Positions 1-57,897 of a stretch of DNA of 57,897 nt are shown piece after piece. Origin of the DNA: a virus (Duplodnaviria > Caudoviricetes); the IMG/VR virus record IMGVR_UViG_3300007004_000001, positions 1 through 57,897 of that record. One strand, written 5' to 3'. The notes under the pieces were generated by a model. That model was not told the DNA's origin and did no database searches. It worked only from the letters and a program-made list of their open reading frames with translations. A program made the position numbers and the translations under genes. How positions within the stretch are numbered: position 1 is the stretch's first letter; each line of letters opens with the position of its first letter.

Positions 1-123
1 AAGGAGGCCAACCCCACGCTATCGACCGTCACCGAGGTCGCCGGCGCCGTACTGCCAGCGTTCGCGTCGGGGGGCGCGTCCACGGCATCGCGGATCCTCG
101 GCGCTACGCCGGCCGGCATGGCG
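1..123 (+). repeat. 123-bp terminal direct repeat, left copy (circular assembly overlap)
   Basis: Bases 1-123 are identical to 57775-57897, and an ORF reads through the junction in frame. Confidence 0.95.
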
Positions 124-3100
124 GCTCGAGCGGAGCGCGCCCTCACCGGAGCAGGCGCTGCGTCCGGGTTCGTCGGCAAGACCGCCTATGCCGCGGCGGG
201 CGGTGCGGTCGAGGGCGCGCTCGCAGGTGCGGGCAGCTACCTCTCCAGCGTCGCGCTCGACAACGCCGACCTGTCCGCTGAGGCCTTCATGGGCGCGATG
301 GGCAAGGGCGCGATGTGGGGCGGCGGAATCGGTGCGGGGACGGCAGCCGCGGAGCGTGGATTCGTTGCGGCACGCCGGCTCTTCCCGTCGAGCGAGGTGA
401 CGCGCGAGAGCGTCGTTGCTGCCGAGGAGGGCGTCAACCAGGCCGTCGGTGAGGCGCTGTCGGGCGGCGACGAACTGCTCGCGGCGGCACGACGCCAGCT
501 CGACGAGCATCGCATGCGGATCGCTGCGGCCGGCGCTGCGGCGAAGGAGTCGGACCTCGCCGCGAAGCAGGAGATCAACCGGCTGCGCGTCGAGCGCGAA
601 CAGCTGCGTAACGATCGGCTGAAGGCGAAGACCGGTGAGGCCCCGATCGCCTCCGCTCCGACGACAGACCTGCCGAAGGGCTGGCAGCGCGGGCCGCACG
701 TCGCTGCGGACGCTCCGGTCTACAGCGGCGCGCCGAAGTACGACGCGATCGACGAGGACGCGCTCTACGTCGTCAAGCCCGAGGAGCTCTCTGGCGCGAC
801 CGGACTGCCGGGCTTCGATCAGGGCCGCGCCGATGTCGTCGCCGATGCGATGGCACGCGGTCGCACCGTCGAGCCGATCCAGATCGCGGTGTCGCCGACC
901 GGAAGGCTCGACATCGTCGATGGTCGGCACCGGATCGCCAATGCGCAGAAGTCCGGCGAACCGCTGGTGGTGCGCTACTCGCGGGGCGCCGAGATCGGAG
1001 AGAACGCGGACAAGGCGATCGACGACATCGCCGCAACCGCCGACGAGGGAGCCGACACGCTGCTGACCGCTGCGCGCAAGTACGAGGCGGCGAGCGAGAA
1101 GGCTGCGCAGTTCATGGGGCGCGAGGGCGTCCAGGACTGGCTCGCCAAGTACAAGCGCAGCGGCCGCTCCATCGAAGACTCGTTCGGTGGCACGTCGAAG
1201 GGCATCTCGCCGCGCGCAACGGATCGCGTCGAGCGGTTCGGGGACGATGTCGCCGACGAGGTTGCCGACAACGGGCGCAGCGTGGTGCGTGAGCTCGACA
1301 GTTCAGGACGCGTACTAACGAGCTATGACGAGGCTACCGGCGAGGTGCTCAAAGAGCGTATCCGCACCGGATCGACTGCGAGCGGCGGAGACATCTTCAC
1401 CGACGTCAAGGGCTCCGGATCCGGATACGGCGAGCGGCTCGCCCGGAAGATTCTTGACGGCGGCACTCCGTCTCCGGCGCGCGCCGGAGCTGACGACGTC
1501 GCGCGGGCAGATGACGCGGCGGTAGCGGCGGCGAGCACGCGAAAGGCCGCGAAGGGCTCCAAGGCGAAGCGCAGCGTCGCGAGCGAGATCCTTGACTCGG
1601 CGGGCGGCGACGATCTGGAGCAGCGCCTGCTCGCGATGAAGCGTGGGATCGACGAAGGCGCATCGCTCGCCGACCTTGCCGCTATCCGCAACGGCCGACT
1701 CGTCGACGACACGAACGAAGCGATCCAGGCGCTCGGCGACCTGGACCGGGCGACGCACGACCTCACGATCGCGCTCGGCCCCGCGGCGCCGCCGTCCGCT
1801 CAGAAGGCAGCAGCCGAGTACGCCGAGGCGATCGCGCAGCAGAACGAGAGCCTCGCCGCGCAGACCGCACGCGCTCTCGACGACACGCACGCCGCCGAGC
1901 AGGCTGCGCAGCTCGGCGTGAAGACCCGCACCGTCAAGGATCAACTCGACGAGGTCCGCGTCCAGAAGGCCCGCGACGACGCCGCGACCAAGGCCGAACT
2001 GAACCGCCTGAAGGTCCAGGAGGCGCGTGCCAAGGCTGCCGCTCGCGAGTCGAAGGCTAGCAGCGCCGCGGAAGAGGCAGCCGACGAAACGCCGAAGTCC
2101 CGCACCGGGCGCCTGGTTGGACGTGCCGCCGACGCTGCCGCCGCCCTCGAGGTGCTCCAGACCGTCGGCATTCCGGGCGTGCCGGACCTCGACAAGCTGC
2201 CCGTCGTCGGCCCGCTGCTCGGCGCCTACCTGAAGTTCCGCGCCGGCAAGGCCGTCTGGTCGCGGCTCGGCGGCAAGGTCCCGGCCAGCACTGAGGCGCG
2301 AGTAGCGAGCAAGGCGGCCGAGATGCGCGACCGCGCGGCGAAGGCGATCGACAAGGCTCTCGAGGTCGGCGCGCGTGGAGCTCGCGGCGCCGCCAGAGTC
2401 TCCATCCCCGCTGCCATCACGGTGCTCAACTCGTCGCTGTTCGACGACGGCGAGCGCAAGCCGCGCGCTCCGAAGCAGAACGGCCCGGTCAAGCCGACGA
2501 TCCGCGAGGTCATCGCCCGCCGCGGCGACGAACTGATCCGCGCGGCGACGAACGAGGACATCGTGCGGCGAACGGTCCGCCGCCAGGTGCCGCTCAGCAA
2601 CGCGAAGGTGGCCGAGGCGCTGGAGAAGGCGGTGCTCCGCAAGGTCCAGTTCCTCTACGACAAGCTGCCGAAGGACCCGCGCGAGCCCAACCCGTTCCGC
2701 AAGGCCGACGACTGGACGCCCGATCCCGTCGAGGTGGATCGCTTCGCGCGCTACGTCCACGCCGCCGAGGATCCGGGCGCCGTACTCGACCGCATCGCCA
2801 CTGGGCAGATCCTCCCCGAGGAGGCCGAGACGCTCAAAGCGGTCTATCCCGAGCTGTTCGCCGAGGTGCAGAAGCGCCTGATGGTGCGCGCCTCGGAGAC
2901 CGGCACCGCATCGGATCTGCCGTTCGAGCGCCGCGTCGTGCTCTCGCAGCTGTTCGAGGTGCCCGTCGACGACTCGATGCGCCCCGAGTATCTCGCGTAC
3001 TTGCAGAGCACGTACGAGCCGACCGCGTCCGACCCGGCCACGGCTGGCGCTCCGCCCGGTGCCGCTCCGCCAACTCCGACGATCTCCGCGAGCGTCGCGA

Positions 3101-3150
3101 AGCTCTCGACCGACACGATGACCGCCCTCGATCGCAGGGCAGCGAGGTAG
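1..3150 (+). CDS. C-terminal part of a large internal virion/DNA-ejection protein (about 1159 aa across the origin) with an internal ParB/Srx-like domain
   Basis: The frame is continuous with the GTG at 57445. Gly/Ala-rich helical protein, last of three large genes after the tail nozzle. Motif PIQIAVSPTGRLDIVDGRHR at about 750-980. Confidence 0.7.
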   Translation, partial: KEANPTLSTVTEVAGAVLPAFASGGASTASRILGATPAGMAARAERALTGAGAASGFVGKTAYAAAGGAVEGALAGAGSYLSSVALDNADLSAEAFMGAMGKGAMWGGGIGAGTAAAERGFVAARRLFPSSEVTRESVVAAEEGVNQAVGEALSGGDELLAAARRQLDEHRMRIAAAGAAAKESDLAAKQEINRLRVEREQLRNDRLKAKTGEAPIASAPTTDLPKGWQRGPHVAADAPVYSGAPKYDAIDEDALYVVKPEELSGATGLPGFDQGRADVVADAMARGRTVEPIQIAVSPTGRLDIVDGRHRIANAQKSGEPLVVRYSRGAEIGENADKAIDDIAATADEGADTLLTAARKYEAASEKAAQFMGREGVQDWLAKYKRSGRSIEDSFGGTSKGISPRATDRVERFGDDVADEVADNGRSVVRELDSSGRVLTSYDEATGEVLKERIRTGSTASGGDIFTDVKGSGSGYGERLARKILDGGTPSPARAGADDVARADDAAVAAASTRKAAKGSKAKRSVASEILDSAGGDDLEQRLLAMKRGIDEGASLADLAAIRNGRLVDDTNEAIQALGDLDRATHDLTIALGPAAPPSAQKAAAEYAEAIAQQNESLAAQTARALDDTHAAEQAAQLGVKTRTVKDQLDEVRVQKARDDAATKAELNRLKVQEARAKAAARESKASSAAEEAADETPKSRTGRLVGRAADAAAALEVLQTVGIPGVPDLDKLPVVGPLLGAYLKFRAGKAVWSRLGGKVPASTEARVASKAAEMRDRAAKAIDKALEVGARGARGAARVSIPAAITVLNSSLFDDGERKPRAPKQNGPVKPTIREVIARRGDELIRAATNEDIVRRTVRRQVPLSNAKVAEALEKAVLRKVQFLYDKLPKDPREPNPFRKADDWTPDPVEVDRFARYVHAAEDPGAVLDRIATGQILPEEAETLKAVYPELFAEVQKRLMVRASETGTASDLPFERRVVLSQLFEVPVDDSMRPEYLAYLQSTYEPTASDPATAGAPPGAAPPTPTISASVAKLSTDTMTALDRRAAR

Positions 3151-3152
3151 CC

Positions 3153-3524
3153 ATGTCCAACCGCACGCGACAGATCGATCTCTTCCCGGCCAGCGCCGGA
3201 TCCGACGGCGGCGTCACGTCGACGGGGACGTTCTACTCCACGCCCATCTCGCTGCCGGAACAGGCCGTCGTCGGCATCCACCTGGAGTGGGACGCGGTGA
3301 CCGACACCGATACGTTCTGGGCGAGCGACAAGCCGAAGCCGGACGAGACCGACGATGCCGACTGGGTGCAGGTCACCACGATCGTCGTCACGAGCCCGAC
3401 CGGCTCGGAAAGCAAGCACCGCTACGACCTCGACCGCGTCGGCGCGCGCTGGCTGCGGATCAAGGTCGTTCACGGCTCGGGCACCGGCAAGCGTCGCGGC
3501 TGGGCGACGATCAAGGAGGGGTGA
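3153..3524 (+). CDS. Hypothetical protein, probably virion structural (beta-rich)
   Basis: Starts 2 nt after the upstream stop and has an SD. Lies in the late operon. Confidence 0.6.
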   Translation: MSNRTRQIDLFPASAGSDGGVTSTGTFYSTPISLPEQAVVGIHLEWDAVTDTDTFWASDKPKPDETDDADWVQVTTIVVTSPTGSESKHRYDLDRVGARWLRIKVVHGSGTGKRRGWATIKEG

Positions 3525-4426
3525 TCGTGACGATCGTCCAGGGCATCCGTGGCAGCACGGCGCCGGAGTCCAACTACTTCCAGCTGCGCATCAACAGCCT
3601 TGGAGCGGCGGCGGTTCCGAGTGCGACGAGTGGCACGTCGATCACGCCGGGGAGTAACGCGTACGGCAACTACGCGTCGCTGATCCCCGGCATCGATCCT
3701 GGTGGCGGCGCGCCATACGTCAGCCACGACGTCTACGGACTCTGGATCTACGCCGTCGCGGGTAGCGTCTCGACGGAGGCGCGCGACCTGCTGCTCACGA
3801 TCGGCGTCGACCCGGCTGGCGCGACGACGTTCGTCGACAAGATCTCGCACCTCATCTGTCCACAGGCGTCGCCGTACCTCGGCGCGTCGCTGGCCGGAGG
3901 ACACGCCTACTACTTCCCGCTGCTCATCCCGGCAGGGACGAGCATCGGCGCGAAGGCGAGCGTCAACCACGGCACGGTCCGCACGGTTCGCGCGTTCGTG
4001 ATCCTCGACTGCCGCCCCACCCGCCCCGATCTGCTGCGCGTCGGACGCACCGTGACGACGTTCGGCGCCGTCACGGCCAGTTCGCGAGGCACTGCCGTCA
4101 CGCCCGGCACCGTCGCCGAGGGCGACTACGTGCAACTCGGGTCGGCACTGACCACGTCCATCTTCCACTGGAATCTCGGCATCGGCTGCAACAGCGGCGC
4201 GATGGAGAACACCGTCGTTCACGGCGATCTCGCGCTCGAGACGGGCAGCACGAAGCGACTCGTGGTGTCGAACCGGCAGCTGTTCACGACCTCCGGTGAG
4301 ATCTCCGGATCGAAGGATGCCGGCTCGTACGCCGACGGAGTGATCGGGGACAAGGTCTACGCGCGGCTCCAGCAGGCGGGGACGCTCGATGTCTACAGCT
4401 GCGCCGCATACGGGGTCGGGCCGTAA
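3521..4426 (+). CDS. Putative tail/structural protein
   Basis: GTG start (3521 or 3527) after AAGGAGGG. Thr/Gly/Ser-rich, with an internal repeat (SGTSITPG / RGTAVTPG). Confidence 0.55.
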   Translation: MIVTIVQGIRGSTAPESNYFQLRINSLGAAAVPSATSGTSITPGSNAYGNYASLIPGIDPGGGAPYVSHDVYGLWIYAVAGSVSTEARDLLLTIGVDPAGATTFVDKISHLICPQASPYLGASLAGGHAYYFPLLIPAGTSIGAKASVNHGTVRTVRAFVILDCRPTRPDLLRVGRTVTTFGAVTASSRGTAVTPGTVAEGDYVQLGSALTTSIFHWNLGIGCNSGAMENTVVHGDLALETGSTKRLVVSNRQLFTTSGEISGSKDAGSYADGVIGDKVYARLQQAGTLDVYSCAAYGVGP

Positions 4427-4428
4427 CA

Positions 4429-5679
4429 ATGGCCGCGCCCCCGCCCACGTCAACGTCGAGGCGCACCGCCGTGAGGGGCGGGCGCTTCAATGTGCGAGGA
4501 GCGAAGTGGCGCGTTGAGGAGGCGGGTGCGCGCATCTCGCGGCGGACGTTCTGGGGAGAGGGCGGCCAGCACGCGGCGGTGCTGTTCGGAGCAGGCGCCG
4601 ACGACTGCGTGATCGAGGACTGCGACTTCGTGGACTGCTTCCACGGGATCGAGATCGACGGCGCAAGGAACCTGCGGCTGATCAACTGCACCGTGCGCTT
4701 CACCGAGGCGATCACTTCGTCATTCGGCTTCTACGCGCTCGACGGGCAGGGCCTCAAGTACCACGGGTGCGAAGTCGAAGGCGCCAACCTCGACTCGTAC
4801 AAGTCGGCGTTTGACTGCCGCGATGTCACGTACCTCGACTGCACGTCTAGAAACAGCGGCAACGGAGCGCCTGAGGGCGGAGGCTGGGACCTCGCGTACG
4901 GCGGCGACACGATCAAGCTGATCGGGTGCAAGGCGTTCGACTCCAACGGCGTCGACGTCACGGTCAAGACGCACCAGGACTTCCCGAGCACGGTCGGCGA
5001 TGTCGAGGTGATCGGGTTCCACAGCGAGAACGCGGTGTACGGCTTCACCGTCGAGGCCGTCGATTCGCTCGACTTCCCGAATCCGCCGTCGAATCCCGGG
5101 ACGCGTCCGGAAGCGAAGCGCGTCAACTTCGTCGGCGGCATCGTCAAGAACGCCACGATTGGTGCGTTCCTGAACAGCCAGCACATCAACGTGATCGGCA
5201 CGCAGTTTCACGGCTGCGAGCAAGAGGGCGTCATCCTCTACCGCAACGCGCGGGATGTTGGCCTCTCAAACGTCAACATCGTGGCGTGCGCCTCCGCATT
5301 CGGCGGCTCCAAGCCGGGGATGACGATCCGCGGCGCCCAGCGAGTGACGATCGACAAGGGCCTGATCGACGGCAGCGACGGGACGACCACGACGCACCGG
5401 GCGGCGATCGAGATCTTCGACAAGGACGTCAACAACCTCGCCAACGACATCACGATCGACAAGACCCGGATGCGGAACGTCACCGCGACCGGATCGCCGA
5501 TCATCGCCTGCTTCTCGGCGACGGCGCAGGTCGTTGTCGACGTGTGGGGGACGGGCGCTCCGACGGGGAGCCCCGGCATGCATGGCGGCCCGGGCAGCAC
5601 GTATCGCCGCCTCGACACCGGCGACATCTACAAGAAGACCGACGCGGCGAACAGCAAAGCAGGGTGGGTCGCGCTGTGA
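4429..5679 (+). CDS. Tailspike-like right-handed parallel beta-helix protein (pectin lyase-like fold)
   Basis: Repeated beta-helix rungs (IEDCDF, GIEIDGARNLRLINC, VTIDKGLI). C-terminal GxGxP..GSTYRRLDTGDIYKK..GW motif seen at tailspike ends. Confidence 0.75.
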   Translation: MAAPPPTSTSRRTAVRGGRFNVRGAKWRVEEAGARISRRTFWGEGGQHAAVLFGAGADDCVIEDCDFVDCFHGIEIDGARNLRLINCTVRFTEAITSSFGFYALDGQGLKYHGCEVEGANLDSYKSAFDCRDVTYLDCTSRNSGNGAPEGGGWDLAYGGDTIKLIGCKAFDSNGVDVTVKTHQDFPSTVGDVEVIGFHSENAVYGFTVEAVDSLDFPNPPSNPGTRPEAKRVNFVGGIVKNATIGAFLNSQHINVIGTQFHGCEQEGVILYRNARDVGLSNVNIVACASAFGGSKPGMTIRGAQRVTIDKGLIDGSDGTTTTHRAAIEIFDKDVNNLANDITIDKTRMRNVTATGSPIIACFSATAQVVVDVWGTGAPTGSPGMHGGPGSTYRRLDTGDIYKKTDAANSKAGWVAL

Positions 5680-6191
5680 GCGGCGACGACAAGCCCGCCC
5701 GCCGCGGCTGGTCCGACGAGAAGCGCGCCACGTTCGGCCGCAGCCGTCGCGACACGGCGCGTCTCGAGCCGCCGCTGCCGCCGATCCGCGCGCCGCGACC
5801 GAGCACGGCAGACGACGGCGACGTTCCCGAGCTGTCCGCGCTGGCCGCCGAGGTACGCAGCCACGCGATGCGCCTCGTGGCGCTATCGGGCGAGCACGGG
5901 ACGAACGGCAAGGTGGGCGACCTGCGCGCGACTGTGGCGCAGTGGCGCACGACGGTGATCGGCGTGGCGCTGGCGGTGCTCGGCGGACTGGCCGGGGTCG
6001 CCTGGAAGATCCACGACGGCGCGGTGGCGTCCGGTGAGCGGCGTGGCCGTCTGGAACTGCGCGTGGAGATGCTGGAGCGCGACCTCGGCGAGCTGCGGGC
6101 AGACCGTCGCGCAAGCCGCCGGGATCACATCGACCCGGGCACAAGTTTCAAGCCGACGCAAGGATTGTCGGCGCAAGGAGGTACTCCGTGA
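5676..6191 (+). CDS. Membrane protein with one TM segment and a coiled coil (lysis region)
   Basis: GTG overlaps the upstream TGA. TM segment VIGVALAVLGGLAGVAW. Confidence 0.55.
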   Translation: MSGDDKPARRGWSDEKRATFGRSRRDTARLEPPLPPIRAPRPSTADDGDVPELSALAAEVRSHAMRLVALSGEHGTNGKVGDLRATVAQWRTTVIGVALAVLGGLAGVAWKIHDGAVASGERRGRLELRVEMLERDLGELRADRRASRRDHIDPGTSFKPTQGLSAQGGTP

Positions 6192-6784
6192 CCATGGCGA
6201 AGCTCTCGATTCTGATCCTGTCTGCTGCACTCGTCGGCGCCGTCGCTGGCGACGCTCTCTACTCGGTCGGCTACGCGAGCGGCTACAGCGGGGTGCGCCC
6301 CGAGCAGCCCGACGCGGTGAGTGGCGCCGACGCTCCGGTGCTCGTCGCGCAGCTGAGCGTCGACGCCGGCGCCGCGCACGTCGGGCTGGTGCCGACCTCG
6401 AGCGCAGATGCGCCGAGCGGTATCGCGACCTCGCCGGCCGTTGCGCCCGTCGTGCTGCCGAGCGATCCGGGCGGACTCGCGTGGCTGCTCGTGACGGCCG
6501 CGAAGGATGGTAACTGGCGCATCGCCGCCGCTGCGGTGCTGTCGCTGCTGATGCTCGGCCTCAGCTACACGCCGGTGCGCAGCAAGCTGTTCAAGGGCGA
6601 CCGAGGCGGAGCGATCCTCGTGCTGCTGCTCGCGGTGGCCGGTGGCGTCGTGACGGCGCTGGTCGCCTCGGTGCCGATCAGTGGCGCGTTGCTGCTCGGC
6701 TCGATCGGCGTCGCGTTCACGGCGGCTGGTGGCTACCAGATCATCAAGCGGATCATCTGGCCGGCGACCGAGGCGGCGAAGTGA
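6188..6784 (+). CDS. Multi-TM membrane protein, candidate holin
   Basis: Signal-like N-terminus, 3-4 hydrophobic helices and a basic C-terminus. Upstream of the spanins and endolysin. Confidence 0.55.
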   Translation: MTMAKLSILILSAALVGAVAGDALYSVGYASGYSGVRPEQPDAVSGADAPVLVAQLSVDAGAAHVGLVPTSSADAPSGIATSPAVAPVVLPSDPGGLAWLLVTAAKDGNWRIAAAAVLSLLMLGLSYTPVRSKLFKGDRGGAILVLLLAVAGGVVTALVASVPISGALLLGSIGVAFTAAGGYQIIKRIIWPATEAAK

Positions 6785-7041
6785 TGGACTTTCCTGTCGG
6801 CGATCTGCCGGCCTGCACGTGCGGACCGTACTGGAGCGTCGTCCCTCCGCCGCCGTGCCCGCACCACTCGTCAGCACAGGTCGGCTACTACCTGCCCCTC
6901 GCCACCATCAGCCCCAACGGCTGGCGCTGCCCCGGCTGCACCACCGTCTGGGCGCCGAGCGTGGCGAAGTGCGACCGCTGCGGGCCGCGGAGCGACTTCC
7001 TGGACCGCGTCGATCCGCCGGAAGGATGGCCGTCGCGATGA
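6781..7041 (+). CDS. Small Zn-ribbon protein
   Basis: GWRCPGC..VWAP...CDRC motif; translationally coupled. Confidence 0.55.
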   Translation: MMDFPVGDLPACTCGPYWSVVPPPPCPHHSSAQVGYYLPLATISPNGWRCPGCTTVWAPSVAKCDRCGPRSDFLDRVDPPEGWPSR

Positions 7042-7214
7042 GCGTCTCCAACTGGTTCGGCGACGAGCACGCCACCGCTCTCGGCGATGCCCTGCGCGAG
7101 GCGAAGCGCGACGGCAGGGGTGTCACGCTGCACGACGACGCGTGCAAGGTCGACCGCCGCGAGCGGGGCTGCACCTGCACGCCGATGACGCTCGTGCCGG
7201 GGGCGGAGGCGTAG
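7038..7214 (+). CDS. Small hypothetical protein
   Basis: ATGA coupling; HDDAC...GCTCTP motif. Confidence 0.5.
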   Translation: MSVSNWFGDEHATALGDALREAKRDGRGVTLHDDACKVDRRERGCTCTPMTLVPGAEA

Positions 7215-7562
7215 ATGGCACCCTCGCTGCGCATCCGCATCAAGCCGCGCCTGCCGACCAAATACCGGCGGGACTGCATGTGCTGCTCGGCGAACAACTA
7301 CGTCCGCGACGCGAAGCGGATTGCGATGCGCGGTGCGTTCGCCGAGGCCGCGATCCCCGAGGGCGTCGAGCATCACCGCGAGTTGATCGCGCACACAGCC
7401 GCCGGCGAGTCGTTCATCTGCTGGTACGGCGACGAGTACGACTTCGCGTATTTCGATTGCGGCGACGACTGCGCGATGTGCACAGGAGATAGCGAGCACT
7501 GGACGAACCGCCTGCCCGACGGCGTCACGTTCACCCCCGCCGAGGCTCGCCATGGACGGTGA
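7215..7562 (+). CDS. Hypothetical Cys-rich protein
   Basis: SD GGAGG; abuts the upstream stop. Confidence 0.55.
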   Translation: MAPSLRIRIKPRLPTKYRRDCMCCSANNYVRDAKRIAMRGAFAEAAIPEGVEHHRELIAHTAAGESFICWYGDEYDFAYFDCGDDCAMCTGDSEHWTNRLPDGVTFTPAEARHGR

Positions 7563-7971
7563 CCTCCTCGCCGGCCTCGTTGGTGCAGGCCTCGGCGCCC
7601 TGTCCGTCGGCGGCATCTCGCTGCTGCTCTACTTCGAATCGCGCGGCCGTCGCACCGCCGAGGTCGCCGTGGTCACCGCCGAGTCGTCGCGCGCGAAGTT
7701 CGCCGAGGCGTCCGAGCGGTTCGAAGCTGGCCAGCGCACCGCCGAGGCCCGCGTCGTCGCGACCGATGCGCACGTCAAGGAGCTGGAGGACGAGATCGAT
7801 GCGCTCTACAACGACCTGCCTGCGTGTGACGATCCTCGCGTCGCTCGCGATCGCCTCCGCCGCGTGCTGGAGAGGTCGCGCGCCCGCGCCGGTCTGCCCC
7901 GACCTGCCGCCGGAGCCGCAACCGTGCGTCCTGCGGGCGCCGCCGACAGCACCGGCGCTGGAGGTGCCTGA
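7552..7971 (+). CDS. i-spanin (Rz-like)
   Basis: N-terminal TM helix followed by a coiled coil; overlapped by a lipoprotein gene in the +1 frame. Confidence 0.7.
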   Translation: MDGDLLAGLVGAGLGALSVGGISLLLYFESRGRRTAEVAVVTAESSRAKFAEASERFEAGQRTAEARVVATDAHVKELEDEIDALYNDLPACDDPRVARDRLRRVLERSRARAGLPRPAAGAATVRPAGAADSTGAGGA

Positions 7972-8140
7972 GTGTCCCGCCGAGGGAGAGTGCCCGCCGC
8001 TCGCTCCCGAGGCCGAGGCGCGGCTAGCGGAGTACCTGGACCGTCTGGAGATGTGGTCGGCGAGGGCGTGGGACTTGTGCGGATCGGCGATTCCGCTCCC
8101 GGCGACGTCGTCGAAGCCTACCGGGACGGGCGAACCGTGA
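7799..8140 (+). CDS. o-spanin (Rz1-like) lipoprotein
   Basis: ATG at 7799 after GGAGGA. Signal MRSTTTCLRVTILASLAIASAA-C and a Pro/Cys-rich mature part; overlaps the i-spanin. Confidence 0.7.
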   Translation: MRSTTTCLRVTILASLAIASAACWRGRAPAPVCPDLPPEPQPCVLRAPPTAPALEVPECPAEGECPPLAPEAEARLAEYLDRLEMWSARAWDLCGSAIPLPATSSKPTGTGEP

Positions 8141-8340
8141 GTGGCTACGTTGTCCACCTCGCCTCGATGGTCGCCGTGCAGCCGCTGCGCGACGGCAAGC
8201 GCCTCGGGCTCACCGGCGATGCGCTGTGGCTCGAGCCGGACGCGCTCGTGCGGGTCGTGACGACGGCGGAACAGTTGCGGGCCGGGAAGCTCGAGCGTGG
8301 ATCGGGCGGCGAGGTCGACCCGCTGCAAGGAGCTGCGTGA
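8137..8340 (+). CDS. Hypothetical protein
   Basis: GTGA coupling. Confidence 0.45.
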   Translation: MSGYVVHLASMVAVQPLRDGKRLGLTGDALWLEPDALVRVVTTAEQLRAGKLERGSGGEVDPLQGAA

Positions 8341-8657
8341 TGCGCCTGATCGATCTCAACCCCGAGTTCGTCGGCCACGGCGGCGAAGGAGTCTATCGCT
8401 CCGATACGGGCGAGCCCGTACCGCGGACGGAGCGCGCCGGCATCATCTTCGACTGCCCGTGCGGAAACACGGATGAGGATCATCGGCTGTTCGTGCCGTT
8501 CGCGAACCCGATCGGCCCAGGCCCGCTGATCTCGCAACAGGGATGGCAGCGCCGCGGCGACGACGTCGAGACGTTGACCCTCACGCCGAGCATCCTGCGC
8601 CACACCGACTGCGCGTGGCACGGCTTCATCACCGACGGAGAGGTGCGGACAGTATGA
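8340..8657 (+). CDS. DUF6527-like protein
   Basis: FDCPCG...W...LTLTPSI....C.WHGFITDG pattern. Confidence 0.65.
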   Translation: MRLIDLNPEFVGHGGEGVYRSDTGEPVPRTERAGIIFDCPCGNTDEDHRLFVPFANPIGPGPLISQQGWQRRGDDVETLTLTPSILRHTDCAWHGFITDGEVRTV

Positions 8658-9316
8658 GCGGACTCGATCTCGTCCGCCTGTCGGACGAACTCATCGCCGA
8701 CCGCCGCTGGACGTCGTGCTACGGCGACGGCACCATCCCGTCGCGGATGCGTTGGCTGCGCGCCGAGTGCGCAGCGTCTTTGCCGCCCGACCTCGTGTTC
8801 AGCGACCTCTTCCGCTCGCCGGCGAGCTCGCTCGAGGCCGTCGCGCGCGGACGTGGCGCGCTTCCGCCTGGGTATAGCTGCCACAACTTCGGAGGCGCCG
8901 TCGACCTCGACGTTGACGCCACGATGCGGCGCCTCGGCTACACCAAGAAGCGCCTCGATGAGTACATGGCCGCCGCCGGCTGGTACTGCCACCGCAGCGA
9001 CCACAAGCGTGGGAGCGAGGACTGGCATTGGAATTACCTCCCGTCGCCCCCGAGCGGGCGCCTCTCCTCCGACGAGGCAGAGCGCCACCTCGTCGATCTG
9101 TACGAGGCGCAGTGGTCGGCGCTCCGCAGCGATCTCCACGCCGAGCAGACCGCGCTCGCGGCCCTCGGGCTCTACCGCGGCGCGATCGACGGCATCGTCG
9201 GCAAGCAGACGCGGTCCGCGCGGGCGGCGTTCTCGTCGGCGTGGCTCACCCGCCCGACCGCCGACTACTACCGCGTGTTGTGGCTAGCCGCGCAGGCGAA
9301 GCGCTACGAGGAGTAG
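8654..9316 (+). CDS. Endolysin: M15-family Zn peptidase with a C-terminal peptidoglycan-binding domain
   Basis: SCHNFGGAVD (SxHxxGxAxD) and EDWH motifs, then LGLYRGAIDGIVGKQTRSA. Confidence 0.85.
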   Translation: MSGLDLVRLSDELIADRRWTSCYGDGTIPSRMRWLRAECAASLPPDLVFSDLFRSPASSLEAVARGRGALPPGYSCHNFGGAVDLDVDATMRRLGYTKKRLDEYMAAAGWYCHRSDHKRGSEDWHWNYLPSPPSGRLSSDEAERHLVDLYEAQWSALRSDLHAEQTALAALGLYRGAIDGIVGKQTRSARAAFSSAWLTRPTADYYRVLWLAAQAKRYEE

Positions 9317-9605
9317 CCATTCGTCGCCGCGCGATCGTCCAGAGCGAGTCGCCGCGCCAGTACGCGACGAGCTCCTCCGGGTCGATCCAGTAGATGCCCG
9401 CGACACCCTGTCGCTGCTCAAGCGTTGCGACCGGGGCGCGCTGCACCGGCACGCCCTCGCGGAGCAGGCGATCGAGTAGGTGGTACGTGGACCGCTCAGT
9501 GAGGCCTACGATCTTCTGCAGCCGACGCGCGGTCATCGGGCGGTCGTACAGCGCGCGTATCGCGGCGAGGTTGCTGTCGCGGCGGACGACGCGGCGGCGC
9601 TTCAC
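9246..9605 (-). CDS. Winged-HTH DNA-binding protein
   Basis: PMTARRLQKIVGLTERSTYHLLDRL..GVPV pattern; GTG coupled to the upstream stop. Confidence 0.6.
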   Translation of the reverse strand: MKRRRVVRRDSNLAAIRALYDRPMTARRLQKIVGLTERSTYHLLDRLLREGVPVQRAPVATLEQRQGVAGIYWIDPEELVAYWRGDSLWTIARRRMATPRSASPARLATTRGSSRRSGG

Positions 9606-9781
9606 GGATCGAGCCCCAGACGGCGCCGGATCCACTGGGTGAGCAGCAGGCCGGGGCTCTCGAGGTCGCGCGCCGCCTCCAACTGGGCGCGCTCGGCGTC
9701 GGTGCAGCGAAACGTGATCCGCTGGCCGGCCACGTCGATCATGCGGCGCGGACGGCCGAGCTTGCGGGGCGGGGCGGTCAC
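9602..9781 (-). CDS. Ribbon-helix-helix (MobC/CopG-like) protein, 59 aa, not in the ORF track
   Basis: MTAPPRKLGRPRRMIDVAGQRITFRCTDAERAQLEAARDLESPGLLLTQWIRRRLGLDP; coupled at both ends. Confidence 0.6.
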   Translation of the reverse strand: MTAPPRKLGRPRRMIDVAGQRITFRCTDAERAQLEAARDLESPGLLLTQWIRRRLGLDP

Positions 9782-10029
9782 TCGTCCTCGTCGGAGCAGG
9801 CCTCGGCGAGTAGGTAGACGTCAGAGTGGCGCGATTTGTAGACTTGCCCGTCTACGTCACGCCAGCGAGTACCGTCGCCGGTACCGTCGCACGGCACGAT
9901 CGTGTGCCCGCAGCCGGTGCGCGCGACCAACTCTCGAATGGTTCGCGACGGCTCGGACACCAAGGGTCCGCGACGAGGGTGAGACTGGACGAGGACGTAG
10001 CTAACTCGGGTGAGGTTGCGCTCGGTCAT
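9778..10029 (-). CDS. Hypothetical protein
   Basis: SD GGAG; follows structured element A. Confidence 0.55.
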   Translation of the reverse strand: MTERNLTRVSYVLVQSHPRRGPLVSEPSRTIRELVARTGCGHTIVPCDGTGDGTRWRDVDGQVYKSRHSDVYLLAEACSDEDE

Positions 10030-10055
10030 GGCATCTCCGGTTGGGTTCAGGTTGT

Positions 10056-10107
10056 GAGCTTGCCCGCTCGGCCCCGCGTGGCATCGCGGAGCCTGGCGAG
10101 TCGGCTC
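10056..10107 (-). ncRNA. Structured intergenic RNA element A
   Basis: GAGC-CGA-CUCGC-CA-GGCUCCGCG-loop-CGCGGGGCC-GA-GCGGG-CAA-GCUC; same fold as element B. Confidence 0.55.
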
Positions 10108-10110
10108 GGA

Positions 10111-10359
10111 TCAGCCCTGGCCGGCGGCGATCGCGCGGGCGCAGGCGGCCCAGGCAGCCTCCTCGGTCATCGCGGCGAGCCGCGTGCGCTGCTCCTCCGT
10201 GAGGTCGTCGTAGTCGTGCTCCACGTCGCCGACGTCCTCGCCTAGGGCAATCCTACACAGGACGAACTGCGCGGTGTCGTCGTGCTCGCGGGCCTCCTGG
10301 AGGAGAGCGTGGATCTGCGCCTCGGTGACGAGCGGGATGGGATAGGTCTCGGTGGTCAT
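10111..10359 (-). CDS. Hypothetical protein
   Basis: ATG at 10359 with SD AGGGGAG, downstream of promoter P1. Confidence 0.6.
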   Translation of the reverse strand: MTTETYPIPLVTEAQIHALLQEAREHDDTAQFVLCRIALGEDVGDVEHDYDDLTEEQRTRLAAMTEEAAWAACARAIAAGQG

Positions 10360-10414
10360 GGTCGGTCTCCCCTGTGCTGCGGTTGCGGCCAGCTCCGTCG
10401 CCGACCGTGAAACC

Positions 10415-10470
10415 AGTATGTCTATTCGTCGGACGAAAGTCAACGGGTAGATTTCGGGTCCGTGTCGATT
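10415..10470 (-). promoter_or_regulatory. Sigma70-type promoter P1 with palindromic operator and upstream box
   Basis: TTGACT-17-CATACT. The spacer holds TTCGTC-C-GACGAA; AATCGACA lies upstream. Confidence 0.75.
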
Positions 10471-10742
10471 TCGGCGGCGTCGATCGCGTCCTCGAGTTCG
10501 CGCCGCGCCGAGTCAGCGCGACGCGACGCGACATCGTAGTCGAGCGCCAGCGGGCAGCGGCCGCCCACGGTGCGGATGCCGTCGCCGCACTCCCGGCAGC
10601 TACACGCATCGGCACGCTCCGCGGCGTGGCTGACGGACTCAGCGGCGGCGCGGACCGCATCGCACAGGGCGACGAGGCCATGCAGGCCACGGCTGGCGGC
10701 CTGCTCACGGACTGAGGCGATCTGGTGCTGGGCGAGGTACAT
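10440..10742 (-). CDS. Hypothetical protein (CxCxxC)
   Basis: SD AGGAG; follows structured element B. Confidence 0.6.
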   Translation of the reverse strand: MYLAQHQIASVREQAASRGLHGLVALCDAVRAAAESVSHAAERADACSCRECGDGIRTVGGRCPLALDYDVASRRADSARRELEDAIDAAEIDTDPKSTR

Positions 10743-10775
10743 GGTCTCTCCTGTGTGTGCGCTGGTGTGCGCTGG

Positions 10776-10834
10776 TGAGGTTGCCCGGTCGAGGTCGCGA
10801 GCGGCGTGCTCGCGGCCCCGGCCAGGTCGCCTCA
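10776..10834 (-). ncRNA. Structured intergenic RNA element B
   Basis: UGAGG-CGA-CCUGG-CC-GGGGCCGCGAGC-loop-GCUCGCGACCUC-GA-CCGGG-CAA-CCUCA. Confidence 0.55.
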
Positions 10835-10969
10835 GGCCTGGATGACCGCCTCGCAGCAGGTGCAGACCCAGTATGTCGGCATCGTGATGCGGCGCTCGTG
10901 GGCACAGGCGGCCTGGCGCTGGCGGAGGGTGAGCTTCTTCGCGGCGGGCTTCTTGTTCGTCGTCGTCAT
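10832..10969 (-). CDS. 45-aa basic Zn-ribbon-like peptide, probably leaderless; not in the ORF track
   Basis: MTTTNKKPAAKKLTLRQRQAACAHERRITMPTYWVCTCCEAVIQA; ATG is 6 nt after the -10 box. Confidence 0.6.
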   Translation of the reverse strand: MTTTNKKPAAKKLTLRQRQAACAHERRITMPTYWVCTCCEAVIQA

Positions 10970-10975
10970 GTACCC

Positions 10976-11047
10976 AATCTAGAGTTTCGTCGGGCGAAAG
11001 TCAACTGGGGATCGACAGGGGATGTCGATTCTCGCAACCCATCGACA
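10976..11047 (-). promoter_or_regulatory. Sigma70-type promoter P2 with the same operator and upstream boxes
   Basis: TTGACT-17-TAGATT. The spacer holds TTCGCC-C-GACGAA; ATCGACA/TGTCGAT boxes at 11011, 11023 and 11041. Confidence 0.75.
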
Positions 11048-11257
11048 CTACTCGGCTCTGCCCGTCGGCCGGAACCGCTCCGGCGCGATGTGGACGTCGT
11101 CGGCGCGCCCCGGGATCCACACCACGAGCTCAGCGCCGGTGTCTCTGATGACCTCCGCGGCGCAACCGGCGATCTCGTCCCAGATGTCGCGTTGCCCCGT
11201 CTCGCTGTTGTACGCGGGCCGGATCTCGCCGCGCTGGCCGACTCGGCTGATGCTCAC
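11048..11257 (-). CDS. Hypothetical protein
   Basis: Coupled in the leftward string. Confidence 0.5.
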   Translation of the reverse strand: MSISRVGQRGEIRPAYNSETGQRDIWDEIAGCAAEVIRDTGAELVVWIPGRADDVHIAPERFRPTGRAE

Positions 11258-11469
11258 GGCGCGACCTCCCAGTCCGTGGCGAGGTAGTCGTCGCGGTCGA
11301 AGACGCTATCGCCGGCGTGGCTGTGGAGGTTGTCGAGGCCCTCGCCGTAGTCCGTTTTCCATGACGCCGACTCGTCGCGGAGCAGGAACCATGTGCCGCT
11401 ACACGGTCGCTTCGGATCTGGCTTGCGCCGCATCGGCTTGCCCGTCGCGAGGGCTTCGAGGAAGGTCAT
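11254..11469 (-). CDS. Small phage protein (MTFLEAL...D.LATDWEV pattern, DUF2829-like)
   Basis: Recognisable N- and C-terminal motifs. Confidence 0.5.
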   Translation of the reverse strand: MTFLEALATGKPMRRKPDPKRPCSGTWFLLRDESASWKTDYGEGLDNLHSHAGDSVFDRDDYLATDWEVAP

Positions 11470-11936
11470 AGCGTCACGCCTCGCTCCGCCGCCCACTCGG
11501 CGAGCGGTACCGGCTCTGGACCAGGTGCACCGTCCGCCCAGCGCCACCAGACGCCTAGGCGCTTGCCGAGCGCGACGATCGCGACGGCCTCGGCGTGGCC
11601 GTCCGCTCCGTCGTCGCCAGCGACTCGCCAGATCTCCATGTCGAGGTCGACTAGCCAGCCAGCGCAGTAGACACCCTCGCTCCAGTCGGACATGCGCTCG
11701 CGCAGGTCGTCGATCTGCCGCTCGCGCTCCGCCTTCCTGCTCGCCCGCACCTCGGCGATCAGGCGGCGGACGGTGTCGAGGCAGGCGAGGCGGCCATATT
11801 CGGCGGCATCGTCGGCGTAGGAGACGAACGGCCCGCGTTGCGGCGGACCAGAACGGTTTCTCTCTTGCCGGTCCGCCGCCCGCTCCAGCTCCGCCAGTTC
11901 CTCGTCGGTGAGCGGGGTCATGGCTTGGTCACTCAA
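11466..11936 (-). CDS. Hypothetical protein
   Basis: Coupled ORF; start may be 11921. Confidence 0.55.
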   Translation of the reverse strand: MSDQAMTPLTDEELAELERAADRQERNRSGPPQRGPFVSYADDAAEYGRLACLDTVRRLIAEVRASRKAERERQIDDLRERMSDWSEGVYCAGWLVDLDMEIWRVAGDDGADGHAEAVAIVALGKRLGVWWRWADGAPGPEPVPLAEWAAERGVTL

Positions 11937-12201
11937 GGTCGGAAGCCCTCTCTGGGTGCGCGATCAGCTCGCCGATCGACGCCCACGCCTCCAGCCACAG
12001 ACAGTAGCGGCAGGCGTAGATGCGCATGGGTTGCTCTCCGGACTGGCGTGGCTCGCCGCAGCAGTGGCACACGCAACAGCGCTCGGCCTGCGCGAGGCTC
12101 GACCATTCCGGCGAGCCCATGTCGCTCCGAACGCAAAAGCACGACCCGCACGCGTGCGCTCTGACCACGCCGCTCGGGTCGGTGAGGGGCATGGGGTTCA
12201 T
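11929..12201 (-). CDS. Cys-rich hypothetical protein
   Basis: ATG at 12201; several CxxC pairs. Confidence 0.5.
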   Translation of the reverse strand: MNPMPLTDPSGVVRAHACGSCFCVRSDMGSPEWSSLAQAERCCVCHCCGEPRQSGEQPMRIYACRYCLWLEAWASIGELIAHPERASDLE

Positions 12202-12476
12202 AGCTCGTCCTCTCCCATCAGCTGGGCACGGGTCAGCATCCGCTCGGTGGCGCCGAAAACCGGTGCCATCCTGATCGTGACGATGTAGAAGGTCTGGCGA
12301 TCGCGGCTCACGAGTAGGCCTTGCGGGTCGCTCTGAAATCGCCGGTACAGCGCGAGCGATGCGACCAACGCGGCGCTCTGGAACCCATCGGCCTGCACAA
12401 CAGCGTCCGGGTGCTCGATGTCCGCCTCGTTCATCTGCCGCTCCTCGTCGAGCCACACTTCCCACTGCTCGGTCAT
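12198..12476 (-). CDS. Hypothetical protein
   Basis: SD GGAGG; coupled. Confidence 0.55.
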   Translation of the reverse strand: MTEQWEVWLDEERQMNEADIEHPDAVVQADGFQSAALVASLALYRRFQSDPQGLLVSRDRQTFYIVTIRMAPVFGATERMLTRAQLMGEDEL

Positions 12477-12877
12477 GGCAGATCCTCCTGCTCCAGGTCG
12501 CGCAGGTCGTCCTCAGTGATGCCGCTTTGGCGCGGTGCCTCCAGCGCTGCGATCCGCCGCTCGCACTCGGCGAGGCGGGCGAACAGGCCGGGGCCGAGCG
12601 AGGCGGAGTTATCCAGCGTGGCGAGTACAGGCAGCGGCACCGCGCCGCTCGTCCGCTCGCAGTTGCACGCCGCGTCCTCGGTGGCCAGCGAGTCGCAGTC
12701 CGCGTCATGGCGAACGAGGCGCGCGTACAGCACCTCGTCGTCGACGCTGAACACCCGCGACGGGTCACGGTGAGGCGTCGCGTTCACGACGATCTGACCG
12801 AGGCGCAGGTCCGGGCAGTCCATCCAGTAGGCGCGCAGGCGGGCCAGGATGCGGTCGATGCGGGCGGGGTCTCTCAT
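12473..12877 (-). CDS. DUF1040/YihD-like N-terminal protein
   Basis: MRDPARIDRILARLRAYWMDCPDLRLGQIV...DDE pattern. Confidence 0.6.
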   Translation of the reverse strand: MRDPARIDRILARLRAYWMDCPDLRLGQIVVNATPHRDPSRVFSVDDEVLYARLVRHDADCDSLATEDAACNCERTSGAVPLPVLATLDNSASLGPGLFARLAECERRIAALEAPRQSGITEDDLRDLEQEDLP

Positions 12878-13092
12878 GGGTCCGTCCATGACTGCTCTGG
12901 CTTGCAGGTCGGACAGAGGCACGCCCCTGCGAAGGGGCACTCCTTAACCGGTCCCATGCGCGCCCATGTCTGGCACTCGCACTCGCCGACAACCCGGCCC
13001 GGTCCATTGTCGCAGTTCACGTGATGGTCGCGGATCGCTTTTGCGATCTCAGATGCACGACGCGCCACCTCGTCACGTTCCTGTTGCTCCAT
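12874..13092 (-). CDS. Cys-rich hypothetical protein
   Basis: First gene after attP. Confidence 0.45.
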   Translation of the reverse strand: MEQQERDEVARRASEIAKAIRDHHVNCDNGPGRVVGECECQTWARMGPVKECPFAGACLCPTCKPEQSWTDP

Positions 13093-13318
13093 TTGTTACT
13101 CCAGCTGCGGTTTATCCACACTCAGCGCGGCTCGCTCCGGAACGCCAAGCTGTTGCGATCGTTGGCCAACCCCTGAACATTCATGCGGCTGGCATAGGTC
13201 TGCAAAACCACCATTCGTCAGTTCAATCCTGACCGGCACCTCTCCGACGGAGAATCGCCCCTCCGACCGTGGTCACGAACCGGCCGCCGCGCACCTGAAA
13301 AACTCCATTATTGCTCCG
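13082..13318 (+). other. attP: tRNA-Cys(GCA) 3'-half core (13197-13241) with candidate arm-type sites
   Basis: GGT-CTGCAAA-ACC anticodon arm, GTCAG-TTCAATC-CTGAC T-arm, CGGCACC acceptor strand and U discriminator; no 5' half. Tandem TGTTGCTCCA/TGTTACTCCA and AAAAACTCCA/TATTGCTCCG flank the core. Directly downstream of int. Confidence 0.85.
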
Positions 13319-14387
13319 ACTGATCAGGGTTCTTCTCGACGAGCAATCGCATGGCCTTGGACGCCTCGGCTTTCTCGTCGCGCCCGATCAGGCTGTAGTG
13401 GGCTGTCATCGCCGAGGTCGCGTGCCCGGTGATCGCCCGCAGCACTTCGCCGGTCGTGACCTGGCGCGCGAGGTTGTTGAACGTCCGGCGAAGCCCGTGG
13501 GTCGTGACGCGCGGGACGCCGGCGGCCTTGCACGCCTTGTCCAGCACGGCGCGCAGCGGCGTTCCACGGTGCGCGGTTCCGCGGCGCGTGGGAAACACCA
13601 GACCACTCGCACGGGGCCGGAGCAGGGCAAGGACGGGCGGCGGCAGCGGGACGGTGCGCCAGCTCTTGCGCGTCTTCGGCGTCACCTCGGCGCCTCGCCA
13701 GTTGCCGCGCCGGACGCTGATCTCCATCGTTCGCGTGTTGAAGTCCTCCCAAAAGAGTCCGCTCGCCTCGCCCCAGCGCAGCCCCGTGTAGCCGATGAGC
13801 ATCACGATCGCGCGCCACTGCTTCGGGATCGCCGCTAGCAAGTCGCGCAGCTGCTCGGCGTTGAGCAGGTTCGGGTTCGCCTCGGTGTAGCCGACCGGCG
13901 TCGGGGCCGTGACGCGCTCGCAGAAGTCCCGATCTGTCAGGCCGTCCGCCTTCGCATCCTTCGCGATCACACGCAGCAGGCGCAGCATGTTCAGCACCGT
14001 GTTGTCCGCGAGGCCGGACGCGATGCGCTCGGCGATGAACCGGCGCACGTCGCTTGGCTGGATCGCGTCGACGAAGTGATCACCGAGAGCGGGCAGGATG
14101 TGCTGGTCGAGGTTGTTGGCGTACTTGTACACGACGCTTGGCTTGAGGCGGCTTTCCCGCTCGGCGATCCAGCCACTCACGTATCGTCTCAGTCGGACGC
14201 GGGCCTTCTTCGGACCGACGTCGCGCAACTCGGCGTGGAGCTCGGCGCGCCGCGCCTCCGCCGCCGCCTTCGTCCCCGTCACCGTCTCCATCGCTCCGAT
14301 CTTCGCCCCGGTCTTCGGGTCCCGCGCCTGGACGCGGATCCTCCACTTGCTCGGACCGAGCTTCTCCAGACCGCGCACGAACGCCAT
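13308..14387 (-). CDS. int: Tyrosine recombinase/integrase
   Basis: YTGLRWGEA (R), TPKT (K), HGLRR (HxxR) and ITGH...MTAHY (H,Y). N-terminal arm-binding and core-binding regions. ATG at 14387 after GGAG. Confidence 0.95.
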   Translation of the reverse strand: MAFVRGLEKLGPSKWRIRVQARDPKTGAKIGAMETVTGTKAAAEARRAELHAELRDVGPKKARVRLRRYVSGWIAERESRLKPSVVYKYANNLDQHILPALGDHFVDAIQPSDVRRFIAERIASGLADNTVLNMLRLLRVIAKDAKADGLTDRDFCERVTAPTPVGYTEANPNLLNAEQLRDLLAAIPKQWRAIVMLIGYTGLRWGEASGLFWEDFNTRTMEISVRRGNWRGAEVTPKTRKSWRTVPLPPPVLALLRPRASGLVFPTRRGTAHRGTPLRAVLDKACKAAGVPRVTTHGLRRTFNNLARQVTTGEVLRAITGHATSAMTAHYSLIGRDEKAEASKAMRLLVEKNPDQSEQ

Positions 14388-14574
14388 GCCGTTTCTCCAG
14401 TCGGGCGCGCACGAACGCATCAAGCGTCGCGCGCAGGAACACGTAGGACCCTCGCGGGCCGACACCGTCGGGGACCAGCTCGCCGCGGTAGACGCAGTGC
14501 CGGATCGCGCCGGGCGTGTGAAAGCCGAGGTAGGTCATTGCCTCGGCGGTGTTGAGGTACGGCCGTTCGCTCAT
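14080..14574 (-). CDS. xis: Excisionase-like HTH protein (the first ~64 aa; the tail overlaps int out of frame)
   Basis: YLNTAEAMTYLG...AIRHCVYRGEL...YVFLRATLDAFV; immediately upstream of int. Confidence 0.8.
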   Translation of the reverse strand: MSERPYLNTAEAMTYLGFHTPGAIRHCVYRGELVPDGVGPRGSYVFLRATLDAFVRARLEKRHGVRARSGEARSEQVEDPRPGAGPEDRGEDRSDGDGDGDEGGGGGAARRAPRRVARRRSEEGPRPTETIREWLDRRAGKPPQAKRRVQVRQQPRPAHPARSR

Positions 14575-14583
14575 CTCCGCCCC
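14570..14583. repeat. 14-bp direct repeat, downstream boundary of the type IV-B module
   Basis: CTCATCTCCGCCCC, identical to 18423-18436. Confidence 0.85.
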
Positions 14584-15302
14584 TCAATCGCCGCCATCTC
14601 GGCGCGGTAGTATCGGCGCTCCCATTCGGCGCGACCGTGTCCTCGCCCACGCTTCCCGCCGAGCGTCGACACCCGCAGGTCGTTGCGGTCAAGCCGCCCC
14701 TCCATCGTGCAGGCGTACGCGGGATGAACGGGCAGGTCGTTCCCGGCGAGGTACGCGAAGACGTGCTCGGTCTTCCACCACCCGATCGGCCGGCACGTGT
14801 TACGCGAGACGAGGCTGTTCACCCGCATCGTCATCCGTCGCGTCGAACTCTCCTCGGCGCGGACACCCGACGCGTAGCGGTGGCCGAACTCGCGGGACGC
14901 TTCCTCGAAGGCCTCCTGCGCTCCGTCGTGACCGAGATGCCGATTCCAGTCGTCGTCGGGCAGCACGGCAGGTCGCTCGGCGTATGCGCACGGGTAGCGC
15001 GCGAGGAACGCGTCGCGCACCAGCGCGCAGTCGGGGTTCTCGATCGAGCCGGCCGGGAACCACACCACTGGCAGATCCGCTCCGATCATCTCGGTGGCGA
15101 GGTGCGCCACGACGACGCTGTCCTTGCCCCACGACACGCTCACGTAGCCCGCACCGCCAGCAAAGAACTCGTCGAGCGCGCGGCGCGCATCGTCGATCAG
15201 CCGGCGCATCGCTGCCGTCGCGTAGATCTGCCGATCGAACCCCTCCAGCATCGACCAGTGCCGGAGATCCCCCGGCGTGTGCCGTCGCGACGCGATCAGC
15301 AC
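14571..15302 (-). CDS. cysH: CysH-like PAPS-reductase-family protein (type IV-B accessory)
   Basis: PP-loop SVSWGKDS, GVRAEESSTR and RPIGWWKTEHVFAYL..NDLPVHPAY. GTG overlaps the csf3 stop. Confidence 0.85.
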   Translation of the reverse strand: MLIASRRHTPGDLRHWSMLEGFDRQIYATAAMRRLIDDARRALDEFFAGGAGYVSVSWGKDSVVVAHLATEMIGADLPVVWFPAGSIENPDCALVRDAFLARYPCAYAERPAVLPDDDWNRHLGHDGAQEAFEEASREFGHRYASGVRAEESSTRRMTMRVNSLVSRNTCRPIGWWKTEHVFAYLAGNDLPVHPAYACTMEGRLDRNDLRVSTLGGKRGRGHGRAEWERRYYRAEMAAIEGRR

Positions 15303-16075
15303 TACGGCTCCACGCACGCCGCGAGCCGCGACGCGTGGTAGTAGGGCGGCCGCAGCCCGCCGTACCCCGGTGCGCCGTCGACGGCACCGAGCGGAATACG
15401 TCGCCGCAGTCGCCCCTCCTCGTCGACCACGGAGCGGTCCACGTCGCACTGCTCGACGCGCCACTCGCGCACCGTCCCCGATCCGATGTTGCGCTTCTTC
15501 CCGATCGCCGGCACGTGCGCCGTGAGCAGCGCCTGGATCGCGTCCGGATCGCCGTGCGCGTACCAGACCACCTCACGCGCCAGCACCGTCGGGATCGACA
15601 GGTCGTAGGCCTTCGTCGCGCCCGCGCCGGTGTTGAGCGTCTTGTCCTTGGCGTACCGCACCATCTTCGCCGCCTCCGGCTTCTTCCGCACCTCGAGCAC
15701 GCCTCGTGCTGCCCAGACGGAATCGTCCGCCGCCGACGCGCACCAGCCCCAAAGCTGCGGGTGCGTCCCGTCGCGCTGGCCCGGCGCCGCACCGTCCCGA
15801 TCGCGGCGTGCCTTTCGCAGCAACCTCTCATCGCTCACCTCGCCGACGCGATCGCACCACCACGTGGAGAGCGGCATGCGCAGATCGGTCGGCCACTCTG
15901 CCGTCTCGATCGGCGGGATGGTCAGCCGCGTGCGCATGTCCAGGTCGTGGAACGCCGCGTAGGCGATCGGCCCGTCGATGTGCAGCAGGTCGCCGAGGTA
16001 CGCGATCGGCTCGTCCATCACCGCGATGATGCGCATCGGGACGTAGGCGCCGCGCGATCGCATCGTCCAGGTCAC
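15302..16075 (-). CDS. csf3: Type IV CRISPR Csf3 (Cas5-like RAMP)
   Basis: LHIDGPIAYA, VVWYAHGDPDAIQALL, G-rich loop IGKKRNIGSGTVREWRVE and terminal RPPYY. GTG coupled to the csf2 stop. Confidence 0.85.
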   Translation of the reverse strand: MTWTMRSRGAYVPMRIIAVMDEPIAYLGDLLHIDGPIAYAAFHDLDMRTRLTIPPIETAEWPTDLRMPLSTWWCDRVGEVSDERLLRKARRDRDGAAPGQRDGTHPQLWGWCASAADDSVWAARGVLEVRKKPEAAKMVRYAKDKTLNTGAGATKAYDLSIPTVLAREVVWYAHGDPDAIQALLTAHVPAIGKKRNIGSGTVREWRVEQCDVDRSVVDEEGRLRRRIPLGAVDGAPGYGGLRPPYYHASRLAACVEP

Positions 16076-17055
16076 GCCACCGCCTCGCGGATTGCGGCGA
16101 GGATCTCCGACTTGCGCTCGCGCAGGTGCGCCACGTACTTCGCGCCACGGTCGCCGCCGACGCCGGACACCGCGAGCGCCTCGGTCGGCTCGTACTGCGG
16201 CGTCGTGACCCGCAGCGCACTGCGCAGCTCGACGGCGATCGCCCCGTAGCCGACGCTGTTCTTCGCGCCGATGTGCGTTGTCAGCTCGCCGTCGCGCTGC
16301 CCGCCAGCGGAGTAGTGGAACGCGCTGGCCAGCGCCGCCATCTCCAGATCGGTGATGTCGCCGAACCAGACCGTGCCCCAGAGCTTCGCCCCGGCCGCGA
16401 TGCACTGGTAGTCGTAGATCATCTGCGCGCTGTCACCGCGATCGCTCGGCGTCGACTCGGCGAGCGCCTTCTTCTTCTTGCCCTCGACCTTCGCGGTCGC
16501 CTCGCCGGACAGCAGGCGCACCCCGACGGCCTTGCTCGCCATGTCGTGCCGCGTCCCGAAGTCCTCGACGCGCAGCGCACCGGCCCGCAACTGGAGATGC
16601 GGCGAGTCACGCAGATCGTCGGGTAAGCGCCAGCTGTTCTCCTTGCAGATCAGGTGCAGATGCGAGACGCGGAGCTTACTCTCCGTCATCGCGTTGCCTG
16701 CCGAGTATCCGCACAGCGAGAGCGCCGGAAACAGCTGCTCGAGTTGCCTCGCCGCGCCGAGATCGATCGCCGCGCCGCTCTTGCTCAGATGCCCGCCGCT
16801 GAACAGCAGGTCGACCTCAGCCTTGCTCAGCGATCCGTCCTCGACGCCGAGCGCGTCTAGCGCGTAGCTCACCGCCGACGCGCGCAGCTTGTGCTTGACG
16901 CTGTTCCCCGAGATGAACGGAACGCGCCCGACGCTGCCGTCATCCAGCACCACCGGTTGCATCCTCAGCAGCTGGGTGTTCCCGCTCGTCCCCGCGCCAT
17001 GGAGGATCGGCTCCAACGCCGTCGCCCTGATCTCGATCTTGCCCGTGGTTCTCAT
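16072..17055 (-). CDS. csf2: Type IV CRISPR Csf2 (Cas7-like backbone RAMP)
   Basis: ALEPILHG, VPFISGNSVKHKLR, LLFSGG, FPALSLCG, QMIYDYQCIAAG and G-loop IGAKNSVGYG. Confidence 0.9.
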   Translation of the reverse strand: MRTTGKIEIRATALEPILHGAGTSGNTQLLRMQPVVLDDGSVGRVPFISGNSVKHKLRASAVSYALDALGVEDGSLSKAEVDLLFSGGHLSKSGAAIDLGAARQLEQLFPALSLCGYSAGNAMTESKLRVSHLHLICKENSWRLPDDLRDSPHLQLRAGALRVEDFGTRHDMASKAVGVRLLSGEATAKVEGKKKKALAESTPSDRGDSAQMIYDYQCIAAGAKLWGTVWFGDITDLEMAALASAFHYSAGGQRDGELTTHIGAKNSVGYGAIAVELRSALRVTTPQYEPTEALAVSGVGGDRGAKYVAHLRERKSEILAAIREAVA

Positions 17056-17338
17056 GGTTCTTCCTTTTCAGTTCCAGGTGGTGCTCGCAGAGCGTGTTCG
17101 TCGCGACGCGCGGGTTGTTGCATCTCCGGCACAGGCCGGCGCTCCATCGCTTCCGTTGGTACTTCTTCACCGTCGCTGTTCGCTGCGCGATGCACTCTTC
17201 GCAGCGTCGGCGCCCCGGCTTCGGCGGCTGGTCACACGACAGGTTGCCGATACATCCGCCGGCATCCGCCTTGACGCGCTTCGCCGCGGCGTATCGCGCG
17301 TTACCTGCCGCGACCAGGTGCTTCTTCCGCCGCTTCAC
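16940..17338 (-). CDS. Basic Zn-finger repeat protein inside the csf operon
   Basis: Two G-x-C..C..P...CxxC/H units; resembles 29132-29530. Confidence 0.6.
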   Translation of the reverse strand: MKRRKKHLVAAGNARYAAAKRVKADAGGCIGNLSCDQPPKPGRRRCEECIAQRTATVKKYQRKRWSAGLCRRCNNPRVATNTLCEHHLELKRKNHENHGQDRDQGDGVGADPPWRGDEREHPAAEDATGGAG

Positions 17339-17703
17339 CCGCGCGCCTCGTACTCGGCGCGCTGCTCGGCGCGGCGTCCTTGCGCTATCGCGACGACGTA
17401 GAGCGCCTGCGTCTCGCAGAGGTGACGGAACCGCTCGAAGTCACCGCTCGCCGTCAACGTCTCGGCCAGCGAAGAGATCTCCTTGCTGGTGCTCTCCGCT
17501 GTCGCGTCGATCTGGAGCTTGCGCCCCATCACCGCGACGAGCTGGGCGAACGAGTCCGCCGTCGCTGCCGCGGTTTCGAGCGCGCTTCGGGCCCGCGTCC
17601 ACCAGTCGATCGGGCGGATCTTGTCCGTCGACGCCGACCGCATCATCGCCAGCACGAGCTGGATCCCGAGCTCCATCCTGCTCTCGTCCGTCTCTTCCCC
17701 CAT
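17335..17703 (-). CDS. Cas11-like small alpha-helical subunit
   Basis: 122 aa, all-helical appearance, located between csf1 and csf2 as in type IV-B loci; SD GGAGG. Confidence 0.65.
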   Translation of the reverse strand: MGEETDESRMELGIQLVLAMMRSASTDKIRPIDWWTRARSALETAAATADSFAQLVAVMGRKLQIDATAESTSKEISSLAETLTASGDFERFRHLCETQALYVVAIAQGRRAEQRAEYEARG

Positions 17704-18427
17704 CGGTCACCTCCGTCTCGGTCTTGCGCGCCAGGAACAGCGCGAGGTTGAACAGCGGGCTGCCTCGGTCGCGGCGCAGTGCCGCGTCGCCGGTCCGCCA
17801 CACGTCGAGTCCGATCTTGATCAGCCGCCCAGGGTTCGGCCCGTCTACGATGTCCTGCTTGCTGAACCCGGCGTCCATCAGCGTGCCGATCGCTCCTCGC
17901 ACGCGCCGGTACTCCCCCGGCGTCGCGCGAACCGTCGTGCGCTCGTGCCGCACCGACCACACCGCGCTGCCGAGGTTGACCTCCGCAAACGGCAGAGTGT
18001 GGATCTGCCCGCCCTCGGCGATCGACATAAGCCACCGTCCGCCCGGTGGGTTCGCCAGCACCTCGTCGAACGTGCGCGGGCCGGCCTTGCTGCTGTGCAA
18101 GTGGATGCGCGGCCCGAGGTTCGGCGCCGACGGGTGGTTGTCCGGCCACGCGGACGGAGGCTGCGCAGCCCAGATGATCGACCATAGGCGCAGCGTGTCC
18201 GGCGGCCTACCGGTCATCGCCCACGCGCACGCGACGCAGAGCAGCGGCGAGGACGGCATGCTAGCCTGGTCCTGGTCGGTGAACGTGTCGGAGATGACCG
18301 CCGCTTGCGAGCAGCACGGGCCGGCGATCGTGTCGGCGCACCAGTAGCAGCGGCCCTCGCCATCGATGATCGGGCGGCGCGGATCGGGACGGCCGGCTGC
18401 GGCCCAGAGGATTGGCGGGGCTCTCAT
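17441..18427 (-). CDS. csf1: Type IV CRISPR Csf1 (Cas8-like large subunit)
   Basis: CYWC...ISDTFTD...PSSPLLCVAC Zn-finger, then LANPP..W..IA..GQIH. The last ~87 aa overlap the cas11-like gene. Confidence 0.8.
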   Translation of the reverse strand: MRAPPILWAAAGRPDPRRPIIDGEGRCYWCADTIAGPCCSQAAVISDTFTDQDQASMPSSPLLCVACAWAMTGRPPDTLRLWSIIWAAQPPSAWPDNHPSAPNLGPRIHLHSSKAGPRTFDEVLANPPGGRWLMSIAEGGQIHTLPFAEVNLGSAVWSVRHERTTVRATPGEYRRVRGAIGTLMDAGFSKQDIVDGPNPGRLIKIGLDVWRTGDAALRRDRGSPLFNLALFLARKTETEVTDGGRDGREQDGARDPARAGDDAVGVDGQDPPDRLVDAGPKRARNRGSDGGLVRPARRGDGAQAPDRRDSGEHQQGDLFAGRDVDGER

Positions 18428-18436
18428 CTCCGCCCC
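18423..18436. repeat. 14-bp direct repeat, upstream boundary of the type IV-B module
   Basis: Identical to 14570-14583. Confidence 0.85.
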
Positions 18437-18729
18437 GCCACCTCGTCGCGTAGAGCGGCGAGCTGCTGGCGCAGATCGTCGACGTCGGCACGTAGGCGAG
18501 CCACTTCGGCATCGGTCGTTCCTGCGACGGCCAGGAGTTCGTCGGGCCGAATGGAGAGCGCGGCGGCGACGGCACCGATGCGCTCGGCGCTGAGCGGCGG
18601 CCGCTCGCCTCGCTCAACGTCGCTCAGGTACGTGATCGAGACGCCGATTCGTTCTGCGACGGCGCGGAGCGTGAATCCGCGGCCGACGCGCGCTTTGCGG
18701 AGAGCCTCTCCGAAGCGGTTCGCGCTCAC
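18424..18729 (-). CDS. XRE-family HTH regulator with a C-terminal coiled coil
   Basis: FGEALRKARVGRGFTLRAVAERIGVSITYLSDVERG. Confidence 0.85.
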   Translation of the reverse strand: MSANRFGEALRKARVGRGFTLRAVAERIGVSITYLSDVERGERPPLSAERIGAVAAALSIRPDELLAVAGTTDAEVARLRADVDDLRQQLAALRDEVAGRR

Positions 18730-18962
18730 GGCACCCCCTCCGGCCGGTACGCCGCGGCGAGGTTGCGGGCGATGCTGGCCCCGCGAGCGGCGCGGATGAT
18801 TAGGTAGGGCCGCTCCACGAGATCGTCGCCGGCCGCATGGTTGATGCGGCGCGCACAGGTCGCGCAGTACGGCATCCTGGTCTGCGTGTGGATCCACGCG
18901 GCGTCGTGTCGGATCTTGATCGAGCACGCTCGGCGAGAACAGGTCTGATCCGTGCTGCTCAC
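18726..18962 (-). CDS. Small Cys-containing hypothetical protein
   Basis: YCATCARRIN; coupled. Confidence 0.5.
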   Translation of the reverse strand: MSSTDQTCSRRACSIKIRHDAAWIHTQTRMPYCATCARRINHAAGDDLVERPYLIIRAARGASIARNLAAAYRPEGVP

Positions 18963-19113
18963 GTCCCCTCCAGGGCGAACGCGGCACGCACCGCATCCAC
19001 AAGCTTGCGCTGTTGTTCCGGATCGATGCGATCGCTGCGCATGTAGTCGCTCCATGCAGCGTTCGCCGAGTCGACCTCGCACCCCTCGCGGTCGCACCTG
19101 GGGCAGCGGCCGC

Positions 19114-19302
19114 TCATCGCTTTCTCCGCGGCAGGTGATCGCCCGCCTTGATTCCAGCGATCGCTTCGTCGATCTCATCCGCGGCGCCGCGCCAAAACTC
19201 GCTCCTCGTATCACTCTCTGCCCGTCTCGCGGCGCGAGCGCGACTGCGCAGGTACTGCAGCACCCGCCGCTCGTCGGGGCTGAGCTTGGTGAGACGCGGC
19301 AT
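19114..19302 (-). CDS. Hypothetical protein
   Basis: SD GGAGG; coupled. Confidence 0.5.
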   Translation of the reverse strand: MPRLTKLSPDERRVLQYLRSRARAARRAESDTRSEFWRGAADEIDEAIAGIKAGDHLPRRKR

Positions 19303-19853
19303 CAGGGCACCTCCGCTCGGCACGCCTCGATCAGCGCCGGCAGGATCAGATCGCGCAGCACGACTGCCGAGCACGTCGGCGCCATACGGATCGACTCGTA
19401 GACGTCGCTGCCGAGGACGTCGGTGACGTAGTCCGGCATCTCGCTCAGCCAGACGTCGACGCTGTCGCTCAGGTAGTCGTCACCCGAGTCCTTGACCCAG
19501 TCGTAGGCGCGTCGAGCCTCTGTCTTCGACAGGCCGTCGCGGCGCTGGCGTCGGATCGTCTCGAGGCAGTGGCGGATGGTCCCGTCGACGTCGACTTGCT
19601 CGTCCTGCTTCGTCGTGAGTTTCCCGAACAGGTAGTGCACGCCGTCGCGGTCGCCGAGGAACTGCGTGAGCGTCTTTCCCCCGCCGAGGTGGTCGATGTT
19701 CCAGCGATGCGCCCAGCTGCCAGCGTCCGACTGAACGGACAGCTCCCCGGTGGCGTCGTTGACGGTGCAGATCGCCCACGAGCAGCGGTGGTCGTCGGAG
19801 CGAAAGCGGTAGGCCGTCGCCGTACTCTTGCTGGTGAGGCGCATCGCCATCAC
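19302..19853 (-). CDS. Conserved phage hypothetical protein
   Basis: GELSVQSDAGSWAHRW...YLFGKL pattern. Confidence 0.55.
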   Translation of the reverse strand: MMAMRLTSKSTATAYRFRSDDHRCSWAICTVNDATGELSVQSDAGSWAHRWNIDHLGGGKTLTQFLGDRDGVHYLFGKLTTKQDEQVDVDGTIRHCLETIRRQRRDGLSKTEARRAYDWVKDSGDDYLSDSVDVWLSEMPDYVTDVLGSDVYESIRMAPTCSAVVLRDLILPALIEACRAEVP

Positions 19854-19950
19854 GCCCACCATCCCCGCGTCGCCGCCGCGACGACCGCGAACGGCAGCGC
19901 CACGACGGAGAGCAGCGCGAAGAGGACGCCGAAGATTCCGATCAGGACCA

Positions 19951-20328
19951 TCACTGGTGCTGTTCCTCGTCGACCGCCCAGTAGCACTCTGCGGCGACCG
20001 AGAACTTCTTCCTCCACGCCTCGAAGATCTTGTCTAGCGACGACTGCAACTCGGCCTTGGCGCCAACCGAGATGCTGTCGATGAGGCTCTCGGTCGTCTC
20101 CTCGTCGTATTCGGCGGCGTTCGCAAAATCCTCGATCAGTCCGTCGACGTCTGGTGTGGGCAGGGTTACCTGCTCTTTGCGCAGCATCGCCGTCTTGAAC
20201 GGCGCACCGGCGAAGCACTCGCGACCAGCTCTGATCGCCTCTCGCCTGGTGTCATACGCGGCATCGCACGAGCACCAGAAGTCGTAGTCTGAGAACGATG
20301 TGCTGTGAACGTACTTCCCGTCCCTCAT
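19951..20328 (-). CDS. Acidic hypothetical protein
   Basis: TGATG coupling. Confidence 0.55.
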   Translation of the reverse strand: MRDGKYVHSTSFSDYDFWCSCDAAYDTRREAIRAGRECFAGAPFKTAMLRKEQVTLPTPDVDGLIEDFANAAEYDEETTESLIDSISVGAKAELQSSLDKIFEAWRKKFSVAAECYWAVDEEQHQ

Positions 20329-20615
20329 CAGTTCCACGTCCTTTCCCGCAGCTGTTGCTGCGCCCACCACGCGCGAAACCCGGCCTTCTGCTGCTCGTCG
20401 AAGTCCGCCTCCAGCACCGCGAACGGCGCATCCATCCGCCTCGTCCAGCGCATTGGCGGCGCGTGCGGTCGTTGCAGCAGCACGGCGAACAGCCCGCCGC
20501 AGCGGACACACCGCGCCTGCCCGATCCAGTCGGCGCGGCGGCGGACGATCAGGTCGTGCCCGTGCCGCGAGCAGGTGAACAGGCGGCGCAGGGCGTGGCG
20601 GAGGCGGCGGATCAT
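20328..20615 (-). CDS. Hypothetical protein
   Basis: SD AAGGAG; coupled. Confidence 0.5.
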   Translation of the reverse strand: MIRRLRHALRRLFTCSRHGHDLIVRRRADWIGQARCVRCGGLFAVLLQRPHAPPMRWTRRMDAPFAVLEADFDEQQKAGFRAWWAQQQLRERTWN

Positions 20616-20998
20616 GGCTGCTCCTTCCCCGCCGCGAGCGCCTCGCGGATGTCGTCGCGCAACGCTTCGGCTGCGGGATCGTCGATGGCTCGCAGCGCCC
20701 TCGCGAGCAGCGCGCGCAGGCGGGTCACCTCGACGGTCTGGGCCCCGTCGTACAGTTCACGCTGCCGACCAGCCTCACCCCGCAGCCTCTCGACCTCCGC
20801 GGCGAGGTCGTCTCGCTCGGCGCGGGCCTTGATGGCCTCGGCGCGCCATTCGACGGCGTGCTGCGCGCAGTCGATGCACGCGGGGCAACGCTCAATCGGG
20901 TGGCACCCTTCGGAGCCATGGTCCCACGCATCGCATTCGGCGTCATCGCGGTCGCACTTCCAGCACCGCTCCTCCGCCGTCGTGGTGCGGCGGCTCAT
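20612..20998 (-). CDS. Zn-finger/coiled-coil hypothetical protein
   Basis: CWKC...CPAC followed by a coiled coil. Confidence 0.55.
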   Translation of the reverse strand: MSRRTTTAEERCWKCDRDDAECDAWDHGSEGCHPIERCPACIDCAQHAVEWRAEAIKARAERDDLAAEVERLRGEAGRQRELYDGAQTVEVTRLRALLARALRAIDDPAAEALRDDIREALAAGKEQP

Positions 20999-21294
20999 GG
21001 CTTGTCTCCGGCGCGAGCTGCTAGCACGGCCGCTTCTCTCGCCGGCAGACTCTCCACCCGAAGCCGCTGTTCGCCTTCGAGCTGGGCGAGCCGGCCCCGG
21101 AAGTAGTCGTCGCCGATGCCCGGCTTGTCGACGACCGAGCGCAGCGCCTGGATCCTGTCGCGCAGTGCCCAGCACGAGATGCAGACTCCGTCGTGCTTGC
21201 GTTGCTCCGGCAAGCCGCAGACGCACGGGGACTGCATCGCCGCTCCGACTAGGGCAGCGAACCGGTCGCGTGACATGCTGACTCGATCGCTCAT
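20995..21294 (-). CDS. Hypothetical protein
   Basis: Strong SD; coupled. Confidence 0.55.
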   Translation of the reverse strand: MSDRVSMSRDRFAALVGAAMQSPCVCGLPEQRKHDGVCISCWALRDRIQALRSVVDKPGIGDDYFRGRLAQLEGEQRLRVESLPAREAAVLAARAGDKP

Positions 21295-21331
21295 CTCCAC
21301 TCCCTCCTCACCGCATCCCACCGCTCCGCGG

Positions 21332-21961
21332 CTAGAACATCTCCAGCTGTCGATCGACGAATCCGCTCAGGAAGCGCTGCAGGTTCTCCTCGGACCAGAG
21401 CGGCAAGCACGAGTCGATCGAGTCGGCCCCGATGCGTCGTGCCCATCGCACGCGGTCCGGTGTACCGACGCGGCCGATGTGGCAGGGCATGCCGAGCGCA
21501 TGCGCGGTCGTAACCCACGCGCCGCCGGTCGCGATCTTCCAGGGGAGTCCCCCGCCGACGAACAACCCGGCGAACCGATGCGCCACCGGCACGACGTCGC
21601 TCGCCACCATCCCGTCCTGGACCGCGAGGTAGTAGCGGAGGCCGGGGAACTCGGATCCATGCGAGTCGAGCCAGCGCAGGCTGAAGGCCAGCGAGTCGAG
21701 CCCAGTAGCTACTCGGTCGGGGCATACGCACCATGCCGGCTGGTCTGCCGAGGGCTGCGCCGCGGCCCAGGCGCACGCGGACAACCACTCCGCGGCGTCG
21801 AAGGCTCGACCGGCGTTCCAGTCGGAGAACGCGCCGTTGTCGAGAATCCACGGACGCCGGCGCGGCGGCCATTCGTTGCGTTGCGTGCACTCGCCGAATC
21901 CGAGCTCCGTGAGCCGGGCGATCAGCTTCCGGCTGCGCGTCTGTCCGATATAGACGCGCAC
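21332..21961 (-). CDS. TGT/DpdA-like transglycosylase-fold protein (candidate deazaguanine DNA modification)
   Basis: ILDNGAF (compare DSGGF/DSGAF), CPD, VQDG, FVGG, CHIGRV and GADSIDS motifs. Confidence 0.65.
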   Translation of the reverse strand: MRVYIGQTRSRKLIARLTELGFGECTQRNEWPPRRRPWILDNGAFSDWNAGRAFDAAEWLSACAWAAAQPSADQPAWCVCPDRVATGLDSLAFSLRWLDSHGSEFPGLRYYLAVQDGMVASDVVPVAHRFAGLFVGGGLPWKIATGGAWVTTAHALGMPCHIGRVGTPDRVRWARRIGADSIDSCLPLWSEENLQRFLSGFVDRQLEMF

Positions 21962-22246
21962 TCACGGCGTGCTCCGCCACGCTTGCCCATCCCACCGCTC
22001 CACGACGCCGTCCCCGTCGCGCACCTCGACCGGATCGCCAGGGCTCCAGCCGGAGTGGAGGAGGGCGGCTGCTTCGGCCCACGACCGGTAGGACCAGCCG
22101 GGCGACGCGACCCACGCCATCTGTACGAGATATCCGATCGTGTCCCGCTCCTCGACGGGGATGTCCGGATAGCAGCCGTCGAGCGCGGCTTGCTGGCAGT
22201 ACCGCACCGCCTCCTCGCGCTCCTCGTCGGTGTAGCGGGCGGTCAT
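21962..22246 (-). CDS. Hypothetical protein, paralog of 34397-34675
   Basis: Shared AAALLxxGWxPGDPVEV. Confidence 0.6.
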   Translation of the reverse strand: MTARYTDEEREEAVRYCQQAALDGCYPDIPVEERDTIGYLVQMAWVASPGWSYRSWAEAAALLHSGWSPGDPVEVRDGDGVVERWDGQAWRSTP

Positions 22247-22530
22247 GAGTGCTCCCTTGGATCGAGAGGACCGTAGTTGCGCAGGGCCTCGATCGCGGTG
22301 TGGATGTCGACGAGCAGCCTGTGCCCCTCCCACGGGCGATCGAGGCTGTTGGCCACGCGACACAGCGCGATGAGCACGTGCCTAGATCGCGAGATCGCGT
22401 CGTCTACGAGTTCGACGTAGACGGAACGCCCCTGATCGTCACGGCACCAATGGCGGTAGCTGGCGAGGTTGGCCACCAGCGTGCTCAGTTCGCGACCAGC
22501 CTCGGCGCGCAGCGCCTCCAGCGCGGTCAT
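22243..22530 (-). CDS. Hypothetical protein
   Basis: Coupled ORF. Confidence 0.5.
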   Translation of the reverse strand: MTALEALRAEAGRELSTLVANLASYRHWCRDDQGRSVYVELVDDAISRSRHVLIALCRVANSLDRPWEGHRLLVDIHTAIEALRNYGPLDPREHS

Positions 22531-22802
22531 GGCGTCACCGCCAGCGCCGCCCTGATGTCGTCGCCCAGCGCGGACCTGCCGCTCTCCGTCGTCGACGCGT
22601 CCCACCGATCGACCACGACGAGGGCGCGGGCGAGGAGGGTGCGGAGGGCGGCGATCTGGTCAACGCGGTCGCTCCGGTCGGCGGCCCTGACCGGAAGCGG
22701 CTCGCATGGGCCCCACATCGGATGGATGTGATCTCCGTCGTGGCCCTCGTAGTAGCCACACCGCACGCCGTTGAGGTAGGCGCCGCACTGCTTGCCGCTC
22801 AC
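22527..22802 (-). CDS. Hypothetical protein
   Basis: C..GHDGDH motif; coupled. Confidence 0.5.
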   Translation of the reverse strand: MSGKQCGAYLNGVRCGYYEGHDGDHIHPMWGPCEPLPVRAADRSDRVDQIAALRTLLARALVVVDRWDASTTESGRSALGDDIRAALAVTP

Positions 22803-23908
22803 GCCGCCACCTCGCCGTCCGCGAGAGCCGCAGCCGGCACTTCCTCGACGGCCATCTTCGTCTTGCGCTCGCTGCCGCCCTCGTCGCGGATGAGCTTGTA
22901 CACGCGCTCCTTGGCGTCCTTCAGCTTGTCGCCCGGCTGCAGGTACTTGCGCACGATCGCGTCGATCTGCTTCTTACTCGCCTCGCGCGTCACCGCCTCG
23001 TCGGCGGCATCGCGGCCGTAAAGCTTGTTCACGACCTGCCAGGCGACGTCGCCGTCGAGGGACTCGTTGCCGAGCTTGCTGACCTCGGCGAGCATCATGC
23101 CGTTGCGCAGCGGGATCGGCTTCTGCGACGCGCGCGCCATCAGCGCGGCCTTCATCCGCCCGAGCAGCGCGGTGTACTGCGCGATGCGCTCCCACGCCGT
23201 GGCCGCGTCCTCGTCGGACAGGAACGACAGCTTGGCGAGCGTCGCCTCGGCCGTGCCGTCGACGAGGTGGCGGACCAGCGCAACCTTGCTCGGGCACGCA
23301 TGCGCCGCCGGGCAGTACTTGCAGTGGCGCCCCTCGGCGACGTCCGGCATCAGACCGGCGGCAACCTTGGCGCGCTCACGCTCGATGCGGCGCTCGACGG
23401 CGCGGACCTCCTCCAGTTCAGCGGCGAGCTCCAGCTCGTCGAAGTGGGCCTCGTCGAAGTACGGCAGGGCGTTCTCGCGAACGTACGCGATGATGACGGT
23501 CGCCTTGTCGCGGCCAAAGCGCTCGGCGGCCATAGCGGCGTACGACTTGGTCTGGCGGTTCGTCGCCGCGGCGTCGACTCGCTCGAAGCCCTTGAAGTCC
23601 ACGACCAGGACCCGGTCGAACAGCACTGCCACGACGTCGGCGTGACCGGACAGCACGACGCGCCCCTCGTTCTCGTAGGACAGCGCGACCTCGGCCCCGG
23701 CTCCATCGGGGACGCGCTCCAGGATCGCGATCGCCGCCTCGTAGTACTCGGCCGGGACCTTCGACGCGTCTCGACTGGTCACGAGCGCAGCGAGCCACGC
23801 GTGGCGATCAGTGCCGCCCTCAGACCACGCCGACGACGTATTCGCCTGCGGCAGGGCGGCGCTACCAGGACAGGCAGCGAGCCTAGGCAGACTGGACGAG
23901 CGCATCAT
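22799..23908 (-). CDS. PD-(D/E)XK exonuclease (DUF2800/Cas4-like fold), partner of Bet
   Basis: SSL...ACP, GTDRH, E..SGHAD..VVDFK, QTKSYA and HCKYCPAAHAC. Confidence 0.8.
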   Translation of the reverse strand: MMRSSSLPRLAACPGSAALPQANTSSAWSEGGTDRHAWLAALVTSRDASKVPAEYYEAAIAILERVPDGAGAEVALSYENEGRVVLSGHADVVAVLFDRVLVVDFKGFERVDAAATNRQTKSYAAMAAERFGRDKATVIIAYVRENALPYFDEAHFDELELAAELEEVRAVERRIERERAKVAAGLMPDVAEGRHCKYCPAAHACPSKVALVRHLVDGTAEATLAKLSFLSDEDAATAWERIAQYTALLGRMKAALMARASQKPIPLRNGMMLAEVSKLGNESLDGDVAWQVVNKLYGRDAADEAVTREASKKQIDAIVRKYLQPGDKLKDAKERVYKLIRDEGGSERKTKMAVEEVPAAALADGEVAA

Positions 23909-24780
23909 CACGCCACGACCTCGACGTCGTCGTCCTTCGCGGCCTGCGCGAGCAGATCCTGGTGCGCCTTGTACGCGGCGTGGACCTTGGCGCGCTCGGC
24001 CGTGCCCTTCGCGAAGCCGTTGCAGCGCGGCGCGAGCTTCTTCAGCGCGTCGAGCGACTGCGCCGCCTCGATGTCCACGACGAGGCGATCGACCTCCTTG
24101 GACATGTCGATCGGCTCGGCCTTCGCCGGGGTCGCCGACTCGACCGCGCGGCGCTCGCGAACGACATCGACGTCGATGACGTTGTCGGCCTGGCCCATCT
24201 CCTCCGGCGTGTACGCGCCAGCCAGCTCGGCAGGGAACGCCTTGCGCAGCGCCAGCGACTCGGCGCACTTCGCCAGCATCGTGTCCGGCAGGCGCTTCCA
24301 CATGTTGTTCGGGGCGCCGTCCTTCGTCGTCTGGACGTAGCTCTCGTACGTGGCGACGCCGGTGAACGGGCGGCTCGCGCCCTTGCGGTAGACCATCACC
24401 TTGGCCGCAGCGGGCGGCTGCTCGTGGAGCCACACGTCGACCCAGACGCCGTCGGCGCCGCACCAGTACGGGCCGTCTTGTCCGTCGATCTCGCCGGTGC
24501 GGGCGGCGACGAGCCGGAACCCGTCGATGCTCACCTGGATGGACATCACTTCGCGGTTCGCCTTCGAGTCCCACCGCTTGACGGCGAAGATTTGACGCGC
24601 AAACGGATCGAGACCCATCCGGTTGGCGGTCGCGACGAACATGGCGAGCTCGTCGTCGGTGGTGCCCTTCGCGATCGTGCGCTTGAGCAGGTCGATCTGC
24701 TCGCCGGCGAGGTGGTTCTGGACGGGCGCGATCGTGCGGGACTGGATCGCGAGTGCGTGACCGTTGCTTCCGTTGCTCAT
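23908..24780 (-). CDS. bet: Phage single-strand annealing recombinase Bet/RecT
   Basis: GTTDDEL..F....[21 protein letters not shown] and W...[18 protein letters not shown]. Confidence 0.92.
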
Positions 24781-24820
24781 GCTGATCTCCTCGTTGAAAG
24801 TCGTTTCGATTCGCTACTCG

Positions 24821-25612
24821 CTACTCGTCGAACTCGTTCTCGCGCGCCTCGGCCCCCTCGCAGCGCACCGCGGTCGCGATCTGCCGCTGCTCCGTGCGCG
24901 CCGCGATCCGCGCCTTGACCGCCCGCGTGAACAGCTGCTGCGCGCGGGCGTAATCGACGGCACCGACCTGCGCGCGGAACGCCGGGATGGACTCGGCGAC
25001 CTGCGCCGCCTCGTAGCGACGGAGCAGCTGCTTGTCGGCGGCGAGAAGGCGCACCAGCTCTTTGCACGTCGACTCGACTGCTGCTGCTGCGACCTGATCG
25101 AGCGTGCGTTGCGTCGACTCCGCTGCGGCTGCGGCGTAGCGGGCCGAGTCGTCCGGCGCGGCGGGCTGGGCCGGGGAGCGGATGACGTTGCAGACCGCGC
25201 TCCGCTTCTTCCGATCGTTGACATCCCGAATGTAGCCGGACTGGATGACGCGATCCGAGCAGGAGCCCACGACCTCGAACACCTGCCCTTCCCATTCCGT
25301 CCCGTACGCGAACCGATCGCCCGGCTTCAGATCACGCCGGTACAGCTGCACCGGGGCGGACGGCTCGGGCGGGGTGGAGACGATGACGAGTTCGCCCGCC
25401 TCGATCTCACTAAGCAGTTCGCCAGCGTCGCGCCGGTGCGTTGCACCAATCTCGGCGATGGCCCCCTTAGCCTTCGAGACGAGAGTTAGCTTCACCTCGT
25501 GCGATCCAGGCGTCAGATCAACCGCCCACTCGTAGTGACCGGTTTCGTAGTAGTTCTCCGTCCCGAACCGCACCACCATCCCATCCCGCAACTCCACCTT
25601 GCTCGTCGCCAT
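24821..25612 (-). CDS. Hypothetical protein
   Basis: ATG at 25612 with SD GAGGAGG. Confidence 0.6.
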   Translation of the reverse strand: MATSKVELRDGMVVRFGTENYYETGHYEWAVDLTPGSHEVKLTLVSKAKGAIAEIGATHRRDAGELLSEIEAGELVIVSTPPEPSAPVQLYRRDLKPGDRFAYGTEWEGQVFEVVGSCSDRVIQSGYIRDVNDRKKRSAVCNVIRSPAQPAAPDDSARYAAAAAESTQRTLDQVAAAAVESTCKELVRLLAADKQLLRRYEAAQVAESIPAFRAQVGAVDYARAQQLFTRAVKARIAARTEQRQIATAVRCEGAEARENEFDE

Positions 25613-25630
25613 AGCAGTCCTCCTCGGTGC

Positions 25631-25658
25631 AAAACGAAACGCCACACTCGGTAGTGGC
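25631..25658 (-). terminator. Candidate intrinsic terminator (tL-like)
   Basis: GCCAC-N8-GTGGC followed by GTTTCGTTTT on the minus strand. Confidence 0.5.
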
Positions 25659-25681
25659 CGACCGTCCAGTGCGTACGTCGC

Positions 25682-26110
25682 CTAGCGAGCCGGGTCGGAA
25701 CGGCTCGGCTGGGGAGCGGTGGCGACGTCCGGCGAACCGGACCGGGACAACTGGTTGTCGTGCTCGCGCCACTCCTCCGGGCGCCGCGAGACGAGGTCGC
25801 TCATCGTGACGGCCGGCAGCTCCAGCGTCGGCGCGGGCAGTCGGATGCGGCCAGACGAGAACTCGGCGCGTTCGAACCGGGCGCGGTGATCGGCGCGGTC
25901 GTGCGCGCGGGACGCCTCGTCGAGGTACAGCAGCCAAAGTCCGGTAGTGTCAGAGACGCTCAGCGTGTCAGCGACTGCCCGCAGCCGCTTCGCGATGGCC
26001 CGCCACGCCTTGGACGGCAGCTTGCGACCGCCGCCCGCATCGAGGTCGGTCATCGCGTTGTAGCGACGGGACGCTGCGGCACTGGACAGGTAGCGCGGGG
26101 AGTACTTCAC
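25682..26110 (-). CDS. Hypothetical protein
   Basis: GTG with SD AAGGAGG. Confidence 0.55.
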   Translation of the reverse strand: MKYSPRYLSSAAASRRYNAMTDLDAGGGRKLPSKAWRAIAKRLRAVADTLSVSDTTGLWLLYLDEASRAHDRADHRARFERAEFSSGRIRLPAPTLELPAVTMSDLVSRRPEEWREHDNQLSRSGSPDVATAPQPSRSDPAR

Positions 26111-26359
26111 GGCTGCACCTCCTTCGCCATCCGGTGCGCCCGCATATAGCTGGCCCGGTAGACCCACCACAGCTGCTCGTCCAGGTGCTGCCGCCGCGAC
26201 ACGAACACCTCGCGCGGATCAGGTCGGCGCTGCGCATCGCGGATGCCGTCGCGCGCGCCGCAGAACGAAGCGTGACGGACGCGGGTGAGGCTCACGAGCG
26301 CACCGCCATCCACTCCGCCATCAGCGCCGGCGTCCAGGTCGGCTTGATCGGCCGGCGGG

Positions 26360-26821
26360 TCACCACGACACCTCCATGATCGCGTCGAGCCGGTCGCACA
26401 GCCCGCGCTCCTCGCCGCTCAGCTGGCAGACCGAGCAGGGCACGAGGTCAGCGCTGTGCCGACGCTGCACCTCGACGAAGCCATCGCCGCAGCACTCGGC
26501 GCAGTCCAGCTCGCCGACGCCACACGCCGGGCAGTCGCCGTGCAGATGAACCGCGCCGTCCACCTTCGCTCCGCAGTCGACGCAGGCCAAGGCGTAGCGC
26601 ACGACCCGGATCGCGCGGTCGACCGGCCGTGGCGGAACGATCAGCGCCGGCAGGACCTCGACGTAGCCGTACGCCACGAGCTGCGCGCACAGCGTGTCCA
26701 GGTCGTCCTGCGACGGCATGGTCCACTGACCAGACGTGGCGCCGTGGGCCCAGCGGACCGTGAGGCCCAGGACCGCGAAGTGGCGCGGGGCGGGCGATTC
26801 CGTTGCGGTGTTGCTTGCCAT
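26360..26821 (-). CDS. First PL gene, multi-CxxC Zn-binding protein (probably leaderless)
   Basis: Four CxxC pairs; ATG is 8 nt after the -10 box. Confidence 0.6.
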   Translation of the reverse strand: MASNTATESPAPRHFAVLGLTVRWAHGATSGQWTMPSQDDLDTLCAQLVAYGYVEVLPALIVPPRPVDRAIRVVRYALACVDCGAKVDGAVHLHGDCPACGVGELDCAECCGDGFVEVQRRHSADLVPCSVCQLSGEERGLCDRLDAIMEVSW

Positions 26822-26823
26822 CG

Positions 26824-26883
26824 AGTTCCATCATGCGGAACCCTGCGGGCGAAGTCAACTGCGAAGTTCCGTGACTAGGAACT
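26824..26883 (-). promoter_or_regulatory. PL promoter with operators OL-a and OL-b
   Basis: TTGACT-17-CATGAT; AGTTCCA-N5-CGGAACC (26824-26842) and AGTTCCG-N5-AGGAACT (26865-26883). Confidence 0.8.
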
Positions 26884-27151
26884 TTCGTCTAAGACCGCGA
26901 AGAGACGTCGAACCGTTCCCTGCTCGCCTCCTCCGCCAGTACGGCGTGCGACTCCACCACAAGGCGAACCCGAGCGATCAACGCGTCCCAGTCCGCCTGC
27001 TTGCTAGTGATGAGCAAAGCCCCGAGCCCCAGCCAAGTTCTCCACCTTCTCTCCATGGCGGCCCGTAGGAGCACGGCCCGTGCCGTACTCCCGGAGCCCG
27101 CGGCGCCTCAAGTAGTGTCCGGTATTACGGACAATGGAGCCCGGACAGTGG

Positions 27152-27676
27152 CTACTGTGGTGGTCGCCTGCTCTGGTCAGTTGACCGATCGTCGAAGATC
27201 TTTGCGAGGTCGCCGTCGAGTTGTTCGGCGCGGCGCTTTGCATCGTCGGCACTGCTCAGCGTCGCAGCGAGCGCGCTCACCGCCGCAACGGACTTCTGGA
27301 AGCGCGCCGCGTCCGCCGCGCGCAGAGCCCGCCCGGCGCGGATCCATTCCGCCTCCTCCGCGTCCCTGACCGGGGCAAACGGCTCAGGAAGCTCCCGCTC
27401 GGCCCGGTCGCCGAGCATGGCGATCACCTGATGCCGCATTGTCGCGAGCGCCTCGTAGGAGGTGCCCTCGTCTGCACCGTCGTCGTCGAACATGTGACGC
27501 ACCCGACTACGGGTGGCCTTTCCTAGGTGCTCTCGCTCATCGATCTGCGCAAGCAGCCCCGACTTGATCGCTTCGTCCCAGAGCGCGACGAGTCGGCTGT
27601 GCCATTCGCGGTCCGGCTCGAGGATGAGCCGCTTGCCGGATTTCCTCACCGCCGGTTTCCGCTTTCGTGTCGCCAT
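27152..27676 (-). CDS. Repressor-position protein (CI-like, divergent; no S24 peptidase seen)
   Basis: Divergent from the cro-like gene across the operators. The assignment is positional. Confidence 0.55.
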   Translation of the reverse strand: MATRKRKPAVRKSGKRLILEPDREWHSRLVALWDEAIKSGLLAQIDEREHLGKATRSRVRHMFDDDGADEGTSYEALATMRHQVIAMLGDRAERELPEPFAPVRDAEEAEWIRAGRALRAADAARFQKSVAAVSALAATLSSADDAKRRAEQLDGDLAKIFDDRSTDQSRRPPQ

Positions 27677-27705
27677 CTTGATTGGTCGACGGTACCGCCG
27701 CGTAG

Positions 27706-27755
27706 GGTTCCGCACTGAGGTACCTCTTGACAAAGGGTTCCGGGTGGCGGAACCT
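27706..27755 (+). promoter_or_regulatory. PR promoter with operators OR-a and OR-b
   Basis: TTGACA at 27727; GGTTCCG-N5-AGGTACC (27706-27724) and perfect GGTTCCG-N5-CGGAACC (27736-27754). Confidence 0.8.
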
Positions 27756-27763
27756 GTGCAGCG

Positions 27764-27979
27764 ATGAAGCACAAGCCCGGCAAGCGCGTCCGCGAACTCC
27801 GCCGGGCGCGAGAGATGACCCTCGCTGACCTGGCAAAGCGCGCCAGGATGCACAAGTCCTCGATGTCTCGCATCGAGAACGGGAAACAGGGAATCCGCGG
27901 CGACGAGCTGATCCGCCTCGCGCGGGCTCTCGACTGCTCAGCCGATGACATCCTCGGGATCGAGGGGGCGGCGGCGTGA
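27764..27979 (+). CDS. Cro-like XRE HTH protein
   Basis: RVRELRRAREMTLADLAKRARMHKSSMSRIENG. Confidence 0.85.
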   Translation: MKHKPGKRVRELRRAREMTLADLAKRARMHKSSMSRIENGKQGIRGDELIRLARALDCSADDILGIEGAAA

Positions 27980-27981
27980 CA

Positions 27982-28593
27982 TCACCGCTCCTCGGAGCAG
28001 TCCGTGATCGGGGTGTGGCCATGGACCGCTATGTCGCGCGCAGCGAGGCACTGCGCGGCGCTTGCGCGGCAGCTATCGTATTCGCCGTCGGGCCCGTCTA
28101 CCCGGTAGCAGAATGCGCTCCGACTCGCCTCGCACTCCGAGAAGGTGATCCCCCCGCCGGCTGCATCGGTGAGCGCGAGGCGGATCGACTGGCAGTCGGG
28201 CTTGGTGCGCTCGCACGCTCCGATTCCCGGCGCCGAGGACACGATGCAGAACCACGGTGCGGGCTTCCTCCGCTTCTTCTTGCACTCGATCAGCGCCGAG
28301 TTGCTCGGCTTAGTCATCGCGTAGACGTTCTTGCCGATGACGCTGTAGCTGGTGCTCGTCGAGGAGTTGCCATCGAGCAGCACGTAGCCGCTCGGGCACA
28401 GTTCCATGGCGCGGCGGTGCAGGTACTCGAGCGCGGTCCCGGCGCTGGTGTACGCGTTGACCGAGACCTCGATGAAGTGCACCCCGGGCGCCATCCTGCT
28501 GTCCCGGTAGCCGCCGGAGAGCCCCATCGGCTGGTACGGCGTGCTGCACGCGGCAGCAACGAGCAGGGCGGCACCGGCAGCAAGGCTACGCAT
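27982..28593 (-). CDS. Lipoprotein moron (CC0125/CC1285-like N-terminus with a Cys-rich C-terminus)
   Basis: MRSLAAGAALLVAAA-C-STPYQP..GGY lipobox; oriented against the PR operon. Confidence 0.7.
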   Translation of the reverse strand: MRSLAAGAALLVAAACSTPYQPMGLSGGYRDSRMAPGVHFIEVSVNAYTSAGTALEYLHRRAMELCPSGYVLLDGNSSTSTSYSVIGKNVYAMTKPSNSALIECKKKRRKPAPWFCIVSSAPGIGACERTKPDCQSIRLALTDAAGGGITFSECEASRSAFCYRVDGPDGEYDSCRASAAQCLAARDIAVHGHTPITDCSEER

Positions 28594-28766
28594 CCCGCGA
28601 TCCTCTCCCCGTCCGGCGCGGGGCGCAAGCTGAGCGTTCACCGCGCTGCTCTGGTCTGTGCCGACACCCGTAACGTTGCGCACTTCCTCACAGTAAATCC
28701 ACAGGACGCAACGGTCCACTGCATCGTCCGTGTTGCTTCTTCACGGTCATTCACGGCGGTGCAGGT

Positions 28767-29135
28767 GTGAGGCAACAGTCGCTCTTCGGGCCGTCCGGTC
28801 AGTCGGACGACGTCCACGCGGCGCTGCGGCAGATCGTCGACGTGATCGGCCTGAAGGAAGCCGCGTTCGTCTGCAACGCGCAGCCGTCGGCGCTGAGCGA
28901 CGCGCTCCGTGGCGAGGGGCAGAAGTACGTTCGCGTGGCGTGGCTGATCGCTCTGATGACCAAGGCGCCGCCAGCGCTCGGCCTTGAGCTGCGCCGGCTG
29001 ATCTGCGGCCAAGGCTACGGCGTCGTCGAGATCGCCCCGCTGAAGCCCGAAGAGGAGTTGCGGCTGCTGCGCGACCGCGTCCGCAACGAGTTCGGTGCGG
29101 CCGGTGAGCGGCTCATTGCGGAGGTGCGGAGATGA
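28767..29135 (+). CDS. CII-like regulatory protein
   Basis: Position after cro; HTH-like IGLKEAAF....PSALSDAL. Confidence 0.55.
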   Translation: MRQQSLFGPSGQSDDVHAALRQIVDVIGLKEAAFVCNAQPSALSDALRGEGQKYVRVAWLIALMTKAPPALGLELRRLICGQGYGVVEIAPLKPEEELRLLRDRVRNEFGAAGERLIAEVRR

Positions 29136-29530
29136 CCAAGCCCGACTATCTGCGCAGTCTGCGCGCAAAAGCGAAGGCCGAAGGTCGCTGCTCGACGTGT
29201 CGGGCGCGACCGGCAAAGCCTGGGTGTCTGACCTGCCAGCACTGCCTCGATCTGTCTCGCGAGTACGCGAACGCCCATCGCGCGACGGCCGAGGGTCGCG
29301 GCATGTGCAGCGACTGCACCCGCCCTGCCTGCGACGGGCTACGTCACTGCGCCGTGTGCCGGGAGCGTATGTCGGCGAAGGCTCGCGCGAGAACGGCTGC
29401 GCGCGACGCTGCTGGTCTGTGCCGCCAGTGCGGCGCCCCTGAGCGAGAGACGCTCACGCTCTGCGCATCGTGCGCTGCTGCGCTGCGCTCGCGGGCACGC
29501 GCTCGCTACGCCGCTAGGAGAGCAGCATGA
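29132..29530 (+). CDS. Zn-finger repeat protein (three GxCxxC-P-CxxC units)
   Basis: Repeats visible in the translation. Confidence 0.65.
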   Translation: MTKPDYLRSLRAKAKAEGRCSTCRARPAKPGCLTCQHCLDLSREYANAHRATAEGRGMCSDCTRPACDGLRHCAVCRERMSAKARARTAARDAAGLCRQCGAPERETLTLCASCAAALRSRARARYAARRAA

Positions 29531-29721
29531 AGCCGCCCCGCCCACTCAACCGCCAAGGCGTGCCGATCCTCGATCCGCCGAGGAACGGTCGTGGCCTCGT
29601 AGGGCCTACGCCGATCGCGAAGTGCCCGCCACATCGGTACGTCATCGAGAAGGACATCTTTCGCGACGACGTCGAGCTGTGCGTCCGCTGCGGCAAGCGC
29701 CGAGGGATGAACTCGTGGTGA
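29527..29721 (+). CDS. Small Zn-ribbon protein
   Basis: CPPH...CVRCG. Confidence 0.5.
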   Translation: MKPPRPLNRQGVPILDPPRNGRGLVGPTPIAKCPPHRYVIEKDIFRDDVELCVRCGKRRGMNSW

Positions 29722-29832
29722 CCAGCAGCGTCGATACCGGCACGCGTTGCACCGCTGTTGCAGCGCGGCGTTTTCACGTCTGAGACGTGCAGATTTTTCT
29801 CACTCCGACTGATTCGCAAAGGGGGATGAGTC

Positions 29833-30150
29833 ATGGCGAAACGGAAAGTTGATCCCGTCGCGGCCAAGGTGATGCGCGACGCGGGTATGACGTGGCGGGA
29901 GATCGGGGAGCGGTTCGGGGTGACGCCCGAAGCGACTCGTGTGGCGGTACGAAAGGAGACCGATCAGGACTACGCGGAGACTCGCCGACTTCAGGTGAAG
30001 CTGGCCGCGCGGCGCTACTACGGCTCGACGCGAGTGAACCGGTGCGGCGAGTGCGACCTGCCGGGGCACAACAGCCAGACCTGCGCGCGCGTCACGGCGC
30101 TGCGTGAGGCGCGGAATGCCGATTCGTTGAATGTAAGGGGCGGGGTGTAG
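29833..30150 (+). CDS. HTH plus CCHC zinc-knuckle protein
   Basis: GMTWREIGERFGVTPEATR and CGECDLPGHNSQTC. Confidence 0.7.
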   Translation: MAKRKVDPVAAKVMRDAGMTWREIGERFGVTPEATRVAVRKETDQDYAETRRLQVKLAARRYYGSTRVNRCGECDLPGHNSQTCARVTALREARNADSLNVRGGV

Positions 30151-30152
30151 AG

Positions 30153-30467
30153 ATGCGGGCATGGAAGACCAGCGCTCGCCGCTCCCACGAGGAGCACACC
30201 GTCACGCCAGAGCCGGACGTCGTCGGTCTGGATGGCCACGGAAGCGGAGCGTACAAGAAGCCCTGTCGCGGCTACAAGCGCGGCGACCACTTCGCGCCGT
30301 CGATCTGGATTCCGGACAAGCTCTGCGACGCCTGCCTCGCCCAGAAGCAGTCCGACGAGGGAATCACGGTCCTGTCGGCCTACTCCGACGCGTACACCCG
30401 CGAGGACGACGTCGCCGAGGAACTGGCCACGCTGTCGGCGATCCGCATCGCGGCGAGGTCGCTGTGA
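30153..30467 (+). CDS. Hypothetical protein
   Basis: ORF in the operon. Confidence 0.5.
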   Translation: MRAWKTSARRSHEEHTVTPEPDVVGLDGHGSGAYKKPCRGYKRGDHFAPSIWIPDKLCDACLAQKQSDEGITVLSAYSDAYTREDDVAEELATLSAIRIAARSL

Positions 30468-30657
30468 AGCGCGAACGGTGCTGCGGCTGCGGGAAGCCAG
30501 TGGCGTCGCTCGAGGACGAGGAGCGCTGGCGTCGAGAAGTCAGCTTCGACTCGTGGATGAACGGAGCATCCGCGCCGCAGTGGTCGACGGAACTGTGCTG
30601 GCAGGACTCGCCGCGGGCCTGTGCGGTTCGCTCGAGTGCGGTGGAGGCGGTTGCTCC

Positions 30658-31785
30658 ATGATCCGCTGGCAGTACGAGCCATGGGTGAAGCTCTACATCA
30701 GAGAGCAGGGCAGCTTCGCGGCGCTGCCGCTGTTCACACGCGCGCTTGGTGCCGAACTGCTCAAGATTTGCGACCAGGAAGGCCGCATCTCTCTCCACGG
30801 GCGCAGCGCGGTGGACGCCATCGCCTTCCAGCTGGGGGCGACGCGCGGCGATCGGCGCCAGCTCGCCCGCGCACTGCCCGAGCTTGTCGCCGACGGCTAC
30901 CTGATCGAGGAGACTGACGCGCTCCGCATCCGCAACTTTCAGCACGCGCAGCGCAGGAAGAAAGCCGGTCGCGACGACACCGGAAGCGGCCGAGACGGAG
31001 CCTCGAACGAGCGTCCTAACGTCCTCGAAGCGTCAGCGAACGAGCCGCGAACGGACCATGAAGCCGCCACCAATCGTGCGCGATCGAGCCGCGATGGTGT
31101 CACGTCCGAGCCATTGCCGAGCACTGAAGCTGCCACTCAAACTCAATCAAGTATCGGCAACGACACAACTTGTTTGCGTAGTGCCGAAACGAGACGAAAC
31201 GAGACGATCCCCCCTCTGAGTCTCCCCGAGCGAGCGGGGGGAAATCCGTCAGAGCAACTCGAAGCGAAAAACCGTCAACGGCGGACGACCATGGCTGTGG
31301 TCATCGCCGATCACCGCGCCTTGTTGGATCAGCTCGCCTCGGAAGGCATCGGCTCCGGCGGGAAGTCGCTTCAGGACATGGGGGTGTACTCGTCGTCGCT
31401 GATGGAGCTTCTGCGTCGGCTCGAGGGGCGTTCTCCGGACGAGCAGCTCGCCTATTGCCGGCACGTCCTCGAGATCCGCGGCGCCGAGGCGAGGAGCTCG
31501 AAGCCTCGCTCGGCGAAGTACTGCGCTGCAGAGGTCTGGTCGTACGAGCAAAAGGCGTCGATCCGCACGCTGGCCGAGTTTCCGCCGGAGCATCGCTCGC
31601 CGTTCCCGTGGTCGTCGACGTCGAGCTCTACCGCGGTCACCCCGGATAGACCCGAACGCTGGCCAGGTGAGCGCGACGGATGGAACGATCCTCGCGACCA
31701 CGTCCTGTTGCTTGGCAAGCCGTACCAGACACATCGGGACGGTGGGCAGACGCGGCCGCTTGCCGAATCTGTGGTGTCGCCGTGA
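30658..31785 (+). CDS. Replication initiator (lambda O-like position and architecture)
   Basis: N-terminal WVKLY winged-helix-like region, low-complexity linker with DNA repeats, ETRRNET motif; upstream of primase and helicase. Confidence 0.6.
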   Translation: MIRWQYEPWVKLYIREQGSFAALPLFTRALGAELLKICDQEGRISLHGRSAVDAIAFQLGATRGDRRQLARALPELVADGYLIEETDALRIRNFQHAQRRKKAGRDDTGSGRDGASNERPNVLEASANEPRTDHEAATNRARSSRDGVTSEPLPSTEAATQTQSSIGNDTTCLRSAETRRNETIPPLSLPERAGGNPSEQLEAKNRQRRTTMAVVIADHRALLDQLASEGIGSGGKSLQDMGVYSSSLMELLRRLEGRSPDEQLAYCRHVLEIRGAEARSSKPRSAKYCAAEVWSYEQKASIRTLAEFPPEHRSPFPWSSTSSSTAVTPDRPERWPGERDGWNDPRDHVLLLGKPYQTHRDGGQTRPLAESVVSP

Positions 31786-32720
31786 ACTCTCCGCAGTTCT
31801 ACCGGATGCACGACGGACCCGACTCGAGCAAGGCGGCGATCGCCTGCACGCGAGACGAGGCGAAGCTCTGGAACACTCCAGAGCGCGGCTGGGGCGTGTT
31901 CTTCACCGTCAACCAGTTCAATGGCCCGCGCCGCAAGGAGCATCTGGCGCGGATCAACGCCTGGGCGGTCGACATGGACGAGGGCGACAAGCTCAAGCAG
32001 CACGCCATCATCTCGCGCTCCCCGCTTGTGCCGTCGATGATCGTCGAGACGAAGCGCGGATTCCAGGTCTACTGGGAGGCGCAGGACGGCGCGAAGCCCG
32101 AACACTGGAACGCGATCGTGCTCGAGCGACTCGTGCCGTTCTTCGGGGCGGACAAGAACGCTCGCGACCTTTGCCGCATCCTGCGCGTGCCGGGCTCGCT
32201 GCACCTCAAGGACCCGTCCGCTCCGTTCAAGTGCCAGCTACGCTGGAAGCACACGGTCCAGTACAGCGAGCGGCAGATGGCCGATGCGTTCCGCTGGGTG
32301 CCGAGCAAGACGGTGGTCGCCGAGATGCGGGCCGAGTCGCGAAAGTCGACCGGGTTCGACAGCGGTGAGTCGTTCTGGGAAGCCGTCGGGAACCTGAACT
32401 GCGAGGAGGGGCTGAGCCGCCTATCCGGGCACTGGGCGGTGTCGGGCGAGCAGTACACGTTCCGCCGCAATGCGAACGGCAAGACGAACCTGTTCGTCGA
32501 CGGGAAGGGCACGAGCGTCTTCATCGACGAGGCCGGCAAGATCGGCTCCTTGAGCGGCGGCGGCCCCACGCTGGCGCAGTGGCTGCTCTGGTTCAAGCAC
32601 GACTACAAGGTCGTCATCGCGGTGCTGAAGGAGCTCTATCCGCAGCTCGAAGAGATCGACCGCGCGGGCAGGGCGAAGTGGGCGGCCGAGCAAGCGGAGA
32701 TTCGCAGGAGGGCGGCATGA
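31782..32720 (+). CDS. RepB-like DNA primase (AEP superfamily)
   Basis: VFFTVN, AVDMD, PSMIVETKRGFQVYW and D..RILRVPG.LH.K. Confidence 0.8.
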   Translation: MNSPQFYRMHDGPDSSKAAIACTRDEAKLWNTPERGWGVFFTVNQFNGPRRKEHLARINAWAVDMDEGDKLKQHAIISRSPLVPSMIVETKRGFQVYWEAQDGAKPEHWNAIVLERLVPFFGADKNARDLCRILRVPGSLHLKDPSAPFKCQLRWKHTVQYSERQMADAFRWVPSKTVVAEMRAESRKSTGFDSGESFWEAVGNLNCEEGLSRLSGHWAVSGEQYTFRRNANGKTNLFVDGKGTSVFIDEAGKIGSLSGGGPTLAQWLLWFKHDYKVVIAVLKELYPQLEEIDRAGRAKWAAEQAEIRRRAA

Positions 32721-33235
32721 GTCACGCTGCACAGGCTGGCATCCCGACGCTGTACAACGGCGTGAGGTTCCGTTCTCGCGTCGAGGCGAAGTGGGCGGCG
32801 ATGTTCGAACTGCTCTCGTGGCCGGCCGTCTACGAGCCGCTCGACCTGCACTACTACATCCCCGACTTCGTGCTCGGCTTCTACGCGCCGATCGCCGTCG
32901 AGGTAAAGTACATCTTCGAGCAGGACGACTTCGACGCGCTCGAGGCGGAGCGCGCCAAGGCGGAGCGCTCCGGTTGGCCGCACGAGATCCTGTTCGTCGG
33001 CGCGAAGGTGGAGCGCGACCGAATCGGCTGGCTGCGCGACGCATACGGCGTCTGGGACGTCGCGTTCCCGTTCCGCTGCATCGACTGCGGCCACGTCTCG
33101 TTCGCGCACCAGAGCGGATCGTGGCGCTGCCGCGTGACGGGCTGCTACCTCGGCAAGCGGCACATCGACCAGGCCTGGAACATCGAGAACGACTTCCGCG
33201 CGGCGAGCAACCGCGTTCAGTGGAGGGCCGCATGA
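32717..33235 (+). CDS. PD-(D/E)XK endonuclease
   Basis: YNGVRFRSRVEAKWA..YEP..YIPDF..VEVK. Confidence 0.8.
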   Translation: MSHAAQAGIPTLYNGVRFRSRVEAKWAAMFELLSWPAVYEPLDLHYYIPDFVLGFYAPIAVEVKYIFEQDDFDALEAERAKAERSGWPHEILFVGAKVERDRIGWLRDAYGVWDVAFPFRCIDCGHVSFAHQSGSWRCRVTGCYLGKRHIDQAWNIENDFRAASNRVQWRAA

Positions 33236-34248
33236 GCGAGGCGCCGAAGGATCCTCTCGCGTTCGACTTCGGGCTCGGGTTCGAGGACGCGTCGTCTCGT
33301 GTGCTCGGCGAGGAGGAGGAGCGCACGGCGGACGTCGAGCGGTCGCTGCGGTTCGGTATCAAGTTCCTCGACGACGTGCTTCGGGCGATCCTGCCGAAGT
33401 CGATCATCCTGCTCGGCGCCGAGACGGGTGCTGGTAAGACGCAAACGGCGGTCAAGATCGCGATGAACGTCGCGAACAAGGGGCACCACGTTCACTACCT
33501 AGCGCTGGAAGCAGAGCACCGCGAGATCGAGCGTCGCATCAAGTTCGGCATCCTCGGTGAACTGGACCGCGCCGCAGTCTCGCCAGTGCGGATGAACTAC
33601 GCCGACTGGTACCTCGGCAAGTACGACGACATCATCAAACGTCGGTATCGGGAGAGTCTCGACAGGGAACTCGCCAGCACCCTGCGCAACCTCAAGACGT
33701 ACTACCGAGGTCGCAGCTTTCAGGCGAGCGATATCGAGCGCCTGTTCCAGGCTATCCAGACAGAGACGTCGCTTATCGTTCTGGACCACCTGCACTACGT
33801 TGATATCGACGATGACGAGAACGAGAACCGTGGTTACAAGAAGCTGATGAAGACGATCCGCGACGTGGGTCTCGGCATCGGCAAGCCGATCCTGCTCGTC
33901 GCGCACATCAAGAAGAAGGATTACCGATCTCGCGACCTGGTGCCGAGCATGGACATGTTCCACGGCTCTAGCGACATCGGAAAGATCGCGACGCACGCGA
34001 TCATGATGGCGCCGGCGCGTTGCGTCCCGTCGACGGAGCCACACATCGCGCACACGTTCGTGCAGGTCCCGAAGGATCGGATTAGCGGCGCGACGGGTTA
34101 CACGGCGCTGCTGAAGTACGACCGCGAGCTCGGCTCGTTCCTGCCTCGCTACACGCTTGGCCGTCAGGTCGGCGACGAGTGGAAGCCGCTCGGTGAGTTG
34201 AAGGAGCGTTTACCGCACTGGGCCGCGCAGGGGAGTGAGTCGCTGTGA
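33232..34248 (+). CDS. DnaB-like SF4 replicative helicase
   Basis: Walker A GAETGAGKT, ALE, LIVLDHLH and GSSDI. Confidence 0.88.
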   Translation: MSEAPKDPLAFDFGLGFEDASSRVLGEEEERTADVERSLRFGIKFLDDVLRAILPKSIILLGAETGAGKTQTAVKIAMNVANKGHHVHYLALEAEHREIERRIKFGILGELDRAAVSPVRMNYADWYLGKYDDIIKRRYRESLDRELASTLRNLKTYYRGRSFQASDIERLFQAIQTETSLIVLDHLHYVDIDDDENENRGYKKLMKTIRDVGLGIGKPILLVAHIKKKDYRSRDLVPSMDMFHGSSDIGKIATHAIMMAPARCVPSTEPHIAHTFVQVPKDRISGATGYTALLKYDRELGSFLPRYTLGRQVGDEWKPLGELKERLPHWAAQGSESL

Positions 34249-34396
34249 CGGCAACGCAGTGGCTCGCCATCGAAGAGACGGACCGGCACCGCGTGTACCG
34301 CTGCTGGTCGTGCAAGCGACTCGCGGTGACGGCGCAATGGCAGATCCCGCCGACGGAGTGCGTCTGTCGGCACACCACGACGAAGAGGGGGAAGTG

Positions 34397-34675
34397 ATGA
34401 GCAAGGCGAAGAAGGCGAAGCGGCCGCGGATCTCGAAGCGGGTGCGTGACGAGGCGGAGATGATCTGCGCGATCGCGGCGAGTAACGTTGACCTGAGCAA
34501 CTGGTACGAGGTGATCGTCCGTGACGGGTTGAACGTTGATGAGACCTCGTATCTGTTAGCTCTTCGAGCCTGGGGGGAATGCACCTATGCGTCACTCAGA
34601 GTCATTGACGCTCACGCCGCCGCCCTGCTCGCCGAGGGCTGGTGTCCCGGCGATCCGGTCGAGGTGCTGCCGTGA
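34397..34675 (+). CDS. Hypothetical protein, paralog of 21962-22246
   Basis: AAALLAEGWCPGDPVEV. Confidence 0.6.
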   Translation: MSKAKKAKRPRISKRVRDEAEMICAIAASNVDLSNWYEVIVRDGLNVDETSYLLALRAWGECTYASLRVIDAHAAALLAEGWCPGDPVEVLP

Positions 34676-34853
34676 GCGTGGCGAAGATCGTCTGGTTCGC
34701 TCGCGGCGGCGGCATCGCTCGGTGCGGTCCCTACCCGACGCAGGTTGCGGCGGTGGATGCGATGCGCCTCGCCGACAAGACACGCGGCGAGTTCCCGCCG
34801 GACGTCTTCGTGTGGCCCGAGCCGGTACCAGTCGCCAAGCCGCGGAGGAAGCG

Positions 34854-35702
34854 ATGAGCGTCACCATCCTGATCATCATCGTCTCGATCTACGCCGTCAT
34901 CCGCGCGATGCGGTGGCTCTACCCGCGGCGCTTCGTCACGCCGTCGTCGCAGCGGTTCGAGATCGCCGAGGCGCTGCGCAAGGCTCGGAAGCGCGAGGCG
35001 TACGAGCGGATGGAAGCGCGGCTGGAGCAGGAGGAGCGGAACGAACTCGCCAAGCGAGTCGACCAGCTCAGGAAGTCGCACGCCGGTGCGGTGTCGTGCC
35101 CGTGGTGCGGCGGCGGCAACGACGATGCGCACGTCTGCGAGTGGCCGCGAGGTGCGGCGTGAGCGTCCTCGTCACGCTGAGCGAAGTCATCTTCCTCTCC
35201 TTGCTGGCGCTTGCCGTGCTGTTCGGTGCCGTCGTGCTGCCGATCGTGTGGCTGCACGAGCGGTGGGCGCTGTGGCGGCAGGCGAAGCGACGTGCGGCGG
35301 TGAAGCGATGAGCGCCGCCCTCGAAGCGCTGGGCATCGTCACGGGCGCACTGGCGCTCGCCGTTGGCATCGTGGTCATCGGCGACACGGTCGCGCTGTAC
35401 CTCGCGGAGCGGCGAGCGAAGCGGAGGAAGCCATGAACCACGGCCGCATCATCCTCACCGTAGCGCACCTGCTCGTGGCGCTCGTGATCGCGGCGTGCGC
35501 GACGCGGTTGCAGACGCGCGAGATCGAGCGGCGGGAGACGCCCTGGTGTGTCGGCATGACGGACAAGTGGGGCCACTACGGCTACCTCTGCGTGCAGTCG
35601 AGAGAACGCTGCGACCGCCTCGTCGCCGCTGCGCAGCGCTACGGCTCGCTCGCCGGGCTCGTGCAGATCGACGAGTGCGTCTACGAGGAGGTGCAGAGAT
35701 GA
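34854..35702 (+). other. String of four small coupled membrane/exported-peptide genes (34854-35162, 35159-35311, 35308-35436, 35433-35702)
   Basis: Each has an N-terminal hydrophobic helix and ATGA/GTGA coupling; the last has a lipobox-like VIAAC. Confidence 0.55.
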
Positions 35703-36229
35703 GCGGAACATCCGACACGTGGCAGACCCCGCCGTGGATCATCGAGCGGGTCACGCGAATCGAACCGATCGCGCTCGATCCGTGCGCGGCGAAGAAGGTG
35801 GCGCAGCACTTCGGGGAGTGCAACATCGATGAGGTCGCCGACGGGTTGTCCGTCTCATGGCATCCACTCGTCGCACCGGGCGCGCTCGTCTACGTCAACC
35901 CGCCGTACAGCCGCGGCAACCTGCCAGCGTGGACGAAGAAGTGCGCCGACGAGGCTGAGCGCGGCCTCCAGGTCGTTACGCTAATCCCGTCGCGGACCGG
36001 GGAGAGGTGGTTCGCTGAGCAGGTGTGGGACCGCGCACAGGCCGCATGCTTCCTGCTCGGCCGCATCGCGTTCATCGACCCTGAGACCGGCGAGGAAGCG
36101 AGCGGAACAGGCCGGTTCTCGTCGGTGGTCGTCTACTACGGCGCGCACCGCGATCGGTTCCTCGACGCGTTCGAGGGCGCCGGGATGCTCTGCCGGCTCA
36201 ACGCGGAGCGGAATGTGAGGGCGGCGTGA
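35699..36229 (+). CDS. Phage DNA N6-adenine methyltransferase (phage Dam family)
   Basis: DTWQTP, LDPCA, DGL..W and VYVNPPYS. Confidence 0.88.
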   Translation: MSGTSDTWQTPPWIIERVTRIEPIALDPCAAKKVAQHFGECNIDEVADGLSVSWHPLVAPGALVYVNPPYSRGNLPAWTKKCADEAERGLQVVTLIPSRTGERWFAEQVWDRAQAACFLLGRIAFIDPETGEEASGTGRFSSVVVYYGAHRDRFLDAFEGAGMLCRLNAERNVRAA

Positions 36230-36675
36230 CCTTATCGCTCGTCCCCGTCACGCTGCGAGCGGCGCGCTCGTTCGTCGCGCAGCACCACCGCCATCACCGG
36301 CCGCCGCAAGGGGGGCTGTTCGCCGTGGGCGCCGCAGACGGATCCGAGGTCGTCGGCGTCGCGATCGTCGGCGTCCCCGTAGCGCGCATGCTGGCCGACG
36401 GATGGACCGCGGAGGTCACGCGGCTGTGCACACTCGGCGGCCGCAACGTCTGCTCGCTGCTCTACGGCGCGGCGTGGCGCGCATGCCGGGCGCTCGGCTA
36501 CCGCCGCCTCGTGACGTACACGCTGCCCGAGGAGGGTGGTGCGTCGCTGCGCGGTGCTGGCTGGCGATGCGTCGGTGAGGCCGGCGGTGGATCGTGGTCA
36601 CGTGCCGAGCGGCCGCGCGTCGACGAGCACCCGCTCCAGAAAAAAATCAGATGGGAGAGGTCGGGGGCGGCGTGA
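36226..36675 (+). CDS. XF1762-family (GNAT/Mom-like) protein
   Basis: HHRHH, GVAIVG.PVAR, EVTRLCT, CSLLYGAAWR and TYTL..E.GASLR.AGW. Confidence 0.8.
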   Translation: MTLSLVPVTLRAARSFVAQHHRHHRPPQGGLFAVGAADGSEVVGVAIVGVPVARMLADGWTAEVTRLCTLGGRNVCSLLYGAAWRACRALGYRRLVTYTLPEEGGASLRGAGWRCVGEAGGGSWSRAERPRVDEHPLQKKIRWERSGAA

Positions 36676-37001
36676 GGCGCGTCATCATTGAGTCGCCGTA
36701 CGCCGGCGACGTCGAGCGGAACCTTCGCTACCTCCGCGCGTGCATGGCGGACTGCTTGCGTCGCGGCGAGGCACCGTTCGCATCGCACGGGCTCTACACG
36801 CAAGAGGGCGTGCTGGACGACCGGAACCCGTCGGAGCGAGCGCATGGCATCGCTGCCGGCTTCGCGTGGCGGACCGTTGCCGACGCCACGGTGATCTATC
36901 TCGACCTCGGCTGGTCGCTCGGCATGTTTCAGGGCGAAGCCGACAGCCATGCACGCAGCGTCCCGGTGGAGCACCGCTGGCTGGGCGGGGAATGGCCATG
37001 A
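36672..37001 (+). CDS. Nucleoside 2-deoxyribosyltransferase-like protein
   Basis: VIIESPYAGDVERN..Y...GEAPFASH..Y and DLGWS.GM. Confidence 0.7.
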   Translation: MRRVIIESPYAGDVERNLRYLRACMADCLRRGEAPFASHGLYTQEGVLDDRNPSERAHGIAAGFAWRTVADATVIYLDLGWSLGMFQGEADSHARSVPVEHRWLGGEWP

Positions 37002-37300
37002 GGCGCTTCAAGGCACGCCGCGATCCGTGCGAGGCGCCGATCGTCGAGGCGTTGCGCAAGGTCGGCGCGTCGGTGGCGTTCCTCGACGGCAAGGGACTGC
37101 CCGATCTGCTCGTCGGCTTCCGCGGCGAGTTGTACCTGCTGGAGTGCAAGCAGCCGCTCGGCGTGAAGGGCGGCAAGAGCAAGGACGGGCAGCATCTCAC
37201 GCCTGACCAGGAGGCGTGGCACGCGCAGTGGAAGGGCAGGCCGCCCGCGATCGTGCGCACCGTCGAGGAGGCGTTGCGAGCGATAGGGGCCGTCCCGTGA
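36998..37300 (+). CDS. VRR-NUC-like nuclease / junction resolvase
   Basis: G.PDLLVG....LLECK...LTPDQ. Confidence 0.8.
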   Translation: MRRFKARRDPCEAPIVEALRKVGASVAFLDGKGLPDLLVGFRGELYLLECKQPLGVKGGKSKDGQHLTPDQEAWHAQWKGRPPAIVRTVEEALRAIGAVP

Positions 37301-37569
37301 GCGCGCGCCGAGCCGCAGAGCGTCGCGCCGCCGATGCCCGCACGCGCCTCGACTGGGCGCTGATCTACACGCTGATGGCGCGGCAGGACGAGCCGGACCT
37401 GGAAGAAGCGTTGCTCGTCGAGCGCGCGCGACATGACGACACGATCCCGCTCGGCCGGCTGCTGCGCGAGTGGGAGGTCAGCGACCGGAAGTACCGGGCA
37501 CATGACCACGAGGCGTTCGAGGGCTGGCCGGAGCTGTCGCCGGTGAGCGGCGAGATGGAGGCGAGATGA
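37297..37569 (+). CDS. Hypothetical protein
   Basis: GTGA coupling. Confidence 0.5.
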   Translation: MSARRAAERRAADARTRLDWALIYTLMARQDEPDLEEALLVERARHDDTIPLGRLLREWEVSDRKYRAHDHEAFEGWPELSPVSGEMEAR

Positions 37570-37982
37570 AGCGAGCACAAGAGCAGGTCGAGGAGTTCCA
37601 CCGCGCAATGGACTCGCCGAATGGGGATCGCGCAGCACCGGGGTTCTCGCGGGTAGAACTGCGCATGAAGCTCATCCGCGACGAGGTCAAGGAGCTGTTC
37701 GACGCGATCGCGTTGAACGACTTCGTGGAGGCCGTAGACGCACTGGCGGACATCAGCTACGTCGTGATCGGGACGGCTGCGGAGTGGGGCGTTGACCTCG
37801 CGCCGATCTGGGACGAGGTGCATCGCTCGAACATGGCCAAGAAGGGCGGAGAGAAGCGAGCCGACGGGAAGATCCTGAAGCCGCCGGGCTGGACACCGCC
37901 GGACATTGCTGGGGTGCTCGCGCGGCAGATGCGCTCTGCCGAGATCGTCGAGGAGATCGTCGACGAGGACGATGGAGCATGA
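37566..37982 (+). CDS. MazG-like nucleotide pyrophosphohydrolase (PRA-PH-like)
   Basis: LIRDEVKEL, DALADISYV, EVHRSNMAK and DGKILKP. Confidence 0.85.
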   Translation: MKRAQEQVEEFHRAMDSPNGDRAAPGFSRVELRMKLIRDEVKELFDAIALNDFVEAVDALADISYVVIGTAAEWGVDLAPIWDEVHRSNMAKKGGEKRADGKILKPPGWTPPDIAGVLARQMRSAEIVEEIVDEDDGA

Positions 37983-38633
37983 GCGACCCAATCTTCCAAA
38001 CCGCTTCTGGCCACCTGGTAGTGGCTCGTGGCGCCATGCACAGAGTGCGCGGGCAATGGAGAGTTCTCTGTTATCGCGTCGAACCTCCAGGTGGCTGCTA
38101 CGGCGAGCTCGTCGTGTCGGCGCTCAAGGCGAAGAACCACCTGGCGCGCGATCTGAAGCGTGAGGCAAAGCGCCGTACTGCGGAGGATAGACAGTGAAGA
38201 GCAACGCCCGCTTTCGCCCGCCCAACGCCGCATCCGTGCCGGTGCTAGGCGCGCCGCCAACCGGACCGGTCATGCGCATGCGGCGCATCGTGCCAGAGAC
38301 GGCACATGACGCTGTGGAGCGCGCCAGAGCCATGCCGTGGTGGCCGCGGGTGAAACGCGAGCAGCCGTACTCGTGCGCGGCGTGGTGGGTCTGGACGGTG
38401 CGGGCGTGACCGCCCCGCTCGTCCTCGAGCTCCAGGGCACCGCACCGACCACGGCCGCCGCGCTCCCCTGCGACTACTGCGGCGAGGGCAGGGGCGCTCC
38501 GGTCTACCCGCTGCTCAAGAACGGCCCCAGTGCGTGCGAGGCGTGCATGGCGCTGCCGGTCAAGCAGCGCGTCGACGTGTACTGCGACAGGCTGATGCGG
38601 ATCGCCGGGAAGCCGAACAGCGACGCTCCGTAG
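37979..38633 (+). other. Three small coupled hypothetical genes (37979-38197, 38194-38409, 38406-38633)
   Basis: ATGA/GTGA overlaps. Confidence 0.45.
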
Positions 38634-38699
38634 CCGCCCCACCACGCCCGCTCTTGCACTCCGGTCGTGGCGGCTGGGCTCCTCGGCCCGCACCGGATC

Positions 38700-38936
38700 T
38701 CAGCGAGGGTGCCAACGCTGCCAGTGCCGCGAGTCGTCCGACTGCTCGTGCGTCGCCGCGTCGTGCTCGATCAACCTCACCTCGGCAGGGTGTAGCGCGT
38801 CCTCACCAGTGGTGCGCGCGTCCGCTCGTCGGGCAGCTCGGTCGCGTGCGAGACGAGCTGCACCGTTGTGGCCGCACACGCCGCAGCCGCGACCATGGTG
38901 CGGGCAGTGACGGCGGTGTTCTCGAGAGCGGGACAT
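38700..38936 (-). CDS. Small Cys/His-rich protein, oppositely oriented
   Basis: SD GAGGAG; CxxC repeats; possible TTGACC-17-CTCACT promoter upstream. Confidence 0.5.
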   Translation of the reverse strand: MSRSREHRRHCPHHGRGCGVCGHNGAARLARDRAARRADARTTGEDALHPAEVRLIEHDAATHEQSDDSRHWQRWHPR

Positions 38937-39316
38937 GATTGGGAGTGCTCCTCGGGCAGGGGAGTGATCTCAGACGCGCGCACGCGTGAGACTCAGTGAG
39001 TCAGGTGTGAACGCGGCGGTCAAGGAATCTCACGCTATGAGCGACCGGCGCAGTGTAATCGTACCGTGTGGTTGCAATCGCGATGCACCTGCATCCAGGT
39101 AGCAGGCCGGGATCATCTAGAAACGGGGCGAAAACTCCAAATAACCTGTTGCGCATATGGTCACGTATGGCAACGTATGGTCATTCCGATGGCGAAGTGC
39201 CCGAAATGCGGCGGTGAAGGCGAGACGGTCATTGGCCAGTACGTAGCCTGTGCTCGCTGCGACGGGACGGGTGCGCCCGAGGGGAGTGCTGCGCCTGCGA
39301 CGGGGAGGGCGAAGCC

Positions 39317-39802
39317 ATGAGCGCCCCCCGCCGCCTCATTGTCACATCACAGCCCGCCGCGCCCGCGAAGAACAAGGGCGGCCGTCCGAAGGGCAGCGAC
39401 AACTCGACGGGCCGGCTCACCCGTGCCGCAGTGGCGCGCGAAGCGAACGGCTGGCTGCCGCTGCTCAAGGCGATGCGCCTCGGTGTGCGGGACAAGCTCG
39501 CGCACCTCGCGCACGAAGCAGAGGAGTACGGCGAGGGGTTCTTGCCGCCGCGCGAGCTCCTCGAGGCGGTGCGCGTCGCCACGGCCGGAGTCGAGCGGAT
39601 GGGGGCACTGGTCAAGGCGTTCGAGGCCAAGACGCTCGAGCAGCTCGGCCAGATGAGCGACGCGGACCTCCAGCAGGCGCTGCGGGACGCGGTCGCCTCG
39701 CTGCCGCTCGACGAGCTCGAGGCGCTGGTAGCTGAGCGGCGCACGGCGGAGAGCGAGACGGCACTGGACGAGGCGCTCGGGCCGGAAGCGGAGGCGCAGT
39801 GA
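39317..39802 (+). CDS. Terminase small subunit (putative)
   Basis: GGRPKGS.N N-terminus with a helical body; near the start of the packaging operon. Confidence 0.65.
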   Translation: MSAPRRLIVTSQPAAPAKNKGGRPKGSDNSTGRLTRAAVAREANGWLPLLKAMRLGVRDKLAHLAHEAEEYGEGFLPPRELLEAVRVATAGVERMGALVKAFEAKTLEQLGQMSDADLQQALRDAVASLPLDELEALVAERRTAESETALDEALGPEAEAQ

Positions 39803-40584
39803 TGGAGCGAGACTGGGAATCGAGGACCGTCTACCAGGCTCTCGAGGTGACGCCGGAGCAGATCGAGGCGTCTCGCGGCGACCAAGCGTTCGTTGACGTC
39901 ACGGACGACGCAGCGGCGGTAGCTGAACTGCGACGGGTTCGGGGCCTGCCGCTGATCGACACGGACGCGGAGATGCGAGCGGCATATCCGAACGTCGCGT
40001 TGACGGCACTCGCCATCCCCATCGAGCGCGGCGGGATCGACGGCATCAAGATGCGGCAGGACGGCTCGGTCGTCGCCGCCGATGACGTTGTGGTCGGAAC
40101 GATCGAGCGGCTCTGTCACCGCCCCCGCATCATCGTCTCGGGCGGCCAGTCCGGCGCCGACCGCGCAGGCTGGGACGCGGCGATCGCAGTCGGCATCGAC
40201 CACGACGGGTTCGTTCCGAAGGGTCGCATCTGCGAGGACGGCGTCATCCCGTGGCGCTACGAGTGCCGCCAGACAGGCACGAGCAACTACGGCGAGCGTA
40301 CGGCGCTGAACGTCAAGCACAGCGACGCGACGCTGCTGTTCCACTTCGGCGTGTGCAGTGGTGGCTCGCTGCTCACGTTCAAACTGGCGCGCAAGTTCGC
40401 CAAGCCGTGCATGGTCGTCAAGCTCGACCGCTTCAGCGACGAGCACGTCGCCGGCATCCGCGCCTGGGTCGACAAGTACAAGCCGGAGATCCTGAACGTC
40501 GCGGGCCAGCGAGAGAGCAAGGCGCCGGGCATCAGCGAGATCGTCAAGAACATCCTCGTCGCGGTGTTCGAGGGCGGGGCGTGA
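39799..40584 (+). CDS. SLOG-family protein (putative molybdenum-carrier/YpsA-like) with an N-terminal extension
   Basis: IVSGGQSGADRA, G..PKG, Y..RT..NV..SDATL and LNVAG.RES..PGI. Confidence 0.85.
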   Translation: MMERDWESRTVYQALEVTPEQIEASRGDQAFVDVTDDAAAVAELRRVRGLPLIDTDAEMRAAYPNVALTALAIPIERGGIDGIKMRQDGSVVAADDVVVGTIERLCHRPRIIVSGGQSGADRAGWDAAIAVGIDHDGFVPKGRICEDGVIPWRYECRQTGTSNYGERTALNVKHSDATLLFHFGVCSGGSLLTFKLARKFAKPCMVVKLDRFSDEHVAGIRAWVDKYKPEILNVAGQRESKAPGISEIVKNILVAVFEGGA

Positions 40585-41054
40585 ACACAGCGGCCACATC
40601 CTCCGCTGCGCTCGCCGTTACGCCTCCGGTGCGCATCCGTCCGGCGACGGCAGACGATGTCGCGTTCATCCTCAGCGCGTGGCTCCGCTCGTTCCGCGAC
40701 GCGTGGCCGAACTGCGCGATGCCGCCGCGGGTCTACTACGACCACTATCACCCGCTCGCGACGGAGATCCTGCAACGCGACACCGTGCGCGGGATGGTCG
40801 CGTGCCGTCCCGATCAGCCATCGCGGCTCTACGGCTACGTCGTCGGTGAGCACGCCGGGGACATCCCCGTGCTGCACTACATCGGTGTGAAACGGGCGTA
40901 TCGCGGCGTCGGTATCGCGACGCTGCTGGCCCGCGCGATCGGCATCGTCGATGACGCGTTCGTCTACACCTTCTCGGGGCCGTACGCGAAGCAACTCACG
41001 CGTCGTCGGCCCGCTGCGACCCACGTCGAGATCCAGGAGTTCCTGAAGCCATGA
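40581..41054 (+). CDS. GNAT-fold protein
   Basis: IRPATADD...LHYIGVKRAYRGVGIAT.L. Confidence 0.75.
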   Translation: MNTAATSSAALAVTPPVRIRPATADDVAFILSAWLRSFRDAWPNCAMPPRVYYDHYHPLATEILQRDTVRGMVACRPDQPSRLYGYVVGEHAGDIPVLHYIGVKRAYRGVGIATLLARAIGIVDDAFVYTFSGPYAKQLTRRRPAATHVEIQEFLKP

Positions 41055-41365
41055 AGATCAACCGCATCAACTTCGCTCGGAGCTTCTCGCTCAACGGGCG
41101 GACCGTGACGAACTTTATCCCGGCGGAGACGCTGTGGAAGGGCTGGAACGCCGAGGTCCGTGGCGCGTCGGTATACCTCGTGCCACCTCCGCGCGTCGAG
41201 GGTCGCCGCATCGCCGTCGAGGTGCCGCGCGTGAGCTGCGAGGTGTTCTACGAGCTCGCCGCCGACGAGGCGTTCGAGTGGCAGCTGAGCAAGGCGCCGG
41301 AGCCCGCCAAGGTGCCGGAGGCAGCGGCTCAGACGAAGGGCGAGCAGAAGGGCGGTGCGAAATGA
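41051..41365 (+). CDS. Hypothetical protein
   Basis: Coupled ORF. Confidence 0.55.
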   Translation: MKINRINFARSFSLNGRTVTNFIPAETLWKGWNAEVRGASVYLVPPPRVEGRRIAVEVPRVSCEVFYELAADEAFEWQLSKAPEPAKVPEAAAQTKGEQKGGAK

Positions 41366-41733
41366 GCGCCGCCGTGAACCTGCCGATCGTCGAGGAGCGA
41401 TGGAGCGTCAAAGGGATGGACCTGGAATATGCGCTCTGCGTGGACGTTCCAGAAGGCGGCCTTATCCCCAGCGGGCAATCCTGGTTTGTCACCTATACGG
41501 CGGCGGGGGCGAGTGACGCCACGCGGCAGGCAATACGAGAGTTCGCGCTCGCCGGGGTGAAACGACAGTACGAGGCTGGGCCGGGAGTCGGGCCGGTCGG
41601 CGCCGACTGGTACATCACCAAGGTCGACTACGACGATGGCATCTGGAGCTTGCGCCGCGACTCCGGCGAGACGCTACAGGTTGCGCGCAAGGACATCGCG
41701 CGCCTCGAACAGATCCTGGGAGCGATCGCCTGA
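41362..41733 (+). CDS. Hypothetical protein
   Basis: ATGA coupling. Confidence 0.5.
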   Translation: MSAAVNLPIVEERWSVKGMDLEYALCVDVPEGGLIPSGQSWFVTYTAAGASDATRQAIREFALAGVKRQYEAGPGVGPVGADWYITKVDYDDGIWSLRRDSGETLQVARKDIARLEQILGAIA

Positions 41734-41736
41734 CGT

Positions 41737-43401
41737 GTGTCTCCGCGCCGCCCCATACCGCTCCAGCTGCTGCTCGCCGAGGCCGCTCGCCGAGGCAATC
41801 GCGGCGTGGACGCAAACGCCAAGGCGGTACGCATCGCGCAGCAACGCGAGCGGTTCCGGCGCGCGATCGACTGGCTGCTCGGCGACGAGCACCCGAAGCA
41901 ACAGGCGTTCACAAGCAGCAAGGCTCAGCTGGTCGCCGGATTCTGCACGCGGCGCGCGGGCAAGACGCGAGGTGGGGTGCGCCGCGTGCTCGCCGACGCG
42001 ATTCGCAACGTGTGGTGGCAGGTCTACGTCAACGAGACGCGCGCCGAGGCCGTCAAGCTGGTGTGGAGCGGCCCGCCCAAGCAGCGCGACGGCCTCATGC
42101 CGCTGCTCCACGACTGCGGTCTCAAAGAGGGCCTCGACTACCGCACAAACAAGACCGAACTGCGCGTCACCATCGTCCATCTCGGGGTCGACCGCGACGA
42201 GGAGAGCTACATTGACCTTGTCGGAGCCGACGACGAGGACCAGTGCAACAAGCTGCGCGGCCCCTCGTACAACCGCGCGTGGCTGGACGAGGCGCAGAAG
42301 CTCCGCCACATCGAGCCGCTCATCCGCGGTGCGCTCATGCCCGCCATGATGGACTTCGGCGGACAGATCTGGCTGACCGGCACACCGAGCGTCGAGTGCG
42401 CCGGCTTGTTCTACGACGTCACGAATCTCGAGCAGCCTGAACAGGGCTGGGAGGTTCATCGCTGGTCCGTGCGTGACAATCCGTTCTTCGGCGCGACACC
42501 CGATGAGCGGTGGGCGCGAACCGGAGCGGTCTACCTGCAACAGAACAACATCACCGCAGACGATCCGGACTTCCGCCGAGAGTGGGGTCCGGAATGGGTC
42601 AAGGAAGGCGCGCGGTACGTCTACGCGATTCACAGCGTCGAGGCGCACCGCCGCACGTTCGCTCCGCAGCGACTGCTCGCGGATGGGTTCTACGATCATG
42701 AGCGCGCCATTGCGGATCTCCCCCGTCGCCCGAACGGCCGCGCCTACCAGTGGATGTTCGGCATCGGCGGAGATCTCGGCTACGACCCCGACCCGTTCGC
42801 GCTCGCGATCGGGGCCTTCACGCCGGAGCTTCGCGACATCTACGAGATGTGGAGTTGGAAGCAGACGAAGCTGATCCCAGACGAGCAGATGGCGGTGATT
42901 CGTCGCCTGATGCGCGTTGTCCCGTTCGTCGTGATGCCGTTCGACCCAGCCGGCGCGAACGTCAAAGGCATGCTGAAGGGATGGCAGGAGCGATACGACG
43001 TGCCGGTCGAAGAGGCCGACAAGGCGCACAAGGCGACCTGGCGCGAGATGCTGAACGGCGACATCCGAGCAGGCCGCGTTCACTTCCGCGAGGGCTCACC
43101 GCTGCTCGACGAGATGGTGCACCTGCAATGGCGTCGACAAACGAGTGGCAACGCCAAGCCTGTCGAGTGGGCGGACCGTGTGGTGTCGAGCAAGAGCAAG
43201 CGAGTCCCTGGCAATCACTGCTGTGACGGATGGCTCTATCAGTACCGCCACATGACTCACTACCTATATCAGGACAAGCCGCCACCTCCAAAGGTGGGCA
43301 CGCCCGAATGGGCACAGCGCGAGGCAGAGCAGATGGAACAGGCCGTCGACGAGTACGTGCACGCCAAGGCGCACGAGGAGGACTTCTATGGCTACGAATG
43401 A
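41737..43401 (+). CDS. terL: Terminase large subunit
   Basis: Walker A TRRAGKT, Walker B WLDEAQ, LTGTP, DNPF, nuclease GGDLG..D and NHCCD..Y. Confidence 0.92.
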   Translation: MSPRRPIPLQLLLAEAARRGNRGVDANAKAVRIAQQRERFRRAIDWLLGDEHPKQQAFTSSKAQLVAGFCTRRAGKTRGGVRRVLADAIRNVWWQVYVNETRAEAVKLVWSGPPKQRDGLMPLLHDCGLKEGLDYRTNKTELRVTIVHLGVDRDEESYIDLVGADDEDQCNKLRGPSYNRAWLDEAQKLRHIEPLIRGALMPAMMDFGGQIWLTGTPSVECAGLFYDVTNLEQPEQGWEVHRWSVRDNPFFGATPDERWARTGAVYLQQNNITADDPDFRREWGPEWVKEGARYVYAIHSVEAHRRTFAPQRLLADGFYDHERAIADLPRRPNGRAYQWMFGIGGDLGYDPDPFALAIGAFTPELRDIYEMWSWKQTKLIPDEQMAVIRRLMRVVPFVVMPFDPAGANVKGMLKGWQERYDVPVEEADKAHKATWREMLNGDIRAGRVHFREGSPLLDEMVHLQWRRQTSGNAKPVEWADRVVSSKSKRVPGNHCCDGWLYQYRHMTHYLYQDKPPPPKVGTPEWAQREAEQMEQAVDEYVHAKAHEEDFYGYE

Positions 43402-43699
43402 CAGGCGGCGACCGGCGAGGGCCTTGCCGCCCGCAGACGTTGTGCAGCCGGTGCTCTTGGGTGCCGAGGGGCGTATCGCGTCCCTGCTCACCTGGGCGCG
43501 CGCGAACGGCTACAGCGTCGGCGCGCTCACGGTCGGCGACGTCTCGATCGCGCTCACCGACATGCAGGGCGGCGGCAAGGGGCGTCCGGCCGAGGGCCCG
43601 AAGGATGCGGCCGAGGGCGAAGCGGACGAGGACATCTACGAGCAATACGGGCGGGGCGATCCGGAATGGGACGCGCTCCAGGCACGCAAGAAGGGGTGA
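43388..43699 (+). CDS. Hypothetical protein
   Basis: SD GAGGAGG; between terL and portal. Confidence 0.55.
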   Translation: MATNDRRRPARALPPADVVQPVLLGAEGRIASLLTWARANGYSVGALTVGDVSIALTDMQGGGKGRPAEGPKDAAEGEADEDIYEQYGRGDPEWDALQARKKG

Positions 43700-43702
43700 A
43701 CC

Positions 43703-45685
43703 ATGGCGCCGACAAAGACGAGCAACGCGTACTGGTGGAAAACGGAGTGCGGCGATGGCGCCAACGTCCACGACTCGATCGTCGCGCACGCCGAGGCGCT
43801 GTGGGCGATGCACACGCCGATGCGCGCCCGCGATCGGATCCACGCCCGCATCTACCGCGCAACGCCGATGCTCGCCGGCGGGAAGTACGCCGAGGCGCTC
43901 GTGCACCTGGACCAGCGTGGCTACGGGCAGGCGAGGCTGAACGTCACGAAAAGCATCGTCGACACCGCGGTCGCCAAGCTCGGCAAGGAGCGGCCGATGC
44001 CGTCGGTGGTGACCGACGACTCTGACTGGAGCATCAAGCGCAAGGCCCGGAAGTTCACGCGGTTCATGAAGGGCAAGATGCAGGAGACCGACTTCGATCG
44101 GATCGCCCCGCTCGTGCTCCGCGACGCGTGCCTGTTCGGAACAGGCGTGATCAAAATCGGCGCGGCGTTCGGCGAGATCTGCCCGGAGCGCACGTTCAAG
44201 GAGGAGATTCTCGTCGACCCGCGCGAAGCTCGAAAGGGCAAGCCGCGGCAGCTCGGCCAGGTCAAGCAGTACAACCGCGAAGTCCTGTGCGAGATGGTCG
44301 AGGGGTGGGGCCTCGGCGAGAAGGCCACCAAGCGGATGCTGCTCGCCATCGAGCGGGCCACCGCGTCGACGCAGTACCGGGGCGAGGCGGACGACGACAT
44401 CCCGTCATCGGCCGGCACCGACGACGATCAGATCGACGTCTACGAGTGGTGGCACCTGCCGAGCTCGCCGGACGCCAAGGACGGCAAGCACGCGATCGTG
44501 ATCAAGGGATGCACGCTGCTCTACGAGGAGTACGAGCGGCCACGCTTCCCGTTCGCGTTCGTGCACTGGACTGCACCGGTCAAGGGCTTCTGGGGCACCG
44601 GCGTCGTCGAGGAGCTCGCGCATCTCCAGAACCGCATCAACCAGATCATCCGCGACGTGCAGATGAACCTCGACGTCGCCGGCAAGCTGATCGCGTTCAG
44701 CAAGCGCGGCTCGGGCGTCATGGCGCGACAGCTGGTCGGCCGCTTCCCGACGTTCGTCGAGTACGACGGGATCAAGCCGGACTTCGTCGTGCCGCAGGCC
44801 GTCTCGCCTCAGCAGATCCAGCTGCTCGACAAGTTCATCCAGTGGGCCTACGACCTGACCGGCGTCTCGCAGATGAGCGCGCAGAGCAAGAACACGCTCG
44901 GCGCCGGAGCGAGCGGCGTAGCGCTGGATTCGTTCTACGACATCCAGAGCGAGCGGTTCGCTCACGTGCAAGCCGGCTACGCCAACTTCCGCCTGGACTG
45001 CGGCGAGCTGTACATCGACGCGGCCTATGACATCGCCGAGTGTCGCGAGGAGATGGACGACGGCGAGGACGAGAACGGCGAGAAGCGGACGAAGCGCAAG
45101 CCGTACACAGCGGCGCACGTCGACAAGCAGGCCGTGGAGCGCCTCGACTGGGACGGCGTGTCGCTCGAGCGCGACCAGTTCACGCTGCGACTCGAGGCGG
45201 TCAACTTCCTACCCGACACCCGCGCGGGGAAGCTCGCCGCGGTGAACGAGCTGTCGCTCGCCGGCGTCATCGAGAAGACCTACGCCTCGTCGCTGTTCGA
45301 CGAGCCGGATCTCGAGCGCGTCAACCGGATCCAGAACGCCGCGTACAACAACCTCGAGCGCTGCATGGAGCAGATCGCCGACGAAGATCGGGACATGCCG
45401 GTCGTGCACCCCTATCTCGATCTGAAGCTCGCAAAGAAGATGGCCATGGCCTACTACAACCGCGCCGAGGCCGAGGGTGCGCCCGACGAGGTGCTGGGGC
45501 GCTACCGAGCGTTCATCGATCTGCTCAAGGCGCAGGAGCCCCCGCCCCCGCCGCCACCCGCCTCGCCACCTGGCATGCCACCGGGTGCGCCGCCAATGCC
45601 ACCGCCGGGCGGTATGCCGATGCCCGAAGCCCCGATCGACCCCGCGGCGATGGCGCCACCGATGCCCGCGATGCCGCCCGCCTGA
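43703..45685 (+). CDS. Portal protein
   Basis: 660 aa after terL; DACLFGTGVIK, FWGTGVVEEL..LQ..IN, TGVS...SGVAL and a Pro/Met-rich tail. Confidence 0.88.
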   Translation: MAPTKTSNAYWWKTECGDGANVHDSIVAHAEALWAMHTPMRARDRIHARIYRATPMLAGGKYAEALVHLDQRGYGQARLNVTKSIVDTAVAKLGKERPMPSVVTDDSDWSIKRKARKFTRFMKGKMQETDFDRIAPLVLRDACLFGTGVIKIGAAFGEICPERTFKEEILVDPREARKGKPRQLGQVKQYNREVLCEMVEGWGLGEKATKRMLLAIERATASTQYRGEADDDIPSSAGTDDDQIDVYEWWHLPSSPDAKDGKHAIVIKGCTLLYEEYERPRFPFAFVHWTAPVKGFWGTGVVEELAHLQNRINQIIRDVQMNLDVAGKLIAFSKRGSGVMARQLVGRFPTFVEYDGIKPDFVVPQAVSPQQIQLLDKFIQWAYDLTGVSQMSAQSKNTLGAGASGVALDSFYDIQSERFAHVQAGYANFRLDCGELYIDAAYDIAECREEMDDGEDENGEKRTKRKPYTAAHVDKQAVERLDWDGVSLERDQFTLRLEAVNFLPDTRAGKLAAVNELSLAGVIEKTYASSLFDEPDLERVNRIQNAAYNNLERCMEQIADEDRDMPVVHPYLDLKLAKKMAMAYYNRAEAEGAPDEVLGRYRAFIDLLKAQEPPPPPPPASPPGMPPGAPPMPPPGGMPMPEAPIDPAAMAPPMPAMPPA

Positions 45686-45700
45686 GGCGAGAGGAGACCC

Positions 45701-46870
45701 ATGGCCGAGATCGACACCCCCAAGACCCAGCCCGACTTCGCGCGCCCTGTTGCGGCGCAGGTCGAACCCGAGCCTCGCGTGCAACTGCACGGCGACGAGG
45801 CCGCCAAGCTCGCGCTGCTGGCCAAGTACAGCGGCGCCAAGGAAGACGCGAAACCGCGCGCCCCGGATGGCAAGTTCGCCGCGAAGAGCGAACCGGAGGC
45901 GGCGGTAGAGGCCGAGCCGGTAGCCGAGGAAGCTGACGAGACGCCGGCCGAGGAGGACGCGAACGCCGCCCCGGAGTCCGATGGAGACGTGGCGGCCGAT
46001 GAGGGCACACCGGCCAAGCCCGCCGCTGACCTGACCGAAGCCGAGAAGCGCTTCGCCGCTGCACTGCACAAGCTCGACGACCGAGCCGACGAACTGAAGC
46101 GCCGGCAGGAGGAGTACGAGACGCGGTATGCGCCTCGGGTGAAGCAGATCGAGGCGGCGGCCGACAAGGTGGCAGCGGACCCGATCGGCGCCTATGTCGA
46201 GTTCCTGGCCGGCAGTCTCGGCATCACCGCTGAGGAGGCCGAGGCCGAGCGAGATCGGGTGTTCGAAGATTGGGCTAGCCAACAGCTCGGCGTTGTGCAA
46301 GGCTCGAAGCACAATAAGGCGTCAAGCCAGAGCGCGACCTCTCGAAAGCTCCGACAGGATCTTGAGAGACACAAGCAAGAGACGCGCAACGCCGCCGAGA
46401 GACAGAAAGCCGAAGCCGCGGACCGCGAGTTCCAGGCTGAGGTGAACAAGGGGATCGAGGCCGTCGCCTCTCTCCTCGACGAGAAGGCCACTCCATACCT
46501 TCACGCGCTGACGGACAAGACGCCAGCCGAGACGGTGTGGGAGCTGATCGTCGAGGCGAAGAAGCAAGGCCAGGATCTCTCGCCTGAAAAGGCGGCAATT
46601 CTCGCGAACAACTACTACCAAAAGAGAGCCGAACGGCTCTCGCACCTGCTCGGAACAGGCAGTGCGCCCGAATCCAAGGGGCCCGCACCATCGCCGCCGA
46701 CAGGTGAGGCACCAAAAAAGCAAGCAGCCACGGCACCAAGCAAGAAGCCAAAGACCCTCACCGATCAGCAAGCGAACGCGAAACCCGCGCTCACCACTCA
46801 GGAAGCGAAGCCGAAGTATCGATCTGTCGATGACGAACGCCTCGCGCTCCTGATGAAGCACTCGAAGTAG
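45701..46870 (+). CDS. Scaffolding protein
   Basis: RAPDGKF motif, acidic linker and coiled coils; between portal and capsid. Confidence 0.75.
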   Translation: MAEIDTPKTQPDFARPVAAQVEPEPRVQLHGDEAAKLALLAKYSGAKEDAKPRAPDGKFAAKSEPEAAVEAEPVAEEADETPAEEDANAAPESDGDVAADEGTPAKPAADLTEAEKRFAAALHKLDDRADELKRRQEEYETRYAPRVKQIEAAADKVAADPIGAYVEFLAGSLGITAEEAEAERDRVFEDWASQQLGVVQGSKHNKASSQSATSRKLRQDLERHKQETRNAAERQKAEAADREFQAEVNKGIEAVASLLDEKATPYLHALTDKTPAETVWELIVEAKKQGQDLSPEKAAILANNYYQKRAERLSHLLGTGSAPESKGPAPSPPTGEAPKKQAATAPSKKPKTLTDQQANAKPALTTQEAKPKYRSVDDERLALLMKHSK

Positions 46871-46914
46871 GCCGCACTGCGCTGTTGACGAGCGGGAACC
46901 CCGAGGAGGGTCCC

Positions 46915-48147
46915 GTGAGCTACACCGCAACTGATCACGACGCAGTACTCAAGGACTGGTACACCGACGAGCGCATCCAGGATCTCTCCGCTTACCACAA
47001 CCCGTTCTTCGGGATGGTCAAGAAGGAGATGCAGGGCGGGCGCAAGTACGTCCAGCCCATCGACATCCAGCTCCCAGGCGGCGGGTCGGCCTCGTACGCC
47101 AAGTCGCGCACGAACCAGACCAAGTCGCTGTGGGAGGCGTTCGAGCTGACCCGCGTCACCCAGTACCAGCTGGCGACGGTCGGCAACCACGTCATCCGCG
47201 CGACGCAGAACGATCGCGCGGCGTTCCTCCCCGCGTTCAAGGAGTTCGACCGCGCGTTCCGTGCGTGCGGTGACAAGATCGCGCGGCAGATGTTCCGCAC
47301 GACCGGCGGCAGCATCGGCCGCATCTCGACGTCGACCACGCTGGCCGGCGCCGACATCGTCCTGACCGATCCGGCCGACGCGTTCAACTTCTACGTCGGC
47401 CAGCTGCTCACCTCGGACACCGTCGATGGCGGCGGCACCGAGACGGACTCGGGCGACACGCTGGCGGTCACCGCCGTCGACGTCGAGAACGGCATCATCA
47501 CGGTCGCCGAGAACATCGACACCGTCTCGGGTATCGCTCACGGCGACTACCTGTTCACCGACGGTGACTACGGCGCGTGCATGGCGGGCCTCGCCTCGTG
47601 GCTGCCGGTCGACCGCTCGGTGCTGAGCACCCCGTTCTACGGCGTCACCCGCTCGACGCACGAGGACAAGCTCGGCGGCATCTACCTCGACGCGAGCGCG
47701 ATGCAGATCGACGAGGCGATCATCAAGCTCGTCGCGAAGGTCCACAAGCACGGTGGCATGGTCGACCGAGTGCTCGGCAACCCCGAGACGCTCAGCGACC
47801 TCCAGCTGCTCTGGAACGGCAAGCGCCAGATGACCGACGTCGAGGCGCGGGTCTCGCCGGTGGTCGGCTACCCGGGCTTCAAGGTCAACGTCCCGGGCGG
47901 CGGCGCGGTCGAGTTCTACTCGGACCGCAACTGCCCGAGCAATCGCCTCTACGCGCTCCAGATGGACACGTGGACGCTCTACCACGCCGGCGAGTGCCCT
48001 GGCTTCCTGCTCAAGGGCCTCGGCTCGGCGTACAGCGGCATCCTGCTGCCCGTCGCGGACGCCGACGACTGGGAGTCCCGCATCGGCGGGTACTTCAACC
48101 TCGGCTGTTCGGCGCCCGGCTTCAACGGCGTCGCGAAGCTGGCCTGA
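46915..48147 (+). CDS. Major capsid protein
   Basis: 410 aa after the scaffold; strong SD GAGGAGG and highly biased codon usage. Confidence 0.82.
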   Translation: MSYTATDHDAVLKDWYTDERIQDLSAYHNPFFGMVKKEMQGGRKYVQPIDIQLPGGGSASYAKSRTNQTKSLWEAFELTRVTQYQLATVGNHVIRATQNDRAAFLPAFKEFDRAFRACGDKIARQMFRTTGGSIGRISTSTTLAGADIVLTDPADAFNFYVGQLLTSDTVDGGGTETDSGDTLAVTAVDVENGIITVAENIDTVSGIAHGDYLFTDGDYGACMAGLASWLPVDRSVLSTPFYGVTRSTHEDKLGGIYLDASAMQIDEAIIKLVAKVHKHGGMVDRVLGNPETLSDLQLLWNGKRQMTDVEARVSPVVGYPGFKVNVPGGGAVEFYSDRNCPSNRLYALQMDTWTLYHAGECPGFLLKGLGSAYSGILLPVADADDWESRIGGYFNLGCSAPGFNGVAKLA

Positions 48148-48155
48148 GCCGCGCT

Positions 48156-48193
48156 GGAGGTGGGGAGTGGCGCATAGCGCTACTCCCTCCTCC
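48156..48193 (+). promoter_or_regulatory. Strong hairpin after the capsid gene (stabiliser, processing site or attenuator)
   Basis: GGAGG..GGGAGTGGCGC-ATA-GCGCTACTCCC.CCTCC; no U-tract. Confidence 0.55.
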
Positions 48194-48214
48194 GCCGCAC
48201 CCCAAGAGGTGAAT

Positions 48215-48838
48215 ATGGGCAACCGAACCAGAAACCCCGTCGAGGCGACCGCGGACCCGCAGCCGATTCTCGTCTGGGGACACTTCACGACCAACGGGTC
48301 GTCGGCGGTCTCGACGTCGACGATCAAGGGCTGTCTCGCGACGGTCACCCGCACCGCGATCGGAACCTACAGCCTCACGTTCCAGGAGGCGTTCCCAAAG
48401 CTACTCGCGGTCGGCGACTGCATCGTCGTCGGCTCGAACGGTCGCAAGGCGTACGTCACCGCAGTCGACGTGACGGCGAAGACGGCCACGATCCAGATCC
48501 GCGGCGCGGGCGCTGTGCCAGCGTGGAGTGCGGCTCTCACGGTGACCTCGCACGTCGTGACGCTCGCTGCCGCAGGGCGCGTCGTCGCGGTCGACGCGGT
48601 GACCGCGAGTGCGACGGGGCCGAAGTCGCAGATCTACACCGGCACACCCGGCGATGGCCAGGTGCAGGTGACGTACAGCGCTGGCGGCATCGCCACGCTG
48701 ACCTTCGACACCAGCGACGCGGTGACCGCGGCCCGCATCCTCGTTGACGACGGCGGGACGATCCAGGAGTCCACCTCCGAGGTCGTCTACGTCTCGGCGC
48801 TGGTGAGCGGCTCTTCGCTCGCGAAGACCCCGCGTTGA
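48215..48838 (+). CDS. Virion structural protein (possible decoration protein)
   Basis: Thr/Ala/Val-rich beta protein with VTRTAIGTY motif. Confidence 0.6.
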   Translation: MGNRTRNPVEATADPQPILVWGHFTTNGSSAVSTSTIKGCLATVTRTAIGTYSLTFQEAFPKLLAVGDCIVVGSNGRKAYVTAVDVTAKTATIQIRGAGAVPAWSAALTVTSHVVTLAAAGRVVAVDAVTASATGPKSQIYTGTPGDGQVQVTYSAGGIATLTFDTSDAVTAARILVDDGGTIQESTSEVVYVSALVSGSSLAKTPR

Positions 48839-48852
48839 AGGAGGCCTAGGCG

Positions 48853-49515
48853 ATGGCGCGCACGTTCACACTGGCTCAGCTACGCACCGCGTTCCGTCGG
48901 AGGGGGGAGTACGACAACTCCGCCACGATGACGGACGCGATCGTCGCCGAGCTGCTGAACAGCGCCATCGCCGAAGTCCACAACATGCTCGTCTCGAAGG
49001 GCGAGGACTACCACCTTACCGACACGACGGTCGCGACGGTGGCGGGGACGGACTACGTCGCTGCACCGTCGGACTTCTTCAAGCTCGCGGGGCTGGACCT
49101 CGAGGTGAGCTCGACGGACAAGTCGATGCTCTGGTCGATGTCGCTCGACGACCGCCTCCGCGGCATCTCGCAGCGCGGCCGCCCCGAGCGGTATCGCCTG
49201 CGCGGCGTCGGATCCTCGGCGCGCATCGTGCTCGCGCCGATCCCTGACGCGGTCTACACGCTGCGGATCCACTACTACCCGGTCGCGACGGTGCTCGCCG
49301 CCGATGGAGACATCTACGACGGGATCAACGGATTCGAGGAGGCCGTGTTGCAGCTCGCGCTGTACCGTGCCGACGAGCGCGAGGGGCGCCCCTCGGCGAA
49401 CGGGCGGCTTGGCGAGGCGCAGCGCCTGCTCGCGATGTTCAGCCAGGCGGCCGACTCGCGCATCCTCGCCGAGCCGCAGTACCTCAATCCGCCAGGCGGA
49501 TGGGTGGACTACTGA
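48853..49515 (+). CDS. Head-tail adaptor protein
   Basis: TLAQLR, LLNSAI.E, P.DF, G.P..Y and P.PDAVY.L...YY pattern. Confidence 0.75.
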   Translation: MARTFTLAQLRTAFRRRGEYDNSATMTDAIVAELLNSAIAEVHNMLVSKGEDYHLTDTTVATVAGTDYVAAPSDFFKLAGLDLEVSSTDKSMLWSMSLDDRLRGISQRGRPERYRLRGVGSSARIVLAPIPDAVYTLRIHYYPVATVLAADGDIYDGINGFEEAVLQLALYRADEREGRPSANGRLGEAQRLLAMFSQAADSRILAEPQYLNPPGGWVDY

Positions 49516-49922
49516 TGGCCCGCCGCGTACCCAGGCGCCCAGTCGCCGCACCGCGCATCTCCGTGCCGGGGGCGCATGAGGTAAGCGTCCGTGCCGGGAC
49601 GACCAAGAGCGGTGGTGCTGCTCCGCTGGCCACGACCGACTCGACGGCCACCGAGCGTTCGCTGATCCAGCTCGAGGACGCGGTCAACCTGCTCGGCGAA
49701 GGGCTGAGCGTCCTCGTACACGACCTAGTCGTCGGGCTCAACCGCGTTCCGAACCCGCGTGGGCGCACAGCGCGCGCCGTGCTCCTCTGCCCGACCGTCG
49801 CCGATGCGTCGTTCGGCTTCGGCTACGACCCGGACGGCGACGGCAACCCGCATCCGCAGCGCGAGATCTGGCTGACCCTGGTCGGGGTCGATCAGCCGCG
49901 CGCGCGACTGGTGGTGCTCTAG
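49515..49922 (+). CDS. Virion hypothetical protein
   Basis: TGATG coupling. Confidence 0.55.
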   Translation: MARRVPRRPVAAPRISVPGAHEVSVRAGTTKSGGAAPLATTDSTATERSLIQLEDAVNLLGEGLSVLVHDLVVGLNRVPNPRGRTARAVLLCPTVADASFGFGYDPDGDGNPHPQREIWLTLVGVDQPRARLVVL

Positions 49923-51085
49923 TGGCAACGGCGAACATGCTGCTCGAGCAGCCCACGGGCGGTGGCGACACCGGGACGTGGGACGACAAGCTCAACGCCA
50001 ACAACCTGCTGATCGACGCGCACGATCACTCGACGGGCAAGGGCACCAAGGTCACCGCTGCCGGCCTGAACATCACCACCGACCTGTCGCTCGGCGCGGC
50101 ATCGGCGACCGCGGCCGGCTCGGTGGACTTCACGGCGAAGGCGTCGAGCTACGTCGCATCCCGCGTCCGCTCGCTCTACGTCGACAGCGGCGACAACGAA
50201 CTGTACTGGGTCACGAGCGGCGGCACGCGCGTCAAGCTCACGCTGGCCAACTCGATCAACACCGCGCTGGTCGGCGGCATCACCGGCGACTACGCGTCCA
50301 CCGACGCGGACGTCAACTACGAGGACGCCAACAAGCGGTTCCGCTTCTACAACGACGACAGCCCGCAGCAGTGGGCCTCGCTCTACGCCGGCAACGTGGC
50401 GCTGCACGAGGCGGCGACCTCTTCGATCTCGAACCGCGTGCTGCTCAAGAGCCCAGCGGCGCTCGCGGCCAGCTACGACGTCACGTTTCCCGCCGCGGTG
50501 CCGGCCTCGAGCAACTCGTGCGTGCAGATGTCGACGACGGGCGTGCTATCCGCTTCGCCGACGCCGACGCTCACCTCTCTCACGACGACCAGCACTGTCA
50601 CCGCGGGCGGCCTCATCACCGCCTCCGCTGGACTCACCGGCGCGAGCGGACAGCACGTCACCGTCGCCGGATCCGGTCGCCACAAGCACGGCACGATGGA
50701 GTTCGACCTTGCCGCCTGCGACTTCGTGCAGCGTGCGGGTTCGTTCGGCGACGGCATCCTCGGCGATGGTGTCTGGACGTTTGCTGCCACGACCGAACTG
50801 GAAGGGGCGGTCCGCCTCCCCGTCGGAGCGCGCGTCATCTCGTTCACGGCGCACTCGGATCGCAACGGCGCCGGGACGCTCACGTACCGGCTCAAGAAGC
50901 GGACGCTCAGCACGGTCACGACCGTGGCGACGCTCTCGCAGTCGTCCGGCACGGGATGGACCACGTCGGCATCGGCCGCCATCAACTACACGATGGAGGC
51001 CGCATACCAGGTCTGGATCAGCGTCGTCTCCGATTCGACGTCGCACAGCTTCGGACACATCGTCCTGTCCTACGACTTCCCATGA
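49922..51085 (+). CDS. Tail fibre/needle-like protein
   Basis: GTW..KLN.N...ID.HDH N-terminus; Thr/Ser-rich. Confidence 0.6.
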   Translation: MATANMLLEQPTGGGDTGTWDDKLNANNLLIDAHDHSTGKGTKVTAAGLNITTDLSLGAASATAAGSVDFTAKASSYVASRVRSLYVDSGDNELYWVTSGGTRVKLTLANSINTALVGGITGDYASTDADVNYEDANKRFRFYNDDSPQQWASLYAGNVALHEAATSSISNRVLLKSPAALAASYDVTFPAAVPASSNSCVQMSTTGVLSASPTPTLTSLTTTSTVTAGGLITASAGLTGASGQHVTVAGSGRHKHGTMEFDLAACDFVQRAGSFGDGILGDGVWTFAATTELEGAVRLPVGARVISFTAHSDRNGAGTLTYRLKKRTLSTVTTVATLSQSSGTGWTTSASAAINYTMEAAYQVWISVVSDSTSHSFGHIVLSYDFP

Positions 51086-54000
51086 CGCTCGCAGAGGCAC
51101 AGATTCGCCTCTCGTTCGCGGGGGGCATCGAGACGAAGGCGGACGCCAAGTCCGTTCCGACGGCGAAGCTGCTCGTCCTGGAGAACGCCGTGTTCACCAA
51201 GGCCGTTTCGCTGGTGAAGCGCAACGGGTATCAGGCCTACTCGACGCTGATCCTCGGCGAGGACGGCAGCTACAGCGGCGCGCGCGCGATCGGCAAGCGC
51301 GGCTCGGAACTGGTGCTCTTCACCGACGAGGCGGCGTACAGCTACAGCCGAGCTGCGTCTCGCTGGTCGGAGATCGGCGCGTTCCAGTCGGTGCTCGTCG
51401 CGGACAGCGTCGTCTCGAAGACGAACAGCGAGCAGACGATGGCCGACCTCGCGACGCTCGCGAGCGTCACCGTCGTTGCCTGGGAGGACAGCCGTGGCGG
51501 CGTCTACTGCTCGCTCGTCGACGAGTCGGGTCGCATGCTGGTGCAGCCGCGCCAGCTGTCCGCGACGGGTGTCCGTCCGCGCGTCGTCGTATCCGGGACG
51601 CGGCTGCACGTCTACTACGTCGAGGCGGCGAGCGGGCGGATCATGGTGCTCGTCGTCAACCCGGCGACGATCGAGGCTGCCGCAACGGACCTGCCCGAGA
51701 TCCTTATCGACGACCTGGACCCGGCGCTGCCGTACTACGACGCCGAGGGGGCGAGCGACGCGGCGACGATGGCGTGGTACGCGACGACCGGCAAGATCCG
51801 CGTCGCTTACATCGCGCCGGCCGGGATGATCGGAACGCCGGGCAGCGGGTTCTCTTCGCCGCTCACGCACACGCCTGCCGCCGCACCGATGCGCTGCATC
51901 GCCGTGACGCGCAACCCGAACGGGCTGCGCCAGATCGCCGTGGTCTACGCGGGCCTGTCGAGCGTGCGCTCCTTTGCCGTCTCGTCGGCGCTGGTCGCCG
52001 GCTCCGAGGTCTCGATCGGCGGCATCGTGATGGCCCACCGCGTGACCGCCGCGTTCCTGCGCGACGAGACCGGCGGCGAAGTCCAGTACGTCGCGTTCTG
52101 GGAAGCGACCGCCGCTGCGCCGCGTGACCACATCGTGCGCTGGGCGACCGTCAACGCGACGACGAGCATCACGGCCTCCTCGGCCACGACGCAGCGTGGT
52201 TGCGGTCTCGCTTCGCGCGCGTTCGCCGACGGGGCGTACGTCTACGTCCACACGGTCCACGAGACGACCTACTTCTCGACGTACTTCCTCCAGCGGCACA
52301 GCGATGGGCAGGTCGTCGCGCGCATCCTCCCGGGTCTCGCTGGTGGGGTCACGTCGTCCGCGATGCTGCCCGGCGTGCATGTCACGTCGACGGCGCGCGA
52401 GTACGAGTGGGCGTCGATCTACAACGTGCAGCTGGAGAGCCAGAGCGGCGACCAGTTCACCGAGTCCGGGATCCGGCGCCAGAGCCTCGCGTTCGACAGC
52501 GAGCAGTCGCACCAGTCCGCGCCGCTCGGTGCGTGTCTCTACGTCGGCGGCGGGCACCTGTGGTTGTACGACGGGGCGAACCTCGTCGAGGCACAGCCGC
52601 ACTACGCCCCCGACGGCGAGATCGCGCAGAGCTTCGGCAGTTTCGGCTCGGGCGGCATGACGGCCGGGGTGCGCAGCTACCTGTTCGTTCCCGAGGGAGT
52701 CACGGCGACCGGCGAGCGTATCCGCGGTCCGGTGTCGATCCCGTACGAGGTTGAGGTCGAGGCGAGCGAGTATGTAGAGTTTTCGATCCCGACGATCCGG
52801 CACACCGCGTGGCGCGCGCCGGGCTCGCGGCTGAGCATCGGCGTGTACCGCACCGTCGACGGAGACGCGTCCATCTACTACCGGTGCTCGTCGCTCGACC
52901 CGACGACCGAGGGCGACCCGAACGGCTACGTCACCAACGATCCGACCGCGGACACCGTGACGTTCCTCGACAACCTGTCCGACGACGACTTGCAAGAGCG
53001 CGAGCCGTTCTACGGGACGGGCGGCGTCGTCGAGAACGACCCGTGTCCGCCGCCGTCGATCCTGGTGCAGGGCAAGGAGCGTCTGTTCTTCACCGACGCG
53101 AGCGACCCGTACGTCGTGCGCTACACGAAGCAGCGCGCTGACGGGTACACGGCCGAGCCGTCGCCGCACCTCGCGCTCGCGGTCGACCAGAACGGTGGGC
53201 GCATCACCGGACTCGCTGTCATGGACGATGCGCTGGTGATCTTCAAGGAGTCGGCGATCTACGTCGTCTCGGGCGAAGGGCCGCTCGCCGCGCCGGACCT
53301 CGGCGGCGGATTCTCGGCGCCGGCGCTCATCACCACCGACGTCGGGTGCAGCAACGCCGACTCGATCGCGACGACGCCGCTCGGCCTCGTGTTCCAGTCA
53401 GCAAAGGGCATCTATCTCCTGGATCGCGGCAGATCGACGACGTACATCGGAGCGCCGGTCGAGGCGTACAACGCGCAGCGGGTCACGCGCGCCACGCTGG
53501 TCGAGGGCAAGACGCAGGTCCGCTTCCTCACCGACAGCGGCGTGACGCTGCTCTATGACTACCTGTTTGGCCAGTGGTCGACGTTCACGAACCACGAGGG
53601 GCTCGACGCGCTCGTGCTCGACGGGACGTACCACTACCTCCGCACCGATGGCCGCGTCTTCGCCGAGACGGATGGCGTCTATCGCGACGACAACTCGCAG
53701 ATCCGCATGCGGATCGAGACGGCGTGGATCCGGTTCCGCGACGCGCTCCAGGGCTGGCAGCGCATCTGGCACGCGCTGATCCTCGGCGAGTACAAGAGCC
53801 CGCACGTCCTCGCCGTGTCGTGGGCGAAGGACTACTCGCCGCAGTTCACGCCGCCGCTCGAGATCGACACCGGCGCGCTCTACGCAGCGCAGACCGGCTA
53901 TGGCGATGGCGCGTATGGCGCGGGCCCGTACGGCGGCACCGGCATGGAGTCGGTGGGGGACGCGTACCAGCACAAGATTCACATCGGCGTCCACGGGCAG

Positions 54001-54132
54001 GCGCTGCGCTTCCGCTTCGAGGATCGCGAGGACTCCGACGACTACGGCGCCTCGTTCGAACTGACCGAACTCTTGCTGACGGGTGGAGTGCTGCGCGGTC
54101 ACGCAGCGGTGTCCCCGTCGAGGATGGCGTAG
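51082..54132 (+). CDS. Tail tubular/nozzle (stabilisation) protein, about 1016 aa
   Basis: F.GG...LENA N-terminus and beta-propeller-like C-terminal half (LVIFKESAIY, DVGC...SI, LYDY..GQWS). Confidence 0.75.
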   Translation: MTLAEAQIRLSFAGGIETKADAKSVPTAKLLVLENAVFTKAVSLVKRNGYQAYSTLILGEDGSYSGARAIGKRGSELVLFTDEAAYSYSRAASRWSEIGAFQSVLVADSVVSKTNSEQTMADLATLASVTVVAWEDSRGGVYCSLVDESGRMLVQPRQLSATGVRPRVVVSGTRLHVYYVEAASGRIMVLVVNPATIEAAATDLPEILIDDLDPALPYYDAEGASDAATMAWYATTGKIRVAYIAPAGMIGTPGSGFSSPLTHTPAAAPMRCIAVTRNPNGLRQIAVVYAGLSSVRSFAVSSALVAGSEVSIGGIVMAHRVTAAFLRDETGGEVQYVAFWEATAAAPRDHIVRWATVNATTSITASSATTQRGCGLASRAFADGAYVYVHTVHETTYFSTYFLQRHSDGQVVARILPGLAGGVTSSAMLPGVHVTSTAREYEWASIYNVQLESQSGDQFTESGIRRQSLAFDSEQSHQSAPLGACLYVGGGHLWLYDGANLVEAQPHYAPDGEIAQSFGSFGSGGMTAGVRSYLFVPEGVTATGERIRGPVSIPYEVEVEASEYVEFSIPTIRHTAWRAPGSRLSIGVYRTVDGDASIYYRCSSLDPTTEGDPNGYVTNDPTADTVTFLDNLSDDDLQEREPFYGTGGVVENDPCPPPSILVQGKERLFFTDASDPYVVRYTKQRADGYTAEPSPHLALAVDQNGGRITGLAVMDDALVIFKESAIYVVSGEGPLAAPDLGGGFSAPALITTDVGCSNADSIATTPLGLVFQSAKGIYLLDRGRSTTYIGAPVEAYNAQRVTRATLVEGKTQVRFLTDSGVTLLYDYLFGQWSTFTNHEGLDALVLDGTYHYLRTDGRVFAETDGVYRDDNSQIRMRIETAWIRFRDALQGWQRIWHALILGEYKSPHVLAVSWAKDYSPQFTPPLEIDTGALYAAQTGYGDGAYGAGPYGGTGMESVGDAYQHKIHIGVHGQALRFRFEDREDSDDYGASFELTELLLTGGVLRGHAAVSPSRMA

Positions 54133-54134
54133 CG

Positions 54135-55310
54135 ATGGGCACCATGAGCAGCATGGGAGCGGGGGCCGGTTCGGCGGACTGGGCAGCGCTCACCGAGGCC
54201 GCCCGCAAGAAGCGCGAAGCCGAGGCCGCTGCTGCCGCCGCCGCTGCCGCCGCAGCGCAGAGGCAGACCGACACGTACAAGGGCGCGGCGATGGCTGGCA
54301 TGCAGGGCGCGCAGAACCGCGACGCTCCGCAGGCTGCTCGCACCGTCGTCGGCCCGGTCGCACAGGCCGGCTACACGACGCTCGACGGGGCGGCGCAGAA
54401 CCAATCGCGCCAGTTCCAGATGGACCTCGCGAACCGGCTACAAGGCATCGCGAGCGGGCAGCAAAAGGGCGCCGGCGAGCTCGCCACGGAGCGGCAGGTG
54501 CGGCAAGGCATCGCGGCGCAGATGGCCGCTGCCGCCTCGCAGCGCGGTGGCAACGCAGCGCTCGCAGCGCGCGGTGCTGCTCGCAACGCCGGTGCACTGA
54601 GCACGAGCGGCGTCGGGCAGGCGCAACAGGCGGCGCTCCAGGATCAGTCGGCGGCGAACCAGGCGCTCGCCGGTGTCGCGCAGGGCATGCGTGGCCAGGA
54701 CATCGATCTCGCGTCGCAGAACGCGCAGCTGACGCAGCAGACGAACCTCGCGAACATGTCCGCCGAGAACCAGCGGATCTTTCAGCAGGCAGGCCTGGAC
54801 CAGTCGACGTCGCTCGCGAACATGCAGGCGAAGTTGACCCAGATGGGCATGAACGATCAGGCGGCGCTCAGCTACCTGTCGCTGCTCTTCGGGCGTGACG
54901 CGGCGGAGCTGAACGCGCAGCTTCAGCGAGAGGGGCTCGACGCGGCGACGCAGCAGAACGGCCTCGGATGGGGAGATGTCCTCTCGGTCGGCGGAACACT
55001 TGGTGCCGCGGCGCTGATGTCCGATCGCCGCCTGAAGAAGAACATCCGATCTGCCCGCCGCGACATCGACGAGATGCTCGACGGACTCAAGCCGTACGAC
55101 TACTCGTACAAAGACGAGAAGCACGGCAAGGGTCCGCGCGCCGGGATTATGGCGCAGGACATGGAGCGCTCGAAGCTGGGCGCCTCAATCGTTCGGCAGT
55201 TGCCCGAGGGGAAAGCGCTGGACGTCAACAAGGCGATCAGTGCTGGCCTCGCCGCCGCAGCTCGCCTGAACGAGCGACTCAACAAGCTGGAGGGCAAGGG
55301 GAAGCGCTGA
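54135..55310 (+). CDS. Internal virion/pilot protein with a C-terminal peptidase S74-like chaperone domain
   Basis: Ala/Gln-rich coiled coil, then SDRRLKKNI...YSYK...GIMAQD. Confidence 0.75.
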   Translation: MGTMSSMGAGAGSADWAALTEAARKKREAEAAAAAAAAAAAQRQTDTYKGAAMAGMQGAQNRDAPQAARTVVGPVAQAGYTTLDGAAQNQSRQFQMDLANRLQGIASGQQKGAGELATERQVRQGIAAQMAAAASQRGGNAALAARGAARNAGALSTSGVGQAQQAALQDQSAANQALAGVAQGMRGQDIDLASQNAQLTQQTNLANMSAENQRIFQQAGLDQSTSLANMQAKLTQMGMNDQAALSYLSLLFGRDAAELNAQLQREGLDAATQQNGLGWGDVLSVGGTLGAAALMSDRRLKKNIRSARRDIDEMLDGLKPYDYSYKDEKHGKGPRAGIMAQDMERSKLGASIVRQLPEGKALDVNKAISAGLAAAARLNERLNKLEGKGKR

Positions 55311-57445
55311 TGCCGCCCGTCGTCCTCAGCGAGACCGCGACCGAGACCACCGTTCAGACCGAGGACGGTCGGATCCTCACGCTGCCCAAGCAGTTCGCGG
55401 CGCAGTACGGGCTCGGCGCGCCGACGCTCGGCGGATTGCAGCAAGGGCTCGGCAACGCGCTCGCACCGCAACAGCCGAGCATGCCGCAGTCGCCCGAACC
55501 GGAGTGGGTAAGCAACCCGCCAGCCGGTCCACAGCTGCCGGTGAATCCTGGCCCGCCCGACGCGATCACGGGCACCGCTCCGTCGCCGATCGCCCCGCAA
55601 CCAGCGCAGCAGACGGTCCAGGCCGCGCCGCGTCCGCCTGTGATGCGCGGCGCTGGTCCCGCCGCATACGCCTCGCCTCAGACGAACCCGGCGCCCGCGC
55701 AAGCACAGGCCGCGCCGGTCGATCCATTCCGCGCCGCGCAGGGGCTCGCCGGCCAGGGCTTCGCGCTCCAGGAGGACGCGATCGCGCGGCAGTCTGAAGC
55801 GGAGGCACGCGGCGCGGCGGATGTCGCGACCGCGATGGAGCAGCGCAACGCGAAGCTCGCCGAGATCGAGGCAGGGCGCGCGAAGCAGGCCGAACAGGAC
55901 CTCGCCGAGAAGCACCGGATCGAGCGCGAGTACGGCGACGCAGTAAAGGCGTACGGCGAGCACAAGATCGACGAACGCGGCGGACAGCCGAAGCTCAACT
56001 CGGCGAAGGGCGTCGGTCTGCTCGTGTTCCAAGCACTCGCTGGCATCGGCGAAGCGATGGAGGGGCGCAACGGCAATCCCGCGATGGACCTCGTCCAGCA
56101 GATGGTCGCGCGCAACGTTCAGTTGCAGATGGCTGAGCGCGAAAAGCTCGGTCAGCAGGTCGGAATGGTCGGCCAGAAGGCAGACCGCTTCTCGCGACTC
56201 GCCGGTGACCGCGCCGCGGAGTTCAACCTGCGCATGGCGGGCGAACTAGAGAAGGTCGGCCGGCACATCGAAGGCATCCAGGCGCGCACGAACAGCGAGA
56301 CGGTGGCGACGCGCGCGGACCAGCTGCTGGCGCAGAACCGGATTGCGCAGGCCGGTTATCTGGAGCAGGCGGCGAACGGTGAATGGAACCGGACGGTTCA
56401 GCTGCGCCAGCTGCAAGAACAGGCTGCTGCTCGGGCGCAGGCGGCTGCCGCGCAGCGTGAGGACATGGCCTATCGCCGCGAGCAGGACCAGCTGAATCGC
56501 GATGAACGCCAGAGCAACCGCGCCGAAGACCTCGCGCTGCGACGTGACGAGCTCGGACTCGACGTCGCCAAGGTCAACGCCGCAGCTGGACAGAAGGCCA
56601 ACGAGACGTTGCGCAAAGAAGGCCTGTTCTTCAGAGGGCAACAGATCAACAAGAAGGACGGCTCACCGCTGCTTACTGGGAACGAGACGATTACGAAGGA
56701 ACTGCGCACGAAGATCGGCCAGGCCGAACGCATGGCCCAAATCGCCGACGAGCTTGATCGTATCTACACGAAGGAGGGGTGGACCTCAGACGTGTTGAAC
56801 AGCGACGCCAACGCCCAGGCGCGCGCTCTCGAAGGTGAACTTGTTCTGATCGCGAAGGAGCAGGCGAAGCTCGGCGCGCTGTCGGGCGCCGACTTCGACA
56901 TCATGTACAAGAAGATCGGTACTCGCGACGTGACCGGATACAAGGACCCTCGCGCCGGGCTCGCGAAGTTCAGAGAGGGTGTGGTTCGCGGTCTCAACGC
57001 TGAGTTGCGAGCGAATGGGTACGACGGCGATCCCATTGAGATGCCGCGATTCACCACCTCTGCGCTCGCGCCGGCGACGGAGTCGACGGAGGCAAGGCTG
57101 TTTCGCGACATCCAGGCAGGTCCGGTGAAGGCGCCAGCGCTAGGGAACACCAGACGGTATGCCGCGCAGTTGGCAGGAGACCAATCGGGCGCTAGTGCCG
57201 AGGAGCTATCCGCTGCTTTTGCATCCGGAGAAGCCCCTGTCGTAGGCACAGCGAGAGCTGCATTCGATGCTCTCGCGGTGTTGGCATCCAAGCCTGGCGG
57301 CGAGGGTGCGCTCAAGACGCTAGCGACCGTATATCTCAGCGACAAGAGACCTCGCTATCGCGAGATGGCGGCCGGGATCCTTCTCCAGAACAACATCGAT
57401 TTCAACGATGAAAAAGCGCTGAAAGCGCTGGCGGAGGGTCGGTAG
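55310..57445 (+). CDS. Internal virion/ejection protein
   Basis: 711 aa; Pro-rich N-terminus and long coiled coils; podovirus ejection-gene position. Confidence 0.65.
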   Translation: MPPVVLSETATETTVQTEDGRILTLPKQFAAQYGLGAPTLGGLQQGLGNALAPQQPSMPQSPEPEWVSNPPAGPQLPVNPGPPDAITGTAPSPIAPQPAQQTVQAAPRPPVMRGAGPAAYASPQTNPAPAQAQAAPVDPFRAAQGLAGQGFALQEDAIARQSEAEARGAADVATAMEQRNAKLAEIEAGRAKQAEQDLAEKHRIEREYGDAVKAYGEHKIDERGGQPKLNSAKGVGLLVFQALAGIGEAMEGRNGNPAMDLVQQMVARNVQLQMAEREKLGQQVGMVGQKADRFSRLAGDRAAEFNLRMAGELEKVGRHIEGIQARTNSETVATRADQLLAQNRIAQAGYLEQAANGEWNRTVQLRQLQEQAAARAQAAAAQREDMAYRREQDQLNRDERQSNRAEDLALRRDELGLDVAKVNAAAGQKANETLRKEGLFFRGQQINKKDGSPLLTGNETITKELRTKIGQAERMAQIADELDRIYTKEGWTSDVLNSDANAQARALEGELVLIAKEQAKLGALSGADFDIMYKKIGTRDVTGYKDPRAGLAKFREGVVRGLNAELRANGYDGDPIEMPRFTTSALAPATESTEARLFRDIQAGPVKAPALGNTRRYAAQLAGDQSGASAEELSAAFASGEAPVVGTARAAFDALAVLASKPGGEGALKTLATVYLSDKRPRYREMAAGILLQNNIDFNDEKALKALAEGR

Positions 57446-57897
57446 TGCCATCTGCGGCGGACATCCTCGCGCAGTACGACCAGGAGCAGGCCTTCGCGCC
57501 GGCGGAGACGGTCAACGTCCGCACGCCCGAAGGTGACACTCTCGCGATCCCGGCGAGTGCGGTCGACTACGCGCGAGAGCAAGGATTCACCGTCGAGGAC
57601 TCCGCGATGGAGGCCGAGCGCATCGCCCGCGAGGTCCGCGAGGAGCGCTACAGCGGCGCAGGCAACACGATCACCGCTGGCATGCTCGGCCTCGCCCGCG
57701 GTGCCACGCTGGGTCTTAGCGATGTCGTGCTCACCGCCGGCGACGACGCAATGGCCGAGGAGCTACGTGGTCTCAAGGAGGCCAACCCCACGCTATCGAC
57801 CGTCACCGAGGTCGCCGGCGCCGTACTGCCAGCGTTCGCGTCGGGGGGCGCGTCCACGGCATCGCGGATCCTCGGCGCTACGCCGGCCGGCATGGCG
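57445..57897 (+). CDS. N-terminal part of the large ejection protein (continues at position 124)
   Basis: GTG at 57445 overlaps the upstream TAG, with SD GGAGG; open frame to the window end and in frame with 118-3150. Confidence 0.8.
   Translation, partial: MPSAADILAQYDQEQAFAPAETVNVRTPEGDTLAIPASAVDYAREQGFTVEDSAMEAERIAREVREERYSGAGNTITAGMLGLARGATLGLSDVVLTAGDDAMAEELRGLKEANPTLSTVTEVAGAVLPAFASGGASTASRILGATPAGMA
57775..57897 (+). repeat. 123-bp terminal direct repeat, right copy
   Basis: Identical to 1-123. Confidence 0.95.

Follow-up and report, generated by a model that had tools for sequence, protein, structure and literature searches.

The stretch of DNA analysed here (the window) is the genome of a soil phage, 57,897 nt long (Caudoviricetes; record IMGVR_UViG_3300007004_000001), the host of which is probably a high-GC actinobacterium. 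On its minus strand, a leftward run of small genes is arranged in the order promoter P1, 45-aa ORF, element B, 100-aa ORF, promoter P2, 82-aa ORF, element A and three more ORFs. A promoter scan placed P1 at 10976..11004 (TTGACT-17-TAGATT, with the near-palindrome TTCGCCCGACGAA in the spacer at 10986-10998) and P2 at 10415..10443 (TTGACT-17-CATACT, with the perfect palindrome TTCGTC-C-GACGAA in the spacer at 10425-10437), the -35 hexamer of P2 overlapping the stop codon of the 100-aa ORF. The two promoter-like sites are near-identical and sigma-70-like, each carries a palindromic putative operator, and each is followed by a first ORF behind which B or A is located. They are the only sigma-70-like sites in positions 9000-13400, where 0.3 were expected, and two of the three in the whole genome; no promoter-like site was found between B and the start of the 100-aa ORF, or between A and the ORFs downstream of it. 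The first gene behind P1 (10832..10969, minus strand) encodes a basic, Cys/His-rich protein of 45 aa with a Lys/Arg-rich N-terminus, has a GC3 of 0.96 and ends at B. Its ATG, at 10969, lies 7 nt past the -10 hexamer, which suggests that the mRNA from the putative promoter P1 is probably leaderless. On the same strand follow the 100-aa ORF (10440..10742), between B and P2, the acidic 82-aa ORF (10111..10359), which is the first gene behind P2 and stops 3 nt short of A, and the 83-aa ORF 3' of A (9778..10029), beyond which ORFs of 59 and 98 aa reach to about 9310. Searches of the small ORFs against PHROGs and Pfam gave nothing above threshold, leaving the 45-aa protein without a homologue or family, and the 82-aa product is an ORFan that matched only itself among 5.8 billion protein clusters.

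Elements A (10056..10107) and B (10777..10833), of 52 and 57 nt, respectively, are both encoded on the minus strand and were characterised by fold, motif script, covariance model, pair counts and stability rank. Read from 10107 to 10056, A is GAGC-CGA-CUCGC-CA-GGCUCCGCG-AUGCCA-CGCGGGGCC-GA-GCGGG-CAA-GCUC, which gives a stem 1 of GAGC/GCUC, a CGA/CAA loop, a stem 2 of CUCGC/GCGGG, a CA/GA loop and a 9-bp hairpin with the loop AUGCCA. Read from 10833 to 10777, B (GAGG-CGA-CCUGG-C(C)-hairpin-(G)A-CCGGG-CAA-CCUC) has the same three-stem architecture, with stem 1 GAGG/CCUC (5 bp if U10834/A10776 is included), a CGA/CAA loop, stem 2 CCUGG/CCGGG, a small loop and a 12-bp GC hairpin interrupted by one C/A mismatch. 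The three coaxial stems hold 18 bp in A and 21 bp in B. With RNAfold, this fold was both the MFE and the centroid structure of A (-34.1 kcal/mol, z -3.9) and of B (-40.3 kcal/mol, z -4.6), and 0 of 200 shuffles of either element were as stable. Between A and B there is no difference in the loop residues (CGA, CAA and GA) or in the 3' flank CUCAC, and all 12 differing letters within the 18 aligned pairs fall in stems.

Both elements are placed directly behind a stop codon: A starts 3 nt past the UGA (10113-10111) of the 82-aa ORF, and stem 1 of B overlaps the last two letters of the UGA (10834-10832) of the 45-aa ORF. Motif comparison delimited a 3' linear motif in each, CGAGCGGGCAAGCUCAC in A (10054..10070, minus strand) and CGACCGGGCAACCUCAC in B (10775..10791, minus strand), the latter comprising the 3' strands of stems 2 and 1. 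By sequence reading, an A/C-rich, nearly U-free linker comes next, then a GGAG-type SD and an ATG; behind A this segment (10030..10053, minus strand; SD GGAGA) runs to the ATG of the 83-aa ORF, and behind B (10743..10774, minus strand; U-free, SD AGGAGAG) to that of the 100-aa ORF. The sequence-only reading that had drawn attention to the locus described the shared fold, the conserved loops and the position between a stop codon and an A/C-rich linker with SD, and all of these held, with the correction that the second internal loop in the MFE structure of B is 1x1 (C/A), not 2x2. Short direct repeats flank the hairpins (CGACC in B, CCGAGC in A). A U-tract is absent from the 3' flanks, ACAACCUGAACCC in A and ACCAGCGCACACC in B; of the hallmarks of a canonical intrinsic terminator, A and B thus have the GC-rich hairpin, but not the U-rich tract (7-9 nt) directly 3' of it. 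A terminator scan of 9000-13400 reported neither A nor B, and no obvious terminators further downstream within the operon.

In the 57.9-kb window, a strict structural-motif script matched A, B and one unrelated plus-strand coding stretch. A covariance model (R1) built from A and B and run with filters off over the whole window scored B at 87 bits and A at 81 bits, the next score being 17 bits, their own reverse strands aside. The two elements are about 80% similar and lie 726 nt apart, start to start. When 60-nt windows were ranked by stability (5-nt steps, both strands; mean -20.2, sd 4.8 kcal/mol), B proved to be the most stable of the genome (rank 1, -44.7 kcal/mol), and the window of A (-34.8 kcal/mol) took rank 18 among the non-overlapping windows listed. 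In the alignment of the two (A2), 10 of the 18 pairs are invariant, four differ on both sides, three on one side only (all to or from wobble pairs) and one is broken in B; 97% of cells are paired, against 28-47% with the partner slid by 1-3 columns. The observed value was reached by 35 of 500 shuffles and is near the maximum attainable from two sequences. The pair changes between A and B suggest that pairing was kept, although two sequences cannot decide this. The covarying stems claimed by the sequence-only reading therefore stand as far as these four double and three single changes go, and they come from two paralogues of one genome, to which a weak miniature copy in another phage can be added. 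Contigs from a second run (X2) showed 3 and 0 differences across the covered pieces of A and B, respectively, and no added variation.

Folded as reverse complements, the elements are about as stable as in the sense orientation (-31.1 vs -32.6 kcal/mol for A; -42.3 vs -36.1 kcal/mol for B), so that folding energy alone is no proof that the RNA sense strand is active, and strand asymmetry in folding energy or G-U pairs is uninformative. It is the orientation and the gene context that point to a role of A and B at the RNA level. It is reasonable to see in them a selected structured element rather than a product of chance, given the kept pairing, a stability among the highest of the genome and a related element elsewhere; of the selected RNA motif proposed earlier, this much stands.

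The comparison with Rfam that the sequence-only reading had called for yielded no family: in the whole window there was no Rfam 15 match at gathering thresholds, and at E<=10 the region 9950-11050 gave only chance matches to microRNA-precursor models. The plant precursor MIR531, for instance, scored 34 bits on B against a gathering score of 70, a generic hairpin resemblance. Among cultured phages, no relatives were found by blastn of 9000-12000 or by tblastn with the capsid protein. A blastn search with the 36-nt 3' half of B (E<=10) returned 10 records, nine under coding annotation and one unannotated, all at E=5, which is chance level. Among viral contigs, the 100-aa ORF, the integrase and Csf2 led to no relatives, and the promoter/operator pattern had no match. 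A scan of these contigs for the motif alone gave 59 loci, mostly in the conserved coding sequence of a few protein families; several others look intergenic (L014, L050/L063, L051, L029 and L021), but their upstream folds are no better than shuffles (z from -0.4 to +0.8; -1.6 for L029), and we leave them out of the family. In genome contigs, 85 stretches matched, of which L153 alone was convincing and the rest were single, chance-like matches; L118 is a perfect palindrome, but a different one. L153, on a 65-kb contig of a MAG labelled Pseudonocardia sp., has the same three copies as locus L001, and so has L185, the convincing one among the matches listed from a metagenome scan with at least 118 stretches. 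Outside the phage contig, motif counts in the Pseudonocardia-labelled MAG were at control level, and the motif is therefore not a host repeat there. Model R1 gave one marginal, partial match (E 0.006 per genome, model positions 13-53) in 151 genomes of the order around that MAG.

The 3' half, CGA-S-CGGGCAA-S-CUCAC, was found again in two phage contigs, G001 and G002 (estimated completeness 80% and 98%), neither with detectable protein similarity to the window (for G001, none by BLASTP at E<=1e-3). In G001, copies of an intergenic cassette, eight bearing a hairpin and two hairpin-less, lie between consecutive small genes on one strand, in the form stop-CCGACCG-hairpin-CCGACCGG(G/A)C(A/G)ACC-UCACAACC-GAGCGAGGAGAACGAUCAUG; in copies of this cassette the 17-mer CGACCGGGCAACCUCAC (19 nt with the next CA) is identical to that of B. 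Both hairpin-less linkers pass from the stop codon directly to one copy of the repeat plus motif. No promoter-like sites were found inside the array, and no Pfam domains, recombinase domains included, in the ORFs beside it. The full order stop - CGACC - hairpin - CGA-S-CGGGCAA-S-CUCAC - linker - SD - ATG, always sense to the flanking genes and with the SD following, was recovered for A and B in the window, for three exact and five variant hairpin-bearing copies in G001, and for one weak, reduced (miniature) copy in G002; the search pattern had required only the 3' motif and a 5' CGAC, leaving the stop codon, hairpin, SD and ATG free. The hairpins themselves are unrelated in sequence between the window and G001, and the three-stem fold with its CGA/CAA loops is not kept there; what is common is a hairpin flanked by CGACC-type repeats (CCGACCG in G001) and the 3' linear motif. 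Pairing is likewise kept among the hairpins of G001, where 94% of cells are paired and three pairs changed on both sides, a score that 16 of 500 shuffles reached and that may reflect perhaps two lineages only. The searches of phage and metagenome data proposed by the sequence-only reading brought relatives to light (G001, G002, L153 and L185), but very few of them.

The location and anatomy of A and B favour a role in processing, stability or attenuation with read-through. Our preferred explanation, to which we assign a probability of about 0.5, is that they are paralogous, read-through elements of intercistronic mRNA punctuation in a leftward operon of small genes. Its support comes from folds that occur only twice in the genome, compensatory changes within them, the order of promoter, ORF, hairpin and ORF, the missing U-tracts and internal promoters, and the G001 cassette. 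The 100-aa ORF has no promoter after B, hence its expression requires read-through of B; more generally, the genes behind the two hairpins come with an SD of their own but lack promoters, and some transcripts at least must therefore pass through A and B. In the proposed mechanism, the unit would consist of a stop codon, a GC-rich irregular stem-loop (18-21 bp) with a conserved 3' strand, an unstructured A/C-rich linker, an SD and an ATG. Transcription would begin at the operator-controlled promoters P1 and P2; some transcripts would end, or be cut, at or just past the hairpin, and others would read through. The 3' ends might arise by inefficient, U-tract-less termination or by endonuclease processing, of RNase III type in the long irregular helix or of RNase E/J type in the single-stranded linker. 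The hairpin would then shield the cistron next to the promoter (the 45-aa or the 82-aa ORF) against 3' exonucleases, so that its yield exceeds that of the distal genes, and with the GC-rich flank locked in a helix the downstream ribosome-binding region would stay open. We infer that RNA is the active form, that 3' ends would fall at A and B, and that a nuclease or polymerase event would make them.

The substrates of RNase III are largely double-stranded over some 20 bp, or about two helical turns, and the early-gene RNase III signals of T7 leave a protective 3' hairpin on the upstream mRNA. The total helix length of A and B, 18-23 bp with small internal loops, would suit double-strand-specific RNases, and the features of a T7-type site (about 20 bp of double-stranded RNA, internal loops, a polycistronic transcript) are all present, cleavage itself being a prediction. 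The T7 signals resemble A and B as irregular, internally looped hairpins of about 50-60 nt that lie between genes of a polycistronic early operon, are paralogues of one another and let the polymerase pass; A and B differ in numbering two sites only and in having no sequence similarity to the T7 signals. It should be noted that a plain stabiliser needs no sequence conservation, yet 17-19 nt are identical across phages, which points to a sequence-specific partner that the punctuation model leaves unnamed.

The two copies, each behind a promoter-proximal gene, are placed in a way that would suit regulated terminators equally. According to this explanation, which we consider unlikely, A and B would be factor-independent, hairpin-only terminators of actinobacterial type that end immediate-early P1-to-B and P2-to-A transcripts, the downstream genes being switched on when termination is relieved. 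Each hairpin follows the first ORF after a putative operator-bearing promoter, as in the PR-cro-tR1 and PL-N-tL1 layouts of lambda, and begins at, or within 3 nt of, a stop codon, the usual place of a terminator. U-tract-less stem-loop terminators reportedly occur in the early region of phiC31 (Ingham et al. 1995); the likeness would lie in GC-rich hairpins without poly-U in the early/regulatory region of a high-GC temperate actinophage, but termination at A and B is hypothetical and, with promoter-less genes downstream, could be partial at most. Against efficient termination, eight related hairpins are strung in series along the promoter-less G001 array, which eight efficient terminators would silence; the G001 hairpins must therefore be read-through elements. 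The missing U-tract also speaks against it, as mycobacterial RNA polymerase is described as needing one at intrinsic terminators (PMC3993855, mBio 2014).

It is also conceivable, but rather improbable, that A and B act as DNA, either as palindromic insertions that duplicated a CGACC-type target or as attC-like recombination sites at cassette boundaries, any effect on RNA being secondary. The direct-repeat flanks, the presence of the motif in three phage genomes without common proteins and the equal folding of both strands would all agree with this, and the two hairpin-less G001 linkers resemble empty sites; however, deletion between direct repeats gives the same 'empty' sites, and no empty site accompanies the only two copies of the window. 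As no sequence relationship links the hairpins of the window to those of G001, they do not represent a single shared mobile element, and it is the flanking motif that they have in common; their constant sense orientation, with an SD after each, also argues against a DNA-level function. Integron attC sites have the core RYYYAAC ... GTTRRRY. A and B recall them in having two stems separated by an unpaired spacer, a variable top and conserved unpaired bases, in being imperfect palindromes directly 3' of short promoter-less ORFs and in a structure conserved above sequence, and G001 recalls them in its array of similar copies. However, neither A nor B contains an R-box core pair on either strand, the flanks are direct rather than inverse repeats, and the G001 unit includes an SD and start codon and has no integron-type integrase or recombinase domain beside its array.

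A related idea, for which we see an equally small chance, is that CGACC - hairpin - CGACCGGGCAACCUCAC is a portable gene-junction module, moved or repeatedly recruited among unrelated high-GC actinophages and read by a sequence-specific factor, for instance a nuclease of the host, a protein associated with the ribosome or a recombinase. Its basis is the identical 19-nt 3' strand in phages without common proteins, together with the direct-repeat flanks and hairpin-less G001 junctions; if true, arrays of small phage genes would have a cis-regulatory RNA of a new class, or else a cassette boundary, comparable to attC, at which small ORFs are shuffled. Short repeated signals are numerous between the genes of high-GC actinophages, the best described being the SAS/ESAS of Cluster K mycobacteriophages. 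These are reported as actinophage-specific, sense-oriented intergenic repeats of non-structural regions tied to translation starts, in which an asymmetric conserved linear motif near the RBS is immediately preceded, in roughly half of the cases, by an imperfect inverted repeat whose spacer varies (PMC3203893, PMC12699233). SAS number 11-19 per Cluster K genome, with the 13-bp consensus GGGATAGGAGCCC (PMC3203893); the ESAS half-sites share a conserved 17 bp consensus sequence, suggestive of protein binding (PMC3203893, PMC12699233), and as of 2025 the function was described as still awaiting experimental verification (PMC12699233). The G001 cassette, with hairpin, motif, identical RBS and ATG, and with hairpin-less versions, follows closely the same logic, and A, B and G001 all have an inverted repeat upstream of a start-proximal motif, a likeness to the published description in kind and not in homology. 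The SAS consensus itself had no match in the window at up to 2 mismatches. Compared with SAS/ESAS as described, the window has two copies instead of 11-19, its motif lies 24-32 nt upstream of the ATG and not at the SD, and the stems of A and B vary with compensation around conserved loops and a conserved 3' strand, whereas ESAS half-sites are conserved in sequence.

We regard it as very improbable that A and B are cis-acting antitermination signals of the nut or put type, in which hairpin and linear motif, perhaps aided by the basic 45-aa protein, modify RNA polymerase and let it pass stops further downstream. There is one element per promoter, promoter-proximal and directly after the first ORF of what would be an early operon, as in lambda nutR/tR1 (nutR sits after cro) and HK022 put, which likewise combine hairpin and linear motif. 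Conserved unpaired residues and a linear motif beside a variable stem would suit an RNA bound by protein or polymerase, and the Lys/Arg-rich N-terminus of the 45-aa product agrees with the suggested partner. However, that protein has no homologue or family, no boxA- or put-like similarity came from Rfam, where even E<=10 gave only the chance microRNA-precursor models, the operon has no obvious downstream terminators to overcome, and G001 has 8-10 copies in one array when one site per operon would suffice.

The speculation that the type IV-B Csf complex of the same phage, which is array-less, draws small RNAs or a recognition handle from A and B deserves next to no credence, as neither G001 nor G002 has a Csf2 match. 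The link was tempting: the phage encodes Csf1, Cas11, Csf2, Csf3 and a PAPS-reductase-like protein, there is no repeat array or regularly spaced family among the direct-repeat families listed for the window, and the 52 and 57 nt of A and B compare with the heterogeneous RNA of about 55-60 nt reported for the purified complex of Mycobacterium sp. JS623 (PMC7937560), where the RNA recognised by Csf3 is given as not known. The agreement in size is a coincidence of two numbers, and some 4.5 kb, with the integrase and about ten ORFs, separates the elements from the csf genes. As duplexes of very high stability (-33 to -40 kcal/mol), A and B contrast with the extended RNA described in Csf2/Cas7-type filaments (PMC7937560). 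No Cas6-type gene is present, and two copies about 80% alike and 726 nt apart differ from CRISPR repeats, which are near-identical units of about 24-40 nt with spacers of about 30-40 nt. We have therefore removed the link as unsupported.

For the favoured role in mRNA punctuation, the locus is compact and testable, with a pair each of promoters, small ORFs and paralogous hairpins, the latter carrying natural compensatory mutations, and a sister family of 8-10 copies is available in G001. If A and B set 3' ends or direct processing without U-tracts, this would bear on how actinobacterial transcripts are punctuated and would offer portable insulator or stabiliser parts for high-GC hosts. Another U-tract-less GC hairpin was observed at 48156-48193, behind the capsid gene, so that this phage places such hairpins behind genes that are probably highly expressed.

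Both folds that the sequence-only reading had drawn on the minus strand for the two intergenic elements, A (10056–10107) and B (10777–10833), were returned by RNAfold as minimum-free-energy and centroid structures, and both stand apart from chance (A has a z-score of −3.9 and B one of −4.6, and 0 of 200 shuffles were as stable in either case). When 60-nt windows of both strands were ranked by stability, B came first and A 18th among the non-overlapping windows listed. Small internal loops interrupt the helices, which are about 20 bp long, and no U-tract follows the hairpin at A or at B. As had been claimed, the stems differ while the loop letters CGA, CAA and GA are the same in A and B; the flank CUCAC is identical as well. 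Covariation of the stems was borne out in part: among 18 shared pairs, 10 are invariant, three show one-sided and four two-sided changes that keep pairing, and one is broken, all in a comparison of two sequences. In the shuffle control of pairing, 35 of 500 reached the observed value, where the lower limit for two sequences is about 1 in 16. Since the reverse strands are as stable as the sense strands, folding energy cannot decide between an RNA and a DNA form. The 10 nt preceding the elements are also alike (CCAGG-S-CUGA, stop codon included), which fits an old local duplication. Neither a structural-pattern script nor the unfiltered covariance model found a further copy in this genome; the model built from A and B (R1) recovered these two as the only genome copies, its hits elsewhere were unconvincing, and the fold was not found conserved beyond this genome.

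The 57,897-bp virus record (68% GC) carries a 100% identical 123-nt direct repeat at its two ends (1–123 and 57775–57897), probably where the assembly of a genome of about 57,774 bp, circular or terminally redundant, overlaps itself, so that the circularly assembled genome is probably complete. The phage is temperate and of high GC content; its plus-strand structural genes start at about 39 kb and continue across the record ends to about 6 kb, and a long leftward arm on the minus strand runs from about 27 kb to 9.3 kb. The arm encodes RecT, an HTH protein (18424–19002), Csf1 (17441–18427), Cas11 (17335–17703), Csf2 (16072–17055), Csf3 (15302–16075), a PAPS-reductase-like (CysH-like) protein (14571–15464), a tyrosine integrase (13308–14465) and a run of about twelve small ORFs, which ends at 9310 facing a VanY-type lysis gene and for which no family assignment was found. 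The type IV-B-like CRISPR-Cas module (14571–18427, minus strand) adjoins the integrase, and the direct-repeat families listed for the window include no CRISPR-like array. The non-coding stretch that separates the integrase stop from the first small ORF (12941–13307) is lower in GC and a likely location for attP, which would place A, B and their small-gene operon at one prophage end.

A scan of 9000–13400 gave exactly two sigma-70-like promoters, against 0.3 expected, both on the minus strand: P1 (11004–10976, TTGACT-17-TAGATT) and P2 (10443–10415, TTGACT-17-CATACT), the −35 hexamer of P2 overlapping the stop codon of a 100-aa ORF. The third and last match genome-wide, at 26858 (26830–26858, minus strand), heads the leftward arm and shares with P1 and P2 the −35 context (C)AGTTGACTT(T)CGCCCG / CCGTTGACTTTCGTCCG. 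The spacers of P1 and P2 each hold a 13-bp palindrome, TTCG(T/C)C-C-GACGAA, which is perfect at P2 (TTCGTC-C-GACGAA, 10425–10437), has one mismatch at P1 (10986–10998) and, allowing up to 2 mismatches, occurs nowhere else in the window. A local regulator probably uses it as its operator; weak Pfam hints make two ORFs at the end of the operon, the 59-aa RHH-like one and the 98-aa one, candidates for this regulator. Just upstream of the P1 −35, three heptamers (TGTCGAT, ATCGACA and TGTCGAT at 11047–11041, 11029–11023 and 11017–11011, minus strand) may be further binding sites. The minus-strand order is P1, a 45-aa ORF, B, the 100-aa ORF, P2, an 82-aa ORF, A, and then ORFs of 83, 59 and 98 aa, so that the first cistron after each regulated promoter ends at one of the elements. 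The genes following A and B have their own SD and no promoter, and transcription must therefore pass the hairpins. The 45-aa ORF (10832–10969, minus strand; GC3 0.96) is probably leaderless, since its ATG follows the −10 of P1 by 7 nt; its product is basic and Cys/His-rich, with a Lys/Arg-rich N-terminus and a C-x-H ... C-x-C-C pattern, and searches gave it neither a homologue nor a family.

Protein-guided searches and DNA similarity revealed no related phage. In viral contigs, the pattern 5' CGAC, gap, 3' strand CGA-S-CGGGCAA-S-CTCAC matched two, G001 and G002. The former (62.5 kb, estimated 80% complete) bears near one end a minus-strand array of at least 10 small ORFs (7212–11713 of its stretch L001, about 56.5–61.0 kb of the contig). 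Eight junctions hold a cassette of about 95 nt, consisting of the stop, CCGACCG, an 18-bp-class hairpin, CCGACCGG(G/A)C(A/G)ACC, UCACAACC and an identical RBS, GAGCGAGGAGAACGAUCAUG; two others (L001 about 11390–11435 and about 8270–8304) have the same linker with no hairpin. In sequence these hairpins bear no relation to A and B, and outer stem 1 of the window fold is absent from them; across their own family, pairing holds in 94% of cells, and two-sided changes occur at 3 pairs. The array contains no promoter-like site and its ORFs no Pfam domains; an AT-richer region with TACGTTGTGCC repeats lies upstream. G002 (55 kb) has one reduced copy, in which GAGC/GCUC, the CAA bulge and CCCG/CGGG persist; its R1 score is only 13 bits, and it could be a chance match. 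No protein is common to the three phages at BLASTP E<=1e-3, and neither contig matched the window portal or Csf2. Wider scans (motif-only viral contigs; bacterial and archaeal genomes) and, among the matches listed, a metagenome scan gave only the G001-type phage again, one copy of it on a contig from a MAG that bears the title Pseudonocardia sp. The motif was not above control level in the rest of that MAG, and a search of 151 genomes from the surrounding order with R1 produced no convincing hit. The cassette family is real but rare within the data scanned. A second public run (2024) holds contigs near-identical to 9956–10427 (3 differences) and 10714–10888 (0 differences), together with more diverged pieces elsewhere in 9300–12900, so a close relative of the window phage exists in another sample.

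Five points together indicate that A and B are most likely read-through intercistronic elements acting on the transcript: the promoter, first cistron, hairpin, next cistron layout; the obligatory read-through; the missing U-tract; the roughly 20-bp helices broken by small internal loops; and the G001 copy at nearly every junction. By weak termination or endonuclease processing, the hairpins would create or shield the 3' end of the cistron before them, and they would keep the ribosome-binding site that follows open, within A/C-rich sequence. The early RNase III sites of T7 and intercistronic stabiliser hairpins share this logic. Among actinophages it is shared by the SAS/ESAS repeats of Cluster K, whose function is still unproven (PMC3203893, PMC12699233). 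The read-through model does not account for a 3' strand that is identical over 17–19 nt between phages lacking any shared protein. This identity points to a sequence-specific partner or to a junction that has spread horizontally, a reading to which we give low odds.

Efficient termination by the hairpin alone is unlikely, because the downstream genes need read-through, the G001 hairpins stand in series and mycobacterial RNA polymerase is reported to require a U-tract (PMC3993855). A palindromic insertion or cassette boundary at the DNA level would account for the direct-repeat flanks and the empty junctions, but the hairpin sequences are unrelated between families and their orientation is always sense with an SD following, which leaves this improbable. 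Antitermination of the nut/put type, also proposed from the sequence, agrees with the promoter-proximal position and not with the many copies in the G001 array, and we regard it as slightly more doubtful still. The speculation that A and B feed small RNAs to the type IV-B complex is very improbable: its sole support is a size coincidence with the 55–60-nt RNAs of a purified type IV-B complex (PMC7937560), and G001 and G002 carry the motif without a Csf2 match. The original observation was thus upheld and its interpretation supported in part, as a selected structured element but without the Csf link; A and B are a rare new form of a known phage intergenic stem-loop repeat, unconnected to the CRISPR-like module, with a clean, easily tested anatomy and few homologues so far.

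A third strong hairpin with no U-tract, GC-rich and of 17 bp, occupies 48156–48193 on the plus strand, 8 nt downstream of the stop codon that ends the putative major capsid gene (46885–48147), and forms the second most stable 60-nt window genome-wide.

What the first reader, a model, noticed from the sequence alone, without database searches (positions are those of the whole stretch)
14571..18427. Phage-encoded, array-less type IV-B-like CRISPR effector (csf1-cas11-ZnF-csf2-csf3-cysH) in the early operon
Seen: six overlapping or coupled minus-strand genes carrying a Csf1 Zn-finger, Cas7- and Cas5-type RAMP G-loops, and PAPS-reductase PP-loop motifs. I found no CRISPR array, cas6, cas1/2, dinG or cas3 anywhere in the circular genome. 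Established: type IV-B loci carry cysH-like genes, usually lack arrays, occur on mobile elements, and their function and RNA guide are unresolved. Inference: here the module is an early phage function downstream of PL with no promoter of its own that I can see. It may sequester host crRNAs (anti-CRISPR), silence competing elements, or steer a CysH-type nucleotide-modifying enzyme with an RNA.
Basis: partly seen in the sequence, partly recalled or inferred. Interest (0 to 1): 0.92.

Follow-up and report, generated by a model that had tools for sequence, protein, structure and literature searches.

The report
Phage type IV-B cassette, clamp-docking Csf1
A complete soil phage carries a genuine CRISPR-array-less type IV-B Cas cassette, a kind already known from mobile elements, but its large subunit has a floppy tail written over the next gene that ends in a docking peptide for the bacterial DNA sliding clamp, which gives a testable clue to what this enigmatic CRISPR type does.

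Summary
Window 14571-18427 (minus strand) encodes csf1, cas11, a Zn-finger ORF, csf2, csf3 and a cysH-like PP-loop gene. The genome is a complete 57.9-kb tailed phage. I found no CRISPR array, Cas1, Cas2, Cas6, DinG or Cas3 in it.

The cassette is chained by overlapping stop and start codons to an XRE regulator upstream and to xis-int downstream. An exact 14-bp direct repeat brackets it.

Type IV-B on plasmids, prophages and phages is already in print, so the cassette is a new member of a known kind. The Zn-finger ORF occurs in 0 of 30 related loci.

That tail carries QGDLF, a beta-clamp-binding-type motif. 12 of 13 tail-bearing loci and 34 of 59 long Csf1 representatives carry Q..LF, against 0.39 expected. 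A structure model docks the tail into DnaN: score 0.63, best control 0.00.

My literature searches found no paper on this. This scan had already noted the same tail on other DNA.

Likely mechanism: a clamp-tethered Csf ribonucleoprotein acts with CysH at replicating DNA. This is inferred, not shown.

The parts
18424..18729 (-). XRE/Cro-type HTH regulator (about 101 aa). Its stop codon overlaps the csf1 ATG (ATGA).
   Evidence: Pfam HTH_3 6e-11. PHROG transcriptional regulator families. Junction read. The start at 18729 was chosen from codon-position GC and is not certain.
18423..18436 (.). Copy 1 of the exact 14-bp direct repeat, at the HTH-stop/csf1-start junction.
   Evidence: the repeat finder family D2. 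Sequence read.
17441..18427 (-). csf1 (type IV large subunit, 328 aa). Csf1 homology with the 4-Cys Zn finger covers residues 1-240 (17705-18427). The 88-residue tail (17441-17704) is written in the +1 frame over cas11.
   Evidence: PADLOC Csf1_0_IV 1e-26. Invariant C27, C30, C64 and C67. Third-position GC falls to 0.40-0.63 in the tail. Tails compared.
17471..17485 (-). Codons for Q315-G-D-L-F319, the clamp-binding-type pentapeptide in the Csf1 tail. It lies 9 residues from the C-terminus.
   Evidence: Sequence. The motif appears in 0.0008 of 5000 synonymous recodings of cas11. These residues make the model's contacts with DnaN.
17335..17703 (-). cas11-like small subunit (122 aa). It has its own GGAGG ribosome-binding site inside csf1.
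   Evidence: PADLOC type IV Cas11 2.3e-16. Third-position GC 0.90. Sequence.
16940..17338 (-). Zn-finger ORF (132 aa). It is GTGA-coupled to the cas11 stop and reads 38 codons into csf2. It occurs in this phage lineage only.
   Evidence: Third-position GC 0.80-0.87 before the csf2 start. No family above threshold. Absent from 30 of 30 related loci. Paralog at 29132-29530, E 5e-6. A contig of run X2 spans cas11, this ORF and csf2.
16072..17055 (-). csf2 (type IV Cas7 backbone, 327 aa).
   Evidence: PADLOC type IV Cas7 2.4e-71. Pfam DevR 26.7 bits, over its cut-off. PDB 7jhy Csf2 7.8e-10. 297 homologues at E <= 1e-5.
15302..16075 (-). csf3 (type IV Cas5). Its GTG start overlaps the csf2 stop.
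   Evidence: PADLOC Csf3_0_IV 1.3e-36. NCBIfam cas5_csf3 2.5e-14, below its cut-off. Coding signal.
14571..15302 (-). cysH-like PP-loop gene (CasCysH). Homology starts at the Met at 15251. Its stop overlaps the xis ATG.
   Evidence: Pfam PAPS_reduct 2.3e-8. Invariant SWGKDS and no invariant Cys. Model pLDDT 79.4; best fold match is PAPS reductase 6vpu, E 2.1e-6, TM 0.56-0.59.
14570..14583 (.). Copy 2 of the exact 14-bp direct repeat, at the cysH-stop/xis-start junction, 3853 bp from copy 1.
14080..14574 (-). xis-like ORF. The HTH_17 domain lies in the first 60 residues or so. The frame then runs on over int.
   Evidence: Pfam HTH_17 2.3e-4, 21.8 bits, below the cut-off of 27. 58% identical to the ORF before int in L007.
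13308..14387 (-). Tyrosine integrase.
   Evidence: Pfam Phage_integrase 1.3e-14 plus two N-terminal integrase domains.

Best explanation
**What it is (shown).** This is a genuine subtype IV-B CRISPR-Cas effector cassette: Csf1, Cas11, Csf2, Csf3 and a CysH-like PP-loop enzyme. It has no array, Cas6 or adaptation genes. It sits in a complete 57.9-kb temperate tailed phage from soil.

**How it got there (inferred).** It entered as a discrete 3.85-kb cassette between an XRE regulator gene and xis. An exact 14-bp repeat marks both joints.

**When it is made (inferred).** It is translationally chained into xis-int behind the RecT/exonuclease genes. It is therefore most likely made early in infection or at induction, together with the excision proteins, and not in the quiet lysogen.

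**How it most likely works (inferred).**
1. Csf2 and Cas11 form a filament on an RNA that the phage does not supply as a CRISPR array. The RNA would be a host crRNA or a non-CRISPR RNA.
2. Csf3 and Csf1 cap the filament.
3. The disordered Csf1 tail, overprinted on cas11, puts its QGDLF peptide into the peptide-binding cleft of the host sliding clamp DnaN.
4. This tethers the complex to replicating DNA, where single strands are exposed. That would explain why IV-B needs no helicase.
5. The CysH-like enzyme lacks the catalytic cysteine of real PAPS reductases. It would use ATP to adenylate or otherwise modify a nucleic acid held there.

**Odds.**
- Identity of the cassette: about 0.95.
- The tail is made and binds the clamp: about 0.6.
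- The full replication-coupled model: about 0.35-0.4.
For: **Identity.**
- Profile and structure matches.
- The order csf1-cas11-csf2-csf3-cysH is kept wherever the 30 related loci reach.
- Csf1 Zn-finger cysteines are invariant in 18 of 18 sequences.
- The CysH PP-loop is invariant in 11 of 11, with no invariant cysteine. Its fold matches PAPS reductase and adenylating PP-loop enzymes: TtuA, TilS, GMP synthetase, LarE.

**Phage.**
- Complete virus record with terminal repeats; the repeat is 123 bp.
- Terminase, portal and internal virion protein.
- RecT and exonuclease.
- Cro-like HTH, primase and DnaB.
- Integrase.

**Cassette insertion.**
- Exact 14-bp repeat at both stop/start joints, 3853 bp apart.
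- A 9-bp core of the repeat does not occur at the csf1 start of any of the 30 related loci.

**Csf1 tail.**
- 13 of 18 non-redundant loci have a csf1 frame that runs 75-90 codons into cas11.
- 12 of those 13 carry Q..LF. The 13th (L008) has QLQLDGL.
- 11 of 26 further Csf1 homologues carry Q..LF.
- Of 59 cluster representatives of 290 aa or more, 34 carry Q..LF in the tail. In 31 it lies within 12 residues of the C-terminus.
- Position 2 is L in 18 and position 3 is S or D in 24.
- Composition-shuffled tails give an expected 0.39. 0 of 120 Csf2 homologues carry it.
- Given the Cas11 protein and local codon usage, the motif arises in 0-1.1% of 5000 recodings per locus.
- It sits at two different Cas11 alignment positions. 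The Cas11 residues under it vary while Q-x-x-L-F stays.

**Match to the clamp-binding consensus.** The published consensus is Q-phi-x-L-F, specifically QL[S/D]LF. It is often C-terminal, and positions 1, 4 and 5 matter most (PMC4549789 and bioRxiv 10.64898/2026.05.27.728225, passages read).

**Docking model.**
- Window Csf1 residues 285-328 were folded with DnaN of the MAG that holds the nearest genomic relatives.
- Score 0.63 (runs 0.64, 0.63, 0.63); best of 3 controls 0.00.
- 51 of 78 solved complexes and 2 of 108 mismatched pairs reach that mark.
- Runs agree in at least 67% of contacts; partner pLDDT is at least 44.
- Contacts are Csf1 311-319 and 322 with DnaN 172, 174-177, 242-243, 247, 277-279, 317, 319, 343, 345, 359 and 361-365.
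Against: **The tail could be a by-product.**
- The open frame alone is not beyond chance in high-GC loci. P(open >= observed) is 0.21 for the window and 0.14-0.64 for other high-GC3 loci. Only L025 (0.018) and L027 (0.048) are low.
- The same genome has other long read-ins: the Zn-finger ORF into csf2, and xis into int.

**The motif is imperfect or absent in places.**
- The window's motif has Gly at position 2, where the consensus prefers an aliphatic residue. Motifs that depart from consensus bind weakly in the assays I read.
- 5 of 18 loci have no tail. 22 of 59 long representatives show neither the pentapeptide nor a hexapeptide-like motif.
- 82 of the 91 shorter representatives have no Q..LF anywhere. 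That set includes fragments.
- The tail is therefore not essential to every IV-B system.

**Limits of the docking model.**
- Many clamp-peptide complexes are solved, so the pass may come from memory. It shows likeness, not binding.
- The partner's fold is uncertain (pLDDT 45-50).
- The DnaN comes from a relative's presumed host, not a proven host of this phage.

**Missing data.**
- No transcript, protein or binding data exist.
- The promoter scan covers only sigma-70-type sites.
- The solved IV-B complex bound heterogeneous RNA, and its Csf1 was not resolved (PMC7937560, passages read).
- NCBIfam equivalog cut-offs for csf1, csf2 and csf3 are not reached.
Confidence: 0.55

Rival explanations
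1. **Guide-RNA sponge (anti-CRISPR).** The complex is made early and soaks up host crRNAs or other guide RNAs, so the host's own CRISPR effectors cannot be armed against the phage.
For: - There is no array or Cas6 in the phage.
- The operon position is early.
- The MAG that holds the nearest genomic relatives has two Cas1 genes, so such hosts make crRNAs.
- The solved IV-B complex loads heterogeneous RNA (PMC7937560, passages).
- The idea is in print (PMC7038947 and PMC8175902, passages).
Against: - It explains neither the near-invariant CysH partner nor a conserved clamp-docking tail.
- The authors who raised it judged so complex an Acr unlikely (PMC7038947, passage).
Confidence: 0.12
2. **Guide scavenger.** The complex loads crRNAs made by host or co-resident CRISPR systems. 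It then uses them to bind and silence competing plasmids or phages, as type IV-A does. The clamp tether could be part of this.
For: - All parts of a Cascade-like complex are present.
- 3 of the 30 related loci carry cas6 between csf3 and cysH: L022 at 2.1e-29, L031 at 2e-20, and L007 weakly at 2e-4. This points to a defined hairpin RNA substrate in some relatives.
- Type IV-A interferes with plasmid replication (PMC11551745, passage).
Against: - No array was found in the DNA held for L022 or L031, the two cas6-bearing loci scanned.
- The window has no cas6.
- Co-expressed crRNAs were not preferred by the solved IV-B complex (PMC7937560 and PMC8175902, passages).
Confidence: 0.18
3. **Prophage-borne defence or exclusion module.** The XRE gene and the cassette form a self-regulated unit. 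It is expressed from the lysogen and protects the host against other phages or plasmids.
For: - The cassette lies next to int and the presumed attP, a usual place for accessory cargo.
- It has a regulator directly upstream.
- It looks like an inserted cassette.
Against: - The cysH stop overlaps the xis start, and xis runs into int. Constitutive expression would also produce excisionase.
- No promoter-like site was found upstream (weak evidence).
Confidence: 0.12
4. **DNA-modification helper.** The complex and CysH work with a DNA base-exchange or modification enzyme of the phage to mark newly replicated DNA. The candidate is the TGT-fold-like gene at 21332-21961.
For: - Structural neighbours of the 209-aa protein include a tRNA-ribosyltransferase (TGT) cluster, TM 0.75 over 196 residues.
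- A clamp tether would suit an enzyme that follows the fork.
Against: - Pfam, NCBIfam and PDB sequence searches of the 209-aa protein were blank.
- The gene lies 2.6 kb from the cassette, with other genes between.
Confidence: 0.1
5. **Decaying or inert cargo.** The cassette has no present function.
For: - It has no array.
- It contains long read-through overlaps.
- A foreign Zn-finger ORF sits inside the cassette.
Against: - All five cas-type ORFs are intact with a strong coding signal.
- They are conserved at 40-74% identity in 30 loci and in hundreds of database proteins.
- Catalytic-type motifs are kept.
Confidence: 0.03

Closest known systems
Subtype IV-B CRISPR-Cas of the Mycobacterium sp. 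JS623 megaplasmid (Csf complex, PDB 7jhy; PMC7937560)
   Same: - Same gene set: Csf1, Cas11, Csf2, Csf3 and a cysH-like gene.
- No array and no helicase, and carried on a mobile element.
- Csf2 matches the solved chain at E 7.8e-10.
   Different: - The relationship is distant; only Csf2 residues 26-151 align.
- This cassette is on a temperate phage and is chained into xis-int.
- It has an extra Zn-finger ORF.
- Csf1 carries an overprinted tail with a clamp-binding-type motif. I could not check whether the JS623 Csf1 has such a tail.
Virus-borne type IV-B systems in print: prophages (PMC7038947), 'several lytic phages' and the archaeal Fuxivirus (PMC10848311, passages read)
   Same: - Type IV-B effector genes plus a CysH-like gene sit in a viral genome.
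- A counter-defence or inter-element role has been proposed.
   Different: - Fuxivirus has a mini-array of two repeats; this phage has none.
- The host here is probably a high-GC bacterium.
- The papers I read do not mention a clamp motif or a csf1/cas11 overlap.
Bacterial beta-clamp clients with terminal QL[S/D]LF-type motifs: polymerases, MutS, Hda and IS transposases (PMC4549789; bioRxiv 10.64898/2026.05.27.728225)
   Same: - A short Q-x-x-L-F peptide lies near the C-terminus of a flexible tail.
- The model places it in the same clamp cleft.
   Different: - The carrier is the large subunit of a CRISPR-type ribonucleoprotein.
- The window's peptide has Gly at position 2.
- Binding is predicted only.
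Type IV-A CRISPR-Cas (Csf complex plus the DinG helicase)
   Same: - Homologous Csf1, Csf2 and Csf3.
- Nuclease-free interference, including with plasmid replication (PMC11551745, passage).
   Different: - IV-A has an array, Cas6 and DinG.
- IV-A has no Cas11 gene and no CysH.
- The window has none of the first three.

Membership tests
Subtype IV-B CRISPR-Cas | Type IV Cas7 (Csf2) backbone protein | tested here: met
   PADLOC type IV Cas7 2.4e-71. 7jhy Csf2 7.8e-10.
Subtype IV-B CRISPR-Cas | Type IV Cas5 (Csf3) | tested here: met
   PADLOC Csf3_0_IV 1.3e-36.
Subtype IV-B CRISPR-Cas | Csf1 large subunit with a Zn finger | tested here: met
   PADLOC Csf1_0_IV 1e-26. Four cysteines invariant in 18 of 18 sequences.
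Subtype IV-B CRISPR-Cas | Cas11-like small subunit gene | tested here: met
   PADLOC type IV Cas11 2.3e-16.
Subtype IV-B CRISPR-Cas | Adjacent cysH-like gene with a PP-loop and without the catalytic cysteine | tested here: met
   PAPS_reduct 2.3e-8. SWGKDS invariant and no invariant Cys in 11 sequences. Fold match.
Subtype IV-B CRISPR-Cas | No DinG or RecD helicase in the locus | tested here: met
   No DEAD_2 match in the whole genome. RecD was not searched by profile. The six cassette ORFs leave no room for one.
Subtype IV-B CRISPR-Cas | No CRISPR array and no Cas6 | tested here: met
   Array. Cas6: Cas6_C; tblastn with relatives' Cas6. One search was uninformative. Single repeat units cannot be excluded.
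NCBIfam equivalogs cas8u_csf1, cas7_csf2 and cas5_csf3 | Score at or above the curated cut-off | tested here: not met
   26.8, 24.5 and 53.5 bits against cut-offs of 140, 130 and 140. The proteins are related but are not members of those narrow equivalog families.
Beta-clamp clients (clamp-binding motif) | Pentapeptide Q-phi-x-L-F | tested here: inconclusive
   The window has Q-G-D-L-F. Positions 1, 4 and 5 fit, and position 2 is Gly. Relatives have QLSLF, QLDLF and QRSLF.
Beta-clamp clients (clamp-binding motif) | The motif lies in a flexible terminal segment | tested here: met
   It lies 9 residues from the C-terminus in a G/R/D/P-rich tail. Partner pLDDT is 45-50.
Beta-clamp clients (clamp-binding motif) | The peptide occupies the hydrophobic cleft of DnaN | tested here: met
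   Met in a model only. Score 0.63 against 0.00 for the best of 3 controls. That the contacted DnaN residues form the canonical cleft is recalled from the E. coli structure, not computed here.
Beta-clamp clients (clamp-binding motif) | Measured binding to the clamp | not testable with these tools
   Needs a binding assay.
Overprinted (dual-coding) gene pair | The second frame is kept beyond chance | tested here: met
   The open frame alone gives P 0.21 in the window, which is not significant. The motif gives P 0.0008 in the window. It is present in 12 of 13 tail-bearing loci, at two Cas11 positions.
Anti-CRISPR (Acr) locus | Inhibits a CRISPR-Cas system | not testable with these tools
   No assay was possible. 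An HTH gene lies upstream, not downstream as is usual for aca genes.

The most novel reading that the evidence does not exclude
Type IV-B systems are replication-coupled effectors.

- The Csf1 tail docks the RNA-loaded Csf filament onto the sliding clamp.
- The filament therefore meets single-stranded DNA at forks without needing a helicase.
- The CysH-like PP-loop enzyme then adenylates or otherwise marks the nucleic acid held there.
- The phage would use this early in infection or at induction to stall or mark the replication of the host or of rival elements.

The overprinting of the tail on cas11 would then be a selected way to keep the tether and the small subunit linked.
Probability: 0.3. 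Interest if true: 0.9.

Novelty: new member of a known kind. Interest (0 to 1): 0.62.

Why it matters
Type IV-B is the one CRISPR-Cas subtype whose function is still unknown. A 2026 paper still says so (PMC13676074, passage).

This window adds three concrete handles:
- **A complete phage genome with timing constraints.** The cassette is chained to the excision genes. That limits when it is made and argues against a lysogen-expressed defence.
- **Exact cassette boundaries.** The 14-bp repeat marks both joints, which makes a clean deletion or transplant easy to design.
- **A conserved clamp-binding-type tail on Csf1, overprinted on cas11.** It points to the replisome as the place of action. It can be tested with a peptide and purified DnaN.

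If the tether is real, it would explain why IV-B has no helicase. It would also link type IV interference to DNA replication.

The cassette as such is ordinary for its kind, because type IV-B on prophages and phages is already described.

Tried and rejected
**Close relatives among named phages.** Megablast of the cassette against 50,697 phage records found nothing.

**Single-protein locus searches.**
- Csf2, integrase and the HTH protein found no relatives.
- Only the Csf2 alignment A1 worked.
- I therefore found no 'empty-site' relative with xre joined directly to xis. The insertion reading rests on the 14-bp repeat alone.

**Gene context of database homologues.** The many 50-60-kb contigs that hold Csf2 homologues could not be inspected.

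**Zn-finger ORF.**
- There was no Pfam, NCBIfam, PADLOC or PHROG family above threshold.
- The word-index search found no homologue.
- Atlas neighbours are small viral hypothetical proteins, some with double-zinc-ribbon families on 10-31% of members. These are leads only.
- The weak tblastn hits in L012-L014 (E 1.2e-4) lie over the cas11 end and csf2 start in another frame. I read them as a shadow of csf2, not as a gene.

**Frameshift fusion of Csf1 and Cas11.**
- The window has a run of five G at the junction.
- The junctions I read in the related loci, such as L003, show no such run. I dropped the idea.

ARAGORN and an Rfam E-value scan of 12900-13400 found nothing. A 45-nt half may be too short for either tool, so the question stays open.

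**Solved structures.** Sequence searches with the CysH-like protein, Csf1 and Cas11 gave no meaningful match. Csf3 gave only E 0.06-0.11 to type IV-A Csf3.

**PF09559 in the window.** The search was uninformative because no control genome rang.

**Expression.** No RNA holder was listed for the stretch.

**Read laying.**
- Run X1 may be the source sample and is not independent.
- Run X2 holds fragments of a close relative.
- Parts without cover (12903-14407) prove nothing.
- I do not use the apparent end of likeness near the cysH/xis joint as evidence.

**Clamp motif in tail-less loci.** None was found in any frame of the cas11 region or at the C-termini of neighbouring ORFs in L002, L004, L005, L006 and L026. 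The one exception is an unrelated 63-aa ORF in L005.

**Literature.**
- Searches found no paper that links Csf1 or type IV-B with the sliding clamp. The only 'clamp' hits in type IV papers were an author's name and DnaX.
- The library holds open-access papers and bioRxiv only.
- Supplementary files were not seen. Supplementary Data S1 of PMC7038947, which lists the IV-B loci and the 12 Cas6 cases, may bear on novelty.

Full report
**What the window is**

- The 57,897-base window is a whole virus record with direct terminal repeats and an estimated completeness of 100. My script found a 123-base terminal repeat. G+C is 0.64-0.71 throughout.
- The plus-strand genes include a large terminase, a portal, an internal virion protein and a DNA methyltransferase. 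They also include a Cro-like HTH, a primase-like protein and a DnaB-like helicase.
- A long minus-strand block runs from about 26.8 kb down to 13.3 kb. It holds a RecT-like annealing protein (E 1.1e-74) and an exonuclease.
- After several small genes, that block holds the stretch of the finding and ends in an integrase (Pfam 1.3e-14).
- This is a temperate tailed phage with a lambda-like layout.
- Megablast against 50,697 deposited phage records found no relative.

**The observation**

| Gene | Best evidence |
|---|---|
| csf1 | PADLOC Csf1 1e-26 |
| cas11 | PADLOC type IV Cas11 2.3e-16 |
| csf2 | PADLOC type IV Cas7 2.4e-71; Csf2 chain of the solved IV-B complex 7jhy at 7.8e-10 |
| csf3 | PADLOC Csf3 1.3e-36 |
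| cysH-like | Pfam PAPS_reduct 34.7 bits, over its cut-off of 22.5 |

- Against this, the NCBIfam equivalogs for csf1, csf2 and csf3 match far below their curated cut-offs. The proteins are relatives of those narrow families, not members.
- In alignments with related loci, the four Zn-finger cysteines of Csf1 are invariant in 18 of 18 sequences.
- The PP-loop S-W-G-K-D-S of the CysH-like protein is invariant in 11 of 11. No cysteine is invariant there.
- This agrees with the published view that CasCysH lacks the catalytic cysteine of true PAPS reductases (PMC8175902, section 7 read).
- An AlphaFold model of the CysH-like protein has mean pLDDT 79.4. It is closest to PAPS reductases (6vpu, E 2.1e-6, TM 0.56-0.59). 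Next come adenylating PP-loop enzymes such as TtuA, TilS, GMP synthetase and LarE.

**What is absent**

- No CRISPR-like array: no tandem repeat above 2.5 copies, only three two-copy direct repeats, and no Rfam family.
- Six-frame profile searches of the genome found no Cas1, Cas2, Cas6_C, DEAD_2 or Cas3_HD, while control genomes rang.
- A second Cas6 family search was uninformative. tblastn with Cas6 proteins of two related loci found nothing in the window.

**Anatomy of the operon**

Every junction is an overlap.

| Junction | Overlap |
|---|---|
| XRE-type HTH gene to csf1 | ATGA |
| cas11 to Zn-finger ORF | GTGA |
| csf2 to csf3 | GTGA |
| csf3 to cysH-like | one base |
| cysH-like to xis-like gene | ATGA |

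- The frame of the xis-like gene runs on over the integrase start.
- The scan for sigma-70-type promoters found none in 12800-20400. The two terminator-like sites are on the other strand.
- The cassette therefore looks co-translated with the excision genes. This argues for expression early in infection or at induction, rather than in the stable lysogen. That is inference: no RNA data exist, and the scan does not cover other promoter types.

**A cassette with marked borders**

I confirmed an exact 14-base direct repeat at 14570-14583 and 18423-18436.
- Each copy spans the last codons of the upstream gene, its stop, and the ATG of the next gene.
- Removing the DNA between the copies would join the HTH gene directly to xis.
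- The last residues of the window's CysH-like protein (G-R-R) equal those of the HTH protein. They differ from the CysH ends of relatives.
- A 9-base core of the repeat does not occur at the csf1 start of any of the 30 related loci.
- I read this as the scar of a cassette insertion by short-homology recombination. I found no empty-site relative to prove it.

**Relatives**

- Csf2 has 297 homologues at E <= 1e-5 among 8000 scored candidates.
- With an alignment of 31 of them I fetched 30 loci: 5 from viral contigs, 2 from one genome and 23 from metagenomes.
- The order csf1-cas11-csf2-csf3-cysH holds wherever the contigs reach.
- The two genomic loci lie in a MAG whose record title names a Kofleriaceae bacterium. 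L007 has xis and int after cysH, as here.
- That MAG has two Cas1 genes. The host is therefore probably a high-GC bacterium of that kind, with CRISPR systems of its own. This is a lead, not a proof.
- The source-like run is labelled soil metagenome.

**The Zn-finger ORF**

- It has a coding-like composition up to the csf2 start and two C-x2-C pairs.
- It matches no family.
- It lies between cas11 and csf2 in 0 of the 30 loci, where those genes abut or are 20-117 bases apart.
- A contig of run X2 spans cas11, the ORF and csf2 in a close relative.
- I take it as a lineage-specific small zinc-ribbon gene that landed in the cassette. Whether it joins the complex is open.

**The csf1 tail: what was seen**

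- Csf1 homology ends at residue 240, exactly where cas11 starts. There is no stop there. The frame runs 87 more codons over cas11, shifted by one base, and third-position G+C drops.
- The same holds in 13 of 18 non-redundant loci, whose G+C ranges from 0.60 to 0.73. Five loci have a short Csf1. I left out L013, L014, L018 and L021 as near-duplicates.
- The tails are rich in G, R, D and P, but 12 of the 13 contain Q-x-x-L-F. Examples are QGDLF in the window and QLSLF, QLDLF and QRSLF elsewhere. The 13th has QLQLDGL.
- Among 26 further Csf1 homologues, 11 carry Q..LF, 4 carry near variants, and 11 are short or cut.
- In an exhaustive search, 379 proteins matched at E <= 0.001. Of the best 150 cluster representatives, 59 are 290 residues or longer.
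- Of those 59, 34 carry Q..LF in the tail. In 31 it lies within 12 residues of the end. Position 2 is L in 18, and position 3 is S or D in 24. Three more carry a hexapeptide-like form.

**The csf1 tail: controls and the docking model**

| Control | Result |
|---|---|
| Composition-shuffled tails of the 59 long representatives | 0.39 expected with Q..LF |
| First 225 residues of the same 59 proteins | 2 of 59 |
| Csf2 homologues | 0 of 120 |

- Recoding cas11 synonymously 5000 times per locus shows that the open frame alone is unremarkable in high-GC loci. P is 0.21 in the window and 0.14-0.64 in the others. It is 0.018 and 0.048 in two lower-GC loci.
- The motif, in contrast, arises in only 0-1.1% of recodings and 0.08% for the window.
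- The motif sits at two different places of the Cas11 alignment. The Cas11 residues under it vary while the other frame keeps Q-x-x-L-F. It is therefore not a shadow of Cas11 conservation.
- The pattern equals the bacterial sliding-clamp-binding motif. That motif is Q-phi-x-L-F, consensus QL[S/D]LF, often C-terminal, with positions 1, 4 and 5 mattering most (passages of PMC4549789 and of bioRxiv 10.64898/2026.05.27.728225).
- I folded window Csf1 residues 285-328 with the DnaN of the Kofleriaceae MAG.
- The score was 0.63 (runs 0.64, 0.63, 0.63); the best of 3 controls was 0.00.
- 51 of 78 solved complexes and 2 of 108 mismatched pairs reach that mark.
- The runs agree in at least 67% of contacts, and partner pLDDT is at least 44.
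- The contacts are Csf1 311-319 and 322, which is the motif, with DnaN 172-177, 242-247, 317-319, 343-345 and 359-365.
- From memory of the E. coli clamp, those DnaN residues form the peptide-binding cleft.
- Clamp-peptide complexes are solved, so the pass shows likeness and may come from memory. It does not show binding.

**Caveats on the tail**

- The window's peptide has Gly at position 2.
- Other long read-ins occur in this genome.
- Five of 18 loci lack the tail and have no motif elsewhere in the cassette.
- There are no protein data.

**Relation to print and to this scan**

- Type IV on lytic phages and an archaeal virus is described as well (PMC10848311, passages).
- The function was still called unclear in 2026 (PMC13676074, passage).
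- My searches found no paper that links Csf1 or type IV-B to the clamp. This holds for open-access papers and bioRxiv only, and no supplements were seen.
- I reached the tail from the sequences. I then looked up earlier notes, which show that this scan had already reported the same Csf1 clamp tail on other phage DNA several times.
- This window is therefore a further, independent instance with a non-canonical QGDLF. It is not the first sighting.

**Accessory variation in relatives**

- cas6 (PF09559) lies between csf3 and cysH in L022 (2.1e-29) and L031 (2e-20), and weakly in L007. No array was found in the DNA held for L022 or L031, the two of these scanned.
- A protein of about 90 aa with a W-F-x-x-P-H-A-V motif recurs in 9 loci, including all five tail-less ones.
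- In L005 and L006, an 834-862-aa protein ends where csf1 starts; the L005 one matched DUF5906.

**Verdict**

- As a cassette it is a new member of a known kind, with a lineage-specific Zn-finger insertion.
- Its worth lies in three things: the complete phage context, the exact cassette borders, and the clamp-binding-type tail on Csf1. The tail makes the open question of type IV-B function testable.

Noticed in passing
window 29132-29530 (+): A 132-aa paralog of the cassette's Zn-finger ORF lies in the rightward operon, with three C-x2-C units. BLASTP E 5e-6. Sub-threshold double-zinc-ribbon hits.
   Followed up: partly
window 21332-21961 (-): A 209-aa protein of an uncharacterised phage family (phrog_15826, 2.3e-24). 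Its Atlas structure neighbours include a tRNA-ribosyltransferase (TGT) cluster at TM 0.75. Pfam, NCBIfam and PDB sequence searches were blank. It may be a DpdA-like base-exchange enzyme in the same operon as the cassette.
   Followed up: partly
window 14080-14574 and 16940-17055 (-): The xis-like ORF runs about 100 codons over int, and the Zn-finger ORF runs 38 codons over csf2. Long out-of-frame read-ins are common in this high-GC genome, so an open overlap alone is no sign of function.
   Followed up: partly
window 18726-18962 and 18959-19117 (-): Two small Cys-rich ORFs of 78 and 52 aa, each with C-x2-C pairs, lie directly upstream of the XRE gene. No family was found for either.
   Followed up: partly
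L022 1755-2576; L031 3531-4205; L007 about 1808-2272: cas6 (PF09559, E 2.1e-29 and 2e-20; weak tblastn 2e-4 in L007) lies between csf3 and cysH in three related loci. No array was found in the DNA held for L022 or L031; L007 was not scanned.
   Followed up: partly
L002 6221-6511 and matches in L003, L004, L005, L006, L018, L020, L021, L026: A protein of about 90 aa with a W-F-x-x-P-H-A-V motif travels with the cassette at varying positions. It is present in all five tail-less loci. No Pfam family.
   Followed up: partly
L005 1705-4293; L006 6373-8877: A protein of 834-862 aa ends exactly where csf1 starts in two tail-less loci. The L005 one matched Pfam DUF5906 at 1.8e-7. This may be another link to replication functions.
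   Followed up: no
L008 7174-8487; L004 6522-7367: A second, larger PAPS-reductase-like gene lies upstream of csf1 (PF01507 5.4e-7 in L008). The phage lineages thus carry two different PP-loop genes near the cassette.
   Followed up: no
window 16556-18106 (run X2): A run of another study holds a close relative of the cassette, including the Zn-finger ORF. Indels cluster at 17302-17345, the cas11 end and Zn-finger start. No indel is listed inside the csf1/cas11 overlap.
   Followed up: partly
window 22799-24780 (-): A RecT-like annealing protein and an exonuclease (a RecET-type pair) lie upstream in the same strand block.
   Followed up: no
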